Notes under the pieces: generated by a model
Told to the model about the DNA's origin: nothing
The model's input: the letters and a program-made list of their open reading frames with translations, nothing else
Database searches by the model: none
Assembly: GCA_963727905.1 (NCBI GenBank)
Contig: CAVSIC010000005.1
Location: 15,696-79,695, forward strand
Origin: an uncultured Microthrixaceae bacterium
GTDB lineage: Bacteria > Actinomycetota > Acidimicrobiia > Acidimicrobiales > VFJN01
DNA length: 64,000 bases
Reading direction: 5' to 3'
Program-made: the position numbers and the translations under genes
In this document: piece by piece, positions 1-64,000 of the stretch
Numbering within the stretch: the stretch's first letter is position 1
Layout: the number at the start of each line of letters is the position of its first letter

Positions 1-1
1 G

Positions 2-157
2 ATCGCCGACCCCCTGGTGGGTCGCCGACGACCCACCCTCGAGCAGGAGGGCGGTCGTGGCCTCTGGCTGGTGAACCACCTGTCCGACCTCGTACAGATC
101 CGGTCTCGCCCGGGCCGGACCACGATCACCGCCCGCTGGACGCTCGACCTCCCCTGA
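2..157 (+). CDS. C-terminal fragment of a HATPase_c-type (RsbW/SpoIIAB-like) anti-sigma regulatory or sensor protein; the 5' end lies outside the window
   Basis: Frame 2 reads IADPLVGRRRPTLEQEGGRGLWLVNHLSDLVQIRSRPGRTTITARWTLDLP, then TGA at 155-157. GGRGLWLV resembles the G-box region of SpoIIAB/RsbW-type ATP-binding domains. It is absent from the ORF track because there is no start codon in the window. Confidence 0.4.
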   Translation: MADPLVGRRRPTLEQEGGRGLWLVNHLSDLVQIRSRPGRTTITARWTLDLP

Positions 158-171
158 CGCTGGTTCCGGGC

Positions 172-405
172 TCAGGCTCCGGCGTAGGCGACCACGTCCT
201 GGTCCCGTCCACGCTCGTGGTACTCCTCGTTGAGGGCGTGGACGATGGCGTCGTGGTCGGCGTGGCTGGAGGCCCCGCCGAAGGAGAGGTAGGAGCGAAG
301 CTCGAGCGCCGTGCGCACCCCGCCCAGGGCGAAGTAGGCCAGCCACAGCTCGAACACGGTCAATCCCAGGTCGGCCCGGGCGAGCTCCAGGGGTGCGACG
401 TTCAT
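172..405 (-). CDS. hypothetical 77-aa protein, translationally coupled to the GAF-ANTAR gene
   Basis: Track ORF. Its ATG (403-405) overlaps the stop codon of the upstream gene (402-404) in an ATGA junction. Codon usage is GC3-rich like its neighbours. No family recognised. Confidence 0.5.
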   Translation of the reverse strand: MNVAPLELARADLGLTVFELWLAYFALGGVRTALELRSYLSFGGASSHADHDAIVHALNEEYHERGRDQDVVAYAGA

Positions 406-1118
406 GCGTTCATCCCTTCCGCCGTGTGGCGCACCAGGTCTGCCGCCACGTCGCGCAGCTTGCGGTTCTCACGCTGCGACGCCCGGCGCAGGAGGTCGAA
501 GGCCTCGTCTGCCGTGCAGCGCTGCGTCGCCATCAGGATCCCCTTGGCCTGCTCGATCTCGGCCCGGTGCTCCATGGCCATCGTGAGGTTGGCGGCCTGG
601 TCGAAGGCGCCCCAGTACGCGAGGGCGTTCGACACCACCGTGGAGGCCTGCGCCGCGAAGCTCTGGGCCATGCGCAGGTCGCCGTCGCCGAACGTGCCGC
701 TGTCGCCGCCGTAGAAGTTGATCGCCCCGAACGTGGTGGGGTCTGGCAGCAGGAGGGGGACCGACAGCGCGGAGGCGACGGCGAGGTCCCGTGCCGCCTC
801 GGCGAAGGCGGGCCACTCGGACCGCTCCGCGTCGTCGATCCGCACGACCGTCAGGCCGCGGGCGGCATCGAGGCTGGGCCCGGCGTCCGCCTCGTACTGC
901 GCGGCGTCCAGGGCCATGGCCGTCTCGCTCGTGGCCGTGAGCGTCATCGGCCGGTCGAGCTCGAGGACGGTGATGCTGGCGGCCTTGCAGCCCTCGAGCA
1001 GGGAGCAGCCTCCGGTGGCCACCCCGTTGAGGCTGTCGATGAGGCTGGCGTCGTCGGCCAGGAGCCGCTGGGCGGCATGGGTGACACGGGCGAGGGAGCG
1101 GTCCTGGCGGTCGGTCAT
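402..1118 (-). CDS. GAF domain plus ANTAR domain RNA-binding regulator
   Basis: 238-aa ORF. The C-terminal region AEIEQAKGILMATQRCTADEAFDLLRRASQRENRKLRDVA is a typical ANTAR signature. The N-terminal 150 aa look GAF-like. Confidence 0.85.
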   Translation of the reverse strand: MTDRQDRSLARVTHAAQRLLADDASLIDSLNGVATGGCSLLEGCKAASITVLELDRPMTLTATSETAMALDAAQYEADAGPSLDAARGLTVVRIDDAERSEWPAFAEAARDLAVASALSVPLLLPDPTTFGAINFYGGDSGTFGDGDLRMAQSFAAQASTVVSNALAYWGAFDQAANLTMAMEHRAEIEQAKGILMATQRCTADEAFDLLRRASQRENRKLRDVAADLVRHTAEGMNA

Positions 1119-1136
1119 CGGATCCGGGGGCGGCCG

Positions 1137-1484
1137 TCAGGCCGGCTCGGAGATCCCGTCGTCGAACACGCGGTCGGTGACGGGGATGAGCCGGTCGACC
1201 CCGGACACCTCGAGGATCCGTCGAGCCGTTGGCTGGGGGTTGGCGATGATGAGCTCCCGGAGCTCCGGCCCGAACCGCCGGTGCGTGTGGACGAACAGGT
1301 TGAGGCCGGACGAGTCGAGGAACTCGAGGTCCCTGAGGTCGAGGAGGACGCGGCGGACGCCGTCGTCGACCGCCTCGAGGCAGGTCCGGAGGACGTCGAC
1401 GGTCGAGATGTCGAGAGGTCCGGAGAGGCAGAGCCTCAGTGCGCCGGGCTCGGCGCGAACGTCAACGGTGAGCTGTTGTGACAT
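1137..1484 (-). CDS. STAS-domain anti-sigma-factor antagonist (SpoIIAA/RsbV-like)
   Basis: 115 aa from ATG 1482-1484 (MSQQLTVDV...). The segment LLDLRDLEFLDSSGLNLF carries the phosphorylatable Ser context DSSG. GGAGA lies 6 nt upstream of the ATG. The longer track ORF (to 2201) is an unsupported 5' extension. Confidence 0.85.
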   Translation of the reverse strand: MSQQLTVDVRAEPGALRLCLSGPLDISTVDVLRTCLEAVDDGVRRVLLDLRDLEFLDSSGLNLFVHTHRRFGPELRELIIANPQPTARRILEVSGVDRLIPVTDRVFDDGISEPA

Positions 1485-1616
1485 GCAGGTCTCCAGTGCC
1501 GGATTGCGGCGTCGTCCCTGCATGTTCAAGAACGCTTCGACCGTACACCCCCTGTCACGCGGGCCACGTTCGGGTGGTTCGCGGCCTACCATTGCCGGGC
1601 CGTAGGAGGATCCCCC

Positions 1617-2300
1617 GTGGCCAACGCCGGCTGGTACAACGACGAGACCGATCCCACCCTCGCCCGGTGGTTCGACGGCGTCGCCTGGACCGAGCACGCC
1701 GTCGTGAAGGCCGACTGGGAGGCGATCGGGCAGCCGCCGCCCCCGCCCGTGGAGCTCGCCGCCGGCGCCGCGCCCCGATCCGGCCGGATGCGCATGGCGG
1801 TGGGCTCGGCCGCGGTGGCCGCCGTGCTCGTGGTGGCAGGCGTCGCGCTGGCCCAGGACGGCGACGATCCGCCGGCCGACGATCGGCCCACCACCCAGGA
1901 CCGGGATGCGGTCGAGCGCTTCGGCGACGAGGTGGACGTCGTCGGCGACACGGTCGGTGACCTCTCCACGGACGTCAGCGCATCCGAGGACGACGGCTCG
2001 GCTGGTGCTTCGGGTGGAGGCGGCTCGACGAAGAAGACGAGCAGCTCCACCAAGACGACCACGCGCTCCGGCACCGTCACGCGGACGGAGACGCGCAGCG
2101 AGAGCCACGTGATCCCTGGCACGAGCCAGGCGGTCGGCAGCGGGGACCAGACCGACGTCGGCAACAGCGGCAGCAAGAACATCGACTTCGACTACGTCCA
2201 AGAGGATCCGCCGCCTCCGCCTCCGGAGGAGGAGCCGACCACCCCGCCGCCCGACGAGCCTCCGCCCGACGGCGGAACCACCGACAGCGATGGGCCCTAG
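1617..2300 (+). CDS. DUF2510-type membrane-anchored protein with Ser/Thr- and Pro-rich tail
   Basis: GTG start preceded by AGGAGGA. The N-terminus GWYNDETDPTLARWFDGVAWTEH matches the DUF2510 GWYxD...WDGxxWT pattern. One TM helix (AVGSAAVAAVLVVAGVALA). C-terminal PPPPPPEEEPTTPPPDEPPPD. Confidence 0.7.
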   Translation: MANAGWYNDETDPTLARWFDGVAWTEHAVVKADWEAIGQPPPPPVELAAGAAPRSGRMRMAVGSAAVAAVLVVAGVALAQDGDDPPADDRPTTQDRDAVERFGDEVDVVGDTVGDLSTDVSASEDDGSAGASGGGGSTKKTSSSTKTTTRSGTVTRTETRSESHVIPGTSQAVGSGDQTDVGNSGSKNIDFDYVQEDPPPPPPEEEPTTPPPDEPPPDGGTTDSDGP

Positions 2301-2314
2301 GCCCGAGGAGCTTG

Positions 2315-3340
2315 ATGCCTGAGGACCGTCGACTCGTCCCCCTGTCCGCCGAGGGGTTCGGGCGCCAGGGCAAGCGCGTGCTCCGCCTGGGGGCGCTCGT
2401 CGTGGTCGGCATCGTGCTGCTGACCTTCGTCGGACTGCTGTTCGGCGCCTGGCGGTCGACCCCGGTCGACAAGATCGGGCTCCACTACTCCGGTGGCCCG
2501 ATCGAGGGCACGAAGTTCCAGAAGGTCGTGCCGCCCGGGTCGGGCCGCCGCTTCCTGGGCTTCGCCGACAGCCTGATCCTGCTGCCGGTGACGCAGCGGG
2601 ACTACACCGCGAGTGGCGCCGGGGGCGCCGACGGCCCGCCGATCGTGGCGCCGGCCCGTGGCGGCGTGGAGATGCAGTTCGACGTGGCGGCGTACTTCAC
2701 GCTCAACACCGGCGACCAGGCGGTGCGCCAGTTCTACGAGCGCGTGTGCGTGAAGTTCTCGTGCGACACGGACGACGGCTGGGACGAGATGCTCCGGGTC
2801 AACTTCCGCGGTCCCATCGAGCAGGCGATCCAGCAGGAGGTGCGCGGCTTCACGGTCGACCAGCTCTACGCCGGCGTCTCCAACGTCACCGCGCCGATCG
2901 CCGAGGACGACGAGGCCGTCGCCATCCTCGAGCAGGTGCAGGACCGCATCGCCGCGGATCTGAAGGAGAACATCAACACCATCCTCGGCGGCGCCTACTT
3001 CTGCGGTCCGACGTTCAACCGCGCCGACCCGGAGGACTGCCCCGACTTCGAGTTCCAGATCACCTCCGCGGTGCCCACCAGCGACGCCGTCCGCAACGCG
3101 TACGCCACGAACTCCGCGTCGGCCCAGGCCGTGATCGACGCCCAGAACCGGGCCCGGGCGGCGGTGGAGGAGGCCAACGGCCAGCGCCAGGCCCAGGAGG
3201 CGCTCCAGGGCCTGTACAGCGATCCGGCCTACATCGCCTACCTCAAGGCGCTCGCCCTCCAGGAGTGCGCCAAGAACGAGAACTGCACGCTGGTGGTGAG
3301 CGACGACGCCTCCGGAGTCAACGTCAACGTCGGCGGATAG
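2315..3340 (+). CDS. SPFH/band-7-like membrane protein
   Basis: ATG 2315 lies 4 nt after GAGGAG (the track ORF starts at TTG 2312). N-terminal TM helix (LGALVVVGIVLLTFVGLLFGA), then an SPFH-like body and a coiled-coil-like segment AQAVIDAQNRARAAVEEANGQRQAQEAL. Family call is from overall pattern only. Confidence 0.55.
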   Translation: MPEDRRLVPLSAEGFGRQGKRVLRLGALVVVGIVLLTFVGLLFGAWRSTPVDKIGLHYSGGPIEGTKFQKVVPPGSGRRFLGFADSLILLPVTQRDYTASGAGGADGPPIVAPARGGVEMQFDVAAYFTLNTGDQAVRQFYERVCVKFSCDTDDGWDEMLRVNFRGPIEQAIQQEVRGFTVDQLYAGVSNVTAPIAEDDEAVAILEQVQDRIAADLKENINTILGGAYFCGPTFNRADPEDCPDFEFQITSAVPTSDAVRNAYATNSASAQAVIDAQNRARAAVEEANGQRQAQEALQGLYSDPAYIAYLKALALQECAKNENCTLVVSDDASGVNVNVGG

Positions 3341-3430
3341 CCGCCTGGTCCATTCGGCGGGGTCGTCCCGAGGTGTGCGGATTGCCTGATCCGGAAATGA
3401 CCCTTTGGGGCCATGGGCGTTTCTCCCATT

Positions 3431-3444
3431 CGACCGTACGGTCG
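3431..3444. promoter_or_regulatory. perfect 14-nt palindrome CGACCGTACGGTCG upstream of the ABC importer operon (candidate operator)
   Basis: Read directly at 3431-3444, 44 nt before the ATG at 3488, in the 147-nt intergenic region. Confidence 0.3.
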
Positions 3445-3487
3445 GTACGAGCCGGTGAACCCGGCGGAACCAGTGGGGGGACCACAC

Positions 3488-5097
3488 ATGTCACAGCACG
3501 CCCGACCGCGCCGAACGCGCATCGTTGCCCTCGGACTCGGCCTCGCGCTGCTCGCGGCGGCCTGCGGCGGTGGTGACGACGACGGCTCCTCCGGGGGGAC
3601 CGGCACCACCGAGCCGAAGGCCGGCACCCCGCAGAAGGGCGGCGAGCTCACCTTCGCCACCGAGTCCGACGTCGCCAGCCTCGAGCCGGGCGTGGCCGCC
3701 CAGCCCGCCGACAAGGTCATCACGCTCGGGATCTACGACCCCCTGATGACCTATGAGGACGGCGAGCTGGTGCCGTTCCTCGCCAAGTCGCTGGAGGCCG
3801 GCGACGACCTCACGACCTACGAGATGGAGCTGCGCCCGGACGTCACGTTCCACGACGGCACACCGCTCAACGCCGACGCCGTGGTCAAGCACTTCGACCG
3901 CCTCAAGGACCCGGCCACCAAGTGCCCGTGCCAGGCCCTGGTGAGCATCATCGAGTCGATGGACGTCCCCGACGGGGGCGACGGGCTCGAGGTCACCTTC
4001 AACCTGGCCAACCCGAGCGTGGCCTTCGGCGACCTCCTGGCCCAGTCGAGCGGCTACATCGAGTCGCCCACCGCGGTGGCCGCCCTCGGCGCCGACTTCA
4101 AGAACAAGCCCGTCGGCACCGGCCCCTTCACGCTCACCGAGTTCACGCCCGGCGAGCGCGTGGTGCTCAGCGCCTACCCGGGCTACTGGGGCAAGGACGA
4201 CGACGGGATCCAGCTGCCGTACCTCGACAAGCTGACGATCGTCCCGATCCCCGACAGCGGCCAGCGAGTGGCCGCCCTGGAGACCGGCGACATCGACCTC
4301 TTCCAGACCGCCGACTCGGGCACCATCGCCCAGGCCGAGGAGCAAGGGCTTCGAGGCCCAGAGGATCAGCGGCTCCAGCTCGACCGTGGTCCTGTTCAAC
4401 AACGCCAAGCCGCCGTTCGACGACGTGAAGGCCCGCCAGGCGCTGGCCTACGCCCTCAACAAGGACGTGATGAACGAGCGGCTGTACTCCGGCGTGCGCG
4501 AGCCGAGCTACTCGGCCTTCGCCACTGACTCGGCGTACTACAACCCCGACGCCGGCACGCCGAAGTACGACCTCGAGAAGGCCAAGGCCCTGGTCGAGGA
4601 CCTCGGCGGCCTGAAGTTCTCGATCGCCTGCATCCCGACGCCCGAGGCGGACGGCATCCTCCAGCTCGTCAAGCAGATGGGCGAGCAGGCCGGGATGAAG
4701 ATCACCCTCGAGACCCAGGAGCAGGGCGCCTACGTCAACCGCATCTTCGCCAAGGGCGGGGACTACGAGGCGGCCTGCTTCCGGACGACCCACTTCATCG
4801 AGCCGGACGCCTGGCGCCCCGGCCTCACCACCGACGACACCGCGAACCTGATCTTCTACAGCAACCCCAAGGTCGACAAGCTGCTCGACGAGGCCCGCCA
4901 GACCGCCGACGTCGACGAGCGCCAGGCGCGCTACTTCGAGGCCCAGGAGATCACCGGCGAGGAGGTCCCCGCGCCTGACCACGCTGTACGACCTGTTCGG
5001 CAACGTGTACGACGCCGACAAGGTCGGTCCGCCGCCCGCCGGCGAGGCCAACTCGCTCGGAGCCATCAAGCCGGGCCTGCTGTACGCGGTGAAGTAG
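3488..5097 (+). pseudogene. ABC transporter substrate-binding protein, family 5 (peptide/nickel type), reading frame broken twice as sequenced
   Basis: The N-terminus MSQHARPRRTRIVALGLGLALLAAACGGGDDDG contains a lipobox. The family-5 SBP sequence continues across a frame change near 4347 (...AQAEEQG / FEAQRISGSSSTVVLFNNAKPPFDD) and another near 4968 (...ITGEEV / PRLTTLYDLFGNVYDADKV...LLYAVK, stop 5095-5097). Both breaks sit at short G or C runs. Confidence 0.8.
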
Positions 5098-5104
5098 CCC
5101 GGCG

Positions 5105-6094
5105 GTGCCGGGGATCGCCATGCCGCTGCTGACCAAGGTGCTCGCCCGCGTGGGCAAGCTGCTCGGTGTCGTCCTGATCGTGAGCTTCCTCACGTTCGGC
5201 CTCACCAAGCTGCTCCCGGGTGACCCTGCGGCGACGATCCTCGGCTCCGAGGCCTCCAACCCTGCATCGGTCGCCGCGCTCCGGGAGGACCTCGGGCTCG
5301 ACAAGCCCTTCCTCTCCGCAGTACGTCGACTACGTGGGCGGCGTCGTCACCGACCTCGACCTCGGCCGGGCGTACTCCAACGGCTTCGAGGTCAGCGAGC
5401 TCCTCGGCCAACCGGCTCCCGGCCACGATCGAGCTGATCTTGCTCGCCCAGCTGCTCGCCCTGCTGATCTCCGTGCCGGTGGCGCTCTTCAGCGCCTACC
5501 GGGCGGAGTCGCTCGCCGACCGGGCCATCACGGCTGGGGCCTTCGGCCTCATCTCGGTGCCGAGCTTCGCGATGGCGGTGCTGCTCGTCTACGTGTTCTC
5601 CATCCAGCTCGGGTGGTTCCCGGCGGTCGGGTACGACCGCATCACCGGGCCGGGCGGCCTCAGCGAGAACCTGCGCTCGGTGGCGCTGCCCGTCGCGGTC
5701 CTCGTGACGGGCCTCACCGCCGTGTACACCCGCGTGCTGCGCAGCGACCTCATCGCCACGCTCCAGGAGGACTTCATGCTCATGGCCCGCTCGAAGGGCC
5801 TGCCGACCTGGCACCTCCTCGCTGCGCCACGCGCTGCGGCCGTCGTCGTTCTCGCTGCTCACGGTCTTCGGCATCAACTTCGGCGCGCTGATCGGCGGGT
5901 CCGTGATCGTCGAGTACTACTTCTCGATCCCCGGCATCGGGCAGCTGGCCATCGAGTCGATCAGCAAGCGCGACTACCTCGCCGTCCAGGGCGTGGTGCT
6001 GGTGGTGGCGGTCGCCTTCGTGCTCGTGAACTTCGCCGTCGACGTCCTCTACTCGGTGCTCGACCCGCGGGTCCGCAAGGCGCCGGCCCGATGA
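5105..6094 (+). pseudogene. ABC importer permease (DppB/OppB-like), at least 3 frame breaks
   Basis: Permease sequence is spread over three frames. Pieces: MPLLTKVLARVGKLLGVVLIVSFLTFGLTKLLPGDPA...; QYVDYVGGVVTDLDLGRAYSNGFEVSELL; LLAQLLALLISVPVALFSAYRA...LQEDFMLMARSKGLPTWHLL; RHALRPSSFSLLTVFGINFGALIGGSVIVEYYFSIPGIG...LDPRVRKAPAR. Breaks near 5315, 5410 and 5820. Confidence 0.8.
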
Positions 6095-6941
6095 AGCGTG
6101 CCGCCGCGCACGCCGTCCGCGGCGGCTCGGGCCTGGCTGGCTCGCGTGCCGGCTGGCTCGCCTCATCTCGGCGTCGCTGCTCGCCCCCTGGCTGCCCCTC
6201 GACGACCCCCGGGTGACCGACTTCTCGGTCCTGCAGAACAACGCCACCCCCGGCACCGCCGGCCACCTCCTCGGCACCGACCAGAACGGCTTCGACATCC
6301 TCTCCCGTCTCGTGTGGGGCGGCCGGGTGTCGCTGATCGTCGCCTTCGGCGTGCTCGCCATCGGCATGACCGTGGGCGGCGCGATCGGCCTGGTGGCCGG
6401 CTACGCCCGGGGCCGCGTCGAGTCGCTGCTCATGGGGGTCGTCGACATCCTGCTGGCCTTCCCCGCCCTGATCCTGCTGATCGCGATCGTGGCGTTCATG
6501 GGCGCCGACCTCGTGAACGTGGTGCTCGGCATCTCGCTCGTGTCGATCCCGGCCTTCGCCCGCATCGCCCGTGCCACCACCCTCACGTTCGCCTCCCGGG
6601 ACTTCGTGCTCGCCGCCACGCGCGTCGGGGGCCACCAACCGACGGATCGTGATGCGCGAGATCCTCCCCAACGTGTTCCTGCCGCTGCTGGCCTTCGGGC
6701 TCCTCATCGTGGCCATCGCCATCGTGGCCGAGGGGAGCCTCGCCTTCCTCGGGCCTCACCTCGCAGGAGACGATCAGCTGGGGCGGGATGATCAACGGCG
6801 GCCGGCGGGCCCTCCAGCAGGACGACGTCGCCCACACCAGCCTGATCCCCGCCGTGGCGATGTTCCTCACGGTCCTCGTCGGTGAACTTCCTGGGCGACC
6901 GCTTCCGGGCCGCCTTCGACGTGCGGGAGGCGAACCTGTGA
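6091..6941 (+). pseudogene. ABC importer permease (DppC/OppC-like), at least 4 frame breaks
   Basis: Its ATG overlaps the upstream TGA (ATGA at 6091-6094). Pieces: LISASLLAPWLPLDDPRVTDFSVLQNNATPGTAGHLLGTDQNGFDILSRLVWGGRVSLIVAF...; [41 protein letters not shown]; [18 protein letters not shown]...; [18 protein letters not shown]. Breaks near 6160, 6625, 6760 and 6880. Confidence 0.8.
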
Positions 6942-8066
6942 ACCCGCGCGACGTCGACGACGACCTCGAGGAGGAAGAGGGCCTCAGCCGCCGCGAGATG
7001 CGGATCACGCGGCGCGAGCGGATCGAGCGGGCCGCGCGCGCCGCCCGCCTCGAGGCGCTGCCGCCCGAGTACGAGGGCACGCTCCTCGAGGTGGAGGACC
7101 TGCGCACCAGCTTCCGCACCCCCCGCGGCACCGTCCGGGCGGTCGACGGCGTGTCCCTCACCGTGGACGCGCGGGACCGTGCTCGGCATCGTCGGCGAGT
7201 CGGGGTCGGGCAAGACCGTGCTGGCTCGCTCGATCATGGGACTGCTGACCGCCGAGCAACGTGGAGCGCAGCGGCTCGGTCCGCTACGAGGGGACGCGAG
7301 CTGATCGGGGCCCCTCCCGCCGAGCTGCGGCGCCTCTGGGGCACCGAGATGGCGATGGTGTTCCAGGACCCGATGACCTCGCTCAACCCCGTGATGCGCA
7401 TCGGCCGCCAGATCACCGAGGGGATGCGCTACCACCTCGGCCTGTCGAAGGAGGCGGCGCAGGTGGTGGCCGTGAAGCTGCTCTCCGACGTGGGGATCCC
7501 CGACCCGGAGCGAGCGGCTGCGCCAGTACCCGCACGAGCTGTCGGGGGGCATGCGGCAGCGGGTCACGATCGCCATCGCGCTGGCCACCGGGCCGAAGCT
7601 GCTGCTGGCCGACGAGCCCACCACGGCGCTCGACGTCACCGTGCAGGCCCAGATCCTCGACCTGCTCCAGCGCGCAGCAGCGCGAGCGCTACATGGCGAT
7701 GGTCCTCGTCACCCACGACCTCGGCGTGGTGGCCGGCCGCACCGACGAGATCATCGTGATGTACGCCGGCCAGGTCGTGGAGCGGGCCCCCACGACCACG
7801 CTCTTCACGAAGGTGAAGATGCCCTACACCGAGGCGCTGCTCGCCTCGATCCCGAGCCTGTCGGCGCCCGAGCCACGAACGGCTCCGGGTGATCACCGGC
7901 CGCCCGCCGGACCTCATCGACCCGCCGACCGGCTGCCGGTTCGCGGCCCGGTGCCCGTACGCCCGGGCGAAGTGCCGGACCGAGCAGCCGCCGCTCGATC
8001 GAGGCCGAGACGCCCGGCCACCTCTACCGCTGCTGGTATCCCGTCCCCGATCAGGTGGCCTCCTGA
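6938..8066 (+). pseudogene. ABC importer ATPase (DppD/OppD-like), about 7 frame breaks
   Basis: GTG overlaps the upstream TGA (GTGA at 6938-6941). The Walker [46 protein letters not shown] and the C-terminal [18 protein letters not shown] lie in different frames. Breaks near 7168, 7255, 7297, 7510, 7668, 7875 and 8000. Confidence 0.8.
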
Positions 8067-9160
8067 TGGCCGGCACCGGCACGGCCCACCTGCACCCCGC
8101 CGACGAGGCCCTCCTGCGCGTCGAGGACCTCGAGGTCACCTTCGCCACCGCCGCCGGCAAGGTGCAGGCGGTGTCGGGCATCAGCCTCGACCTGCGGGCG
8201 GGGCGAGACGCTCGGCCTCGTCGGCGAGTCGGGCTGCGGCAAGTCCACGACCGGCAAGGCCGTGCTCCAGCTCCCGCCCCCGACCGCGGGCCGCGTGGTC
8301 TTCGAGGGCACGGACCTCACCGGTCTGCAGCGGCTCGACCCTGCGCGACGTGCGGCCGCGGCTGCAGTGCGTGCTCCAGGACCCGATCTCCTCGCTCAAC
8401 CCGCGGCGCCGCGTGCGCGACATCGTCCGCGAGCCGCTGCGCATCTGGGACCGGGGGAGCGATGCCGAGCAGGTGGCGCTGGTGGACGAGGTGCTCGACG
8501 CGGTCGGCCTCGACCCCGAGGTCGCCGGGCCGAAGCGCCCGCACGAGTTCTCCGGGGGCCAGTGCCAGCGCATCTCGATCGCCCGTTCGCTGGTGCTCGA
8601 TCCCGAGCCTGCTGATCTGCGACGAGCCGGTGTCGGCCCTCGACGTGTCCGTGCAGGCCCAGATCCTGAACCTGCTCGAGGACATGAAGGCCCGCTACGG
8701 GCTGACGATGGTGTTCATCGCCCACGACCTCGCCGTGGTCCGGAACATCAGCGACCGCGTGGCGGTGATGTACCTCGGCAAGCTGTGCGAGGTCGGCCCG
8801 CCCGAGCAGGTGTACCGCTCGCCCCGGCACCCGTACACGGCCGCACTGCTCCGATCGATCCCCGTCGCCGACCCCACCGTCCGGCCGACCGCCGACGGGC
8901 TGCTCCGCGGCGACCTGCCGTCGCCGCTCGACCCGCCGTCGGGCTGCCGCTTCCGCACCCGCTGCCCGCGGGCCGAGGCCCGGTGCGCGGCGGAGGAGCC
9001 GGAGATGCGGTCGATGGGCGAGGGCCACCACGTCGCCTGCCACTTCCCGCTCGATGCGGCGGAGGCAGAGACCGTGGCGGCGGCCGCGGGAGCGGCGGAG
9101 GCGTCGGTGACCGAGCTCGCGGCGCCCAAGGTCAGACGGGGCGGTCGCCGATCACCGTGA
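8066..9160 (+). pseudogene. ABC importer ATPase (DppF/OppF-like), about 3 frame breaks
   Basis: ATG overlaps the upstream TGA (TGATG at 8064-8068). The Walker [51 protein letters not shown] and [18 protein letters not shown] are found in shifted frames. Breaks near 8205, 8328 and 8607. Confidence 0.8.
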
Positions 9161-10061
9161 TGCGCTCCATCACCCGTCGCTGCGGGGCGTAGTCCGAGAT
9201 GGCGTAGTGCTGGGTGGAGCGGTTGTCCCAGAACGCGATGTCGCCGGCTCGCCAGCGCCAGCGGCACTGGTACTCCGGGAAGCTCGCCTGGTTGTAGAGG
9301 ATCTCGAGGAGCTGCCGGCTCTCGTCCGGGTCCACGTCGACCAGGCGCTGGGTGAAGGCCCGGTTCACGTAGAGGGTGCGGCGACCGGTCTCGGGGTGGG
9401 TGCGCACCACCGGGTGGTGGGCGGGCGGGAAGTCCTTGCGCAGCTCCGCCTTCCGCTCGGAGTCCATGAACTGGCCGAACGTGACGATCCAGTCGTGTTC
9501 GGCGACCAGGCCGTCGACCCGGTCGCGGACGAAGGCGGGCAGCCGGTCGTAGGCGGCGCCCATGTCGGCCCAGCACGTGTCGCCGCCGGTCTCGGGCACC
9601 TCGATCGCTCGTAGGACCGATCCGAGCGAGGGGACCTCCCGCCAGGTGACGTCGCTGTGCCAGGTGTTCTCGTAGCCGCTGAAGCTCTCGTTCTTCTCGA
9701 GGCGGACGACCTCGGGGGCCTCCTCGCGCTGGTCGTCGCGCAGCCCGATGAAGGGGTGGGACTCGAGCGGTCCCCAGTGGGCGGCGAAGGCGGCCTGCTG
9801 CTGCGGGGTGAGGTCCTGGTCGCGGAAGAAGATGACCTTCCACTCGAGCAGCGCCCGGTTGAGCTGGTGGAAGAGCTCCTCGTCGACGGGGTCGGCGAGC
9901 GACACGCCGCCGATCACCGCGCCGATGGTCGGAGCGAGCGGCGACACCGTGAAGCGGGTGTACGGCTCGTCGACCCACCCCTCCGGCGTGCGGCTGGCGA
10001 TCCGCGGTCCGGGCACGTGGAGCGCGAACGGGTTCGAGGCGGCCTGGTCGAGCACGGTCAT
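9132..10061 (-). CDS. TauD/TfdA-family Fe(II)/2-oxoglutarate-dependent dioxygenase
   Basis: 309 aa from ATG 10059-10061. Contains WHSDVTW (His-x-Asp facial-triad context), GGDTCWADM and [11 protein letters not shown], typical of TauD. The remaining N-terminal part of the 612-aa track ORF runs antisense through the TetR gene and is rejected. Confidence 0.85.
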
Positions 10062-10705
10062 GACGGAGCTCCTTCGAGCGCGGGCACCGGAGCGGTGAGG
10101 AGGGCGACGCCGGTGCTCACGAGCTCGGCGGCGAGGACGGGGACGGGGAGGCGGCGCTCCCCGCGGTCGGGGGCCCCCTCCCAGCCGGCGATCGTGCCCA
10201 TCACCAGCGTGGCCAGCTGGTCGAGGCGGCTGCGCCGGATCGGCGAGGGCAGGTCGTGGAGGCAGGCCCAGAGGCGGGCGGCGCTGTCTCGAAAGCTCCC
10301 AGCGACGGCCAGCGCCTGCAGCTCGGCCCAGGCCGACGGCTCCCAGCGGGTCCGGGCGAGGAAGCGGCCGTACCAACCGTCGGTCTCGGCGACGACCTCG
10401 AGCAGCGGCACGACCAGCGCCTCGACCAGCGCCGTGAGGTCCTCGAGCCCGTCGGTGGTGCCGAGCTCGTCCAGGCGCCGCCGGCGGCGCTCGTCGACGA
10501 GGGACATGCGGGCCTCGTAGACCGCGACGACCAGACCCGACCGCCCGCCGAAGTGGTACTGCGCGGCGGAGTGGTTGCGCTGTCCGGCGGCAGCGCTGAT
10601 GTCGCGCAGCGACACGCCGGTGATCCCGTGCTCGGCGAAGAGCCGCTCGGCGTGCTGCACGATCGCCCGCCGCGCCGGTTCGCCCCGGTTCCGCTCCGTC
10701 CCCAC
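10058..10705 (-). CDS. TetR-family transcriptional regulator
   Basis: 215-aa ORF. N-terminal HTH AIVQHAERLFAEHGITGVSLRDISAAAGQRNHSAAQYHFGGRSGLV. Its stop overlaps the TauD start (ATGA at 10058-10061). Confidence 0.85.
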   Translation of the reverse strand: MGTERNRGEPARRAIVQHAERLFAEHGITGVSLRDISAAAGQRNHSAAQYHFGGRSGLVVAVYEARMSLVDERRRRRLDELGTTDGLEDLTALVEALVVPLLEVVAETDGWYGRFLARTRWEPSAWAELQALAVAGSFRDSAARLWACLHDLPSPIRRSRLDQLATLVMGTIAGWEGAPDRGERRLPVPVLAAELVSTGVALLTAPVPALEGAPS

Positions 10706-10710
10706 CTCCG

Positions 10711-10731
10711 TATATTAAGTCACGTGACTTA
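10711..10731. promoter_or_regulatory. perfect 16-nt palindrome TAAGTCACGTGACTTA (10716-10731) overlapping two divergent -10-like hexamers (TATATT on +, 10711-10716; TAATAT on -, 10717-10712)
   Basis: Read directly. On the minus strand, TAATAT is followed by 6 nt (ACGGAG) and then the tetR GTG at 10705. This is the spacing expected for a leaderless transcript. Confidence 0.5.
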
Positions 10732-10854
10732 GTTGGGTCAAGGGAGACGGAGGTGGGCGTCTCCGCCCCGGCAGGGATCGTGGTGGTGACCTCTACTGCG
10801 TGCCGCGTCGGCTCCGCGTCACTTGTGGGTAAGGCACGATCACAGGGGGGCGTC

Positions 10855-12651
10855 ATGGATCGTCCGGTGCCAGCGGCGGGGTGGTCCCAGGTCGATTGGC
10901 GCGCGATCGCCGACGAGATCCCGCACATCGTCTGGGTGATCGGGCCCAATGGCGACTCGCAGTACACCAACCAGCGGGGGGAGGACTACACCGGCGCCAG
11001 CGGCTCGGCGAGCTGGGAGGCGGTGATCCACCCGGACGACGTCGCGGGCGCCGCGGTGCTCTGGGAGCAGGCGGTCTCGGCGAAGCTCGACTTCGAGGCG
11101 GACTTCCGGCTCCGGCGTCGAGATGGCGCGTACCTCTGGCACATCCTCCGGGCCCATCCGCAGCTCGACGCCGAGGGCCACGTCGAGCGCTGGGTCGGCA
11201 CGGCCACCGACATCCACGATCGCAAGCAGCTCGAGCAGCACCTCATCGAGTCGCGGCTCGAGACCGTCGATGCCTTGAACCTGCTCGACAACCTGCACGA
11301 CGCGGCCCCGGTGGGGCTCGGGTTCGTCGACCGAGACCTCCGCATCGCACGGATCAACGAGGAGCAGGCGGGGTTCACCCGCCACCCCAGGGCGCAGATG
11401 GTGGGGATGTCGGTGGAGGCGGCGGTGCCCGAGCTCTGGGGGCAGCTCGAGCCCGTCTACCGGCACGTCCTCGATGCCGGGGAAGCCGTTCGGAACCTGC
11501 CCTTCACGCGCACCGAGGACGAGGGGCGCCCGCGCCAGGAGTGGTTGGCGAGCTTCTACCCGGTGCGCACCGGCGAGGAGGTCATCGGCGTCGGCGTCGT
11601 CACCATCGACGTCACCGAGCGCCTCCAGGCCCAGGAGTTCCGCTCCACCGTGATGAGCCAGGTCAGCGACGGCGTGTACACCCTGGACGGCGAGGGGCTG
11701 CTGAGGTACATGAACCGAGCCGCCTCGAAGATGCTGGGCTGGACCGAGGATGAGCTCTGCGGCCTGCCCATGCACGAGGTGATCCACTTCCAGCGGGCCG
11801 ACGGGTCGTTGGTGGCGGCCGAGGACTGCGCGCTGGTGTCCGAGGGATCGGTCCACCGGCTGATCCGGACCGAAGGGGAGGTGTTCACCCGGAAGGACGG
11901 GTCCATCTTCCCGGTGGCCTTCTCCGCGATGCCGCTCGCGGTCGGGTCGACCGGGGAGGGGGTCTCCGTCGTGTTCCGCGACCTGAGCGATCCCTCCACC
12001 GCCACGAACCTGATCCGGGTGCTCGTCGCCGATCCCGACCCGACGTCGGGCGAGACCCTCACCGCGATGCTCACGCGGCACGAGGGCGTCGAGGTGGTGG
12101 GCGTCGCCCGGACCTCCGGCGAGGCGGTCGAGCAGGCTGTCCGGCAGCGCGCCGACGTCGTGATCGTCGACGTGGGCCTCCCGGACGTGGGTGGGGTCGC
12201 CACCGCCCTTCGCCTCAAGGCCGCGGCCCCGGCCACGAGCATCCTGATGCTGGTCGACGGGCAGGACGAGGCGGTGGCCGCCGCCGCCATCGCCGCCGGC
12301 TGCTCGGGCGTCGTGGACAAGCGGCGCGTCTGGGTCGAGCTGGCCAGCGCGGTGCGGGCGACCTACCACGGAGAGACCACCATCTCGCCGGCCCAGCTCC
12401 AGGCGGTGGTGACCAAGGTGCGCGCCAGCCGGCAGCCCGGGCGCGCCGAAGACCTCACGGCTCGCGAGCGGGAGGTGCTGCTGTGCCTCACCCAGGGGCT
12501 GACCAACCAGCAGGCGGCGACGCGCCTCGGGGGCTCCGTGAACACGGTGCGCAACCACGTCCAGCGCATCCTCTACAAGCTCGACGCGCACTCGAGGCTC
12601 GAGGCGGTCGTCGTGGCCACGCGCGATGGCCTGCTCGAACCCCCTGGCTGA
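10855..12651 (+). CDS. PAS-PAS-PAS / receiver-like / LuxR-HTH hybrid transcriptional regulator
   Basis: ATG 10855 follows a purine/G-rich tract (CAGGGGGG). There are three PAS-like blocks (e.g. IVWVIGPNGDSQYTNQRGEDYTG...RRRDGAYLWH; DVTERLQAQE links). A REC-like block follows (IRVLVADPDP...VVIVDVGLPDVGG...ILMLVDG...VVDKRR). The C-terminal LuxR HTH reads LTAREREVLLCLTQGLTNQQAATRLGGSVNTVRNHVQRILYKL. Confidence 0.8.
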   Translation: MDRPVPAAGWSQVDWRAIADEIPHIVWVIGPNGDSQYTNQRGEDYTGASGSASWEAVIHPDDVAGAAVLWEQAVSAKLDFEADFRLRRRDGAYLWHILRAHPQLDAEGHVERWVGTATDIHDRKQLEQHLIESRLETVDALNLLDNLHDAAPVGLGFVDRDLRIARINEEQAGFTRHPRAQMVGMSVEAAVPELWGQLEPVYRHVLDAGEAVRNLPFTRTEDEGRPRQEWLASFYPVRTGEEVIGVGVVTIDVTERLQAQEFRSTVMSQVSDGVYTLDGEGLLRYMNRAASKMLGWTEDELCGLPMHEVIHFQRADGSLVAAEDCALVSEGSVHRLIRTEGEVFTRKDGSIFPVAFSAMPLAVGSTGEGVSVVFRDLSDPSTATNLIRVLVADPDPTSGETLTAMLTRHEGVEVVGVARTSGEAVEQAVRQRADVVIVDVGLPDVGGVATALRLKAAAPATSILMLVDGQDEAVAAAAIAAGCSGVVDKRRVWVELASAVRATYHGETTISPAQLQAVVTKVRASRQPGRAEDLTAREREVLLCLTQGLTNQQAATRLGGSVNTVRNHVQRILYKLDAHSRLEAVVVATRDGLLEPPG

Positions 12652-12665
12652 GGACCTCGCTCAGG

Positions 12666-13106
12666 TCAGTCCAGGGCGGAGAGGACCTCGCCGATGATCT
12701 TGGTGGCCTCGTGGGCGGGGAGGGGCTCGCCGCCCTCCGCCTCGGCGACCTCCTTGGCGAAGTCCTCCACGGACGGCTTGCCGCCGACGAGCACGTGGCG
12801 GAGGGCCTCGGCGCTGGCCTCCGGGTCGGCGATCGCCTCCAGCGCCGGTGCCACGTCGTGGTCCGGCGACTCGGCCACCTCGTGGACGAGGTGCATCGCC
12901 TCCTCGCGCCCGCTGGCCGTGGACACGGCAGGCTGGCGGTCGGGGTCCTGCTGGAGGTCCCACTCGCCCAGCGCCTCGTCGTAGCCCCCCTCGCCCGGGT
13001 GCAGCACGCGGGTGGTCGGCGCCTCCGGGTCTGCCACCCCGTCGCCGTCCACGGGGAGGTCCAGCGGGATCACGAGCGTGCCGTCGTCGTTGCGAACGAT
13101 GTCCAT
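12666..13106 (-). CDS. hypothetical acidic protein (146 aa)
   Basis: Track ORF with GC3-rich codon usage. Strongly acidic (many D and E). No family recognised. Confidence 0.5.
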   Translation of the reverse strand: MDIVRNDDGTLVIPLDLPVDGDGVADPEAPTTRVLHPGEGGYDEALGEWDLQQDPDRQPAVSTASGREEAMHLVHEVAESPDHDVAPALEAIADPEASAEALRHVLVGGKPSVEDFAKEVAEAEGGEPLPAHEATKIIGEVLSALD

Positions 13107-13161
13107 GCGGCACCCCTACCCACCTTCGGCCGATCTCGGCCCCAGGGCTGTCCGCTTGCTC

Positions 13162-13185
13162 TGAGTGAGTGCTCACTCATAGGGT
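13162..13185 (+). promoter_or_regulatory. inverted repeat TGAGTGAG-TG-CTCACTCA (13162-13179) followed directly by a TAGGGT -10-like box (13180-13185); candidate TetR operator and promoter
   Basis: Read directly. TAGGGT is followed by 6 nt and then the GTG at 13192. Confidence 0.45.
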
Positions 13186-13191
13186 GGCGGC

Positions 13192-13782
13192 GTGGACCTC
13201 GTGACCGCGGAAGCCGACCAGACCGCCATCCGGCGGCGGGCGTCGATGCTCCCGCCCGAGGAGCGGCGGGCCGCCATCGTGCAGGCCACCTTCCCGCTCC
13301 TCCTGGCCCACGGCGAGATGGTCACCACCCGCCAGATCGCCGACGCCGCGGGGATCGCGGAGGGCACGATCTTCCGGGTCTTCGACGACAAGGACGCCGT
13401 GATCCGGGCGGTGCTCGAGGCGGTGTTCGACCCCACCCCGTTCGACGACGCCGTGCGCGCCCTCGACCCGGGGCTCAGCTTCGAGGCGGGCCTGCGCACG
13501 ATCGTGGACCTCCTGCAGCAGCGGGCCGTGGTCATCTGGCGGGTCGCCTCCAGCCTCGGCCCGCGCTTCCACGACGACACCCGCAAGAACGTCGTGGTCA
13601 GCCCGCCCATGGTGGCCTTCTTCAAGCGCCACAAGGACCGGATCCGGCTGCCGCCCACCGAGGCCGCCCAGGTCCTGCGCTCGCTCACGATCTCCCTGAC
13701 CCACCCCTCCCTCGTCGAGGAGCCCATGGCCCCGAAGCGCATCGTCGACCTGTTCCTCCACGGTGGGGGAGCGCGCGCGTGA
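13192..13782 (+). CDS. TetR-family transcriptional regulator
   Basis: 196-aa ORF. HTH AAIVQATFPLLLAHGEMVTTRQIADAAGIAEGTIFRVFDDKDAV. An alternative start at the internal Met (MLPPEERR, 13246) is possible. Confidence 0.8.
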   Translation: MDLVTAEADQTAIRRRASMLPPEERRAAIVQATFPLLLAHGEMVTTRQIADAAGIAEGTIFRVFDDKDAVIRAVLEAVFDPTPFDDAVRALDPGLSFEAGLRTIVDLLQQRAVVIWRVASSLGPRFHDDTRKNVVVSPPMVAFFKRHKDRIRLPPTEAAQVLRSLTISLTHPSLVEEPMAPKRIVDLFLHGGGARA

Positions 13783-15539
13783 CCGACCTGCTCAAGGTCC
13801 TCCGCAAGCACCTCGCGCCCTACCGGCGCGAGCTCGGGATCATCGTCCTGTTCCAGACCATCCAGGCGTCGTTGGCCCTCACCCTCCCGACGCTCAACGC
13901 CAACATCATCAACAACGGCATCCTCCACTTCGAGGGCGGCGTTCTGAGCCCCGACCAGGGCTACATCCGGTCCGAGGGCGTCCTGATGCTGGGGGTCACG
14001 GTCCTGCAGGGCCTGTTCTCGGGCGTCGCCGTCTACTACGGCGCCAAGGTCGCCATGGGCTTCGGCCGGGAGATCCGGGCCTCGTTGTTCCACCAGGTCA
14101 CGGAGTTCTCGGCCCGCGAGGTCGGGGCGTTCGGGGCGCCCTCGCTGATCACCCGCATCACGAACGACGTCCAGCAGGTCCAGATGCTGGTGATCATGAC
14201 CTGCACGATGGCGATCGGGGCTCCGATCACCATCACGGTCGGCATCGTGATGGCGCTGCGGGAGGACATCGGGCTGTCCGTGATCCTCGCCGTGGCCATC
14301 CCGTTCGCCGCCGTGGTCCTCGGCACGATCGTGGCGAACATGATGCCGGCCTTCCAGAAGATGCAGGAGCGCATCGACCAGATCAACCGGGTCCTGCGGG
14401 AGCAGATCACCGGGATCCGGGTGGTCCGGGCGTTCGTGCGGGAGCCGCAGGAGGTGGAGCGGTTCACCGAGGCCAACGCCGACCTCACCGCCACGGCCCT
14501 GCGGGCCGGGCGGCTGATGTCGTCGATGTTCCCGATCGTGAACCTCATCATCAACGTGGCCTCCGCCGCGGTGGTGTGGCTGGGTGCCAGCCGGATCTCG
14601 TCGGGCGAGATCCAGCTCGGCGCGATGGTCGCCTACCTCTCGTACGTGGTGCAGATCCTCTGGTCCGTCGTGATGGCGACGTTCATGGTGTCGATGATCC
14701 CGCGGGCCGCGGTCGCCTCCGAGCGCATCCAGGAGGTGCTCGACACCAGCTCGTCCGTCGTCCCGCCCGCGAACCCGGTGCTGGACCAGCCGAAGAAGGG
14801 GCAGCTGGAGCTGAAGGACGTGGGCTTCCACTACCCGGGCGCCGAGCAGGCCGTCCTCTGCGACCTGAGCTTCACGACCAAGCCCGGCACCACCACGGCC
14901 ATCGTCGGCTCCACCGGCGCCGGCAAGACCACGCTCGTCAGCCTGATCCCGCGCCTCTTCGACGCGACCTCCGGCGAGGTGCTCGTCGGCGGCGTCGACG
15001 TGCGCGAGCTCGACCCCGACGTCCTCTGGAACTCGATCGGCCTCGTGCCGCAGCGGCCGTACCTCTTCTCCGGGACCGTCGCCTCGAACCTGCGCTACGG
15101 GAAGCCCGACGCCAGCGAGGAGGAGATGTGGGAGGCGCTGCGCGTCGCCCAGGCCGAGGACTTCGTCCGGAACATGCCCGGCGGCCTCGAGGCCCGGATC
15201 GAGCAGGGCGGCACCAACGTGTCCGGCGGCCAGCGCCAGCGCCTGTCGATCGCCCGTGCCCTGGTCCGCAAGCCGGACATCTACGTGTTCGACGACTCGT
15301 TCTCGGCCCTCGACCTCGCCACCGATGCCCGCCTCCGGGAGGCCCTCGTGCCGTACACCCGGCAGGCCGCCGTGGTGATCGTGGCCCAGCGGGTGTCGAC
15401 GATCTCCACCGCCGACCAGATCATCGTGCTCGAGGACGGCGTGGTGGTCGGGCGGGGCAAGCACGAGGCGCTGCTCAAGCGATCCGCCACCTACCGCGAG
15501 ATCGTCGAGTCCCAGATCGGCGAAGGGCGCGCCGCGTGA
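13779..15539 (+). CDS. ABC exporter, fused permease/ATPase half-transporter (type-I exporter, multidrug-like), subunit 1
   Basis: 586 aa from a GTG that overlaps the tetR TGA (GTGA at 13779-13782). Six-TM region, then Walker A GSTGAGKTT, signature VSGGQRQRLSIARAL and Walker B IYVFDDSFSALD. Confidence 0.9.
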   Translation: MTDLLKVLRKHLAPYRRELGIIVLFQTIQASLALTLPTLNANIINNGILHFEGGVLSPDQGYIRSEGVLMLGVTVLQGLFSGVAVYYGAKVAMGFGREIRASLFHQVTEFSAREVGAFGAPSLITRITNDVQQVQMLVIMTCTMAIGAPITITVGIVMALREDIGLSVILAVAIPFAAVVLGTIVANMMPAFQKMQERIDQINRVLREQITGIRVVRAFVREPQEVERFTEANADLTATALRAGRLMSSMFPIVNLIINVASAAVVWLGASRISSGEIQLGAMVAYLSYVVQILWSVVMATFMVSMIPRAAVASERIQEVLDTSSSVVPPANPVLDQPKKGQLELKDVGFHYPGAEQAVLCDLSFTTKPGTTTAIVGSTGAGKTTLVSLIPRLFDATSGEVLVGGVDVRELDPDVLWNSIGLVPQRPYLFSGTVASNLRYGKPDASEEEMWEALRVAQAEDFVRNMPGGLEARIEQGGTNVSGGQRQRLSIARALVRKPDIYVFDDSFSALDLATDARLREALVPYTRQAAVVIVAQRVSTISTADQIIVLEDGVVVGRGKHEALLKRSATYREIVESQIGEGRAA

Positions 15540-17422
15540 CCGACATCGCCCAGCAGAACGAGGAGCTGCGGGAGATCCCCGCCGAGACGCGCCGGACGCC
15601 GGGCGGCTGGCGGCAGGGCGGGGTGCCCACCGAGCGATCGGAGGACTTCGGCGGCGCCGTCCGCCGCCTCGGCCAGCTGCTGCGCCCGGACTGGCCCCGC
15701 CTGGCCCTGATCGTGGTGATGGCCCTGGCCAGCACCGTCCTCAACGTGCTCGGCCCCCGCGTGCTGGGCCGGGCGACCGACGTCGTCATCGACGGCCTCC
15801 GATCGGGCCGGGGCATCGACTTCCCCGAGCTCCACCACGTCCTCTACGAGGCCATCGCCCTGTACGTCGGCGCCGCCGTCCTCGGCGTCGGGATCGCCCT
15901 CACCCTGGCCGGCGTCGTGCAGCGGCTCATGTTCGGCCTGCGCCAGCAGGCGGAGGCCAAGATCAACGCGCTCCCGCTCCGCTACATCGACCGCCAGGCC
16001 CGGGGCGATCTGCTGAGCCGCGTCACCAACGACCTCGACAACCTCGCGCAGACCCTTCAGCAGACGCTCAGCCAGATGCTGACGTCGGTCCTCCTGCTGA
16101 TCGGGGTCGCCGTGATGATGATCACGATCTCGCCGCTCCTGGCGCTCGTCGCGCTGGTCACCGTGCCGGGGGCGCTGTGGTCGATGAAGGTCATCGGTGG
16201 GCGGGCCCGCCCCAAGTTCATCGAGCAGTGGCGATCCACGGGCGAGCTGAACGCCCAGATCGAGGAGACCTTCACGGGGCACGCCATCGTGAAGGCCTTC
16301 GGTCGCCAGCAGCAGGTCGAGAGCCGCTTCAACGAGACCAACGAGGTGCTCTACCGGTCGTCGTTCGGCGCGCAGTTCATGTCGAGCCTGATGCAGCCGT
16401 CCACGATGTTCTTCGGGAACCTGCAGTACGTGATCGTCGCCGTGGTCGGCGGCCTGCGCGTGGCCACGGGCGCCATCAGCATCGGCGACGTCCAGGCGTT
16501 CATCCAGTACTCCCGGCAGTTCGCCATGCCGCTCACGCAGCTGGCCTCGATGATGAACATGTTCCAGTCGGGCATCGCCTCGCTGGAGCGGGTGATCGAG
16601 CTGCTCGACGCCGACGAGCAGACGCCCGACGGCGCCGCCCGGCTCCCCGAGCGGGTCGAGGGCCGGGTCGTGTTCGACGACGTGTGCTTCTCCTACGACC
16701 CCGATCGGGCGCTGATCGAGGGCCTGGAGCTGGTGGCGGAGCCGGGGGAGACCATCGCGATCGTCGGGCCGACCGGCGCCGGCAAGACCACCCTGGTCAA
16801 CCTGATCATGCGGTTCTACGAGCTCGACGCCGGGTTCATCACCCTCGACGGCGTCGACATCGCCAGCATCCCCCGGGCCGACCTCCGCTCCCACCTCGGC
16901 ATGGTGCTGCAGGACACCTGGCTCTTCGGCGGGACCATCCGGGACAACATCGCCTACGGCAACCCCGACGCCACCGAGGAGCAGATCCTCGAGGCCGCCA
17001 AGGCCTGCTACGTCGACCGGTTCGTCCACCACCTCCCCGACGGCTACGACACCGTGATCAACGAGGAGGGCGACAACATCAGCGCCGGTCAGAAGCAGCT
17101 CCTGACCATCGCCCGGGCCTTCCTCGCCGACCGCTCGATCCTCATCCTCGACGAGGCGACCTCCTCGGTGGACACCCGGACCGAGGTGCAGGTCCAGGTG
17201 GCCATGAACCGCCTCCGCAAGGGCCGCACGAGCTTCGTGATCGCCCACCGGCTGTCCACGATCCGCGGTGCCGACACGATCCTCGTGATGGAGCAGGGCC
17301 GCATCGTCGAGCAGGGCTCCCACGAGCACCTGCTGAGCCGCGACGGGCCCTACTACCGTCTCTACAACTCCCAGTTCGCCGGGGCCGTGGCCGAGGCCGA
17401 CCCGAACGCCCTGATGTCCTAG
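15536..17422 (+). CDS. ABC exporter, fused permease/ATPase half-transporter, subunit 2
   Basis: 628 aa from a GTG that overlaps the upstream TGA (GTGA at 15536-15539). Walker A GPTGAGKTT, signature ISAGQKQLLTIARAF, Walker B ILILDEATSSVD. Probable heterodimer partner of the preceding gene. Confidence 0.9.
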   Translation: MTDIAQQNEELREIPAETRRTPGGWRQGGVPTERSEDFGGAVRRLGQLLRPDWPRLALIVVMALASTVLNVLGPRVLGRATDVVIDGLRSGRGIDFPELHHVLYEAIALYVGAAVLGVGIALTLAGVVQRLMFGLRQQAEAKINALPLRYIDRQARGDLLSRVTNDLDNLAQTLQQTLSQMLTSVLLLIGVAVMMITISPLLALVALVTVPGALWSMKVIGGRARPKFIEQWRSTGELNAQIEETFTGHAIVKAFGRQQQVESRFNETNEVLYRSSFGAQFMSSLMQPSTMFFGNLQYVIVAVVGGLRVATGAISIGDVQAFIQYSRQFAMPLTQLASMMNMFQSGIASLERVIELLDADEQTPDGAARLPERVEGRVVFDDVCFSYDPDRALIEGLELVAEPGETIAIVGPTGAGKTTLVNLIMRFYELDAGFITLDGVDIASIPRADLRSHLGMVLQDTWLFGGTIRDNIAYGNPDATEEQILEAAKACYVDRFVHHLPDGYDTVINEEGDNISAGQKQLLTIARAFLADRSILILDEATSSVDTRTEVQVQVAMNRLRKGRTSFVIAHRLSTIRGADTILVMEQGRIVEQGSHEHLLSRDGPYYRLYNSQFAGAVAEADPNALMS

Positions 17423-17853
17423 CTGGACGGGATCGCGTAGGTCACGGTGGCGTGGGCGACCAGGTCGTCCGGGTCCGTCCCCTCGCTCCAGAGCCGCACC
17501 TCGCTGACCGACTGCCGGCGGCCGAGCCGCAGCAGCCGGGCGTGGGCTACGAGGTCGGCCGGCTGGGGCTTCTGGAGGAAGCTGATCGTGAGGCTGCTCG
17601 TCACCGCGAGGGCCACGGGCCCGATGCGGGACAGCGTCACCAGCCACGCGGCCCCGTCGGCCAGGCTCATCATCGTGGGCCCCGAGAGCGTCCCCCCGGG
17701 CCGGATCTGCCCGGCCTCGGCCGGCAGCCGCATCGTGATCCCGGCCTCGTCCACGTGCTCCACCCGATAGGCGCGCGGCGCCCCCGGAAACGCGCCCGCG
17801 AGGAACTCGTTCAGCTCCTCCACGCTCATCACCACCGGCTGCGCCTTCGGCAT
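17419..17853 (-). CDS. PaaI/hotdog-fold thioesterase
   Basis: 144-aa ORF. The pattern ...GGTLSGPTMMSLADGAAWLVTL...AVTSSLTISFLQ...LLRLGRRQSVSEVRLW is typical of PaaI-type thioesterases. Converges on the ABC gene with a 4-nt overlap. Confidence 0.75.
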   Translation of the reverse strand: MPKAQPVVMSVEELNEFLAGAFPGAPRAYRVEHVDEAGITMRLPAEAGQIRPGGTLSGPTMMSLADGAAWLVTLSRIGPVALAVTSSLTISFLQKPQPADLVAHARLLRLGRRQSVSEVRLWSEGTDPDDLVAHATVTYAIPSS

Positions 17854-18000
17854 CCGCAGGAACCTAACGGCCGCCTCTCATGTAACGGAACATCGCCCTC
17901 GCGCGAATGAACCAGTACGAGCCTCCGATCGGAGGCAGCCACGGATTGATGCGGAGGCTCGCCGATGTCGCGGTTCCGAGGGTTCTGAGTCGCAGTCCTG

Positions 18001-18567
18001 GTGCTGACGGTGACCATCGGGGGACTTGCCGTCGCCCCGGCATCGGCGCGCGTGTGGCGGACCTACTCGACAGGCTGCGAGCAGGGCACGGTCGGCAACT
18101 CGGCTGACAGCGTGAACCACATCTTCCACTACAGCTCGAACCTCTCATCCTGGATGACCACCGCAGTGACCTGGTCCCGAACCAACAACCTCGACCCGAC
18201 CGTCCTCAACACGTTCTACGCCGAGCTCGTTCAAGTCGATACCGACGTCGTGGTCTATGACCAGGACTACACCGACTGGTGCGGCTATCCCTGGAACGGG
18301 ATGCCGGGGACGCAGGGCGGCACGGAGGGCTTGACCGCTTGTGTGAGCCTGACGCCGAATCCGGCTGGGGCGTGCGAGAAGTTCGAGGTCCGCTTCGACG
18401 AGTCAGCCACGCGCACGGGGAGCACGACCATGCGACGGGTCCTCGCGTGCCATGAGCTGGGCCACACCCTCGGCCTGGAACACGCCACGGGCTGCATGGC
18501 GTTCCCCCGCAACTCATCGACCTCATACGCAACTGCTGATGTCGGCTGGATCAACAGCCACTACTGA
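18001..18567 (+). CDS. small secreted zinc metalloprotease, metzincin-type motif (snapalysin-like size)
   Basis: 188-aa ORF. Short N-terminal hydrophobic segment ending APASA. The extended zinc motif HELGHTLGLEH (HExxHxxGxxH) lies close to the C-terminus. A/T-ending codons are visibly more frequent than in neighbouring genes. Confidence 0.65.
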   Translation: MLTVTIGGLAVAPASARVWRTYSTGCEQGTVGNSADSVNHIFHYSSNLSSWMTTAVTWSRTNNLDPTVLNTFYAELVQVDTDVVVYDQDYTDWCGYPWNGMPGTQGGTEGLTACVSLTPNPAGACEKFEVRFDESATRTGSTTMRRVLACHELGHTLGLEHATGCMAFPRNSSTSYATADVGWINSHY

Positions 18568-18594
18568 CACCCGACCAGGGCCAAGGAGATGTTC

Positions 18595-19332
18595 ATGACG
18601 CACGTTCGTCGCTCACGCATGCTCTGGCTGGTGGTCACCGTCGTTGGGGCTATTGCAGTTGTCGGGTGCGGAAGCGGTGGTGCCTCGGTCGAGAGCGCAC
18701 GCACCTATGCCGTGGAGACCGTTCGAGCGAGAGACGCCCTGGCGCAGCGCTCCGACGTGTACCGCCATCTCGACGAGCTCCTCCCGAACGTCTCGTTCCG
18801 TGCTCCGTCCGGCCGTGAGATCCGTGCCGTGCGCGCCGCGGTCGTTGGCCGGATCGTTGACACGGCTGAGGGAGCCGGGTACGTCGACGGAGAGACCAGG
18901 TCGAGGCTGGTGCCGTTCGACGCTCCTGGCGCCGACTGGAGGTCCGTCAAGCTCAAGATCGACGTGGACGAGGTCCTCGGTGGAGATCCTTTGGAAATCG
19001 ATGACTCGATCTGGGTGGGCTTCTCGATCGGTACGAGGACCGACGCAACAACGTTCCGAAAGGGCATGCGGAACCTCGGAACAGTGGTGATGTTCCTCGA
19101 TCCTCCGGGCTTCTTTCGGGACGACCGGACGGCGTACATCGTGCACGAGGGAGGGGCTCTCACCGGCCGCGTGGACTCGACTGGGGTGATCACCTTCCCG
19201 ATGCGGGAGGAACAGCCGGGGTTCATGGGGTCGATCCGAACGCTGGCCGACCTTCGCGCCGCAGCGTCGGCGCCACGGCGGACGATCGAGGTCGATGCGG
19301 AGCAGGCGTACCTGTTCGGTCCGGAGGCCTGA
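18595..19332 (+). CDS. lipoprotein of unknown function
   Basis: ATG 18595 lies 6 nt after AAGGAG (18583-18588); the track start at 18589 abuts the SD. The signal peptide MTHVRRSRMLWLVVTVVGAIAVVGC contains the lipobox VVGC. No family recognised. Confidence 0.65.
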   Translation: MTHVRRSRMLWLVVTVVGAIAVVGCGSGGASVESARTYAVETVRARDALAQRSDVYRHLDELLPNVSFRAPSGREIRAVRAAVVGRIVDTAEGAGYVDGETRSRLVPFDAPGADWRSVKLKIDVDEVLGGDPLEIDDSIWVGFSIGTRTDATTFRKGMRNLGTVVMFLDPPGFFRDDRTAYIVHEGGALTGRVDSTGVITFPMREEQPGFMGSIRTLADLRAAASAPRRTIEVDAEQAYLFGPEA

Positions 19333-19340
19333 TCCGGGTG

Positions 19341-19369
19341 TGACGACCTGGGACGGTGCCGGGTAGGGT
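19341..19369 (+). promoter_or_regulatory. candidate sigmaA-type promoter for tRNA-Glu: TGACGA - 17 nt - TAGGGT
   Basis: TGACGA at 19341-19346 and TAGGGT at 19364-19369. The tRNA 5' end is 11 nt further on. Pattern match only. Confidence 0.3.
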
Positions 19370-19380
19370 TTCCGGCCCTG

Positions 19381-19453
19381 GCCCCCATCGTCTAGTGGCC
19401 TAGGACACCACCCTCTCAAGGTGGCGGCACGGGTTCGAATCCCGTTGGGGGTG
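19381..19453 (+). tRNA. tRNA-Glu (anticodon CUC)
   Basis: 73 nt folded by hand: acceptor GCCCCCA/TGGGGGT (G1-U72 wobble), D-arm GTCTAGTGGCCTAGGAC, anticodon stem CCACC/GGTGG with loop CTCTCAA (anticodon CTC), T-arm ACGGG-TTCGAAT-CCCGT, discriminator G. No encoded CCA. Closely parallels the E. coli tRNA-Glu layout. Confidence 0.9.
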
Positions 19454-19475
19454 CTCAGCCTGCAGCTGACAGCAC
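19451..19475. terminator. stem-loop immediately after the tRNA (9 bp with a 2-nt bulge, 5-nt loop)
   Basis: GTGCTCAGC-CTGCA-GCTGA(CA)GCAC paired by hand. No U-tract. Confidence 0.3.
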
Positions 19476-19509
19476 GGCTCCCGATCTGGCCTCGGCCGGT
19501 GAGGGAGCC
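19476..19509. terminator. stem-loop GGCTCCC...GGGAGCC between the tRNA and the convergent PIN-like gene
   Basis: 7-bp arms at 19476-19482 and 19503-19509, with inner GGCC-TC-GGCC pairing. Lies 19 nt past the stop of the minus-strand gene. Confidence 0.3.
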
Positions 19510-19527
19510 GTTGCGCGTCGGCCCTGG

Positions 19528-19938
19528 TCAGAGCGGTTGGATGTTGACCGGCGCGTCGCCGACGAGCAGGGCGACGCCCTCGGGATCGCCGGTGAGCACG
19601 GTGACGTCGTCGCCGGGGAAGCCCGTGAGCGCCGCACCCAGGGCGGCGTCGATCGGCGAGGCACCGGACCGCCGGCGCACGTCGGCGGCGCGGTCGGCGC
19701 CGGCCCGGTCGAGCACGACATCGCGCAGGGCCAAGCGATCGATGGGACCGGCGACGGAGGTGGTGCGGTCCCAACCGACCGCCACGCGCACGCTCACCGG
19801 CACGACGGTGCGGCGGTCCTTGTTCCCGCGCCGGGCGGGGCGGTTGGCCTCGTAGAACGCCAGCACCTCGCGGTGGTGGGCGTGGCCCGGGTCGCTGAGG
19901 GCGACGATGGCCTCCGGACCGAGGACCAGGACCCTCAC
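19528..19938 (-). CDS. PIN-like domain protein (VapC-like toxin candidate) lacking the usual N-terminal Asp
   Basis: 136 aa from GTG 19936-19938. VLVLGPEAIVAL...VVPVSVRVAVGW...IDAALGAAL...DVTVLTGDPEGVALL parallels the PIN pattern VLDxxALxAL...VPxxVxxEVxR...VDAxVxAxA...VVLTSDPDDLxxL. The first acidic residue position is Gly. Confidence 0.5.
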   Translation of the reverse strand: MRVLVLGPEAIVALSDPGHAHHREVLAFYEANRPARRGNKDRRTVVPVSVRVAVGWDRTTSVAGPIDRLALRDVVLDRAGADRAADVRRRSGASPIDAALGAALTGFPGDDVTVLTGDPEGVALLVGDAPVNIQPL

Positions 19939-19948
19939 GCGACGCTCC

Positions 19949-20527
19949 TCACGAGCTGCGAGCCGCCAGGGCGCCCTCGGCCCAGGCCAGGAGCGTGTCG
20001 ACGTCGCCGTCGGGCCCGAGAGCGGCGGACGCGGCTTGGACCAGGTCGGGGTGGTCGGCGACGGGCCGGCCGTCGATCCGGGCGGCGGCGACCGCGATCT
20101 CCCACATCTCGGGCTGGGTGTCGGGGTGGGCGTCGTAGTGCTGGTCGAGGGCGGCCTGCTCGGCGATCCCGGCCACGAGGTCGCCCAGGGCGGTGGCCAG
20201 GCTGCCCTCCACCAGGGCGGTGAACGAGGGCGACCAGCCGTGGGCCACCGCGACCTCGGCGGCCTCCCGCAGCGAGACGTTGAGGCGCAGGGAGGTCGGC
20301 TTGTTCCGGCGGTCGGTGACGCTGGCGCCCAGGAGCTCGGCGATCCCGGTGGCCGCCGTGACGGCCTCCTCGTCGATCTGGATCGACTGCTGCTGGAGGG
20401 TGTGGTCGAACGCCTCCGTGGTGGCTGCCCAGCTGGCGGCGGCCTCGTCGGCGGGGCTCGCAGGGGCCCCGTCAGGGCTCTCCTGAGCTGCTTCTGAGCC
20501 CGGCTCTCCGGGGGTCTGGGTGGCCAC
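19949..20527 (-). CDS. antitoxin-like protein (ribbon-helix-helix-like segment) upstream of the PIN-like gene
   Basis: 192 aa from GTG 20525-20527. RNKPTSLRLNVSLREAAEVAVAHG looks RHH/CopG-like. Its stop is 10 nt before the PIN-like start. The 37 codons upstream in the track ORF (to 20638) are rich in A/T-ending codons (aaa, gaa, agg, tca, gga, ttt, gta, aca), so I treat them as non-coding. Confidence 0.5.
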   Translation of the reverse strand: MATQTPGEPGSEAAQESPDGAPASPADEAAASWAATTEAFDHTLQQQSIQIDEEAVTAATGIAELLGASVTDRRNKPTSLRLNVSLREAAEVAVAHGWSPSFTALVEGSLATALGDLVAGIAEQAALDQHYDAHPDTQPEMWEIAVAAARIDGRPVADHPDLVQAASAALGPDGDVDTLLAWAEGALAARSS

Positions 20528-20531
20528 GATC

Positions 20532-20570
20532 GGGAGCGTACCGCCCGTTGTATGGGCGCGTACTGCTCCC
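20532..20570. promoter_or_regulatory. 39-nt imperfect inverted repeat (15 bp in three segments, 7-nt loop); candidate operator or 5'-UTR structure of the antitoxin-toxin pair
   Basis: GGGAGC-GTAC-CGCCC gttgtat GGGCG(c)GTAC(t)GCTCCC paired by hand. It starts 5 nt upstream of the GTG at 20527. Confidence 0.4.
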
Positions 20571-20674
20571 TGTACCGCAAAAGCGCGTCGGATCCTTCCT
20601 GAGGGGTGCCTGTGGGAGTAGGGTTCCGGCAGTTTCACGCCGAAACACCGCCGATCCTGGAGTCAACGACCAAA

Positions 20675-20782
20675 ATGGGCAACACCCCCTCCGCTCCGAA
20701 CCGCCGCCTCGTCCGGAGCCTGCTCCTGACGCTCTCCGGTGGTGTGGCGCTCAGCTTCGCCAGCCAGGCGACCGCGCACGCG
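20675..20782 (+). other. Sec-type signal peptide of the giant protein
   Basis: Basic n-region (NRRLVR), hydrophobic core (SLLLTLSGGVALSF), and an AHA-Q cleavage-type site. Confidence 0.7.
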
Positions 20783-20785
20783 CAA

Positions 20786-23700
20786 GACGCCGGCACGGCC
20801 TCTGATGGGTCCGGGAGCACCGGGAGCGGTGACGCCACGGCCACCGGCAACATCGCCAACAGCGATCACCAGCAGGGCAACGACGGCGCCGTCGTCAGCT
20901 CGCAGACCGGCGGGATCAACAACGCAGGCCTCGGCGTGGCCGACACCGGCCGCAACGTCGCCACCGGCAACTCCTCCAGCAACACCAGCACCGCCAACCA
21001 GACCGCGGTCGGCGAGCTGCTGCTCAGCGCCAACTCCGGCTCGGCCGGCAACTCCTCGGACGGCTCGGCGGCCGTTCGCACGGGCAACGCCACCGCGGTC
21101 GGCAACCAGTCCGACAGCCGGCTCTCGCAGTCCGGCGGTCTCACGAGCGGCGTGCTCGTGCTCCTGCAGGACGGCTCGATCAGCAACATCGGCATCGGGT
21201 CGGCCAACACCGGCGGCAACACCGCCACCGGCAACGACTCCACCAACACCTCGGGCCTGGTGCAGAACGCGCTCAACCCCAACGGCCTGGCCAGCAACTC
21301 CGGCGCGGCCACCACCGCGTCCGCGGGCACCGCCGTGATCAGCACGGGCAAGGCCGAGGCCATCGGCAACCGCTCCTCGAGCAACGTGCAGCAGGTCGCG
21401 GGCGCCGGCGACGGCGACCCGGCCGGCGGCCTCGTGATCCTCACCCAGAGCGGCGCGGTCGTGAACGCCGGCGTCGGCGTGTCCAACACCGGCGAGAACA
21501 CCGCCATCGGCAACGAGTCGATGAACTCGGCCACCACCAACCAGAACGGCGCCATCAACTCCGGCGACGCGGTCCCGGACGCCCTCGACGGCATGGGCGG
21601 CATGGCGAGCCTGAACAGCCCGGCCGACACCGCGCAGGTGCCGGGCATGGATGGGGCGGTCGGGGGCATGGGCGCCGGCATCGGCGGCGCCGGAGGCACG
21701 GGTGGCGCCGGTGGCTCCGGTGACGGGGTGGCGGCTGGCGGCGGCATGGCGGGCGGGCCGGTCGTCGACAACGCTGGTGGCACCGGCGGCGCCGGCGGCA
21801 CGGGGAGCGCAGGCGGCATGGGTGGCACGGGTGCCGCAGGTGGCGCGGGCGGCGACGGCGGCATGGCAACGGGTGGTCCCGCCGCTGCGATGGGCGGCGC
21901 GATGGGTGCCACCGCGGGCGGCGCCAGCGGCGACGCCCTAGGCGCGACCGCGGGCGCCGGCGGCCTCGCGATGTCTGGCGTGAGCAACAACGTGCTCCTC
22001 CTCGGCGGCTCGCTCGTATCGAACTCCGGCGACGCCACCACCTCCTCCGACGGGTCGGCCTCCGTCGCCACCGGCGACGCCAGCTCCACGGGCAACGCGT
22101 CCGGCACCGAGCTGAGTCAGACCGAGTCGGCCGACGTCACCGGCACGCACGTACAGACGCAGTCCGCCATCGTGGTCAACGCCGGTCTCGCCACCGCCGA
22201 CACCGGCAACAACTTCTCCACCGGCAACACCTCGACGAACACGGCCACGCACCTCCAGGAGACCAACCTCAACGCCGGCACGGCCGAGGCCCCCGCCACG
22301 GGCGGCGCCGGCGGCGATGCCACGTCCACCGGCGGCGTCGGTGGCGTCGCCACCGGCGGCACGGGTGGTGCGTCCCCCGACGGCGGCACCGGACAGGGCG
22401 GTGCGGGCGGGGCCGGCGGCGCCGGCGGGGCCGGCACCGGTTCGGCGGCGCGAGCTCGGCCATGGGCGGCACCGGCGGCGCCGGCGGGATGGGTGGTCTG
22501 GGCACCGGCGGCGAGAGCGGTACCGGCGGCGCCGGCGGCGCCGCCACCGCGGGCATGGGCGGCAACGCCACGTCCACCGGCGGCATGGGTGGCGCGGCGA
22601 CGGCCGACGCCACCGCGAACGTCTTGGCGGGCAACGCCCTGGTGTCGAACGCCGGCGGTTCCAACGCGGCGTCCGACGGCACCTCGTCGGTCACCACCGG
22701 CGACGCGTCGGCCACGGGCAACGCGTCGCTCACCACCGTCCACCAGGACGCGGCGGCCGAGCGCAGCGGCGCGGGCCCGATCCTCACCCCGCAGACGGCC
22801 CTCGTGGTCAACGCCGGGCTGGGCACCGCCTCCACGGGTGGGAACAACGCCACCGGCAACGACTCTGGGAACTTCAGCACCACCGACCAGACCACCACGC
22901 TCAACGCCGGCACGGCGTCCGCGACCGCCACCGGCGGCGAGGGTGGAGCGGGTACCGCCACCGGCGGCGAGGGTGGTGCGGCCACCGGCGGCACGGGCGG
23001 CATCGGCGGCATGGGCGGCACGGGCACGGGCGGATCGGGCGGCGCCGGCGCCGACGGCGGTGCGGCTGCCGCCACCGGCGGGTCGGGCATGGCCACGGGT
23101 GGCGCGGGTGGCGCCGGCGGCGACGGCGGCATGGGCACGGGCGGCGGCATCGGCGGCGTGGGCGGCACGGGCGGTTCGGCCACGGGCGGCACCGGCGGGG
23201 CGGCCACGGCGACCGGCGGAGCCGGTGGTGACGCCACGGCCACCGCGACGGCCAACCTCCTCGCCGGCAACCTCGTGGTCGCGGGCCAGGGCCACGCCGA
23301 CACCTCCAGCGACGGCTCGGCCTCCATCGGCACCGGCTCGGCGGATGCCACCGGCAACCGGTCCCTCACCGCGGTGGACCAGGACACGGACACCGGCCAG
23401 GCGGGCGCGGGGGCGACCATCGCTCCCCAGACCGCGTTCGTGGCCAACGTGGGCGTCGGGAGTGCCAGCTCCGGTGGCAATGCGGCCGTCGGCAACCTCT
23501 CCTTCAACGACGCCACCACCACGCAGACCACCACCACCAACGCCGGATCGGCCGTTTCCGTGGCCGACGGCGGCGATGGCGGCGACGCCACGGCCACCGG
23601 CGGCGAGGGCGGCGACGCCATCGGCGGCACGGGCGGGGCCGGTGGCGCCGGCGGGGTCGGCGTCGGCGGGATCGGCGGGGCCGGTGGCGCCGGTGGGATC

Positions 23701-26700
23701 GCCGACGCTTCCGGCGCCATGGCCGACGCCACGGGTGGTGCGGGCGGCGCCGGTGGCGCCGGCGGCGCAGGCCTGGGTGGCGACGGCACGGCCGGCGGCA
23801 CCGGCGGCATGGCCACTGGCACGGCGGGCAGCACGGCCACGGCCAACGGCAGCGTGGGCGCGGCGGCCACCGCCACCGCCAGCGGCTCGCTGATCGCCGG
23901 CGACCTGTTCACCACGAGCAACGGCTCCTCCGACATCACCTCCGACGGCTCGGCCTCCGTCGCCACCGGCGGAGCCAGCGCGACCGGCAACCAGGGCAGC
24001 ACCGACATCTCGCAGGAGAGCGGCACGCAGCTCCCCGGCGCCGGCGTGGTGCTCGCCCCGCAGACCGCGCTCGTGCTCAACGCCGGGTTCGGCACCGCTT
24101 CGTCGGGCGGCAACGGCGCGACGGGCAACGCCTCGATCACCGACTCCACCGTCACGCAGACCACCACCACCAACGCCGGCTCGTCCGAGGTGACCGCCAC
24201 GGTGGCGAGGGTGGCAGCGGCACGGCCACCGGGGTGGCGGGCGGCGATGCCACCGGCGGCGGCGGTGGCGACGGGAGCGCCGGTGGCGCTGGCCTTGGTG
24301 GTGCAGGCGGCATGGGTGGCGCCGGCGGTGCCGCGGACAGCGACAGCAACGGCACGATCGGCGGCACGTCGACCACCGTCGGCGGGGCGGGCGGCGCGGG
24401 CGGCGGCGGCGGCGGCGCCACCGGCGGCTCGTCGGGCAGCATGGGTGCGGCGGGCGGCTCGGCCATCGGCGGCCTCGCCGCGGTGTCGTCGGCGCGATCG
24501 GCCAACCCCCTCGGCGGGCTCCTCCCGGCCCTGCCGGCCGTGGCCACGGGCACGTCGGGCCTGATCGCCGGCGACATCGTCACGAACGGCTCGGCCTCGA
24601 GCTCGGTCTCGAGCGACGGCAGTGCCGACATCGCCACCGGGTCGGCCTCGGCCACCGGCAACACGAGCTCGGTGGAGGTCGATCAGACCAGCGCCACCGC
24701 GCTCGACGGCCTCGGCGTCGCGATCACCCCGCAGAGCGCAGTGGTCGCGGAGATCGGGGTCGCCTCGGCCACCAGCGGCAGCAACACCGCGACCGGCAAC
24801 GCATCGAACACGTCGAGCGTCGTCGACCAGACCACCACGACCAACGCCGGTGCCGAACACCGTCGAGGCCATCTCCGGCGACTCCGGTGACGCGACGTCG
24901 AACGGCAGCTCCGGCGGTGCCTCGTTCGGCGGCGATGCCGGCGACAGCGGCGCCGCGGGCTGCCGCCACTGGCGGCGACGGCGGCGTCGGGCGCGGCGGG
25001 CGGCGACGCCGCCTCCGACGTCGTCGGCGCGGGGGACTCCGGCTGTCGCGATGGGCGGCGCCGGTGGGGCGGGCGGCATGCGGTGCGGCGGCCACGGGCG
25101 CCGGCGCGGCGCCGGAACCGGTGGCGCGGGCGGGTCCGGCGGCCTCGCCAACCTTCGTCGGCGCCTCGGCGGCGCGGGCAGCGTGCTCGGGCGTGATCTC
25201 CACCGGGCTGCCCGGCGGGGCCGCGGTGGCGACCGGCATCGGCGGCGCCGCCACCGGCGACGTCATCAACAACGGCTCGGCGTCGGCCTCCAACACCTCC
25301 GACGGGTCGGCCAGCGTCCGCACCGGCAATGCCTCGGCCAGCGGCAACGTCGGCCACGTCGACATCGACCAGAACGGCGAGCCAAGGCGTCTCCGGCCTC
25401 GGGTTCGTGCTCGCGTCCCAGGATGCCGCCGTGATCGACCTCGGGATCGCCACGGCCAACACCGGCGACAACGACGCCTTCGGGAACACCACCACGGGCA
25501 CCGACACCGTCGACCAGACCACCACCACGAGCGTCGGCTCCATCGACACCTCGGCCACGGGTGGCGACGGCGGCGCGGCCACTGCCACAGGGGCGCTGGG
25601 TGGCACCTCCACCGGCGGCGCCGGCGGCAACGGCGGCACCGGCGGCGCCGTCACCGGCGGTATGGCGGCCCCGGGCGGCGCCGGTGGCATGGCCACCGAT
25701 CACCCCCGGCACAGGTGCCGCCACCGCCACCGGCGGGGCCGGCGGCACGGGTGGCGCGGGCGGTGTGCCTGGCTTCGGCGGCTGCCGGCGGCGCCGGCGG
25801 CTCCGGGCAGCTCCGCCATCGCAGGCGGCGGCCTGCTGCGTTGCCTCCCGATCGCGGTCGGCGGCCTCGGCGGCCCGCTGGCCACGGCCGACGGCCTGTC
25901 GGTCGGCCTCAGCGGCGACGTGGTGAGCTCGTCCTCGGCCGAGGCGTCGCGTTCCTCCGACGGCGATGCCTCGATCTCGACTGGCGACGCCGACGCGACC
26001 GGGTCGCGGTCCTCCACCAGCATCGACCAGGACGGGCCGGCCCAGGCCGTGCTCGGCGGCGTGATCGCGCCGCAGAGCGCCGTCGTGGTCAACGCCGGCG
26101 TCGCGCAGGCCGACACGGGCACGAACCAGGCGACCGGCAACGAGTCGGCCAGCATGGCCACCACCACCCAGGTCACCACGTCGTCCACCGGCTCCACTGC
26201 CCTCGAGGCGACGTCCGGCGACGGAGGAGCTGCGTCCGTCGACGCCGGTGACGGTGGCGACGCCACCGGTGCCAGGGTGGGGCCGGTGGGAACGGCGGCG
26301 GGTCCGCCGGTGGACCCGGCGGTCTCGCCGGCCCGGTGGCGACGCGACGCAGACGGGCGCCGGCGCCTCTACGGGCGGCATGGGCACCTCGGGCGGCACG
26401 GGTGGCACTGGCGCCATGGGTGGCGTCGGTGGCATGGGCGGCGGCGGAGGGCTCGTCCCCACCTGGCGGCGCGCCCGGCTCGACGTCCCCGGTGGTCGGC
26501 GGCGTCGGCGGCATCGCGGCCGCCCTCGGCGGCAGCGTCGGCGCCTCGGGCGATCTCGTAGCCACCGCCTCGGGGGCGGCCGGCTCGTCCTCCGACGGCT
26601 CGGCCTCGGTCGACACGGGCGATGCGTCCGCCACGGGCAACGACTCGGTCACCACGGTGGGCCAGGTCGGCGATCAGACGGCGACCGGCGGCCTCGTGAT

Positions 26701-28140
26701 CACCCCGCAGACGGCCATCGTGGCCAACGTGGGCCTGGGCACCGCGGAGACCGGCGACAACACCGCCAGCGGCAACACGTCCGACAACACCGCCACGAAG
26801 ACCCAGACCTCCACGGCCACCACCGGCGACGTCACCGGCGGCACGGCCCTGGGCGGCGCCGGCGGCGCCGCCACGATCCCTGCGGGCAGCGCGGCCGATG
26901 GCGGCGACGCCACCGGTACCGACGGGACAGTGGGGATGAACGGCACTGACGGCGATACCGGGGGCCCGGGCGCCAACGGCACATTCGGTGCGAGCGCAGG
27001 GCCCGGCGTCACGGGCGCCGACGGTGCCGCGGATGGGGTCCAAGGAGCGCCCGGTGCCAACGCCGGCATGGCAGGCACCGATGGCGCCGGCGCAACGCCC
27101 GCCTTTGGCATGAATGGCACGGCGGTCATGGCTCCACTCGGCGGGGCCGGCGGAGCCGGCGTGTCCGGCCCGCTCGTCGGCTTCGGCGTGAGCGGCGACC
27201 TGATCAGCTCCACGGCGGGTGATGCCACCAACACGTCCGACGGGTCGGCCAAGGTCGGCACCGGCAATGCCACTGCCTCCGGCAACGAGTCGACGACGCA
27301 CGTCCACCAGAACGTCGACGCCGACAGCGGGCTCGGGCTGATCCTCACGCCGCAGACGGCGCTCGTGATCAACGGCGGGCTCGGCCTCGCCGACACCGGC
27401 GACAACACCGCCATCGGCAACGAGTCGCTCAACAACGCCACGCTGACGCAGACCGACACGGTCACCGTCGACGGCGACATCCTGCTCGGCAACGCCATCG
27501 CCTCCTCGAGCGGCGTGGCGGAGAACGAGTCGGATGGCGACGCCTGCGCCTGCAGCGGCGATGCCACGGCGTCCGGGAACATCTCGGACACCACCATCGC
27601 CCAGGACATGGACGTCTCCGCCAACGGCGGCTCCGTGGTCCTCGTTCCGACCACCGGCGTGGTGGCCAACCTCGGCGCTGGTGTGGCCCTGACCGGGCTC
27701 AACACCGCCACCGGGAACTCGTCGGACAACGGGGCGACCACCACCCAGACGTCCACCATCGACGTCGACCTCCTCGGTCTCGGGAACCAGGTCGCCAGCA
27801 GCTCCGGTGATGCCGGCAACCAGTCCGACGGCACCGCCGAGGTCGGCTCGGGCAACGCTCGTGCCATCGGCAACGACTCCGACACGGTCATGACCCAGGG
27901 CGCCGTGATCGACGGTGACGGCTCGCCGGTGATCTCCTCGATCCTCGGCACCACCGCCAACGCCGGCCTCGGCATCGCCGACACGGGCGACAACCACGGC
28001 ACCGGCAACGACTCGTTCAACCGGGCCGTCCTCGAGCAGACCGCGACCGGCGACGGCATCGTGAGCAACCAGGGTTCCGCTCGCAACGCCTCCGACGGCA
28101 CCGCCCGCATCGGCGACCCCGACTGCGACGACGAGGTCAC
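20786..28140 (+). repeat. array of about 14 tandem coding modules (about 265 nt core each) with variable Gly-rich spacers
   Basis: SDGSA-type cores counted by eye: SSDGSAAVRTGNATAVGN, SAGTAVISTGKAEAIGN, SSDGSASVATGDASSTGN, ASDGTSSVTTGDASATGN, SSDGSASIGTGSADATGN, TSDGSASVATGGASATGN, SSDGSADIATGSASATGN, TSDGSASVRTGNASASGN, SSDGDASISTGDADATGS, SSDGSASVDTGDASATGN, TSDGSAKVGTGNATASGN, ESDGDACACSGDATASGN, QSDGTAEVGSGNARAIGN, plus degenerate first and last copies. One internal 30-nt tandem duplication lies at 22924-22983 (27/30 identical). Confidence 0.8.
26915..27119 (+). repeat. collagen-like imperfect G-X-Y stretch inside the giant protein
   Basis: GTD GTV GMN GTD GDT GGP GAN GTF GAS is 9 consecutive GXY triplets. 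Shorter runs follow (GVT GAD GAA; GVQ GAP GAN; GMA GTD GAG), each offset by single residues. Confidence 0.6.
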
Positions 28141-28174
28141 CACCGCCAAGCCCCCGACGTCCACCACCCCGGGC

Positions 28175-28279
28175 CTGCCCCGGACCGGTGGACCGCTGGA
28201 GGTCGAGGCGGCCATCGGCCTCATGCTCCTGCTGGCGGGCTTCGGCTTCCGCCGGCAGGCCAAGAACGCCTTCCGGGCG
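28175..28279 (+). other. LPXTG cell-wall sorting signal (LPRTG + hydrophobic helix + basic tail)
   Basis: LPRTG GPLEVEAAIGLMLLLAGFGF RRQAKNAFRA, then stop at 28280-28282. This is the classic tripartite sortase-substrate signal. Confidence 0.8.
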
Positions 28280-28324
28280 TAGCGCATCCGCACCAACCCC
28301 TTCGGGGCCTGACGGCCTGCCAAC

Positions 28325-29074
28325 ATGGGCGCCGTCATGGCGCCGAAGGTGTACATCCACGAGCTGATCGAGATCACCGGGCACCACCGCGCCCGGTACA
28401 TGCACCACATGACCGCGAACTGGTGCCCGATCGGGCGCGAGGAGCGGGACATGCTCTGCCTCGGCGTGTGGGCCACCCTCGGCTCCACCGGCCCGTGGCC
28501 GCAGGTCGTGAACATGTGGGAGCTCGACGGCTGGGACGCGCTGGCCGCCAACTTCGCCCACGAGACCGGCGGGGGTCAGGACCAGGACCCCTCGCTGGCC
28601 GAGTGGTGGAAGGAAGCGGCCGCCCTCCGCAACGGCGGGGTCGACCGGATCGTGGTGCCGACCCACTGGACCCGCACCGTCGAGCAGCTCTGTGCCGACG
28701 GGGTGCGCGGCGTCGCCTACGCCCACGAGCTCGTCACCCTCGCCCCCGGCACGGGCCCGGCCTTCCTCGAGGCCCTCGAGCGGGACGGCCTCGAGGCGGT
28801 GAGCGGCCTGGGCGTCGAGCCCGTCGGGGCCTACAGCGTGGCCATGGCCGACGACTCCGAGGTCGTGGTGCTGTGGGCGATGCCCGACTGGCCCACCTGG
28901 GTCGCCTACGAGGAGGCCTGGTTGCGGGGCGGGGCGCTGGGGCCGTGGCGGGACGACCTGCTCGGCCTCGGGGCCCGTTGGCGCCGGCAGCTGCTCGTCG
29001 ACTCGCCGCTGAACCCGCTCCGCACCGGCCGGCAGCCCCAGGTCGAGGACCGTCGCCCGCTCGACGAGCTGTGA
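28325..29074 (+). CDS. NIPSNAP-like protein (two tandem alpha+beta halves)
   Basis: 249-aa ORF. VYIHELIEITGHH...VVNMWELDGWDALAANF and a second half AYAHELVTLAPGTG...VVLWAMPDWPTWVAYEEAW resemble a duplicated NIPSNAP fold. Call from pattern only. Confidence 0.45.
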   Translation: MGAVMAPKVYIHELIEITGHHRARYMHHMTANWCPIGREERDMLCLGVWATLGSTGPWPQVVNMWELDGWDALAANFAHETGGGQDQDPSLAEWWKEAAALRNGGVDRIVVPTHWTRTVEQLCADGVRGVAYAHELVTLAPGTGPAFLEALERDGLEAVSGLGVEPVGAYSVAMADDSEVVVLWAMPDWPTWVAYEEAWLRGGALGPWRDDLLGLGARWRRQLLVDSPLNPLRTGRQPQVEDRRPLDEL

Positions 29075-29094
29075 CCGCGGCGCTGTGACCGCGG
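29069..29094 (+). repeat. 14-nt tandem duplication CTGTGACCGCGGCG / CTGTGACCGCGG at a gene junction
   Basis: Copy 1 (29069-29082) contains the TGA of the upstream gene. Copy 2 (from 29083) contains the GTG start (29085) of the next gene. Confidence 0.7.
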
Positions 29095-30179
29095 ATCGCG
29101 TCTACGGCGCACCCCTGGAGGGCGTCGACGTGGTGGTGGCGCCCACCGACCTCGCCTCGCTCCTGGCCGAGGCCCACTGGCGGATCCGCGGCCGCGAGCC
29201 CGGCATCCACCTGGGCGACGCGGTGGTCGTCGGCCGCGACGGCACCCCGCTCGAGGACCGCCCGCCGGCCGACCGATGGCGGGCGCCGGACGACGAGGTG
29301 GTCGACGCCCTGGCCCGGGCCGAGCGGCCGGTGGTCCTGGCCGGCCCCGGAGTGGTGCTCGACGGCGCCGTGCCCGGCCTCCACGCCCTCGCCGCCGGCG
29401 GCAGCCTGGGCGTCCTCAACACGTGGGGGGCCAAGGGGGCCTTCGACTGGCGCAGCCGCCACCACCTCGCCACCGCCGGCCTCCAGGCGCGCGACTTCGA
29501 GCTCGGCGGCCTGGGCGATGCCGACCTCATCGTGGCCACCGGGATCGACCCCAGGGAGGCCCTGACCGACTGGCGCCTCGCCCCGGTCGTGGAGGTCCAC
29601 CCGTGGGCGTTGGGGCCGCTCTCGGAGCGCGGCGGGCGGGCTCCGCAGCCCATCGTGCGGCCGCCGCTCTTCACCCGTCTGGCCGCCGTCACCCAGGCCG
29701 GGTGGGCGGCCACGCAGGCCCCTCTGCCGCCCACCAAGGTCACGCAGCACTACGGGCGGCGGCTGGGTGGTGGCGGGCTCGTGGCGGCCGACCCGGGCCT
29801 GGCCGGCTACTGGGTGGCCCGCACGCTCGGCACCACCGGTGTGGGCGGTGTGCTCGTGAGCGCCGACCGCGATGCCACCGGGTCGGGGCTGGCCGCCGCC
29901 ATCGTGGCCCGCCTGCTCGATCCCGGTCGGGCCGTCCTCGCCGTGAGCGAGGAGGTCACCGACGTGCACCGGGCCCTGCTCGACCTGGCGGCGTCGCTCG
30001 GCGTGACCGTCGCCCTCGAGGTGTGGGCCCCCGAGGGCCCGGCGATGGCGCCGGAGGACCACGAGGCCCGCTTGGACGACCTGGTGCGCCATGGCGGCGT
30101 GGGGGAGATCGGCACCGACCCGGCGCAGCTCGACGAGATGCTGCAGGTCGCCGGCCCCGTCGTCGCGTGGACCGCCTGA
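29085..30179 (+). CDS. thiamine-diphosphate-enzyme-like protein lacking the N-terminal PYR domain and the GDG Mg/ThDP motif (probable pseudoenzyme)
   Basis: 364-aa ORF. RPVVLAGPGVVLDGAVPGLHALAAGGSLGVLNTWGAKGAF...ADLIVATGID looks like the central domain of the acetolactate-synthase family. GSGLAAAIVARLLDPGRAVLAVSEE occupies the PP-domain position where GDG(S/A) is expected. Confidence 0.55.
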   Translation: MTADRVYGAPLEGVDVVVAPTDLASLLAEAHWRIRGREPGIHLGDAVVVGRDGTPLEDRPPADRWRAPDDEVVDALARAERPVVLAGPGVVLDGAVPGLHALAAGGSLGVLNTWGAKGAFDWRSRHHLATAGLQARDFELGGLGDADLIVATGIDPREALTDWRLAPVVEVHPWALGPLSERGGRAPQPIVRPPLFTRLAAVTQAGWAATQAPLPPTKVTQHYGRRLGGGGLVAADPGLAGYWVARTLGTTGVGGVLVSADRDATGSGLAAAIVARLLDPGRAVLAVSEEVTDVHRALLDLAASLGVTVALEVWAPEGPAMAPEDHEARLDDLVRHGGVGEIGTDPAQLDEMLQVAGPVVAWTA

Positions 30180-33100
30180 TGAGCCGGCCGGCACCGGTCG
30201 ACCGGACGACACCGCAGCCCAAGCCCCCCGGGTCCGGCGGATGGATCCGCCGGCTGTCGCCGTTCGTCCTCGCGCACCGGCGCGACGTCGTGCTGGCCTT
30301 CGGCATGTCGGTGGCCGGTCAGGCCGTCGGGGCCACCACCCCGGTGATCTCCAAGATCGTCATCGACGACGTGCTGCCCGACTCGGGTCGCTCGCTCGCC
30401 CCGTGGCTCACGCTGCTCGTCGTGTGCGGCCTGTTCGGGTTCGGCGCCGCCTACGTCCGCCGCTTCTTCGGAGGCCGGGTCGCGCTCGACGTGCAGTTCG
30501 ACCTGCGCAACGCGGTGTTCGAGCGCCTCCAGCGCCTCGACTTCGGCAGCCACGACCAGCTGCAGACCGGCCAGCTCGTGTCGCGCGCCTCCACCGACAT
30601 CGGTCTGCTCCAGGCCCTGCTGTCGTTCCTGCCGATCATGCTCGGCAACCTCGTCCTCTTCGTGGTGTCGCTGGGGGTGATGCTCTGGCTGTCGCCGCCG
30701 CTCACGCTCGTGGCCCTCGTGGCGGTGCCGCTGCTCATGGCCGTCGCCCTGCGCCTGCGCGGCACGGTGTTCCCCGCCTCGTGGGACGCGCAGCAGCGAG
30801 CCGGCGAGGTGGCCGGCGTCGTCGACGAGGCCGTCACCGGGGTGCGGGTGGTGAAGGGCTTCGGCCAGGAGGACCGCGAGCTGCACCACCTGGCCGACGC
30901 CGGGGCCGACCTGTTCCGGGCGCGCGTCCGCCTCATCCAGCTGCAGGCCCGCTACACGCCGACGCTGTCGTCGATCCCGGTGCTGGCTCAGGTGGCCGTG
31001 CTCGGGTTCGGCGGATGGCTGGCCATCGAGGGGAACATCACCCTCGGCGCGTTCCTGGCGTTCTCCTCGTACCTGGTGCAGCTGGTGGCGCCCGTGCGGA
31101 TGTTCGCCACCCTCATCGCGGTGGGCCAGCAGGCGCGAGCCGGGGCCGAGCGGCTCCTCGACGTGCTCGACGCCAACCCGATGGTGGCCGAGCGGCCCGA
31201 CGCACCGGACTTGCCGCCCGTCACCGGGGCGGTGCGCTTCGACCGCGTCCGCTTCGGCTACACCCGCTCCGCGCCGGTGCTCGACGGGTTCGACCTCGAG
31301 GTCGGCGCCGGGGAGACCGTGGCCCTCGTGGGCGGCAGCGGCTCGGGGAAGTCCACGGTGGCGCTGCTGCTGCCCCGGTTCTACGACGTGGCCGAGGGCG
31401 CCATCACCATCGACGGCATCGACGTGCGCGACGTCACCTTCGACTCGCTGCGGGGCCAGGTGGGCGTCGTGTTCGAGGAGTCGTTCCTCTTCTCCGACAC
31501 GGTGTGGTCGAACATCGCCTACGGCCGGCCCGACGCGACCGACGAGGAGGTGCAGGCCGCCGCCCGCGTCGCGGAGGCCGAGGAGTTCATCGACGCCCTG
31601 CCCGACGGCTACCAGACGGTCGTGGGGGAGCGGGGCCTCACCCTGTCCGGCGGCCAGCGCCAGCGCATCGCCCTGGCCCGGGCGATCATCACCGACCCCC
31701 GGATCCTGATCCTCGACGACGCCACGTCGTCGATCGACAGCACGACCGAGGAGGAGATCCACGCCACGCTGCGTCACGTGATGCAGGGGCGCACCACGCT
31801 CCTCGTGGCCCACCGGCGCTCGACGCTCCGCCTGGCCGACCGCATCGTGCTGGTCGACCGGGGCCGCGTGGTCGACCAGGGCTCGCACGACGAGCTCGTG
31901 GCCCGCTCGCAGCTCTACCGGGACCTGTTGTCGGGCCCGGAGGACGGCTCGATCGACATCCCCGTCCCGTCGGCGCCGGTGGCCGTGTCCGACCGAGACC
32001 GGCTGTGGCCCTACGAGGCCGTCGACCCGGACGGCCCGAAGGCCAAGGCCACCGCCGACGGCGTGGCCCGCATCGGGCCGCCCGGGGGCGGGGGAGCCAT
32101 CGGCATGGCCCTGGCCCCCACCCCCGAGCTGCTCGCCGCGCTGGCGAAGCTGCCCCCGGCCGACAGCGACCCTGACGTCGACGTCGCCGCCGAGGCCGCC
32201 GCCCCCGCCGATCGCTTCCGGCTCCGGTCGTTCGTGCAGCCCTACCGGGCGGCCCTCGGCCTCGGCTTCGCGCTCGTGGTCCTCGACACGATCCTCACGC
32301 TCCTCGGCCCGTTCTTCGTCCGCCAGGGCCTCGACCACGGCGTGCGCAACGGCGACCTCGGCGCGCTCCGGCTCGCCACCGGGCTCTTCCTCCTCGCCGC
32401 GCTGGGCGACTGGCTCCTCACGTTCCTCTACACCCTGGTCACCGGCCGCACCGCGGAGCGCCTGCTCTACGCGCTGCGCATCCGGATCTTCAGCCACCTC
32501 CAGCGCCTCGCCCTCGACTTCTACGACCGCGAGCTCGCCGGCCGCGTGATGACCCGCATGACCACCGACGTCGAGTCGCTCTCGCAGCTGTTGCAGCAGG
32601 GGCTCATCAACGCCGTGGTCAACGTGTTCACCTGCATCGGCGTGTTCGTGTTCCTGGTGATCCTGTCGCCACCGCTGGCCCTGGCCGCGGCCGCGGTGCT
32701 CCCCCCGCTGGTGATCGCCACCTGGTGGTACCGCCGGCTCTCGAGCCGGGCCTACCAGCGGGCCCGCGAGTCCATCGCCACCGTGAACGCCAACCTGCAG
32801 GAGAGCCTCTCCGGGGTGCGGGTGGCCCAGGCCTACTCCCGCGAGGACAAGAACATCGGCGGCTTCAAGTCGCTCAACAGCCAGTACCTGGCCGACCGCA
32901 CCGTGGCCCAGCGCCTCATCGCGTTCTACTTCCCGTTCGTGCTCCTGTTGGCCGACCTCGCCGCCGCCATCGTGCTCGGCCGAGGCGTGGGGCTGGTGCA
33001 GGACGGCACGATCGAGCCGGGCGTGCTCATCGCGTTCCTCCTCTACCTCAACCTGTTCTTCGCGCCGATCCAGCAGCTCTCGGCGGTGTTCGACATCTGG

Positions 33101-33949
33101 CAGCAGGCCAGCGCGTCGATGGAGAAGATCGACGAGCTCATGGGCACGCCCACCAGCACGCCCCAAGCCATCGACCCGCGGCCGGTCGGCGAGCTGCAGG
33201 GGGCGATCCGGTTCGAAGGGGTGCGCTTCCGCTACCCGGGCACCGTCGGCGCTGAGGCGCTCACCGGCGTGGACGTGGAGATCCGGCCGGGGGAGACCGT
33301 GGCGCTCGTCGGCGAGACCGGCGCGGGCAAGTCGACCCTCGTGAAGCTCGTGGCCCGCTACTACGACCCGACCGACGGCCGGGTCACGGTCGACGGGGTC
33401 GACCTGCGGGAGCTCGACCTCGGCCAGTACCGGCGCCGGCTCGGCGTGGTGCCGCAGGAGGCGTTCCTGTTCACGGGGACCATCCGGGACAACATCGCCT
33501 ACGGCCGCCCCGACGCCACCGACGACGAGGTCGAGGCCGCCGCCGTGGCCGTCGGTGCCGACGAGCTCGTGGCCTCGCTCCCGCACGGGTTCCTCACGGA
33601 GGTCACCGAGCGGGGCCGGAGCCTGTCGGCGGGCCAGCGGCAGCTCATCGCCCTCGCCCGGGCCCGGCTCGTCGACCCGGCCATCCTCCTGCTCGACGAG
33701 GCCACCTCGAACCTCGACCTGGCCAGCGAGGCGCGCGTGCAGCGGGCCATGGGCGTGGTCGCCCGCGGGCGCACCACGCTGCTCGTCGCCCACCGCCTCC
33801 CGACGGCCCGGACCGCCGACCGCATCCTCGTGGTGGACGGCGGCCACATCGCCGAGGAGGGCACCCACGACGAGCTCGTGGCCCGCGGCGGCCGGTACGC
33901 CGCGCTCTGGTCGTCGTTCGCCGTGGACACCGGTGGCCGGCCGGGTTGA
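30179..33949 (+). CDS. fused full-length ABC exporter (TMD-NBD-TMD-NBD, 1256 aa; M. tuberculosis Rv0194-like architecture)
   Basis: ATG overlaps the upstream TGA (TGATG at 30177-30181). Two complete halves. First half: Walker A GGSGSGKST, LSGGQRQRIALARAI, ILILDDATSSID. Second half: GETGAGKST, LSAGQRQLIALARA, ILLLDEATSNLD. The long minus-strand ORF across it is an antisense artefact. Confidence 0.9.
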   Translation: MSRPAPVDRTTPQPKPPGSGGWIRRLSPFVLAHRRDVVLAFGMSVAGQAVGATTPVISKIVIDDVLPDSGRSLAPWLTLLVVCGLFGFGAAYVRRFFGGRVALDVQFDLRNAVFERLQRLDFGSHDQLQTGQLVSRASTDIGLLQALLSFLPIMLGNLVLFVVSLGVMLWLSPPLTLVALVAVPLLMAVALRLRGTVFPASWDAQQRAGEVAGVVDEAVTGVRVVKGFGQEDRELHHLADAGADLFRARVRLIQLQARYTPTLSSIPVLAQVAVLGFGGWLAIEGNITLGAFLAFSSYLVQLVAPVRMFATLIAVGQQARAGAERLLDVLDANPMVAERPDAPDLPPVTGAVRFDRVRFGYTRSAPVLDGFDLEVGAGETVALVGGSGSGKSTVALLLPRFYDVAEGAITIDGIDVRDVTFDSLRGQVGVVFEESFLFSDTVWSNIAYGRPDATDEEVQAAARVAEAEEFIDALPDGYQTVVGERGLTLSGGQRQRIALARAIITDPRILILDDATSSIDSTTEEEIHATLRHVMQGRTTLLVAHRRSTLRLADRIVLVDRGRVVDQGSHDELVARSQLYRDLLSGPEDGSIDIPVPSAPVAVSDRDRLWPYEAVDPDGPKAKATADGVARIGPPGGGGAIGMALAPTPELLAALAKLPPADSDPDVDVAAEAAAPADRFRLRSFVQPYRAALGLGFALVVLDTILTLLGPFFVRQGLDHGVRNGDLGALRLATGLFLLAALGDWLLTFLYTLVTGRTAERLLYALRIRIFSHLQRLALDFYDRELAGRVMTRMTTDVESLSQLLQQGLINAVVNVFTCIGVFVFLVILSPPLALAAAAVLPPLVIATWWYRRLSSRAYQRARESIATVNANLQESLSGVRVAQAYSREDKNIGGFKSLNSQYLADRTVAQRLIAFYFPFVLLLADLAAAIVLGRGVGLVQDGTIEPGVLIAFLLYLNLFFAPIQQLSAVFDIWQQASASMEKIDELMGTPTSTPQAIDPRPVGELQGAIRFEGVRFRYPGTVGAEALTGVDVEIRPGETVALVGETGAGKSTLVKLVARYYDPTDGRVTVDGVDLRELDLGQYRRRLGVVPQEAFLFTGTIRDNIAYGRPDATDDEVEAAAVAVGADELVASLPHGFLTEVTERGRSLSAGQRQLIALARARLVDPAILLLDEATSNLDLASEARVQRAMGVVARGRTTLLVAHRLPTARTADRILVVDGGHIAEEGTHDELVARGGRYAALWSSFAVDTGGRPG

Positions 33950-33969
33950 GCCCGGGCTCGGTCGGGTAG
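33943..33969 (+). promoter_or_regulatory. weak candidate sigmaB/F-type promoter GGGTTG-N15-GGGTAG
   Basis: GGGTTG at 33943-33948 and GGGTAG at 33964-33969. The GTG start of the next gene is 9 nt further on. The -35 deviates from GTTT. Confidence 0.2.
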
Positions 33970-33978
33970 CGGCCCATC

Positions 33979-34491
33979 GTGCCTGACGAGCTGAAGACCC
34001 CCATCCCCACAGACAACGAACCCGGTCACCATCCCGACGTGGAGCAGGACAAGCCCGACCTCCGGCAGGCGCGGGCCAAGGCGAAGCAGCTGCGCGTCCA
34101 GCCGCACGTCTTCGAGTTCGCCTTCGACGGCGCGTTCCGCTGGGCCGCCCGGCCGCTGGGCATCACGCCGGCGACCGCGTCCGTGGAGGTCGACGACGAC
34201 CGCCTCGTGGCCCGCTTCGGTCGCTGGCGGGCCGAGATCGATCGGTCGAACATCACCGGCGCCGAGGTGAGCGGCCCGTACAACCTGCTGAAGACCATCG
34301 GCCCACCGCATCTCAGCTTCGCCGACCGCGGCATCACCTTCGCCACCAACCGCCGCCAGGGCGTCTGCATCCGCCTGGCGACGCCGATCAAGGCCATGGA
34401 GCCGCTCGGCGTCCTGCGCCACCCGTCGATCACCCTCACGGTTGACCGACCGCAGGAGCTGGCCAACCTCCTCCTCGGCCGCGCCGCCTGA
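33979..34491 (+). CDS. hypothetical protein (170 aa)
   Basis: Track ORF with GC3-rich codon usage. No family recognised. Confidence 0.5.
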   Translation: MPDELKTPIPTDNEPGHHPDVEQDKPDLRQARAKAKQLRVQPHVFEFAFDGAFRWAARPLGITPATASVEVDDDRLVARFGRWRAEIDRSNITGAEVSGPYNLLKTIGPPHLSFADRGITFATNRRQGVCIRLATPIKAMEPLGVLRHPSITLTVDRPQELANLLLGRAA

Positions 34492-34541
34492 TCCCGCCGT
34501 TCTAGATTCCCCCCGGGACTCGATTCCAAGGGGGACCAGTC

Positions 34542-36185
<1,644 letters not shown>

Positions 36186-36223
36186 TCGCGCTTACCAGCA
36201 GGGCTGACGGTATTGTCGCGCCC

Positions 36224-36502
36224 ATGCTCTACGTCGTGTTCTACGAGACCAACCCCGACGCGCTCGACCGCATCGAGGAGCACTTCCCCGCCCACTGCGC
36301 CCGGTGGAGCGTGTACGCCGAGGCCGGCACGCTCCTGATGATCGGGCCCTTCTCGGACGTCACCCGTGGGGCCATGGGGATCTTCACCACCCGTGAGGCC
36401 GCGGACACCTTCGTCGACGGCGACCCGTTCATCCTCCACGGCGTCGTGAGGTCGTGGCGCATCGAGGAGTGGAACGAGGTGCTCGGGTCGGCTGGACCAT
36501 GA
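36224..36502 (+). CDS. YciI-like small protein
   Basis: 92-aa ORF. ...GTLLMIGPFSD...GAMGIFTTREAADTFVDGDPFILHGVV..WRIEEW fits the YCII-related domain pattern. Confidence 0.65.
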   Translation: MLYVVFYETNPDALDRIEEHFPAHCARWSVYAEAGTLLMIGPFSDVTRGAMGIFTTREAADTFVDGDPFILHGVVRSWRIEEWNEVLGSAGP

Positions 36503-36509
36503 TCGGGGG

Positions 36510-37346
36510 ATGCGCCCCCCGTTGGCCGAACCGGCCGCCCGCTACCTCGACCTGCTCGCCGGCTGCCTGACCCGCGACCTCTTCCTCGACGAGGAGGTGC
36601 GGAACGTCGACCTGCGGAGCTGGCCCGGGGGTGAGCCCGCCGGGCTCCGGGACCTGCTCCGCGGCGAGGGCTGGCGCGTCGTGCGCCCGGGTGCCGACCG
36701 CGACGTGCGGGCGGTGGGCAACGACTGGCCGCCGCACGCCGAGACGATGGTCGGCCTGGCCCGGCTGGCCAACGTCCTCGACTGCACGTCGCGCGCCATC
36801 GTCGACGGCGTCCCCGGCGACCTGGTGGAGACCGGGGTGTGGCGCGGCGGCACCGCCATCTACCTCCGGGCGATCCTCGCCGCGCTCGGCGACGAGACCC
36901 GCACGGTGTGGGCGTGCGACTCGTTCGAGGGGCTGCCCGAGGCCGACGCCGACCGCTATCCGATGGACGTCGAGATGCGGTTCCACGAGTACCCGGAGCT
37001 GGCCGTCGGCGTGGAGCGGGTGCAGGCCGCCTTCGAGCGCTACGGGCTGCTCGACGACCGGGTGCGGTTCGTCCAGGGCTGGTTCCGCGACACCCTCCCC
37101 GGGGTGGCCAAGGAGATCGGGCCCATCGCCGTGCTCCGGCTCGACGGCGACATGTACGAGTCCACGATGGACGCGCTCACGCACCTCGAGCCGCTGGTGT
37201 CACCCGGGGGCTTCGTCCTCGTCGACGACTACGGGGGCATCGACGCCTGCCGTCGGGCCGTCCACGACCACCGCGACCGCTGCGGGATCACCGCCCCCAT
37301 CCACGAGGTCGACTGGACCGCCGTCTGGTGGCGCAAGCCCGCCTGA
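36510..37346 (+). CDS. TylF/MycF-family (macrocin-O-methyltransferase-like) SAM-dependent methyltransferase
   Basis: 278-aa ORF. GDLVETGVWRGGTAIYLRA, VWACDSFEGLPE and AVLRLDGDMYESTMDAL are TylF-family hallmarks. Confidence 0.8.
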   Translation: MRPPLAEPAARYLDLLAGCLTRDLFLDEEVRNVDLRSWPGGEPAGLRDLLRGEGWRVVRPGADRDVRAVGNDWPPHAETMVGLARLANVLDCTSRAIVDGVPGDLVETGVWRGGTAIYLRAILAALGDETRTVWACDSFEGLPEADADRYPMDVEMRFHEYPELAVGVERVQAAFERYGLLDDRVRFVQGWFRDTLPGVAKEIGPIAVLRLDGDMYESTMDALTHLEPLVSPGGFVLVDDYGGIDACRRAVHDHRDRCGITAPIHEVDWTAVWWRKPA

Positions 37347-38627
37347 CACCCGTCGCTCCACGAGCAGCCCGAGCTGCACGAGGAGCGTGATCCGGATGAG
37401 CACGGCCGAGGGCAGCGCGAGCCGTCCCAGCTCCGCCGTGCTCGAGTGGTACACCGCGATCAGCGCGGGGATCTGCAGGCCCAGCACGACCAGCGGGATG
37501 GTCCAGCGCCGGTCCGCGCCGCGCCGGCGCCACTCCCAGGCCGTGAGGCCGACGACGCCCACGAACACGAACACCACGACCCCAGCCTGTCCCGGTCCGA
37601 ACAGGAGGTCCTCGACGACCTCGGGCAGGACCTCGCGGCCGACGCCGTAGCGGTCGGGGCTGGCCAGCATCACCTCGTCGCCCCGCTCCTTGTCGGCGAA
37701 CGGAGGCCGGTCGCTCACGAGGGACTCGAGCGGGTCGGTGAGCGTGTCCCACGGGTGCAGCGCCAGGTAGCGCACGTAGACGCCGACCCCGTCGGTGTCG
37801 ATCCAGCGGCCGATGCGGCGCCGGGCCGCCTCGTCGCCGGGCTCGGGCATCCCGCGGTCGACGAACCACTGGGTGTCGTCCGGGTCCGACAGGATCCGGG
37901 CGTCGATGATCTGGTTGAGGTTGTAGTGCACCACGTGGGTGTTCCGGCTGTACGTGACGACGGCGAGCCCGGTGAGGACCGCGAGGCCGGCGAGCAGCCC
38001 CCAGGACGAGCGGGCCACGCCCTTGTGGCGAACGGCCCCGGCGACCAGCACGACGGCGAGGGTGGCGACGGCGGCGAGGCCGAGGAGCAGGTGGGCCTGC
38101 CGGGTCCAGATCCACAGCGTCCAGCCGACCAGCACGAGCGCGACGGTGGGCCACCGCGGATCCCCCGCCCACCGGATCAGGGCGCCGAGGAGGAGTGCCC
38201 CGAACGACAGCGCGAGGGACTCGGAGAGGACGGTGGCGTCCCAGCTCGTGACCGCCGTGGTGAGCGACAGGGCCAGGATGGCCAGGAGGATCCCCCAGCG
38301 GACCCGCTCGTCGTACGCCAGGCGGGCGGCCTGCAGGGCGAGGAAGCCCCAGCACAGCCCACCGATGACGGCCTGCACGATGACCCGCTTGGGGTTGGCC
38401 TCGATGAGCTCGTAGAGGAGCGGGGTGACCCACGGCCGCATCGAGCGACCGGTGAAGTCGAGGTTCTCGTAGGTGGGGGAGTCGGCCCAGACGATCGCGT
38501 TCTGGCCGATCACCGCCAGGACGCGCAGGATCCCCGCGCCGAGCACCACCCAGAGCACCGGGCTGGTCCGAACGACCTCTTCTGGCTCGACCTGCTCCGG
38601 CCCGGCGTCGGTCGACATCTGTGCCAT
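37200..38627 (-). CDS. polytopic membrane protein (possible GT-C-like glycosyltransferase; weak)
   Basis: Start at ATG 38627 (MAQMSTD) or 38618 (MSTDAG). At least 9 hydrophobic helices. The last 49 codons run antisense to the 3' end of the methyltransferase gene. The first 50 codons of the track ORF (to 38777) run antisense into the next gene and are rejected. Confidence 0.55.
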   Translation of the reverse strand: MAQMSTDAGPEQVEPEEVVRTSPVLWVVLGAGILRVLAVIGQNAIVWADSPTYENLDFTGRSMRPWVTPLLYELIEANPKRVIVQAVIGGLCWGFLALQAARLAYDERVRWGILLAILALSLTTAVTSWDATVLSESLALSFGALLLGALIRWAGDPRWPTVALVLVGWTLWIWTRQAHLLLGLAAVATLAVVLVAGAVRHKGVARSSWGLLAGLAVLTGLAVVTYSRNTHVVHYNLNQIIDARILSDPDDTQWFVDRGMPEPGDEAARRRIGRWIDTDGVGVYVRYLALHPWDTLTDPLESLVSDRPPFADKERGDEVMLASPDRYGVGREVLPEVVEDLLFGPGQAGVVVFVFVGVVGLTAWEWRRRGADRRWTIPLVVLGLQIPALIAVYHSSTAELGRLALPSAVLIRITLLVQLGLLVERRVSGGLAPPDGGPVDLVDGGGDPAAVAVVVDGPTAGVDAPVVVDEDEAPG

Positions 38628-38631
38628 ATTG
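38625..38631. promoter_or_regulatory. AT-rich core CATATTG carrying overlapping divergent -10-like hexamers (CATATT on +, CAATAT on -)
   Basis: CATATT at 38625-38630, then 7 nt, then ATG 38638 on the plus strand. CAATAT (complement of 38626-38631), then 7 nt, then ATG 38618 on the minus strand. Confidence 0.4.
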
Positions 38632-38637
38632 CCCCCG

Positions 38638-39669
38638 ATGGCCGTGAGGATCGGGTTCATCGGGGCCGGGTTCATCACGCAGATGCACCTGTGGTTCCTG
38701 TCGCAGGCCACCGTCGAGCACGAGGTGGTCGCCGTGTGCGATGTCGACCCGGAGCGGGCGGCGTCCTTGGCGAGCACGGTGGGGGCGGCGGTGCTCGACG
38801 AAGACGGCGTGATCGAGGCCGCCGATGCCGTCTACATCACGACCTGGACCTCCGAGCACCCGCGCCTGGTCGCGAAGGTGGCGGCGGCCGGCAAGGCCGT
38901 GTTCTGCGAGAAGCCGCTCGGCGTCGATGCCGCGGTGGTGGCCGCCATGGTCGACGACGTGGAGCGGGCGGGCGTGATCAACCAGGTCGGGCTGGTGATG
39001 CGGTTCCTCGCACCGTCACGGCTGGTCCGCCACCTGATCGCCGACCCGCGGGCGGGCGCGGTGCTGGCCGTGTCGTTCCGCGACGACCAGTACCTCCCGA
39101 TCCAGGGCCAGTACGGCTCCACGTGGCGCGCCGACCCGGCGCTCTGCGGCCGCGGCACGATGCTGGAGCACTCGATCCACGACGTCGACGTGCTGCGCTG
39201 GTGGCTGGGCCCGATCTCGGCGCTCTCGGCCCGAACGCGGACGCACCACGGCTACGAGCTCATCGACGACGTGGCGGCGGTGCGGTTCGACTTCGAGTCC
39301 GGAGCGGTGGCCACCCTCGTGTCGGTGTGGCACGACATGCTCGAGCGCCAGAGCGGCCGCCACATCGAGGTGCTGTGCGAGCGGCTCCACGTCGTGGTCG
39401 AGGGTGACCTCTTCGGGCCGGTGCGGTGGCAGTACACGGGCGAGCCGGAGCAGTCGCTGAAGGGGAACGAGCTCGAGGCCCACGTCGTCGGCCTCGGCGA
39501 CGACCGGAGCAACCCGGCCCAGGCCTTCCTGGAGGCCGTGCGCGACGGCCGGCCCGCCGACCCGCCGTTCCGCGAGGCGCTACCCGCCCACGCGGTGGTC
39601 GACGCCGTCTACCGCTCGTCGGATGCCGACGGTGCCCCCGAGCGGGACCCCGAGGTCGTGCGCCGCTAG
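38638..39669 (+). CDS. Gfo/Idh/MocA-family NAD(P)-dependent oxidoreductase
   Basis: 343 aa from ATG 38638. Rossmann N-terminus MAVRIGFIGAGFITQMH and EKPL motif (VFCEKPLGV). Confidence 0.85.
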   Translation: MAVRIGFIGAGFITQMHLWFLSQATVEHEVVAVCDVDPERAASLASTVGAAVLDEDGVIEAADAVYITTWTSEHPRLVAKVAAAGKAVFCEKPLGVDAAVVAAMVDDVERAGVINQVGLVMRFLAPSRLVRHLIADPRAGAVLAVSFRDDQYLPIQGQYGSTWRADPALCGRGTMLEHSIHDVDVLRWWLGPISALSARTRTHHGYELIDDVAAVRFDFESGAVATLVSVWHDMLERQSGRHIEVLCERLHVVVEGDLFGPVRWQYTGEPEQSLKGNELEAHVVGLGDDRSNPAQAFLEAVRDGRPADPPFREALPAHAVVDAVYRSSDADGAPERDPEVVRR

Positions 39670-39670
39670 G

Positions 39671-39976
39671 TCAGCCGTCGGCGACGGCGACCACGCCGTC
39701 GATGCCGGTGATCCCGAGGAGCTTGCGGATCGAGGGCGAGACCTCGAACAGCGACACCGCGGTGCCGCTGCGAGCGAGCCCAGCCAGCCAGCCGAGGCCG
39801 GTCGAGTCCATGAAGGTGACCTCGCGGAGGTCGAGCGAGAGGCGCTCCACCTGGGGCTGGTCGAGCTGGTGGACCGCGGTCCGCAGGGCGACGACGGTGG
39901 AGACGTCGATCTCCCCCCGCAGCACGAAGCGGGGATCTTGGGGGGAACCCTCGATCTGGATCTCCAGGTCCGGCAT
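39671..39976 (-). CDS. STAS-domain anti-sigma-factor antagonist
   Basis: 101-aa ORF. LDLREVTFMDSTGLGWL has Ser/Thr in the phosphorylation position. Confidence 0.8.
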   Translation of the reverse strand: MPDLEIQIEGSPQDPRFVLRGEIDVSTVVALRTAVHQLDQPQVERLSLDLREVTFMDSTGLGWLAGLARSGTAVSLFEVSPSIRKLLGITGIDGVVAVADG

Positions 39977-40018
39977 GGCCCAGACATCATGGTGGGCGAC
40001 GCCCGCTCGCGCCAGGCC

Positions 40019-40046
40019 GGTGTTTCCCCTTTCACGGCACGGGTAG
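40019..40046 (+). promoter_or_regulatory. sigmaB/sigmaF-type promoter candidate GGTGTTT-N15-GGGTAG
   Basis: GTTT at 40022-40025, 15-nt spacer, GGGTAG at 40041-40046. The ATGs of the RsbW-like gene are at 40051 and 40057. Confidence 0.45.
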
Positions 40047-40050
40047 GTGG

Positions 40051-40458
40051 ATGGGCATGGCTTCCAGCCGCCGCTTCCGCCGAGACCTCCCCGGGGTCCC
40101 GGCCGCGCGCCGGTTCGTGGCCGAAGCCCTGGCCTCCGCGGGCCTCCCGGCGAGCGACGAGGTGCTGCTGGTGGTCAGCGAGCTGGCCACCAACGCCATA
40201 CGGCACGGGGCCGGCGACATGGAGGTCCGGGTCCTGCCCGGGGTCGGCCAGGTCCGGGTCGAGGTGCTCGACGAGGGGGGTGCCGCCGTGCCCGAGCCGC
40301 CGGGAGCTCCGCCCCTCGCCGGCATCGGTGGCCGTGGTCTCCACCTCGTCCGGGCCATGTCCCAGGCCTGGGGGACGGGGTTCGACGCAGCCGGCCGCAC
40401 CCTCGTGTGGGCCGAGGTGCCTCTGCACCCGGCCCGCGAAGTGGCCCTGTCGGGCTAG
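40051..40458 (+). CDS. RsbW/SpoIIAB-like anti-sigma factor serine kinase (HATPase_c)
   Basis: 135-aa ORF. N-box SELATNAIRHG. G-box region VLDEGG...GGRGLHLV. Confidence 0.8.
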   Translation: MGMASSRRFRRDLPGVPAARRFVAEALASAGLPASDEVLLVVSELATNAIRHGAGDMEVRVLPGVGQVRVEVLDEGGAAVPEPPGAPPLAGIGGRGLHLVRAMSQAWGTGFDAAGRTLVWAEVPLHPAREVALSG

Positions 40459-40850
40459 CGGTCGCGCTCCGACCAGCCGCGGGCCTCGCCGTCGGCGGTC
40501 TCCCAGGCGTGCCGGGACGACACCGCCTCGAGCACCCGGTCGACCATCGGATCGGGGGCGAAGGTGCCGCCCGCGAGCGCGGTGGACGCCTCGAGCCGGA
40601 GCAGCTCGGGGGTGATGCTCATGCGGACCCGGATGGGCTCGCCGGTGCTCGCCTCCATGAGCGTCGACACGACCTCGTCGGCGGCCACGCGGACCTCCTC
40701 GACGGCATCCAGGTCGAGGTTGGCCAGGGAGGCGAGGCCGCTGGCGACCAGGCGGACGATGCGCAGGAGCTGCGGATCGGGCGGGACGACCAGCTCGAGG
40801 CGGGTCGTGCCGTCGACGGTGCTGCTGGCCACGGCGACGTCGGCGTTCAC
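40455..40850 (-). CDS. RsbW-like anti-sigma-factor-like protein without recognisable ATP-binding boxes
   Basis: 131 aa from a GTG at 40848-40850 that overlaps the upstream stop (GTGA). LELVVPPDPQLLRIVRLVASGLASLANLDLDAVEEVRVAADEVVSTLME resembles the N-terminal half of actinobacterial anti-sigma regulatory factors. I cannot find an ExxxNAxxH N-box or a DxGxG box. Confidence 0.55.
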   Translation of the reverse strand: MNADVAVASSTVDGTTRLELVVPPDPQLLRIVRLVASGLASLANLDLDAVEEVRVAADEVVSTLMEASTGEPIRVRMSITPELLRLEASTALAGGTFAPDPMVDRVLEAVSSRHAWETADGEARGWSERDR

Positions 40851-41194
40851 GGTGCCACCTCGGGGAGCACGCGGAAGGCGTCGTTGCCTTCGTCGAGGCT
40901 GGTCATGGCGAGGACCCGGGCCACCATGTCGGACCGGGGTCCGATCTCGAGGGTGCACCCCGCCGCCGTCAGTGCCCGACCCGACATGACGATGGTCCGG
41001 AGGGCCGACGAGTCGATGAAGCCGACCCCCTGGAGGTCGAGCGTGACCGTGTGCGTCCCGCCTTCGGAGGCGCCCTCGAGCGCGGTGGCGAGATCTGGCG
41101 ACGTGCTCAGGTCGAGCTCGCCGCGCACGACGATGGTCCGCCGGTCGCCGGCGACCTCGTGCTCGATCGAGAGTCCCTTGGGCGTGCTGCTCAT
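40847..41194 (-). CDS. STAS-domain anti-sigma-factor antagonist
   Basis: 115 aa from ATG 41192-41194 (MSSTPKGLSIEHE...). LDLQGVGFIDSSALRTI. Confidence 0.8.
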   Translation of the reverse strand: MSSTPKGLSIEHEVAGDRRTIVVRGELDLSTSPDLATALEGASEGGTHTVTLDLQGVGFIDSSALRTIVMSGRALTAAGCTLEIGPRSDMVARVLAMTSLDEGNDAFRVLPEVAP

Positions 41195-41220
41195 CGTTCT
41201 CCGTTCTGGTCCGGCGCCAT

Positions 41221-41973
41221 CTACGTCATCTCCTCGGCGAGCTCGTCGCCGAGCTCCTCGCCGAGCTTCGTGAGGCACGCCCGCAGGATGCGGGAGACGT
41301 GGACCTGGCTGACGCCCACCTCCTCGGCGATCTCCGACTGGGTGAGCCCGGCGTAGAAGCTCAGGTAGACGACGCGACGGTCGCGCTCCGACAGGGTCTG
41401 CAGCGCCCGTTGCACCTCCACCCGATCGGGGGCTGCGTCGAGCTCCTCGTCGTCGGTGCCGAGCACGGCGGGCTCCTCGAGCTCCTGCCCGTCGGCGCCG
41501 ACCGGGCCCGTGCTCAGGGTGCCGGCCCGGTAGGCGGCGCCGGCCTCGAGCGCCTCCAGCACCTCGTCGGGGGTGGCGTCGACGAAGTCGGCCAGCTCGT
41601 CGACGGTGGGGGCGCGGCCGAGGTGGTGGGTGAGCTCCTCCTTGGCGCTGCGCAGCTCGACGTGGAGGTCCTTCAGCCGGCGGGCCACCCGCACCGACCA
41701 GCTGCGGTCGCGGAAGTGCCGCCGGAGCTCGCCGACGATCGTGGGCATGGCGTAGGTGGCGAACCGGACGCCCATCTCGGGGTCGAACCGGTCGACGGCG
41801 TTCACCAGGGCGAGGCTGGCGACCTGGGTGAGGTCGTCGCGGGCCTCGCCGCGACCGGCGAACCGCCGGGCGCCGTGACGGGCCAGCCACAGGTGGTCCG
41901 AGATGAGGGCTTCGCGCAGCGCTGGGCTCTTCGGTGGCGCGCAGCTCTTCGAAGCGCTGTCGCTCCTCGGCAC
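41221..41973 (-). CDS. group-3 (SigB/SigF-type) RNA polymerase sigma factor
   Basis: 250-aa ORF. Region 2 DDLTQVASLALVNAVDRFDPEMGVRFATYAMPTIVGELRRHFRD. Region 4 HTH LSERDRRVVYLSFYAGLTQSEIAEEVGVSQVHVSRIL. The exact start is uncertain. Confidence 0.85.
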   Translation of the reverse strand: MPRSDSASKSCAPPKSPALREALISDHLWLARHGARRFAGRGEARDDLTQVASLALVNAVDRFDPEMGVRFATYAMPTIVGELRRHFRDRSWSVRVARRLKDLHVELRSAKEELTHHLGRAPTVDELADFVDATPDEVLEALEAGAAYRAGTLSTGPVGADGQELEEPAVLGTDDEELDAAPDRVEVQRALQTLSERDRRVVYLSFYAGLTQSEIAEEVGVSQVHVSRILRACLTKLGEELGDELAEEMT

Positions 41974-42074
41974 GATCGGTCGGCACTGGTTCGCGGTCTC
42001 CGTCCACCCTGGCGGTCCACCCTGGTCTGAACGCGGTTACTGCCCGTTACACGCCCGTCTGCAAACCTACCCCC

Positions 42075-42974
42075 GTGACCCTCCTGACCGCTGCCCGCCA
42101 CGAAGGCACCATCCGAGTACGCAACGGCCGTCAGATCGGGGTCGCCGAGTTCGGTCCCACCGACGGCCGGCCGCTCCTGTGGCTCCACGGCACCCCGGGC
42201 GCCCGGCGCCAGATCCCGGACGAGGCCCGCCTCATCGCGGCGGCCGAGGGCATCCGGATCATCGGCATCGATCGGCCGGGGGTGGGCCTCTCCACCCCGC
42301 ACCTCTACGACGCCATCGTCGACCTGGTCCCCGACGTGGAGATCGTGCTCGACCGGCTCGGGATCGGCGACCTGGCGGTGATCGGGCTGTCCGGGGGCGG
42401 GCCCTACACCCTCGCCCTGGCCCACCAGCTGCCCGATCGGGTGCACTCGGTGGGCGTCCTCGGCGGGGTCGTCCCCACCCGGGGCCCGGACGGCGTCGGT
42501 GGCGGGCTCGTCGGCTTCGCCATGCACTTCTCGTCCGTGCTGCCGGTGGTGCGAAAGCCGATGGCCTACGGGCTCACCACGTTCGTGCGGGCGACGAAGC
42601 CCCTCGGCCGACAGATGCTCCAGCTCTACGCCAAGGTGTCCCCGGAGGGCGACCGCGAGGTGCTGCTGCGCCCGGAGGTCGGGGCGATGTTCCTCGACGA
42701 CCTCAGCACCAACGGGGGCAGGAGCATGCAGGCGGTCGTCGACGACGCCATCCTCTTCACCCGCGACTGGGGGTTCTCGCCCCGCGAGGTCATGCAGCAC
42801 GTCACCTGGTGGCACGGCGACGCCGACCACATCGTGCCGCTGGCCCACGCCCAGCACCTCGTCCCGCTGCTCCCGGACGCGGAGCTGCGCATCCGCCACG
42901 GCGAGAGCCACCTCGGCGGCCTCGGCGCCGCGCACGAGGTGCTCCAGACGATCATGGGAGGCTCGAAGGCATGA
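42075..42974 (+). CDS. alpha/beta-fold hydrolase
   Basis: 299 aa from GTG 42075. PLLWLHGTPG and nucleophile elbow GLSGGG, followed by a C-terminal His (GESHLGG). Confidence 0.75.
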   Translation: MTLLTAARHEGTIRVRNGRQIGVAEFGPTDGRPLLWLHGTPGARRQIPDEARLIAAAEGIRIIGIDRPGVGLSTPHLYDAIVDLVPDVEIVLDRLGIGDLAVIGLSGGGPYTLALAHQLPDRVHSVGVLGGVVPTRGPDGVGGGLVGFAMHFSSVLPVVRKPMAYGLTTFVRATKPLGRQMLQLYAKVSPEGDREVLLRPEVGAMFLDDLSTNGGRSMQAVVDDAILFTRDWGFSPREVMQHVTWWHGDADHIVPLAHAQHLVPLLPDAELRIRHGESHLGGLGAAHEVLQTIMGGSKA

Positions 42975-43273
42975 CCGCCTACGTGCTCGTGGAGATCGCC
43001 GTCAGCGACCCGGAGGTCTTCGAGACCTACAAGGCCCTGTCCACCACCGCCCTCGCCGTCAACGGCGGCCGCTACCTGGCCCGGGGCGGCGCCCACGAGC
43101 TGCTCGAGGGCGTCGGGGACCCCGGCCGGGTCACGCTCCTCGAGTTCCCCGATGCCGCCGCCGCCCGCCGGTGGTACGACTCGCCCGAGTACCGGGAGGC
43201 CCGGGCGGCGCGCGCCGATGCCGCCACGGCTCGGTTCATCCTCGTCGAGGGCGTGCCGGAGACCGTTGAGTGA
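42971..43273 (+). CDS. DUF1330-family protein
   Basis: 100 aa. The ATG overlaps the upstream TGA (ATGA at 42971-42974). MTAYVLVEIAVSDPEVFETYK...RVTLLEFPDAAAARRWYDSPEYREA is the DUF1330 pattern. Confidence 0.75.
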   Translation: MTAYVLVEIAVSDPEVFETYKALSTTALAVNGGRYLARGGAHELLEGVGDPGRVTLLEFPDAAAARRWYDSPEYREARAARADAATARFILVEGVPETVE

Positions 43274-43306
43274 GCGGAGCGAACGACCCAGAGGCACAGT
43301 GCACTC

Positions 43307-43323
43307 CGGCGCCGTAGGCGCCG
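43307..43323 (+). terminator. short GC hairpin CGGCGCC-GTA-GGCGCCG after the DUF1330 gene
   Basis: 7-bp stem and 3-nt loop, read directly. No U-tract. Confidence 0.25.
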
Positions 43324-43363
43324 AGGTCACTGGGGGACGGCCATCGACCGCGAGGCCCACCCA

Positions 43364-45322
43364 GTGACCGCGGGCGACGTCCTGTGGACGCCGCCGGCGG
43401 ACGTCCGGGAGCGGTCGGGCATCGGCCGCTACCTGACCTGGCTGGAGGCGGAGCGGGGTCGTTCCTTCGACGGCTACCACGACCTCTGGCGCTGGTCGGT
43501 CGACGACCTGCCCGGGTTCTGGGGCTCGGTGTGGGACCACTTCGCGATCGATCTGGCCGACGGACGACCGGTCGACCCCACCCGCGTGCTCACCGATCGG
43601 GCGATGCCCGGCGCCCGGTGGTTCCCCGACGCCGAGGTCAGCTACGCCGAGCGGGCGCTGCGCGGGCCCGGTGACCGCGTGGCCGTGGTGTCGCTCTCGC
43701 AGACCCGCGATCCGATCGAGCTCACCCTCGCCGAGCTGCGCGACCAGGTGGGCCGCGTGCGGGCCGGGCTGGAGCGCCTCGGCGTGGGGCGCGGCGACCG
43801 CGTCGTGGCGTACCTCCCGAACGTCGCCGAGACGGTCGTGGCGTTCCTCGCCACCGCCAGCCTCGGCGCGGTGTGGGCGTCGTGCGCTCCCGAGTTCGGC
43901 ACGGCCAGCGTGGTCTCCCGCTTCGAGCAGATCGCGCCGAAGGTCCTGCTCACCATCGACGGGTACCGCTACGGCCCGAAGGCCGTCGACCGCCGCGCCG
44001 AGGTCGCCGAGCTCCAGGCCGCCCTCCCGGGGCTCGCGGCCACGGTGCTCCTCCCGTACCTCGACCCCGACGCCCGGCTCCCCGGCACGATCCCGTGGTC
44101 CGACCTCGTCGCCGATGCCGCGGCGCCCGCGTTCGAGCCCGTGCCCTTCGACCACCCGCTGTACGTCCTCTACTCGTCCGGGACCACGGGCCTGCCCAAG
44201 CCGATCGTCCACGGCCACGGCGGGATCCTCGTCGAGCACGCCAAGGCGCTCGCGCTCCAGAAGGACATCGGGCCGGACGATCGCTTCTTCTGGTTCTCCA
44301 CCACCGGGTGGATGATGTGGAACTTCCTGGTGTCCGGGCTGATCGTGGGGGCCACCGTGGTGGCCTTCGACGGCGACCCGGCGTCGCCCGGCCTCGATGC
44401 CCTCTGGGCGTTGGCCGCCGAGCAGCGGATCACCAGCTTCGGCACGAGCGCGCCGTTCCTCATGGCCTGCCGCAAGGCGGGCCTGACCCCGGGCCGCGAC
44501 AACGACCTGTCGGCCCTGCGCAGCGTCGGATCCACCGGCGCCCCGCTGCCGGCGGAGGGGTTCGAGTGGGTCTACGAGGCGGTGGGGTCCGACCTGTTCC
44601 TGTCGTCGATCTCCGGGGGCACCGACGTGTGCTCGGCGTTCGTCGGCGGCTCCGTGCTGCTGCCCGTGCGGGCCGGCGTCATCGCGGCGCCGTGCCTCGG
44701 CGCGAAGGTCGAGGCGCTCTCGCCGTCGGGCGAGCCGCTGGTGGGGGAGCAGGGCGAGCTGGTGATCAGCGAGCCGCTGCCGTCGATGCCGGTCGGGTTC
44801 TGGGGCGACGACGACGGCTCCCGCTACCGGGCCGCCTACTTCGAGCGGTTCCCGGGCCGTTGGCACCACGGCGACTGGATCACGATCGAGGCCGACGGCT
44901 CGTGCGTGATCTCGGGCCGGTCCGACGCCACGCTCAACCGCGGGGGTGTCCGGCTCGGCACCGCCGACTTCTACACGGTGGTCGAGGCCTTCCCGGAGGT
45001 GGCCGACAGCCTCGTGGTGCACCTCGAGGACCCCGAGGGCGGCAACGGGCGCCTGGTCCTGTTCGTCGTCACCGCCGAGGGCGTCGAGCTCGACGAGGAG
45101 CTCACGAAGCGGATCGGTGCCGCGCTGCGCACCCAGCTCTCCCCTCGACACGTGCCGGACGAGGTCCACGCCGTGGCGAAGGTCCCGCGGACGCTGTCGG
45201 GCAAGAAGCTCGAGGTCCCGGTGAAGCGGATCCTGCAGGGCCGTCCGGCCGACGACGTCGCGTCGAAGGACGCGCTGGCCGACCCGACCGCGCTCGACGC
45301 GTACCGCTCGTTCGCGAGCTAG
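43364..45322 (+). CDS. acetoacetyl-CoA synthetase (acetoacetate-CoA ligase)
   Basis: 652-aa ORF. N-terminus LWTPPADVRERSGIGRYLTWLEAERGRSFDGYHDLWRWSVDDLPGFWGSVWDHF and YSSGTTGLPKPIVHGHGG are typical of the AACS subfamily. Confidence 0.85.
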   Translation: MTAGDVLWTPPADVRERSGIGRYLTWLEAERGRSFDGYHDLWRWSVDDLPGFWGSVWDHFAIDLADGRPVDPTRVLTDRAMPGARWFPDAEVSYAERALRGPGDRVAVVSLSQTRDPIELTLAELRDQVGRVRAGLERLGVGRGDRVVAYLPNVAETVVAFLATASLGAVWASCAPEFGTASVVSRFEQIAPKVLLTIDGYRYGPKAVDRRAEVAELQAALPGLAATVLLPYLDPDARLPGTIPWSDLVADAAAPAFEPVPFDHPLYVLYSSGTTGLPKPIVHGHGGILVEHAKALALQKDIGPDDRFFWFSTTGWMMWNFLVSGLIVGATVVAFDGDPASPGLDALWALAAEQRITSFGTSAPFLMACRKAGLTPGRDNDLSALRSVGSTGAPLPAEGFEWVYEAVGSDLFLSSISGGTDVCSAFVGGSVLLPVRAGVIAAPCLGAKVEALSPSGEPLVGEQGELVISEPLPSMPVGFWGDDDGSRYRAAYFERFPGRWHHGDWITIEADGSCVISGRSDATLNRGGVRLGTADFYTVVEAFPEVADSLVVHLEDPEGGNGRLVLFVVTAEGVELDEELTKRIGAALRTQLSPRHVPDEVHAVAKVPRTLSGKKLEVPVKRILQGRPADDVASKDALADPTALDAYRSFAS

Positions 45323-45323
45323 G

Positions 45324-45881
45324 TCAGTCGACCGGCGAGAGGGCGCGGCGCGGGGCCACCGCGACGTCCTCGGGGGTGCCGAGCTCGCGGGTCCAGCAGG
45401 CCAGCTCGAGCAGGATCCCGTCGGGGTCCTGGAAGTACACCGAGCGGACGAACACGCCGGGGTGGACCTCCTTGCTGATGCCGTACTCGCTGTCGTCGTG
45501 GTTGGCGATCTCCGTGCACTCGACGCCGGCCGCGATCAGCCGCTCCCGGTAGGCCTCGATGTGCTCGGGGGCGACGTCGAACGCCACGTGGTTCATCGAC
45601 CCGATGGCGCTCGTGAGCTCGCCCTGGTCGGGCCGGCCACGGGGGGCCGACACGCCAGGGACGGGCTCCGGAGCGTTCGGGAACCAGAAGAACGCGAGCG
45701 AGTCGCCCCCGCCGCAGTCGAAGAAGAAGTGCTGCCCCATGTCGAAGGGCAGGTCGATCGCCTTGATGAGCGGCATGCCGAGCACGTTCGTGTAGAAGTC
45801 GACGGTCCGCTCCATGTCCCGGCACACCAGCGCCAGGTGGTTGATCCCGCGGTACTCGAACGGCTCGGTCATGCCGGTCAC
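45324..45881 (-). CDS. VOC (glyoxalase/bleomycin-resistance/dioxygenase) family protein
   Basis: 185-aa ORF. INHLALVCRDMERTVDFYTNVLGM and MNHVAFDV...YFQDPDGILLELA are paired beta-alpha-beta-beta-beta module signatures. Confidence 0.8.
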   Translation of the reverse strand: MTGMTEPFEYRGINHLALVCRDMERTVDFYTNVLGMPLIKAIDLPFDMGQHFFFDCGGGDSLAFFWFPNAPEPVPGVSAPRGRPDQGELTSAIGSMNHVAFDVAPEHIEAYRERLIAAGVECTEIANHDDSEYGISKEVHPGVFVRSVYFQDPDGILLELACWTRELGTPEDVAVAPRRALSPVD

Positions 45882-45890
45882 CTCTCTCCG

Positions 45891-47096
45891 CTAGGCGGCG
45901 GACTTCTCCAGGATGTGGACGCCGCAGGCGGAGCCCAGGCCGATGACGTGGGCCAGGCCCACCTTGGCGCCCTCGATCTGGCGGTCGCCCGCCTCGCCGC
46001 GGAGGTGGTGGCACACCTCCCAGATGTTGGCGATGCCGGTGGCGGCGATCGGGTGGCCCTTGGACTCCAGGCCGCCGGACACGTTCACCGGGGTCTTGCC
46101 GTCACGCCACGACGCGCCGCTGTTGAAGAAGTCGACGGCGCCGCCCTCCTCGCAGAGGCCGAGGTTGTCGTAGTGGACGAGCTCGGCGGTGGCGAAGCAG
46201 TCGTGCAGCTCCACCAGGTCGAGGTCCTGCGGGCCGACGCCGGCCTGCTCGTAGGCCTGCTTGGCGGCCATCTTCGTGAGCGTGTTGACGTCGGGCAGCA
46301 CCTGGCAGCTCTCCTGCCACGGATCGCTCGTGAGGATCGAGGCCGACACCTTCACGGCCCGCTTCTGCTGCTCGAGCGAGAGGGTCTTGAGCACCTCGCC
46401 GGACACGACCACCGCGGCGGCGGCGCCGTCGCAGTTGGCCGAGCACATCGGCCGGGTGTTCGGGTAGGCGATCATCATGTCGCCCATGATCTCCTCGAGC
46501 GTCATCTTCTTGGTGTACGCCGCGAGCGGGTTGAGCGTGCTGTGGGCGTGGTTCTTCTCGCTGATCTTGGCGAACAGCTCGAAGGACGTGCCGCCGTACT
46601 TGTGGCCGTACTCCATGCCGATCTGGGCGAACACGCCGGGCATGGTGTCGGTGCCGATGCGGCCGTCGGTCTTGGTGACGGCGCCGTAGCGGCCCTTCGG
46701 CTCGTAGACCTGCTTGTCGCTCTTCGGCGTGCCCCCGCCGCCGAGCAGGCCGGCGCCGGCCAGCTTCTCGACGCCGACGGCGAGGCCGTACTTCGCCTCG
46801 CCGGCCTTCACGGCCATGATCGCCGTGCGCAGCGCCGTGGCACCGGTGGCGCACGCGTTGGACACGTTGAAGACCGGGATGCCGGTCTGGCCGATCTGCT
46901 TCTGCAGCATCTGCCCCATGCCCCCGCCACCCATGAGGTTGCCGGCGGCGAGGATGCCGATGTCCTTCATCGTGACGCCGGCGTCGGCCAGCGCGGCCAT
47001 CGACGCCTCGGCGGCGAGGTCGACCGTGTCCTTGTCCGGGTGCTTGCCGAACTTGGTCATGTTGATCCCGAGGATCCAGATGTCGTCGCTTGCCAT
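45891..47096 (-). CDS. thiolase-fold protein, SCP-x/Ltp (lipid-transfer-protein) type
   Basis: 401-aa ORF. NVSNACATGATAL (active-site Cys), ELHDCFATAEL, NVSGGLESKGHPIAATG. Lies 5 nt downstream of a DUF35 gene. Confidence 0.85.
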   Translation of the reverse strand: MASDDIWILGINMTKFGKHPDKDTVDLAAEASMAALADAGVTMKDIGILAAGNLMGGGGMGQMLQKQIGQTGIPVFNVSNACATGATALRTAIMAVKAGEAKYGLAVGVEKLAGAGLLGGGGTPKSDKQVYEPKGRYGAVTKTDGRIGTDTMPGVFAQIGMEYGHKYGGTSFELFAKISEKNHAHSTLNPLAAYTKKMTLEEIMGDMMIAYPNTRPMCSANCDGAAAAVVVSGEVLKTLSLEQQKRAVKVSASILTSDPWQESCQVLPDVNTLTKMAAKQAYEQAGVGPQDLDLVELHDCFATAELVHYDNLGLCEEGGAVDFFNSGASWRDGKTPVNVSGGLESKGHPIAATGIANIWEVCHHLRGEAGDRQIEGAKVGLAHVIGLGSACGVHILEKSAA

Positions 47097-47101
47097 GGTG
47101 C

Positions 47102-47500
47102 TCAGGCCTCCAGGGGCTCGAAGCCGAAGCCGATGGCCTCGGTGCCGTCATCGTCGGTGCCGACCACGTAGGTGGCGAGCTTGACCTTCATCCCGAGGGA
47201 CACGTGGTCCGGGTCGGGCTCGGTGTTGATCACGTTGCCGCGGACGCTGGTGCCGTCGCAGTCGACGACGCCGGCCACGAAGGGCACGGGCACGCCGGGG
47301 GCGGCGAAGGCCACGATGGTGAACGCCTTGAGCTCGCCGGACGTGGCGATGCTCACGTCGGTGAAGTCGGTGGCGAAGCACGAGGCGCAGGCGTTGCGGC
47401 GGTCGAAGAACCGCGCCTTGCAGCTCGTGCACTCCTTGGCCACCAGGTGCGGGTCGTCGCCCAGCACCAGGTAGTCCACGATCGGAACGGCGTTGGCCAC
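47102..47500 (-). CDS. DUF35 OB-fold/zinc-ribbon acyl-CoA-associated protein
   Basis: 132 aa from GTG 47500, preceded by GAGGGAG. Zinc-ribbon CTSCKARFFDRRNACASC followed by an OB-fold segment. The 5' extension in the track ORF is rejected. Confidence 0.75.
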   Translation of the reverse strand: MANAVPIVDYLVLGDDPHLVAKECTSCKARFFDRRNACASCFATDFTDVSIATSGELKAFTIVAFAAPGVPVPFVAGVVDCDGTSVRGNVINTEPDPDHVSLGMKVKLATYVVGTDDDGTEAIGFGFEPLEA

Positions 47501-47600
47501 CGGATCTCCCTCTTTCGTCCCCTGGGATCGCTCCCCTTGGGGCCATCGTTCCACCGGAAGGGGGGCCTTCGCCATTTCGGCAACGCGCGTGTCCAGCACG

Positions 47601-47606
47601 TAGGGT
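47601..47606 (+). promoter_or_regulatory. -10-like TAGGGT placed 6 nt before ATG 47613 (leaderless-type spacing)
   Basis: Read directly. There is no SD-like purine run between the box and the ATG. Confidence 0.35.
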
Positions 47607-47612
47607 CCGACC

Positions 47613-48806
47613 ATGACGGAGCGCACGTTCGTGGTCGGGGTCGGCATGACGAAGTTCGAGAAGCCGGGCTCGAAGGAATGGGACTACCCCGACATGGCGC
47701 GGGAGGCCGGCGGCAACGCCCTGGCCGACGCCGGGATCTCGTACGACCAGGTCGAGCAGGCCTTCGTGGGCTACTGCTACGGCGATTCCACCTCGGGCCA
47801 GCGGGCCCTCTACGAGCTGGGCCTCAGCGGCATCCCGGCCGTCAACGTGAACAACAACTGCTCCACCGGGTCCTCGGCCCTCTACCTCGCCCGGACGATG
47901 GTGAAGGCGGGCGTGTCGGACTGCGTCCTCGCCCTCGGCTTCGAGAAGATGCAGCGGGGCAGCCTCGGCACCAACTTCGAGGACCGCACCAACCCCATGG
48001 ACAAGCACATCATGGACATGATCGGCCGGCGCGGGTTCGCCCCGTCGCCGCCGGCGGCCCAGGTGTTCGGCAACGCCGGCAAGGAGTACATGGAGCGGTA
48101 CCCGACCGTCACCAACGAGACGTTCGCCCGCATCGGCGAGAAGAACCACCGGCACTCGGTGAACAACCCGTACTCGCAGTTCCAGGACGAGTACTCCCTC
48201 GAGGACATCATGAACGCGCCGATGGTCTACGACCCGCTGACCAAGCTGCAGTGCTGCCCGACCTCCGACGGCAGCGGCGCGGCGATCATCGCCAGCGAGC
48301 GCTTCGTCCGCGAGCACGGCCTCGAGGGCAAGGCGGTGGAGATCGTCGGCCAGGCGATGACCACCGACTTCGAGAACACCTTCGACGGCTCGGACATGAG
48401 CATCGCCGGCTTCCACATGACCAAGGCGGCCGCCCAGATGGTCTACGAGGAGTCGGGCCTCGGCCCGGAGGACGTGCAGGTCATCGAGCTGCACGACTGC
48501 TTCTCGGCCAACGAGCTGATCACCTACGAGGGCCTCGGCCTGTGCGAGCAGGGCAAGGCGGGCGACCTGATCCACGACGGTGCCGTCACCTACGGCGGCA
48601 AGTGGGTCGTGAACCCCTCCGGCGGCCTCATCTCCAAGGGCCACCCCCTCGGCGCCACCGGGCTGGCCCAGTGCGCCGAGCTCAGCTGGCAGATCCGCGG
48701 CGAGGCCGACAAGCGCCAGAACGGCGAGGTCAACGCCGCCCTCCAGCACAACCTCGGCCTCGGCGGCGCCGCCGTCGTCACGATGTACCGGAAGGCCGAG
48801 CTCTAG
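47613..48806 (+). CDS. thiolase-fold protein, SCP-x/Ltp type
   Basis: 397-aa [44 protein letters not shown]. Confidence 0.85.
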
Positions 48807-48813
48807 GCCGGAG

Positions 48814-49989
48814 CGTGCCCCGCGCGGCAGTCCATCGGAACGGCGACGAGCGGGTCACCCCGCTCGAGCTGTTCTTCGACCTCGTCTTCGTCCTCGCGAT
48901 CACGCAGTGCACGGCGCTGATGGCCCACGAGCCGACCTGGGCCGGCGTGGGCAAGGGCCTCGTGGTCCTGGCCGTCCTGTGGTGGGCGTGGGTCGGCTAC
49001 GCCTGGTTCACGAGCGTGCTCGACCCCGAGGAGGGGGCGGTCCGCGGCGCGATGTTCGTGGTGATGGGCGCGTTCTTCGTGGCCGCCCTGGCGGTGCCAT
49101 CCGCGTTCGAGGACGGCGGGATCACGTTCGCGGTGGGCTACGCCGTCGTGCGGGTGGGCCACCTGGTGCTGTTCGGCGTGGCCAGCCGAGAGGACCCCGC
49201 GCTCCGCCGGTCGGTCCTGGTCGGCATGGTGCCGAGCACGCTGACCTGCATCGGCCTGCTCGCGGTGGCCTCGCAGGTCGAGGGGGCTGCGCAAGGGGCG
49301 CTCTGGGTCGCGGCCTTCGCCCTCGACATCGCTGGACCCTTCATGTTCGGCAGCGAGGGGTGGCACCTCGTCCCGGGGCACTTCGCCGAACGCCACGGCC
49401 TCGTCGTCCTGATCGCCCTGGGCGAGTCCATCATCGCCCTCGGGGTCGGAGGCGGCGCGGGGAGCTCACCGCCGGGCTGATCACCACGGCCTGCGTCGGC
49501 GTCGCCTGCTGCGCAGCCCTCTGGTGGATCTACTTCGACGTCGCCGCGTCCATGACCAGGGGCAGGCTGCAGGCCGCCGAGGTGGGCCGGGAGCAGAACG
49601 AGCTGGCCAGAGACGCCTACTCCCTGATGCACCTGCCGATGGTGGCGGGCATCGTGCTCGTGGCGTCCGGGTTCGAGGCGGCGCTGCACCACGTGCGCGA
49701 GCCGCTGGACACCGTCCCGGCCACCGCCCTCTTCGGCGGGCTCGCGCTGTACCTCCTCGCCCACGTCGCCGTCGGGCTCCGGTGCGGTCGCACGGTCAAG
49801 CCGCAGCGGCTCGCGATGGGCCTGGGGCTGCTGGCGCTGATCCCGCTGGCCCGTCAGGTCGATGCCGTGCTGGCGCTCTCCGGGGCGACGGCGCTCCTCT
49901 GGGCCATGATCGCGTTCGAGACCACGCGGTTCGCCCAGCTCCGGGATGATGTCCGGCACCCGGGCCAGGCCGAACCGCCGTCGCGCTAG
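48814..49989 (+). pseudogene. low-temperature-requirement LtrA-like membrane protein, one frame break
   Basis: GTG 48814. ERVTPLELFFDLVFVLAITQ is the LtrA N-terminal signature. The frame changes near 49465 (...IALGVG / ELTAGLITTACVGVACCAALWWIYFD...) at a G run. Ends 49989. Confidence 0.75.
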
Positions 49990-50004
49990 GTCGGGGGACC
50001 GCTC

Positions 50005-50877
50005 GTGCCGTACGCCTTCGCACTCATCGCCTCGGTCCTGATCGGGACCGGCATCGCGCTGCAGCACCGCAGCGCCAGCACCGAGGACGCGCACGCGGTG
50101 ATGGACCCGCGGCTGCTCTTCCGGCTCCTGCGTCGGAGGACCTGGCTGCTCGGCATGGCGGTCTCGATGGCCGGCTTCGCGTTCCAGGCCACGGCCATCG
50201 CCACCGGCCGCCTCGTCGTCGTCGCTCCGCTCAACTCGATGAACGTGCTCGTGGCGCTGTTCCTGTCGGCCCGCCACGCCGGTCGCCGGCTCGGGCCGCG
50301 GGAGTGGCGGGGCGCGGCGGCGGCGGTGGTCGGCGTGGCCGGGTTCCTCATCGTGGCCGCGCCGAAGGAGGGCGTGGACGTGTCGCCGGTCGTGCCGTGG
50401 GTCGTGCCGTTGGGGGTCCTGGTCGCTGTCGCCGTCCCCGGCGTGCTGGTCGCCCGCCGCCTCGTACCGCCGGCCCGTGGCGTCGTCCTCGCCGCGATGG
50501 CCGGCCTGTCGTTCGGTACGGCCGACGCGCTCATCAAGGTGTTCACGGAGGTCGGCAGCGACCACGGCTTCGGGGGCGTGCTCTCGCACTGGGGGATCTA
50601 CACCTGGTTCGTCGTGAGCCCGTGCGCCTTCCTGCTGCAGCAGAGCGCGTTCCACTCGTCGCACCTCGGCGCCGCCATGCCGGCGACGTCCACGCTGGCG
50701 CCGACGACCGCGTCGGTCCTCGGCGCCCTCATGTTCGGCGAGACGCTCCGCGGTGGGTGGGCGGTCCCGGTGGAGCTCGCCCTGTTCGGGCTGATGCTCT
50801 TCGGCGTCTTCCTGCTCTCGAGCTCCCCCCTCATCGACGCCGCCGCCGACGAGGACCTCGACGCCGCCCCGGCCTAG
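50005..50877 (+). CDS. DMT-superfamily-like integral membrane protein
   Basis: 290-aa ORF with about 9-10 hydrophobic helices. Family assignment is from topology only. Confidence 0.55.
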   Translation: MPYAFALIASVLIGTGIALQHRSASTEDAHAVMDPRLLFRLLRRRTWLLGMAVSMAGFAFQATAIATGRLVVVAPLNSMNVLVALFLSARHAGRRLGPREWRGAAAAVVGVAGFLIVAAPKEGVDVSPVVPWVVPLGVLVAVAVPGVLVARRLVPPARGVVLAAMAGLSFGTADALIKVFTEVGSDHGFGGVLSHWGIYTWFVVSPCAFLLQQSAFHSSHLGAAMPATSTLAPTTASVLGALMFGETLRGGWAVPVELALFGLMLFGVFLLSSSPLIDAAADEDLDAAPA

Positions 50878-52328
50878 CCGAGCACCGGGTCGGCGGGCGT
50901 GCCGTTCCGGAGCTCCTCCCACGCGGAGCGGAGCCGACGGATCCCCTCCTCCACGTGGGGCCACGGGCGATCCACGCACACGCGGAGGTGGGGATCAGCC
51001 TCGCGGCCGCAGCGGGCGATGGAACCGGGGGCGACGCGCACCCCGTGTCGGGCGGCCAGCTGCACGAGGGGCCCGGTGTCGGTCAGATCGGTGCGGGGCC
51101 ACAGCACCGAGCCCCCTTGCGGCGGGTCGAGCTCCCAGGTCGGCAGCTCCACCGCCAGCAGCGCCGCGGCGCGGTCGACGGACGTCTGCAGGGTCAGCCG
51201 CCGGGTCGCGCCCAGCTCGTCGAGGTGGGGCAGGAGGCGCAGCACGATCAGCTGCGCCGGCACCGACGCGCCGAGGTCGAAGCCCAGGCGGAGGTGCATG
51301 GTCTGCTCGATGAACGGGGCCGGCGCCCGCATCCACCCGATCCGGAACCCACCCCACGCCACCTTGCTGACCGAGCAGATCGTGACCACCGTGGCGGCGC
51401 GGCACAGCCCTGCCAGCCTCGGTCGGGGGGCACGGTCGAAGGTGAGGTCGTCGAGGGCGACGTCGTCGAGCACCGTGGCGCGGTGCCGGTCGAGCACCTC
51501 GGCCAGCGCTCGGGTGCGGCTGGCGGGCGTGACCCTGCCCGTCGGGTTGTGCGGGCCGGACTGGAGGTACACGGCGGCCGCCTTCCCCTTCCCGAGGGCC
51601 TCGTCGAGCGACTCCGGGAGCACGCCAGCCCGGTCCCGCGCGAGGGGCAGCGCGATGGCGCCCAGGGCGTCGATCACGTCGAAGATCCCCGGGTAGCTCG
51701 TCTCCTCGACCGCCACCGAGGCACCGAGGGGCACGATCGCCCGCAGGGCCAGGCTCGTGGCGTGGTGGGCGCCGGAGGTGATGTGGATCTGCTCGGCCTG
51801 GGTGACGAGGGCCTGCTGGCTGTGGCGCTCCGCGAGCGCCGCCCGCAGCGCCGGGAGGCCGAGGGGTTGGGTGCCGGGTCCCTCGCCGTCCGTGACGAGG
51901 TCCATCACGTCGAGCTGGAGCGGTGGGAGGTGCGACGCGTCGGGCGGGTTCCCGGTGGCCAGGTCGATGCCCTGGCGCACGGCCATGAAGTGGGTGGACA
52001 CCCGCGTCCCGCTGACCACGGGAGCAGGACCGAACGCGGCGACCACCGTGCCGCTGCCCTGGCGCGACTCGAGCGTGCCGTCGGACCGGAGCTCGTCGAG
52101 CGCGGCGGTGACCGTGCTGCGCGAGACGGCGAGGGCCGAGGCCAGCGCCCGCTCGGCGGGCAGCTTGGCGCCGGGGGTCAACAGGCCGGCGCCGACCAGC
52201 CCGCGCAGGCTGGCGGCCAACCGGTTGGCCAGCGAGCCGTGGCCGCGGTCGGCCCAGCCCTGGAGGAGGTCGGGGAGGTCGCTGCCGCGGGTGGCCTGCC
52301 GCTTGGTGGAAGTGGTCTGTCGAGGCAC
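50874..52328 (-). CDS. MocR/PdxR-type regulator (GntR wHTH fused to a PLP aminotransferase-like domain)
   Basis: 484-aa ORF. N-terminal LPAERALASALAVSRSTVTAALDELRSDGTLESRQGSGTVV, then a fold-type-I aminotransferase-like body (SVSKVAWGGFRIGW carries the Lys context). 4-nt overlap with the convergent DMT gene. Confidence 0.85.
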   Translation of the reverse strand: MPRQTTSTKRQATRGSDLPDLLQGWADRGHGSLANRLAASLRGLVGAGLLTPGAKLPAERALASALAVSRSTVTAALDELRSDGTLESRQGSGTVVAAFGPAPVVSGTRVSTHFMAVRQGIDLATGNPPDASHLPPLQLDVMDLVTDGEGPGTQPLGLPALRAALAERHSQQALVTQAEQIHITSGAHHATSLALRAIVPLGASVAVEETSYPGIFDVIDALGAIALPLARDRAGVLPESLDEALGKGKAAAVYLQSGPHNPTGRVTPASRTRALAEVLDRHRATVLDDVALDDLTFDRAPRPRLAGLCRAATVVTICSVSKVAWGGFRIGWMRAPAPFIEQTMHLRLGFDLGASVPAQLIVLRLLPHLDELGATRRLTLQTSVDRAAALLAVELPTWELDPPQGGSVLWPRTDLTDTGPLVQLAARHGVRVAPGSIARCGREADPHLRVCVDRPWPHVEEGIRRLRSAWEELRNGTPADPVLG

Positions 52329-52387
52329 AGGCCAATCATCGCAGAATGGACGGTGGACCGGGAGACCGGCGGTGCGAAGGTGACCGC

Positions 52388-52546
52388 ATGTTCGCTCCCC
52401 ACTGCCCGACCTGCGAGCGCCGCGTGCTCCTCGGCCACGACCGCATCGTGAGCCTCCGGACCGACGAGTCCCGCCACCGGGTGGACCTGCGCTGCCGGTG
52501 CGGGACCCGCGTGCAGTGGCTCGGGGGCGCCGCCGTCCAGCGGTAG
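52388..52546 (+). CDS. small zinc-ribbon-like protein (52 aa)
   Basis: MFAPHCPTCERRVLLGHDRIVSL...RCRCGTRVQW has CxxC plus CxC. The start is chosen at the internal ATG. Low information. Confidence 0.4.
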   Translation: MFAPHCPTCERRVLLGHDRIVSLRTDESRHRVDLRCRCGTRVQWLGGAAVQR

Positions 52547-52551
52547 GGGCG

Positions 52552-53382
52552 CTACCAGCCCCGGAAGCCGGGGTCTCGCCGCTCGCGGAACGCTGCCATG
52601 CCCTCGGCCATGTCGGCCGAGCCGGTGACCAGCTCCTGGGCCAGCGCCTCCTCCTCGAAGGCGGCGTGGCGGCTCGACTCGAAGCTCCGGTTCACGAGCC
52701 ACTTGGTCATCCCGATGGCCTTCGACGCGCCGGCGGCCAGGCGCCCGGCCAGCTCGTCGACCGTGGCGCCGAGCTCGGCGGCGGGGACGACCCGGTTGGC
52801 GATGCCCCACCGCTCGCAGTCCGCCGCCGAGAGGTCGTCGCCGAAGAACATCAGCTCCTTGGCCCGCTGCGGCCCGACGATCCGGGGGAGCAGGTAGGCG
52901 CCGCCGGCGTCCGGGATGATCCCGCGCTTCACGAAGATCTCGATGAGCCGGGCCGTGTCGGCCATGACCACGAGGTCGCAGGCGAGCACGAGGTTGGCTC
53001 CACCGCCGGCAGCGGCGCCGTTGACGGCGGCGATCACCGGCTTCTCGCAGTCCAGCACCGACGCGATGAGCCGCTGCCAGCCGCGCCGGATCACGCGGCT
53101 GATGTCGCCGAGGACCTGCTCCGGGGCGTCGTCGGGGCGCGGGGGCTGGGGCTTCTGGGCCCCTCCGAGGCCGGCCCCCGTGCAGAAGAACCGGTCGCCC
53201 GCTCCGGTGAGCACGATGGCGCGGACGCCGAGGGTGGCCGAGAGCCCGTCGAACGTGTCCGAGAGGTGGTCGCGCATCTCCGCCGACAGCGAGTTGCCGG
53301 CATCGGCGCGATCGATCGTGATGCGGGCGATCCCTCCGTCGACGGAGGTGCGGATGAGGTCGGTGACGGGAGCGTCGGCCAT
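52552..53382 (-). CDS. enoyl-CoA hydratase/isomerase (crotonase) family protein
   Basis: 276 aa from ATG 53380-53382. AIVLTGAGDRFFCTGAGL, VIAAVNGAAAGGGANLVLACD and EGMAAFRERR are crotonase-fold signatures. The 5' extension in the track is rejected. Confidence 0.85.
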   Translation of the reverse strand: MADAPVTDLIRTSVDGGIARITIDRADAGNSLSAEMRDHLSDTFDGLSATLGVRAIVLTGAGDRFFCTGAGLGGAQKPQPPRPDDAPEQVLGDISRVIRRGWQRLIASVLDCEKPVIAAVNGAAAGGGANLVLACDLVVMADTARLIEIFVKRGIIPDAGGAYLLPRIVGPQRAKELMFFGDDLSAADCERWGIANRVVPAAELGATVDELAGRLAAGASKAIGMTKWLVNRSFESSRHAAFEEEALAQELVTGSADMAEGMAAFRERRDPGFRGW

Positions 53383-53393
53383 GACCGCAGAAC

Positions 53394-54185
53394 CTAGAGC
53401 AGCGCGTGGAGCACGATCCCGTGGGCCACGGCGACGTTCAGCGACGAGGCCGTGCCGGTCATGGGGATGCGCAGGGTCACATCGGCGAGGTCCCGCAGGC
53501 CGCGGGCCAGACCCGTCCGCTCGGAGCCGAGCAGGACCATCGCCGGTCGGGTGACCGCGCCGGGGGCCACGACCACGTCGCCGTCCTCGTCGGTCGCGCA
53601 CACGGTGATCGGCGCCCGCTCGCGCCACGACGCGAGCCACGCCGCCAGGTCGTCGGCCCCTCCTGCCTCGACCACCCGGATCGAGAACACGGAGCCGACG
53701 CTCGACCGGATGGTGCGCGGGTCCCAGAGCTGGACGCCGTGGCCCACCGTGACCACCGCCGCCGCACCGAGCGCGTCGCTCGTGCGGATGATCGTGCCGA
53801 GGTTCCCGGGGCTCGACGGCCGGTCGATCACGACCACGACCCCGTCCTCGGGCGGGTGGAGGTCGGCGAGCGTGGTGGTCGGGATGGCGCCGACGAGCAG
53901 CAGCTCCGGCAGGTCCTCCCGATCGGCCAGGCGCTCGAACAGGTCGATCCGCACCTCGTGGAGCTGAGCATCGCCCAGGCGGGCGACCACGCCCTCCGCC
54001 CAGGCGGATCGGGTGGCGCCGTCAGGCACCACCACCGCGGTCACGGGCCACCCCGCGGCGAGCGCCCGCTCGATGGGCTGGACGCCCTCGATCAGGAGCT
54101 CGCCCCGCTGGGTGCGCTTGCGACGGTTGTGGCGGAGCGCCTCGAGGAGCTGGAACTCGGCGGACTCGGAGGTGATGCGGGCCAC
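53394..54185 (-). CDS. TrmH/SpoU-family RNA 2'-O-methyltransferase
   Basis: 263 aa from GTG 54185. SPGNLGTIIRTSDALG, LLGSERTGL and IPMTGTASSLNVAVAHGIVLH (SPOUT knot motifs). Confidence 0.8.
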   Translation of the reverse strand: MARITSESAEFQLLEALRHNRRKRTQRGELLIEGVQPIERALAAGWPVTAVVVPDGATRSAWAEGVVARLGDAQLHEVRIDLFERLADREDLPELLLVGAIPTTTLADLHPPEDGVVVVIDRPSSPGNLGTIIRTSDALGAAAVVTVGHGVQLWDPRTIRSSVGSVFSIRVVEAGGADDLAAWLASWRERAPITVCATDEDGDVVVAPGAVTRPAMVLLGSERTGLARGLRDLADVTLRIPMTGTASSLNVAVAHGIVLHALL

Positions 54186-54190
54186 CGGGG

Positions 54191-55522
54191 TCAGCTCGGG
54201 AAGGGGGAGCGCCCGTGGCTGGCCCGGGCCGCCGCCTCGAGCAGCTCGTCGCGGAACGCGGGGTGGGCGATGGCGGCCAGGGCCTCGCCTCGCTGGTGCA
54301 CGGTCTTGCCCTGGAGCTCGGCGGCCCCGTGCTCGGTGACGATCACGTCGACCTGGTGGCGCGGCGTCGTGATCACGGCCCCGGCCTCGAACCACGGCAC
54401 GATCCTCGAGCGCATCTCCCCGGCGATCGACACCGTGGAGGGAAGGCACAGGAGCGAGCGGTCCTCGAGGTCGAGCGCCGGACCGGCCACGAAGTCCTCG
54501 TGGCCGCCGATGCCGGAGTACTGCGCGCCGCCGATGGTGTCGGCGATCACCTGGCCCTGGATGTCCACCGACATCGCGGCGTTGATCGTGACCATGGCGC
54601 GGTTGCGGGCGATCAGCTCGGGGCTGTTGACCACGTCGACGGGCAGGAACGCCACGTCGTGGTTCTCGTGCAGCCAGTCGTAGAGCGCCCGGGTGCCGGC
54701 CGCGAAGGTGGCCACCGACACGCCCTCGAAGCAGCCCTTGTTCTCGTTGGTGATCTTGCCCGCCTCGTGGAGCCGCATCAGGCCGGTGGTGAACATCTCC
54801 GAGTGGATGCCGTAGCCGCCGCCGGAGCCCTCGGCCAGCAGCGTGGCCACGGTGGACGGCACCGCCCCGATGCCGGTCTGCAGGGTGGCGCCGTCGGGGA
54901 CGTAGGCCCGCACGTGCTCGGCGATGGCGCGGTCGATGTCCGACGGCGGCGGGTCCTCCGAGGTGATCGGCTCGCGGTCGGACTCGATCAGCACGTCGAT
55001 CTCGTCCACGTGCAGCGCGTGCCGGTGCTCCCGCCCCTCCTGGTCGGTCAGGCCGAAGGTGCGGGGGAAGCGGTCACCGACCTCGACCACCAGCAGGCGG
55101 TTCGCGTCGGCGCCGGCGGCGTGGAGCTGGGCGACGGAGGCGCCGGCGTGGAGCGACAGGCTGCACCAGCCGTCGGCGTCGGGCGGCGCCGCCGACGTGG
55201 TCATCACCCGGGGCGGGTCGGCGTCGAGGATCGGTGTGAACCGGCGGAAGTCGGCGGGAGCGAAGCCGATGTTGGCGCCGGTGTCGCGCAGCACCCGCTC
55301 GAGCGGGCCGTAGAAGCCGCTGAGGTAGTGGACGTTCGGGTGGGAGAACAGGTCGGTGAGGACGGTGAGCAGGGCCCCGCCGATGCGCAGGTGCTCCCAG
55401 TCGGTGCGCCGACCCAGGGCCTCGAGGAAGGCGGGCGGCTGGCCGGGCCCGAGCGGCATGCCGAGGGAGTCCGTCGGGCGGAGGAGGGCGGCGGCATCGT
55501 CGGGGGAGAGGGGCTGGGTCAT
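54191..55522 (-). CDS. acetyl-CoA hydrolase/transferase family protein (4-hydroxybutyrate CoA-transferase-like)
   Basis: 443-aa ORF. LQTGIGAVP, SEMFTTG and GGQVDF-like region YSGIGGHEDFVAG. Confidence 0.8.
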   Translation of the reverse strand: MTQPLSPDDAAALLRPTDSLGMPLGPGQPPAFLEALGRRTDWEHLRIGGALLTVLTDLFSHPNVHYLSGFYGPLERVLRDTGANIGFAPADFRRFTPILDADPPRVMTTSAAPPDADGWCSLSLHAGASVAQLHAAGADANRLLVVEVGDRFPRTFGLTDQEGREHRHALHVDEIDVLIESDREPITSEDPPPSDIDRAIAEHVRAYVPDGATLQTGIGAVPSTVATLLAEGSGGGYGIHSEMFTTGLMRLHEAGKITNENKGCFEGVSVATFAAGTRALYDWLHENHDVAFLPVDVVNSPELIARNRAMVTINAAMSVDIQGQVIADTIGGAQYSGIGGHEDFVAGPALDLEDRSLLCLPSTVSIAGEMRSRIVPWFEAGAVITTPRHQVDVIVTEHGAAELQGKTVHQRGEALAAIAHPAFRDELLEAAARASHGRSPFPS

Positions 55523-56040
55523 CCGACCACCAGTCGGGGGGCGAGCACCTCGATGAGCGCGGTGACGTCCCGCGCGCAGGCCGCGAAGTCCTCGGCGTCA
55601 CCGCCGCCGGGGTCGATGACCTCCTCCCAGTCCTCCAGCTCGATCTCGGCGAGGCCGAGGGCGCGGACGCGGTCGGAGAGCGGGGAGCCGGGGCCGGGGA
55701 GGTCACGGACCAGGCGCCGGAGCGTGCCCGTGCGCGACGCCGCGGCCGGGTGCGTCCGTCGGACCCACTGCACGTGCTCCGGGGCGAGCGCGATCACGAG
55801 GTCAGCATGGCCCAGGTCGCCGGCGGTGGCCTGCCGGCTCCGGTGGTCGGGGACGGACACCCCGACGGACTCCAGCGCCGCCCGCGTCCGCCAGCTCATC
55901 GGCTGGCCCTCGACGACGAGCGTCCCCGCCGTGTGCACGGGGCGGTCCGGCACAAGGGCACGGAGCGCAGCGCCGGCCATCACCGAGCGCGCCGCGTTCC
56001 CGGTGCACAGGAACACCACGGGCGGGTGGGGGTCGGTCAT
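55519..56040 (-). CDS. low-molecular-weight protein-tyrosine phosphatase / ArsC-type fold
   Basis: 173 aa. Active-site loop VVFLCTGNAARSVMA (CX5R-S). Its stop overlaps the next gene's start (ATGA at 55519-55522). Confidence 0.8.
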   Translation of the reverse strand: MTDPHPPVVFLCTGNAARSVMAGAALRALVPDRPVHTAGTLVVEGQPMSWRTRAALESVGVSVPDHRSRQATAGDLGHADLVIALAPEHVQWVRRTHPAAASRTGTLRRLVRDLPGPGSPLSDRVRALGLAEIELEDWEEVIDPGGGDAEDFAACARDVTALIEVLAPRLVVG

Positions 56041-56772
56041 CGGAGTCGCAGCTCGGCCCGGAGGGCACGGTGGTCCGAGCCGAGGTCGGCCAGCACCTCG
56101 GCCGACACGACCTCGACGGCGTCGGTGGTGAGGAGGTGGTCGATCCGGAAGGTCGGCCGCGAGGACGGGAACGTGGCGGAGCCCCGCTGGCGGCGCCAGC
56201 CCCGGGGGGTCATCGCGCTGATGCACCAGCCCCACATGTTCATGTCGCCGAGCAGCACGCCGGGCCGATCGGCCGGGACGAGGGCGCGGCGCAGCCCGGC
56301 GGAGTGCAGCGCCACCCCCATCTCGAGGTGGGCCATGTGCGTGCCGTGCACGCGCGACCTCCGTGCCGTCGACCTCGACGTCCACCCGGACCACGAACCG
56401 GTCGGACGGGTCGAGCAGGAGCCGGCGGAGCGGGTGGACCTCGGTGGCGGTCACCGGCAGCCGGGTGAGCACGGCGAGGCACCAGTCGCCCGCGCCCTTG
56501 GCCCGGCTCGGGTCGGCGTGGCTCACCACCTTGGGCTCGGGCTCGACCACGGCGCGGCCCATCGGCGCGACCGTGACGGAGGTGTAGCCGAGGGCCCCGG
56601 CCACGAGGTCGTGGTGGGCCGCGCCGTCGTCGGGCCGCCACGACTCCTGGAGGACCAGCACGTCGGCATCGATCCGCTTGGTCGCCTCGACCACGTCGAA
56701 CGGCGGGTAGTGCCGGGAGCGCGGGCCGAAGCCCCAGTGGACGTTGAACGACGCGACGGTCAGCTCAGCCAT
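56037..56772 (-). pseudogene. endonuclease/exonuclease/phosphatase (EEP) family protein, one frame break
   Basis: N-terminal part MAELTVASFNVHWGFG...VLVLQESW...VDVEVDGTEV. The frame changes near 56350 to RVHGTHMAHLEMGV...LLGDMNMW...RIDHLLT...SDHRALRAELRLR. Confidence 0.75.
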
Positions 56773-56777
56773 GTCGC

Positions 56778-57542
56778 TCAGCCATCCGCGGGCCACGGCT
56801 CGGCGGCGAGCCGGTCGATGCACTCGGGGAGCTCGGCGATGGAGTCGAGCACCGGGAACCGGTGGCGATCGGGCTCCGGTTCGGCGTGCTCGAGCGCCCA
56901 GGTGACGTGGTACGGCACGTGCACGGCGCGCGCGCCGAGCTCCAGGACGGGCAGCACGTCGCTGCGCACCGAGTTGCCGACCATCACGAACGAGCTCGGC
57001 TCGATGCCGTTGCGCTCGAGGACGCGGCGGTAGGTGGCCTCGTCCTTCTCCGACACGATCTCCACCGCCCAGAGGACCTCGGCCAGCCCCGAGCGGGCCA
57101 CCTTCGACTCCTGGTGGAGCAGGTCGCCCTTCGTGACGAGCATCACGCGGTAGCGGTCGGTGAGCACGTCGACCGCCTCGGCCACGCCGTCGAGCAGCTG
57201 CACGGGGTGGTCGAGCAGGGCCTTCCCGAGGTCGAGGATCTGCTGCACGGCCGAACCGGGGACGGCGCCGTCGGTGACGTCGATGGCCGTCTCCACGAGC
57301 GACAGGGTGAACGCCTTCACGCCGTAGCCGAACGAGCCGAGGTTGCGGTGCTCGACCTCCAGCAGGCGCTCGTCGAGCGCGTCGGCGGCGAGGTCGATGT
57401 GCGGGGCGAGCAGCTCGCGGAAGCGGTCCTGCGTCTCGACGAACAGCTGCTCGGAGTGCCAGAGGGTGTCGTCGCCGTCGAGGCCGATGACCTCGACCGA
57501 GCCGGTGCGGCCGGTGCCCGCCATCTGGCCCGAGGCCGTCAT
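56778..57542 (-). CDS. HAD-superfamily hydrolase
   Basis: 254-aa ORF (an alternative start 18 nt in is possible). Motif I LDGDDTLW (DxDxT) and late motif MVGNSVRSD. Confidence 0.8.
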   Translation of the reverse strand: MTASGQMAGTGRTGSVEVIGLDGDDTLWHSEQLFVETQDRFRELLAPHIDLAADALDERLLEVEHRNLGSFGYGVKAFTLSLVETAIDVTDGAVPGSAVQQILDLGKALLDHPVQLLDGVAEAVDVLTDRYRVMLVTKGDLLHQESKVARSGLAEVLWAVEIVSEKDEATYRRVLERNGIEPSSFVMVGNSVRSDVLPVLELGARAVHVPYHVTWALEHAEPEPDRHRFPVLDSIAELPECIDRLAAEPWPADG

Positions 57543-59028
57543 CGACCGGGGCGGCCGCCCACGCCGCCGCCTCGCGGCCGAGGTCGGTGGTGGGCGGCCC
57601 GCCGACGATCGGCCAGAGCTCCTCGGAGATGCGGCGCCAGTTCGCGGTGGCGTGGAGCTGGCCGAAGATCGCGTAGAGGCCGAGGTTGATGCGCTGGATG
57701 ATGACGAACGCGGGCGGCACGTTGGCGGCCTTCATGATGTCGCCGTAGGGCCCGCTGGTGTCGAAGAACCGGCGCACGGTCTCCGATGCGTACTCCGAGG
57801 TGATCGTGGCGGTCTCGTCGCGGAGGACGAAGTCGTAGAAGTGCCCGAAGTAGTCCTCGATCTGCTCGTCGGTGAACCCGGCCGCCGCCCGGGAGCATGC
57901 CGACGTCGGTGATGATCTGGCGGTAGCGGGGGATGTCGTGGTCGAGGACCATCGCCTGGATCATCGACTCGAGGATCGTGATCTCGTCGCCGGTGAACCG
58001 CTTCACCAGGCCGAAGTCGAGGAACGTCACCTGGCCGCCGGGCCGGAACAGGTAGTTGCCGGGGTGCGGGTCGCCGTTGAACGCGTGCAGCCGGTAGAGG
58101 CTGCCGAACACGAACCGGAAGATGGCCTCGGCGGCCAGGTCGCGCTCGGCCTGGCGTCCAGGTCTCCATCTCGTCGAAGCGGACACCCTCGGCCAGCTCG
58201 GTGGTGAGGACGCGCTCGCCGCAGAGCTCGCTCGACGACGTCGGGCACGTGGATGAACGGGTGGTCGCGGTAGTAGTCGGCGAAGAGCTGCTGGTTGTCG
58301 GCCTCGAGCCGGTAGTCGAGCTCCTCGACCAGGCGGTCCCGCAGCTCCTCCACGAGCGGTCCGGGCTCGAGGCCCGGGAACAGCATCCCCATCGCGCCGA
58401 AGAGGAGGCCGGCGTTGTCGAGGTCGGCCCGGATGGCGTCGCCGACGCCGGGGTACTGCACCTTGACGGCCACGGCCCGGCCGTCGTGGGTGATGGCCCG
58501 GTGGACCTGGCCGATCGACGCCGACGCGATCGGGCACCGGGTCCCACTCGGCGAACACGCTCCTCCGGGGCGGCGCCGAGGTCCTCGGCCGACGACCTGC
58601 GCGGCCAGCTCGGCCGACATGGGCGGGGCGTTGGCCTGCAGCTCGGCGAGCGCCTCCCGCACCTGGGGCGGCATGCCCTGGTCGAGGTAGCTGGCCATCT
58701 GGCCGAGCTTCATCATGGCGCCCTTCATGTTGCCGAGCGCCTCGGTGATGGCCTCCGCCGTCTGGAGCTCGAACGCGGCGTCGAGCTCGACCTGGCGCTC
58801 GGCCGAGGCGAACGCCCGCCGGGCCCGGTGCAGCGCGTACTGGCCGCCGGCCTTGGCCCCGACGCCGGCCAGCGCCGCGTTGCGCGCGCCGCGGCTGGTG
58901 CCGCTGACGGGGCCGTCCGGGGCCTTCGCCTCCTCGGCTCGCCGGCGGGCCTCCTGCACGGCGAGGGCCCCGGCGGTGGCGGCGGCCACCACCCCGAGCA
59001 CCTTCGCGACGGTACGGGCCTTCGGCAT
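57539..59028 (-). pseudogene. ABC1/UbiB-family atypical kinase, at least 5 frame breaks
   Basis: ATG 59028 (MPKARTVAKVLGVVAAA...). MKLGQMASYLDQGMP, ASASIGQVHRAITHDGRAVAVKVQYPGV, ELCGERVLTTELAEGVRFDE, AFNGDPHPGNYLFRPGGQVTFLDFGLV and VPPAFVIIQRINLGLYAI are spread over three frames. Its true stop is unclear as sequenced. Confidence 0.75.
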
Positions 59029-59148
59029 GGCAGCCGAGCGTACTACGGCGCATACAGTCCCCGCATGAGCGAGCGAAGCGAGCGAATCATGTTCAGCTGC
59101 ATTGCCCGGCACGAAGTGCCGAGCTACCGTGCGTCCGAAGGGCGCACC

Positions 59149-59675
59149 GTGAGCGACGTCGACGCCTCAACCTGGCCCTGCTCGTGCTGCGCTGCGCCAT
59201 CGGCGCGGTGATGCTGGCCCACGGCATCAACCACATCTTCCGCGGCGGGAAGATCGCCGGCACCGGCCGCTGGTTCGAGAGCCTCGGCATGAAGCCGGGC
59301 GATCGTCCACGCCTGGTTCGCCAGCCTGGCCGAGGTCGGCGGCGGGGCCATGCTGGTCCTCGGCCTCGTCACCCCGCTGGCGGCGTCGGCCGTGATCGGC
59401 ACGATGTTCGTGGCCTTCATCACCAACCACCGCGGCAACGGCTACTTCATCTTCCGGCCGGGCGAGGGCTGGGAGTACGTGATGACGCTGGTGCTCGTCG
59501 GCTTCGCCGTCGCCGTGATCGGCGCGGGGGAGTGGTCGCTCGACCAGGCCCTCGACATCCGCGACGACCTCCATCGGGCGTCACCGGCCTCGTGATCGCG
59601 CTGGTCGCCGGCTTCGGCGGCGCGGTCGCCCTCCTGGTCGGCTTCTGGCGCCCGCCGCCGAAGTCCGCCGACTGA
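59149..59675 (+). pseudogene. DoxX-family membrane protein, about 3 frame breaks
   Basis: GTG 59149 (or an in-frame ATG at 59065). Pieces: NLALLVLRCAIGAVMLAHGINHIFRGGKIAGTGRWFESLGMKPG; IVHAWFASLAEVGGGAMLVLGLVTPLAASAVIGTMFVAFITNH...; GVTGLVIALVAGFGGAVALLVGFW. Breaks near 59168, 59300 and 59580. Confidence 0.7.
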
Positions 59676-59679
59676 GGCG

Positions 59680-60580
59680 TCAGCCGTCGGCGCGGTCGGC
59701 GGCGGCGACGAGGTGGCGGGCCACCGCGTGCGCGCCGCGCGGCGCGAGCACGATCGAGTAGTGGTTCGTGTTGTCCACGAGCATCTCGAGGCGGATCGGC
59801 CAACGGGTCCGCAGCGGGTCGATGAGCTCGTCGGGCAGCAGCGGCGGCACCTGGTTGAGGAGCCCTCGCGGAGCCCGCAGCAGGACCGTGGGCTGGGTGA
59901 GGTCGAACACGGCCCGGCGCACCTCGCGGTCGATGAGCAGCTCGGTGCCGTCGAAGCGCACGGCCTCGAGCGACGCCGACGAGCGCAGCTCCGGCGCTTC
60001 GCCCACGAGGTCGTGGTCGAGCCACGCCTCGGTGTCCTCGTTCCACGCACCGGGCTCCACGAGGGCGGGGTGGTCGCGCCAGAAGGCGTGGTACGCCTCG
60101 CGGTGCTCGAAGGTCATCTCGAGCCGGGCCAGGGCCGGGCCGAGGACCCCGGCCAGCATGGCGTCGGGGTCGACGCCGTCGGGCAGCGGGAGGGGGACGC
60201 CGCCGTCGACGAGGACCACGGAGGACCAGCGCTTCGGGTTCGAGGTGGCCGCCACTGCGGCGACGTAGGCCCCCATCGAGTGACCGGCCAGCACCGCCCG
60301 ATCCACGGCGAGGTGGTCGAGCACGGCCACGAGGTCGTCGGCATGGGCCCGCATGCCGAACGGGCCCGGCAGGTCGGCGGAGCCGCCCCGGCCCCGCAGG
60401 TCGGGCGCGATGAGCGTGACGTCGTCGTCGAGCACCCGGGCCACGCCTTGCCAGGACCGGTGGTTCCCCGTGATGCCGTGCGCGGCCACGCACCACGTGT
60501 GGCCCCTCGCCCCACGCGCCCACGTGCAGGGTCCCCCCAGCAACCGGGACGTCGAGCTCCTCGTACGGCTCCAACGGCAT
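59680..60580 (-). pseudogene. alpha/beta-fold hydrolase, one frame break
   Basis: MPLEPYEELDVPVAGGTLHVGAWGEGPHVV, then a frame change near 60490 to ...AAHGITGNHRSW...LAGHSMGAYVA (GxSxG)...NTNHYSI. Confidence 0.75.
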
Positions 60581-60599
60581 CGCCCGACGACCGTAGACG

Positions 60600-61865
60600 C
60601 TATCCGATGACGCCGTCGTCCCGGAGCTTGGTGAGGTCGGCGGCGCTGAGGCCGAGCTCGGCGGCGAGGACCTCGTCGGTGTGCTCGCCGAGCCAGGGGA
60701 CCCGCGTCTCGGGGCCCTCGGCGACGCCGCTGAGCTTCACGGGGTTGCCGGGCACGAGGACCGGCTGCTCGACGCCGTCGGTGCGGGGGACCTCGACGAG
60801 CATCGAGCGGGCGGCGACGTGCGGGTCGGCCACGACCTCGTCGTCGGTGACGCACGGGCCGGCGGCGATGCCGGCGGCGGAGAGCGCCTCGCAGGCCTGG
60901 AGGCGGGTCTTGTCCGCGGCCCAGCCCTCGATGGCGGGGCGGAGCACGTCCTCGAGGTGGTCGATCCAGCCCTGGCGCTCGGCGAAGCGCGGGTCGGTGG
61001 CCAGCTCGGGCTCGGCCGATGAGGTCCACCAGCGTGGCGAACTGCGGCTCGCGGCCCGACCTGCACGATGAACCACCCGTCGGAGGCACGGAACCCGTGC
61101 ATGATCAGCGGGGCGAGGTCGCCGCCCTCGAGGCCGAGCGACCAGAAGTTCGTGACGATGTCGGTCATCGCCACCATGGCGTCGAGCATCGCGATGTCGA
61201 CGTGCTGGCCGCTGGCCGGTGGCGTCGCGCTGGCGGAGCGCGGCGAGCACGCCGATCACCGCGTAGAGGCCGGAGCCGATGTCGCCGAGCGCGCCGACCG
61301 GTGCCGACGACGGGCGGGTCGTCGCCCTGCCGCTTGAACTCGTAGATGCCGGACATCGCCTCGACGATCGGGGCGAACGCCGGCCACGAGTCGTACGGCG
61401 ACCGTTTGCCGTCGGCGTCGGGCCGGTTCCCGAAGCCGGACACCGAGAGGTAGACGACCGTCGGGTGGACGGCGACGAGGTCGTCGAAGCCGAGGCCCAG
61501 GCGGGCCATGGCTCCGGCCTTCGAGTTCTCCGCCACGATGTCGAAGCGCGGGGCCAGGCGGAGCACGAGGTCCCGGCCGGCATCGGACTTCAGGTCGATG
61601 CCGATGCTGCGCTTGTTGAGGTTGTTGCGCAGGAACGTGGCGCCGACCGAGCGGCCCGTCGGGGTCGGTCATCGCGGGGAGCGAGCCGCGGCCGAGGTCG
61701 CCCCCCTTCGGGTGCTCGACCTTCACGACGTCGGCGCCGAGGCGGGCCAGGAGCTGCGTGGCGTAGGGGAGCGCCTGCATCTGCTCGAGGGCGAGGATGC
61801 GCACGCCGTCGAGCGGCTTGCCCGCGCCGGCGGCGCTGCGGGTTGGCGATGTCTCCGAGGCGCAT
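60600..61865 (-). pseudogene. CoA-transferase family III (CaiB/BaiF-type), at least 5 frame breaks
   Basis: PLDGVRILALEQMQALPYATQLLARLGADVVKVEHP, LAPRFDIVAENSKAGAMARLGLGFDDL, VVYLSVSGFG, GDIGSGLYAVIGVLAAL and LGEHTDEVLAAELGLSAADLTKLRDDGVIG are recovered from three frames. Confidence 0.75.
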
Positions 61866-61891
61866 GGGCCGCACGGTAGTGGGGTGCAGCG

Positions 61892-61914
61892 GAATGTGAC
61901 GACCCGTCAGATTC
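61892..61914. promoter_or_regulatory. near-perfect inverted repeat GAATGTGACG-ACC-CGTCAGATTC in a divergent intergenic region (candidate operator)
   Basis: 9 of 10 arm positions are complementary, read directly. It lies between the CoA-transferase start (61865) and the GTG at 61933. Confidence 0.35.
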
Positions 61915-61932
61915 CGCCATAGCCTGCCGGAT

Positions 61933-63337
61933 GTGACCCGAGGGATCGTCAGCGCCGCGGCCTACCTGCCCCACCGGCGGCTCGACCGCTCGACCATCGC
62001 CGCGGTGGCCGGAGGCGGGGGCGGCAAGGGCACCCGCACGGTGGCCGGCTACGACGAGGACACCACCACGATGGGCGTGGAGGCCGGTCGCCTCGCCCTG
62101 CGCCGCGGTCGGCGCCGACGCCATCGACGCGCTGTGGTTCTCCACCGTCGCCCCGGCCTACGCCGACAAGACCAACGCCACCACGGTCCACGCCGCCCTC
62201 CGCCTCCCGCGCGAATCGCCGGCCTTCGACGCCAACGGCGCCGTGCGCTCCGCCGTGGGCGCGCTGCGGGCCACGCTCGGCGGCACCGGCACCCACCTCG
62301 TGGTGAGCGCCGACCTCCGCAGCGGCCTGGCCGGCGGCCCCGACGAGGCCGACGTTCGGCGACGCCGCCGCCGCGCTGGTCGTCGGCGACGGCACCGACG
62401 AGCCCCGGTGATCGCCGAGGTGATCGGCAAGGGCGGCGCCACCGAGGAGTTCCTCGACCGCTGGCGGGCGCCCGGCCAGGTCCGCTCCAAGGTGTGGGAG
62501 GAGCGCTTCGGGGAGACCCGCTACGTGCCGCTCGGCCAGGCCGCCTGGGACGACGCGCTGAAGCACGCCGGGCTCGTGGCCGACCAGGTCGACCGCGTGG
62601 TCATCACCGGCACCCACGGCCGGGCCAACGCGGCGCTCGCCAAGAAGCTCGGCGTGGGCGAGCGCTACGTCGGCGACGCTCACCGACATGGTCGGCAACA
62701 CCGGCGCCGCCCACCCGGCCCTGCTGCTCACCGGTCGCTCGAGCGCCTCGTCGACGAGGCGGCGCCGGCGGGTCAGGTGATCGCGCTGGTCGTGCTCGCC
62801 GACGGCGCCGACGTGCTGCTCTTCCGGACCACCGAGGCGCTCGCGTCGTGGCCGGTCGCTCGGCCCGTGACGGAGCAGGCTGCGGGACCGGCGCTCCGAT
62901 CGACTACGGCACCTACCTCCGCTGGCGCGGCCTGCTCCCCGTCGAGCCGCCGCGCCGACCCGAGCCGGCCCGACCGTCCGCCAGCGCCGCCGGCCGCTCC
63001 AGCGACTGGAAGTTCGGCTTCGTCGGCTCGGCCGACGCCGACGGCGAGGTCCACCTCCCGCCGCAGCCGGGCGACGGCACCGCGGTGCCCATGGCCGACG
63101 CCGTCGGCACGATCGTCACCTCCACGATCGACCGCCTCGCCTACTCGCCGAGCCCGCCGGTCGTGTTCGCCGTGGTCGACTTCGACGGCGGCGGCCGCCT
63201 GCCCGTGGAGCTCACCGACGTGGACGACCTCGAGCGGGTCAAGGCCGGCGCCCGCGTGGAGCTGACGTTCCGCAAGCTCTTCACCGCCGACGACATCCAC
63301 AACTACTTCTGGAAGGCACGGTTGCTCCGATGGGTAG
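61933..63337 (+). pseudogene. HMG-CoA-synthase/KAS-III-like domain fused to a DUF35 OB-fold domain, at least 4 frame breaks
   Basis: MTRGIVSAAAYLPHRRLDRSTIAA...GYDEDTTTMGVEAG, ALWFSTVAPAYADKTNATTVHAAL and FGDAAAALVVGDG...GATEEFLDRWR...VVITGTHGRAN are HMGS-like. The C-terminal ...TIVTSTIDRLAYSPSPPVVFAVVDFDGGGRLPVELTD...VELTFRKLF is DUF35-like. The end coordinate is uncertain. Confidence 0.6.
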
Positions 63338-64000
63338 CCACGGGATCAAGGACCGCGTCGCCATCGTCGGGATGGGCTGCACGCCCTTCGCCGAGCACTG
63401 GGACAAGGGCCTCGACGATCTCCTCGTCGACGCCACCGGCGAGGCGTTCGCCTCCGCCGGCGTCACCAAGGACGACGTCGACGCCTACTGGCTCGGCACC
63501 GCCCAGGGCGGCATGTCGGGGATGCTCCTGTCGAAGCCGCTGCAGCTCGAGGGCAAGCCCGTCACCCGCGTGGAGAACATGTGCGCCACCGGCTCCGAGG
63601 CGCTGCGCCAGGCCGCCTACGCCGTGGCCTCCGGCGCCTACGACCTCGCCATGGCCGTCGGCGTCGAGAAGGTGAAGGACTCCGGGCTACCAGGGCCTCA
63701 ACGCGTTCCCGGTGCCCGGCCGACGGCACGCAGCGCACGCTCACCGCCGCCGCGATGTTCTCGATGGTCGCCCCGGCCTACGCCGAGCGCTACGGCGTGC
63801 CGATGGACGAGCTCAAGGCCGTGCTCGCCCGCATCGCGTCGAAGAACCACTTCAACGGCGCCCGCAACCCGCGGGCCCAGTTCCGCCGCGAGATGTCGGT
63901 GGAGCAGATCCTCAAGATGCCGAACGTGGCCGGCGACCTCTCGGTGTTCGACTGCGCGGGCGTGGCCGACGGGCGGCGGCGGCGATCGTGTGCCGGGCCG
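63330..64000 (+). pseudogene. thiolase-fold (SCP-x/Ltp-type) protein, 5' part, frame broken; continues past the window
   Basis: MGSHGIKDRVAIVGMGCTPFAEHWDKGLDDLLVDA...VTRVENMCATGSEALRQAAYAVASGAYDLAMAVGVEKVKDSG, then a frame change near 63690 to ...MFSMVAPAYAERYGVPMDELKAVLARIASKNHFNGARNP. Confidence 0.7.

Follow-up and report, generated by a model that had tools for sequence, protein, structure and literature searches.

A candidate family of giant, putatively sortase-anchored repeat proteins in uncultured Acidimicrobiales

The window, a 64,000-nucleotide stretch of a genome from an uncultured Microthrixaceae bacterium, probably contains a single gene for a sortase-anchored fibre protein of a new repeat family, in which the breaks of the reading frame are likelier artefacts than decay. 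Whether one protein of ~2,500 aa is made from this locus depends on at least 13 frame changes, which we treat as putative errors. The repeat module belongs to a family that is unnamed throughout the databases searched, and counterparts of the gene in other genomes are intact in a single frame. The features of the rebuilt gene are as follows.

20675..28282, plus strand: whole gene as rebuilt, ~2,530 codons after mending at least 13 frame changes; single frame in relatives L001 and L002
20675..20782, plus strand: Sec-type signal peptide, predicted cleavage AHA/QD, read from the sequence; layout kept in homologues
20759..21565, plus strand: N-terminal block of adjoining modules 1, 2 and 3 (20759-21019, 21014-21286, 21278-21565); HMM matches
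21566..22003, plus strand: first spacer, irregular, Gly/Ala/Met-rich, 146 aa
22004..26827, plus strand: central array, modules 4-11 alternating with GGX-triplet domains; HMM matches, spacers align to L001 and L002
22004-22282, 22630-22914, 23266-23550, 23899-24180, plus strand: modules 4, 5, 6 and 7
24570-24851, 25256-25538, 25914-26192, 26549-26827, plus strand: modules 8, 9, 10 and 11
22283-22629, 22915-23265, 23551-23898, 24181-24569, plus strand: first four GGX-triplet domains
24852-25255, 25539-25913, 26193-26548, plus strand: last three GGX-triplet domains
22439..26461, plus strand: zone of all 13 detected frame changes (5 read as missing bases, 8 as extra bases)
26828..27193, plus strand: last spacer, 122 aa, with Gly-X-Y-like triplets (GTDGTVGMNGTDGDTGGPGANGTFGAS) instead of GGX
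27194..28123, plus strand: C-terminal block, adjoining modules 12-14 and a half-module cap (28049-28123)
28124..28282, plus strand: acidic, Pro/Thr-rich stalk, LPRTG, hydrophobic segment, RRQAK tail and stop

Both ends of the gene are well defined, and the proposal of the sequence-only reading, a single reading unit that opens with a signal peptide and closes with an LPXTG sorting signal, is borne out at 20675-28282. The ATG at 20675 is preceded 12 nt upstream by GGAG, and the N-terminus, MGNTPSAPNRRLVRSLLLTLSGGVALSFASQATAHA/QD, can be read as a three-part Sec signal, with RRLVR in the basic n-region, a hydrophobic h-region and AHA/QD as the c-region. The same layout is found in homologues P0002, P0004, P0017 and P0044. 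At the other end, LPRTG (28175-28189) is followed by GPLEVEAAIGLMLLLAGFGF, RRQAKNAFRA and a TAG stop (28280-28282). This tripartite signal (LPXTG, hydrophobic segment, basic tail) is near-invariant among 10 aligned homologues; the Pfam Gram_pos_anchor and NCBIfam/TIGR LPXTG anchor models gave no match to it at E ≤ 1. Across the whole 64-kb window there is a single signal peptide and a single LPXTG sorting signal, and the six plus-strand ORF pieces of the locus all carry the same module; both observations count for a one-gene reading. A scan of 20300-28500 for promoters and terminators found none.

The rebuilt protein contains no Trp and no Tyr, and its 22 Lys and Arg compare with 184 Asp and Glu (pI ~4.05). 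Three of its Cys are real and invariant: a CxC in module 13 (27545, 27551), which sits 207-220 residues ahead of LPXTG in 11 homologues, and one in the cap (28124). The earlier statement that Cys is confined to one module holds for the CxC and misses the cap; two more Cys of the rebuilt protein fall within frame-damaged spacers.

A profile built from 54 modules detects 14 full modules and the half-module cap in 20675-28282, matching the previous count of about 14 two-part modules. Each module comprises 94 residues, with the consensus xxxxASNxGxAxNxSDGxAxIxTGxAxAxGNxSxTxxxQ in the first half and, after a linker, QxAxVxNxGxAxANTGxNxAxGNxSxNxAxxxQ in the second, so that the two halves and shared core noted earlier are recovered in the profile. 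The coordinates also agree with the description of adjoining outer modules and spaced central ones: modules 1-3 adjoin, as do 12-14 and the cap, and modules 3-12 are parted by nine Gly-rich stretches. The solid internal repeat is one of 46-48 residues, the offset at which the profile resembles itself (z 3.5, 2.8), and the ~22-residue period suggested before is weak (offset 23, z 1.7).

The Gly-rich stretches, taken in the sequence-only reading for poly-Gly spacers, are a second type of domain and not plain linkers. The GGX-triplet domains have a near-constant length of 116-134 aa, with 17-25 GGX triplets each in most copies, and a period-3 autocorrelation with z 8.6-9.8 in three genomes. They can be aligned, and their layout is kept, across the window, L001 and L002 (MAFFT). 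Stretches resembling the differently built last spacer are seen in P0009 and P0095, and one Gly-rich domain searched against PDB sequences returned no match.

The module family comprises 441 cluster representatives among 1.84 billion proteins, all unnamed and with up to 19 modules. It is not a chance similarity, because 199 of the database representatives match at E ≤ 1e-30; with so many representatives, the family is not unique to this locus. The informative search was the exhaustive one of cluster representatives, whereas a homologue search with a one-module profile gave only short fragments; among genome contigs, a single-protein query found no relatives and an alignment-based query did. 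All named relatives are metagenome-assembled genomes (MAGs) of Acidimicrobiales, Microthrixaceae or Actinomycetota, and other family members have unbroken ORFs (1100-1970 aa) that encode 11-19 modules together with a signal peptide and LPXTG or LAXTG.

The closest relative, L001, has the same neighbours and flanks that are 91-93% identical. Its counterpart of the gene reads 1773 aa in one frame and has only 2 frame changes. Modules 1-3 are 82%, 76% and 61% identical between the two loci and modules 12-14 are 80%, 89% and 96% identical, and the module copy number is 14 in the window vs. 13 in L001. L002, a locus from a short-read MAG, has an intact ORF of 1497 aa, in which five module-plus-GGX units are followed by three adjoining modules, the cap and LPRTG. 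Since the architecture recurs in this intact ORF and in the 1773 aa of L001 in a single frame, the repeat organization is real.

Rebuilding the protein (~2,530 aa) by a frame-aware Viterbi reading requires 13 frame changes. They all fall within 22.4-26.5 kb, the first seven near nt 22439, 24199, 24855, 24955, 25041, 25078 and 25379, and the last six near nt 25698, 25765, 25811, 26271, 26330 and 26461. This count is a lower bound (at least 13), as the spacer at 24852-25255 probably hides more. On either side, 20675-22438 and 26462-28282 are each in a single frame. Twelve of the 13 changes are in Gly-rich domains or on the borders of modules, and one is in the linker of module 9 (~25379). The broken stretch, at 77-79% G+C, stands out within the gene for both the highest G+C content and the greatest variation between strains.

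These breaks could belong to a genuine pseudogene, a giant gene that was once functional and has since gained at least 13 frameshifts by insertion or deletion in its Gly-rich centre; its product would not exceed an N-terminal fragment of 590 aa, which would end in an out-of-frame tail and lack the anchor. We consider this possible but unlikely. It would agree with the rest of the window, which seems accurately assembled: flanking genes are frame-intact, multidomain neighbours are whole, and over 9 kb downstream all coding gaps in the comparison with L001 have lengths divisible by 3. The gene's DNA is also too little repetitive to mislead an assembler, insertions are mixed with deletions, and some paralogues elsewhere are fragmented beside an intact copy (L004). 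Loss of surface-protein genes is common. Of two technical causes, collapse of repeats during assembly was rejected as the source of the breaks, because the units are only ~65% identical in DNA and share no exact repeat as long as 30 nt; homopolymer-type long-read errors are unsupported, as the frame-change sites lie outside long homopolymers and show no enrichment in them. Clean flanks, low repeat identity and sites outside long homopolymers fit real mutations as well as errors.

Against decay, however, at least 13 indels have accumulated without any large deletion, and the lengths of modules and spacers are kept. Profile scores are undiminished, with central modules at 77-84 bits compared to 67-93 bits for modules of intact relatives. 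All breaks fall in the one G+C-rich stretch that is hypervariable between strains, and the L001 and L002 orthologues are essentially intact. For the central 4 kb, consensus errors are a likelier cause than real mutations. This is where a consensus of mixed strains would be expected to fail, because identity to L001 drops to ~64% (flanks 92%) and the number of modules differs. Two paralogues, L004 and L011, are fragmented alike in a MAG with the contig name contig_5150, which, judged from the name alone, looks like long-read assembler output. Where surface genes are extremely G+C-rich and vary between strains, even an assembly that is good elsewhere can show them as a series of false pseudogenes.

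Searches for known domains support the module as a candidate new surface-fibre family. Pfam and NCBIfam scans of three intact segments (20672-22438, 22462-24195 and 26450-28279; the stretch 24196-26449 was left out of the Pfam scan) gave no match at E ≤ 1, and Pfam detected no domain of any kind in nine relatives, so that neither an adhesive nor an enzymatic domain was found in the scanned segments or these relatives. Searched against PDB sequences, neither the C-terminal 363 aa nor the module profile gave a significant match (best 8BDW, E 0.52). The earlier view that no family could be named for the module stands across Pfam, NCBIfam and PDB sequences. Membership of the YadA, RTX, collagen, chaplin and PE families was rejected in the absence of Pfam matches. 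Low-confidence AlphaFold2 models from a 12-sequence alignment (mean pLDDT 46.7) and a 67-sequence two-module alignment (mean pLDDT 49.5) were both all-beta with strands of 13-17 residues, and Foldseek against the PDB with the better of the two (pLDDT 49.5, likewise low confidence) found nothing at E ≤ 0.001. Neither the models nor Foldseek confirmed the beta-solenoid or beta-roll on which the sequence-only reading had speculated.

The modules might instead be functional-amyloid-like or otherwise self-associating beta units (cf. curli, Fap, chaplins) that nucleate or arrange the matrix of a biofilm or sheath and bind no specific ligand, a reading that we regard as improbable. Like the strand-turn-strand repeats of curli CsgA and Fap, which are short, rich in Gln, Asn, Gly, Ser and Ala and closed by Gln, the modules are rich in Gln, Asn, Gly, Ser and Thr, alternate strictly and end each half in Gln, and the low-confidence prediction is of long strands in an all-beta fold. 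Among Actinomycetota, the long chaplins are an example of amyloid proteins anchored by sortase. The best Foldseek matches were to the FapC amyloid, but these were not significant (E 0.68, 2.0) and are meaningless at pLDDT 47-50. Furthermore, there is no Pfam match to Curlin_rpt or chaplin, the neighbourhood shows no small secreted partner subunit, and curli identity was rejected by hhalign of the module profile with CsgA (probability 0.2%; CsgA sequence checked against PDB 8ENQ). Curli-type subunits are small and secreted, in contrast to this very large protein with its predicted covalent anchor.

That the pieces are several separate genes is very improbable and close to refuted: mechanical ORF calling does give six overlapping plus-strand ORFs, and L006 has tandem paralogues with their own anchors, but here the signal peptide occurs only in the first piece and LPXTG only in the last, the pieces overlap one another in different frames, the translation of each runs out in Arg/Pro-rich nonsense, and relatives read through in one frame.

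The nearest known systems to the preferred single, sortase-anchored protein are the fibrillar adhesins and repeat "stalk" surface proteins that sortases anchor in Gram-positive bacteria (surveyed in PMC8286594 and PMC9210967). Like them, the protein combines a signal peptide with a long run of small tandem repeats (predicted to be all-beta) and a C-terminal LPXTG/hydrophobic/basic signal, and has conserved ends around a middle that varies in sequence and copy number among close relatives. Unlike them, the giant protein has a repeat that matches no described stalk family and lacks a recognisable adhesive tip domain. Its repeats are old (~65% DNA identity) rather than recently amplified, its stalk alternates with Gly-triplet domains, and it comes from an environmental, uncultured member of the Acidimicrobiales rather than from a Firmicute or a pathogen. 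The likeness to YadA heads (Hep_Hag) proposed earlier is valid for composition, in the small-residue alternation of GxxSxAxG type, and goes no further, with no Hep_Hag or YadA_head Pfam match at E ≤ 1. Their repeat length is 14 vs. 46-48 and 94 residues here, and they are outer-membrane autotransporters of diderms whereas this is a predicted sortase substrate of a monoderm lineage.

The GGX-triplet domains recall the PGRS domains of mycobacterial PE_PGRS proteins, for which a polyglycine-II (PGII) sandwich model has been put forward (PMC9436101). Both are Gly/Ala-rich tracts with a strong period of 3, highly polymorphic, surface-exposed (putatively so here) and encoded by extremely G+C-rich actinobacterial DNA. 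Unlike PE_PGRS proteins, the present one has a Sec signal peptide at its N-terminus in place of a PE domain (no Pfam match) and no ESX-5 context, and its tracts are short, of fixed length (~120 aa), alternating with another module and predicted to be LPXTG-anchored.

The product would be a very large (~216 kDa mature), acidic, aromatic-poor surface protein of uncultured Acidimicrobiales (Actinomycetota). Sec would export the giant repeat protein, and a sortase would cut LPRTG and join the C-terminus to peptidoglycan. The conserved three-module base with its three Cys would then adjoin the wall, the hypervariable central array of eight units (each a 94-aa module plus a ~120-aa GGX-triplet domain) may form an extended stalk, and the conserved three-module N-terminal block may be the distal tip. 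Such a protein would be a fibrillar surface protein, of adhesin or stalk type, from an undescribed repeat family; "adhesin" is used by analogy, the sequence scans having found no adhesive domain. A more specific version, which we put forward tentatively and hold to be rather doubtful, is an undescribed Gram-positive fibre that joins an Asn/Gly/Thr/Ser-rich beta module to fixed-length GGX domains as putative PGII sandwiches, a PGRS-like fold outside mycobacteria, sortase-anchored and with a central cassette diversifying fast between strains.

Soil, water and activated sludge are rich in Acidimicrobiia, most of which are uncultured; to our knowledge, their cell surfaces are almost unstudied. A giant wall-anchored family without any described domain would give a first handle on how they contact their surroundings, and its module merits a Pfam entry, with perhaps another for the Gly-triplet domain. 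We know of no experimental structure that supports the polyglycine-II sandwich model for PGRS; if the GGX domains fold in the same way, they would offer a simpler, repeated, non-pathogen test system for it.

With regard to gene neighbourhood, two minus-strand ORFs upstream, described before as a TA-like pair, match no toxin or antitoxin family. A crude six-frame blastp found no neighbours co-conserved across distant loci, and a search by the TLxTC motif found no sortase either across the 64-kb window or up to 10 kb from any of 11 related loci, which counts against sortase anchoring. Acidimicrobiia do have LPXTG proteins, 13 of them in Ilumatobacter coccineum (PMC3910706), and two distant homologues of the giant protein (P0015, P0016) carry the JGI label "LPXTG-motif cell wall-anchored protein".

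The giant protein belongs to a real repeat family that carries no annotation, and it has the make-up of a very large sortase-type surface protein. This is a well-known kind of surface protein rather than a new kind of system; what our analysis adds is a fixed-length glycine-triplet (GGX) domain and hypervariability at the strain level. G+C content is 70-79% across the window, with its maximum (77-79%) at 22-27 kb. Six overlapping ORFs are called mechanically on the plus strand at 20606-28282, and in three-frame translation a Gly/Ala/Thr/Ser/Asn-rich text hops between frames, the alternative frames being Arg/Pro/His-rich nonsense. A Viterbi reading that permits +1 and -1 steps yields ~2,530 residues with 13 frame changes, all within nt 22439-26461; a few more are probably hidden in the messy stretch 24852-25255. 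The segments 20675-22438 and 26462-28282 are each read in a single frame. The features that delimit the gene, and the tRNA upstream of it, are as follows:

19381-19454: tRNA-Glu
20675, plus strand: ATG start of the giant gene, with GGAG 12 nt upstream
N-terminus of the giant protein, plus strand: typical Sec-type signal (RRLVR, hydrophobic core, AHA/QD)
28175-28189, plus strand: LPRTG of the sorting signal, then a 20-residue hydrophobic segment, RRQAKNAFRA and TAG

This LPXTG signal is the only one in the window. Given the start, signal peptide, LPRTG end and frame-jumping text, the sequence-only reading was correct in its coordinates and its description of a sortase substrate of about 2,500 residues. 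Long minus-strand ORFs (413, 392, 960, 785 and 625 aa) also span the gene at 20866-28726, and pose a risk of mis-annotation in gene calling. They are Pro/Ala/Val-rich mirror translations of Gly/Ala/Thr codons, and the family module is absent from all of them (≤960 aa).

An iterative profile seeded by one window module identified 14 full modules and a C-terminal half copy, the cap, in the reconstructed protein. When aligned, 54 modules taken from the window and from 13 relatives gave the consensus xxxxASNxGxAxNxSDGxAxIxTGxAxAxGNxSxTxxxQ-(about 8)-GxGxxxxxQxAxVxNxGxAxANTGxNxAxGNxSxNxAxxxQ, which has six invariant Gly/Asn columns and matches the pattern first read by eye. Shifted by 46-48 residues, the profile resembles itself (z 3.5 and 2.8), which bears out a module of two halves; the ~22-residue period put forward earlier has a weak signal (z 1.7 at offset 23). 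Three Cys (window 27545-27553 and 28124-28126) are invariant in 12 aligned sequences, with a CxC on one strand face in the third-last module and the cap Cys ~190 residues further on. In more distant relatives the CxC is shifted into the TGxAxAxGN motif and a Cys-rich PPLPxC stalk is added. This pattern suggests a disulfide or metal site locking the wall-proximal base.

Three intact segments of the protein had no match in Pfam or NCBIfam at E ≤ 1, nine relatives had none in Pfam, and a PDB sequence search returned nothing significant with either the C-terminal 363 aa or the module profile, in line with the earlier reading, which could name no family for the module. Membership in Hep_Hag/YadA_head, Curlin_rpt, chaplin, RTX, collagen or PE, as well as known stalk domains, is excluded within reach of the Pfam and NCBIfam profiles. 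As the pattern Q..GxGN.A...Q in the module is reminiscent of CsgA, curli was also put to a direct test; hhalign of the module profile against a CsgA sequence verified against PDB 8ENQ gave a probability of 0.2%, and we reject kinship. AlphaFold2 reached a mean pLDDT of 46.7 for the C-terminal 363 aa (12 aligned sequences) and a pLDDT of 49.5 for a two-module query (67 diverse two-module sequences). Both low-confidence models are all-beta, with strands of 13-17 residues, and the conserved SDG..TG.A.A.GN motifs sit, oddly, in the least confident parts. The beta-solenoid put forward in the sequence-only reading is a speculative fold. Foldseek found no match in PDB at E ≤ 0.001 with a low-confidence model; the top matches, to FapC amyloid (E 0.68 and 2.0), are meaningless at such model confidence.

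The sequence-only reading had suggested a profile search with the module, and HMMER, run exhaustively against 1.84 billion cluster representatives, revealed a family of 441 proteins at E ≤ 1e-3 (199 at E ≤ 1e-30), with a maximum of 19 modules in 1,905 aa. The common plan is a signal peptide, abutting modules, a Cys-containing cap or PPLP-type stalk, and a sorting signal (LPXTG, LAXTG or LPVTG, then a membrane segment and basic tail). LPXTG-like ends were present in 96 of the 181 family sequences examined, many of the remainder being truncated. Where sources name these proteins at all, it is as “hypothetical protein” or with a generic LPXTG label. All 10 loci from GTDB species genomes are in MAGs of Acidimicrobiales, Microthrixaceae or unclassified Actinomycetota. 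The window's acetoacetate-CoA ligase, a gene of housekeeping type, is 96% identical to a gene on the 195,822-bp contig of the related locus L001 and 78% identical to a protein of an Acidimicrobiales MAG, which assigns the window to an uncultured member of Acidimicrobiales. Tandem paralogues also occur: in one locus (L006, 1-12805), intact genes of 1294, 1493 and 1696 aa follow one another, all three with LPXTG, and in a MAG of Microthrixaceae a copy broken into many frames lies beside one of 1138 aa that is intact (L004 7988-15215; L011 8988-13699).

The nearest relative of the giant locus is L001 (ENA ERZ25039476, contig_25410), which has flanks 91-93% identical to the window in DNA and shares a NIPSNAP-like gene, a TPP enzyme and a fused ABC transporter. 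Its giant gene is read in one frame for 1773 residues, followed by two frame changes, and encodes ~2,309 residues with 13 modules. A second relative, L002, is a short-read MAG contig with the 5′ end cut off; in its intact 1497-aa ORF, five module+spacer units lead into three modules that abut, then the cap and LPRTG. Module identity to L001 along the gene runs 82, 76, 61 ... 45-57 ... 80, 89, 96%. Modules 12-14 and the cap, with the three invariant Cys, are thus the most conserved part (80-96%), and the N-terminal three modules are 61-82% identical. The centre (window 22004-26827 vs. L001 5660-9850) is 64% identical, vs. 92% in the flanks; its modules (45-57%) lack one-to-one orthology, and copy number is 14 vs. 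13. The central cassette is thus hypervariable between strains.

The chief revision of the sequence-only reading concerns its long poly-Gly spacers, which are instead fixed-length GGX-triplet domains. They can be aligned across the window, L001 and L002 and follow one plan: after a start of the ATATGGDGGDA type, two runs of GGX triplets are parted by a short island of residues other than Gly, and the domain closes with ..ADA..L.A. Lengths are 116-134 aa in the window (146 for the irregular first one), 119-126 aa in L001 and 121-127 aa in L002, and non-Gly positions have a period of 3 (z 8.6-9.8 vs. shuffles). That length is kept at merely ~64% DNA identity argues for a second domain type, likely a folded unit rather than a floppy linker. 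The nearest known counterpart comes from mycobacterial PE_PGRS proteins, whose PGRS domain has been proposed, with AlphaFold support, to fold as a polyglycine-II sandwich in which each of the 5-6 helices holds 3-4 triplets (PMC9436101). As a lead, not a result, the ~20-25 triplets per GGX domain would fit a small sandwich of this kind; a PDB sequence search with one Gly-rich domain returned nothing. Among 181 family proteins, long GGX domains are confined to the window, L001, L002 and the fragment P0095, which make up the window type; in the homologues P0046 and P0021, the corresponding place between modules is taken by Gly-rich inserts of 36 aa. The last spacer (26828-27193) is unlike the others, with few GGX triplets and instead Gly-X-Y runs such as GTDGTVGMNGTDGDTGGPGANGTFGAS (nine uninterrupted triplets); Pfam Collagen does not match it. 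P0009 and P0095 contain comparable stretches in the same place, ahead of the three C-terminal modules.

We consider the frame changes to be probably an artefact. Twelve of the 13 fall within the stretch of 77-79% G+C, either in a Gly-rich domain or at the edge of a module, and close strains differ most in the central region, so a mixed-strain consensus would fail there. A further point for an artefact is the intact state of the gene in relatives. Paralogues L004 and L011 are fragmented in like manner; they belong to one MAG, apparently a long-read assembly judging by a contig name that resembles such assembler output. The less likely but credible alternative is a true pseudogene with real mutations: the window flanks are clean (coding gaps vs. 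L001 over 9 kb are all multiples of 3), multidomain neighbour genes are whole, and frame-change sites are not enriched in long homopolymers. The repeats share ~65% DNA identity and contain no exact repeat ≥30 nt, which excludes repeat collapse as a cause and also speaks for a pseudogene. Against decay, however, module and domain lengths are kept with no large deletion, modules score 77-84 bits against the family profile, equal to intact relatives, and the breaks concentrate in the G+C-rich, strain-variable centre. That the pieces are separate genes can be rejected, since the export signal is limited to the first piece, the anchor to the last, and L001 and L002 are in frame over long stretches. 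L001 is the more error-prone assembly in ordinary genes, given the many 1-nt extra bases in its ABC transporter genes (L001 1-3067 vs. window 14831-17865), which are split into 423-aa and 343-aa calls; yet its giant gene has no more than two frame changes. The window counterpart is one 1219-aa stop-free ORF (13763-17422) with Pfam ABC_membrane and ABC_tran at residues 648-1134.

The mature protein computed from the reconstructed sequence has ~2,467 aa, 216 kDa and a pI of ~4.05, with no Trp or Tyr and 184 acidic vs. 22 basic residues, a composition that would fit a long, hydrophilic, negatively charged fibre. By general knowledge of sortase substrates, it would be exported by Sec, and a sortase would cut LPRTG between Thr and Gly and join Thr to a peptidoglycan precursor. 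A short acidic, Pro/Thr-rich stretch would then cross the wall, with modules 12-14 and the cap as the base and the N-terminal three modules as the far end. No ligand-binding or enzymatic domain is visible in the protein, so “adhesin” would be a label by analogy with fibrillar adhesins (PMC8286594, PMC9210967). LPXTG proteins do occur in the class of the host (PMC3910706). A sortase and co-conserved neighbours had been suggested as things to look for in the complete genome; there is no sortase gene in the 64-kb window or near any related locus, and no conserved neighbourhood is common to the giant locus and distant family loci.

Between tRNA-Glu and the giant gene lie two adjacent minus-strand ORFs (139 and 229 aa, 19528-20638), kept in L001 as 136-aa and 190-aa genes. 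The sequence-only reading took them for a TA-like pair, but they match no toxin, antitoxin or other family in Pfam or NCBIfam. Directly upstream of the tRNA, the window has ~1.5 kb (17866-19358) extra compared to the otherwise collinear L001, which looks like a small strain-specific insertion. One ORF in it (18001-18567, 188 aa) has a Met-zincin motif of the HExxHxxGxxH type, with Pfam matches to DUF4953 and Peptidase_M10 that are weak and below cut-off; another (18589-19332, 247 aa) has an N-terminus resembling that of a lipoprotein. Downstream of the giant gene, a 1557-aa ORF (29276-33949) reaches too far upstream, running out of frame across the TPP-enzyme gene (29085-30179); judged against the 1256-aa L001 counterpart, the real product begins near 30180 and is a fused ABC transporter with two halves, each ABC_membrane + ABC_tran.
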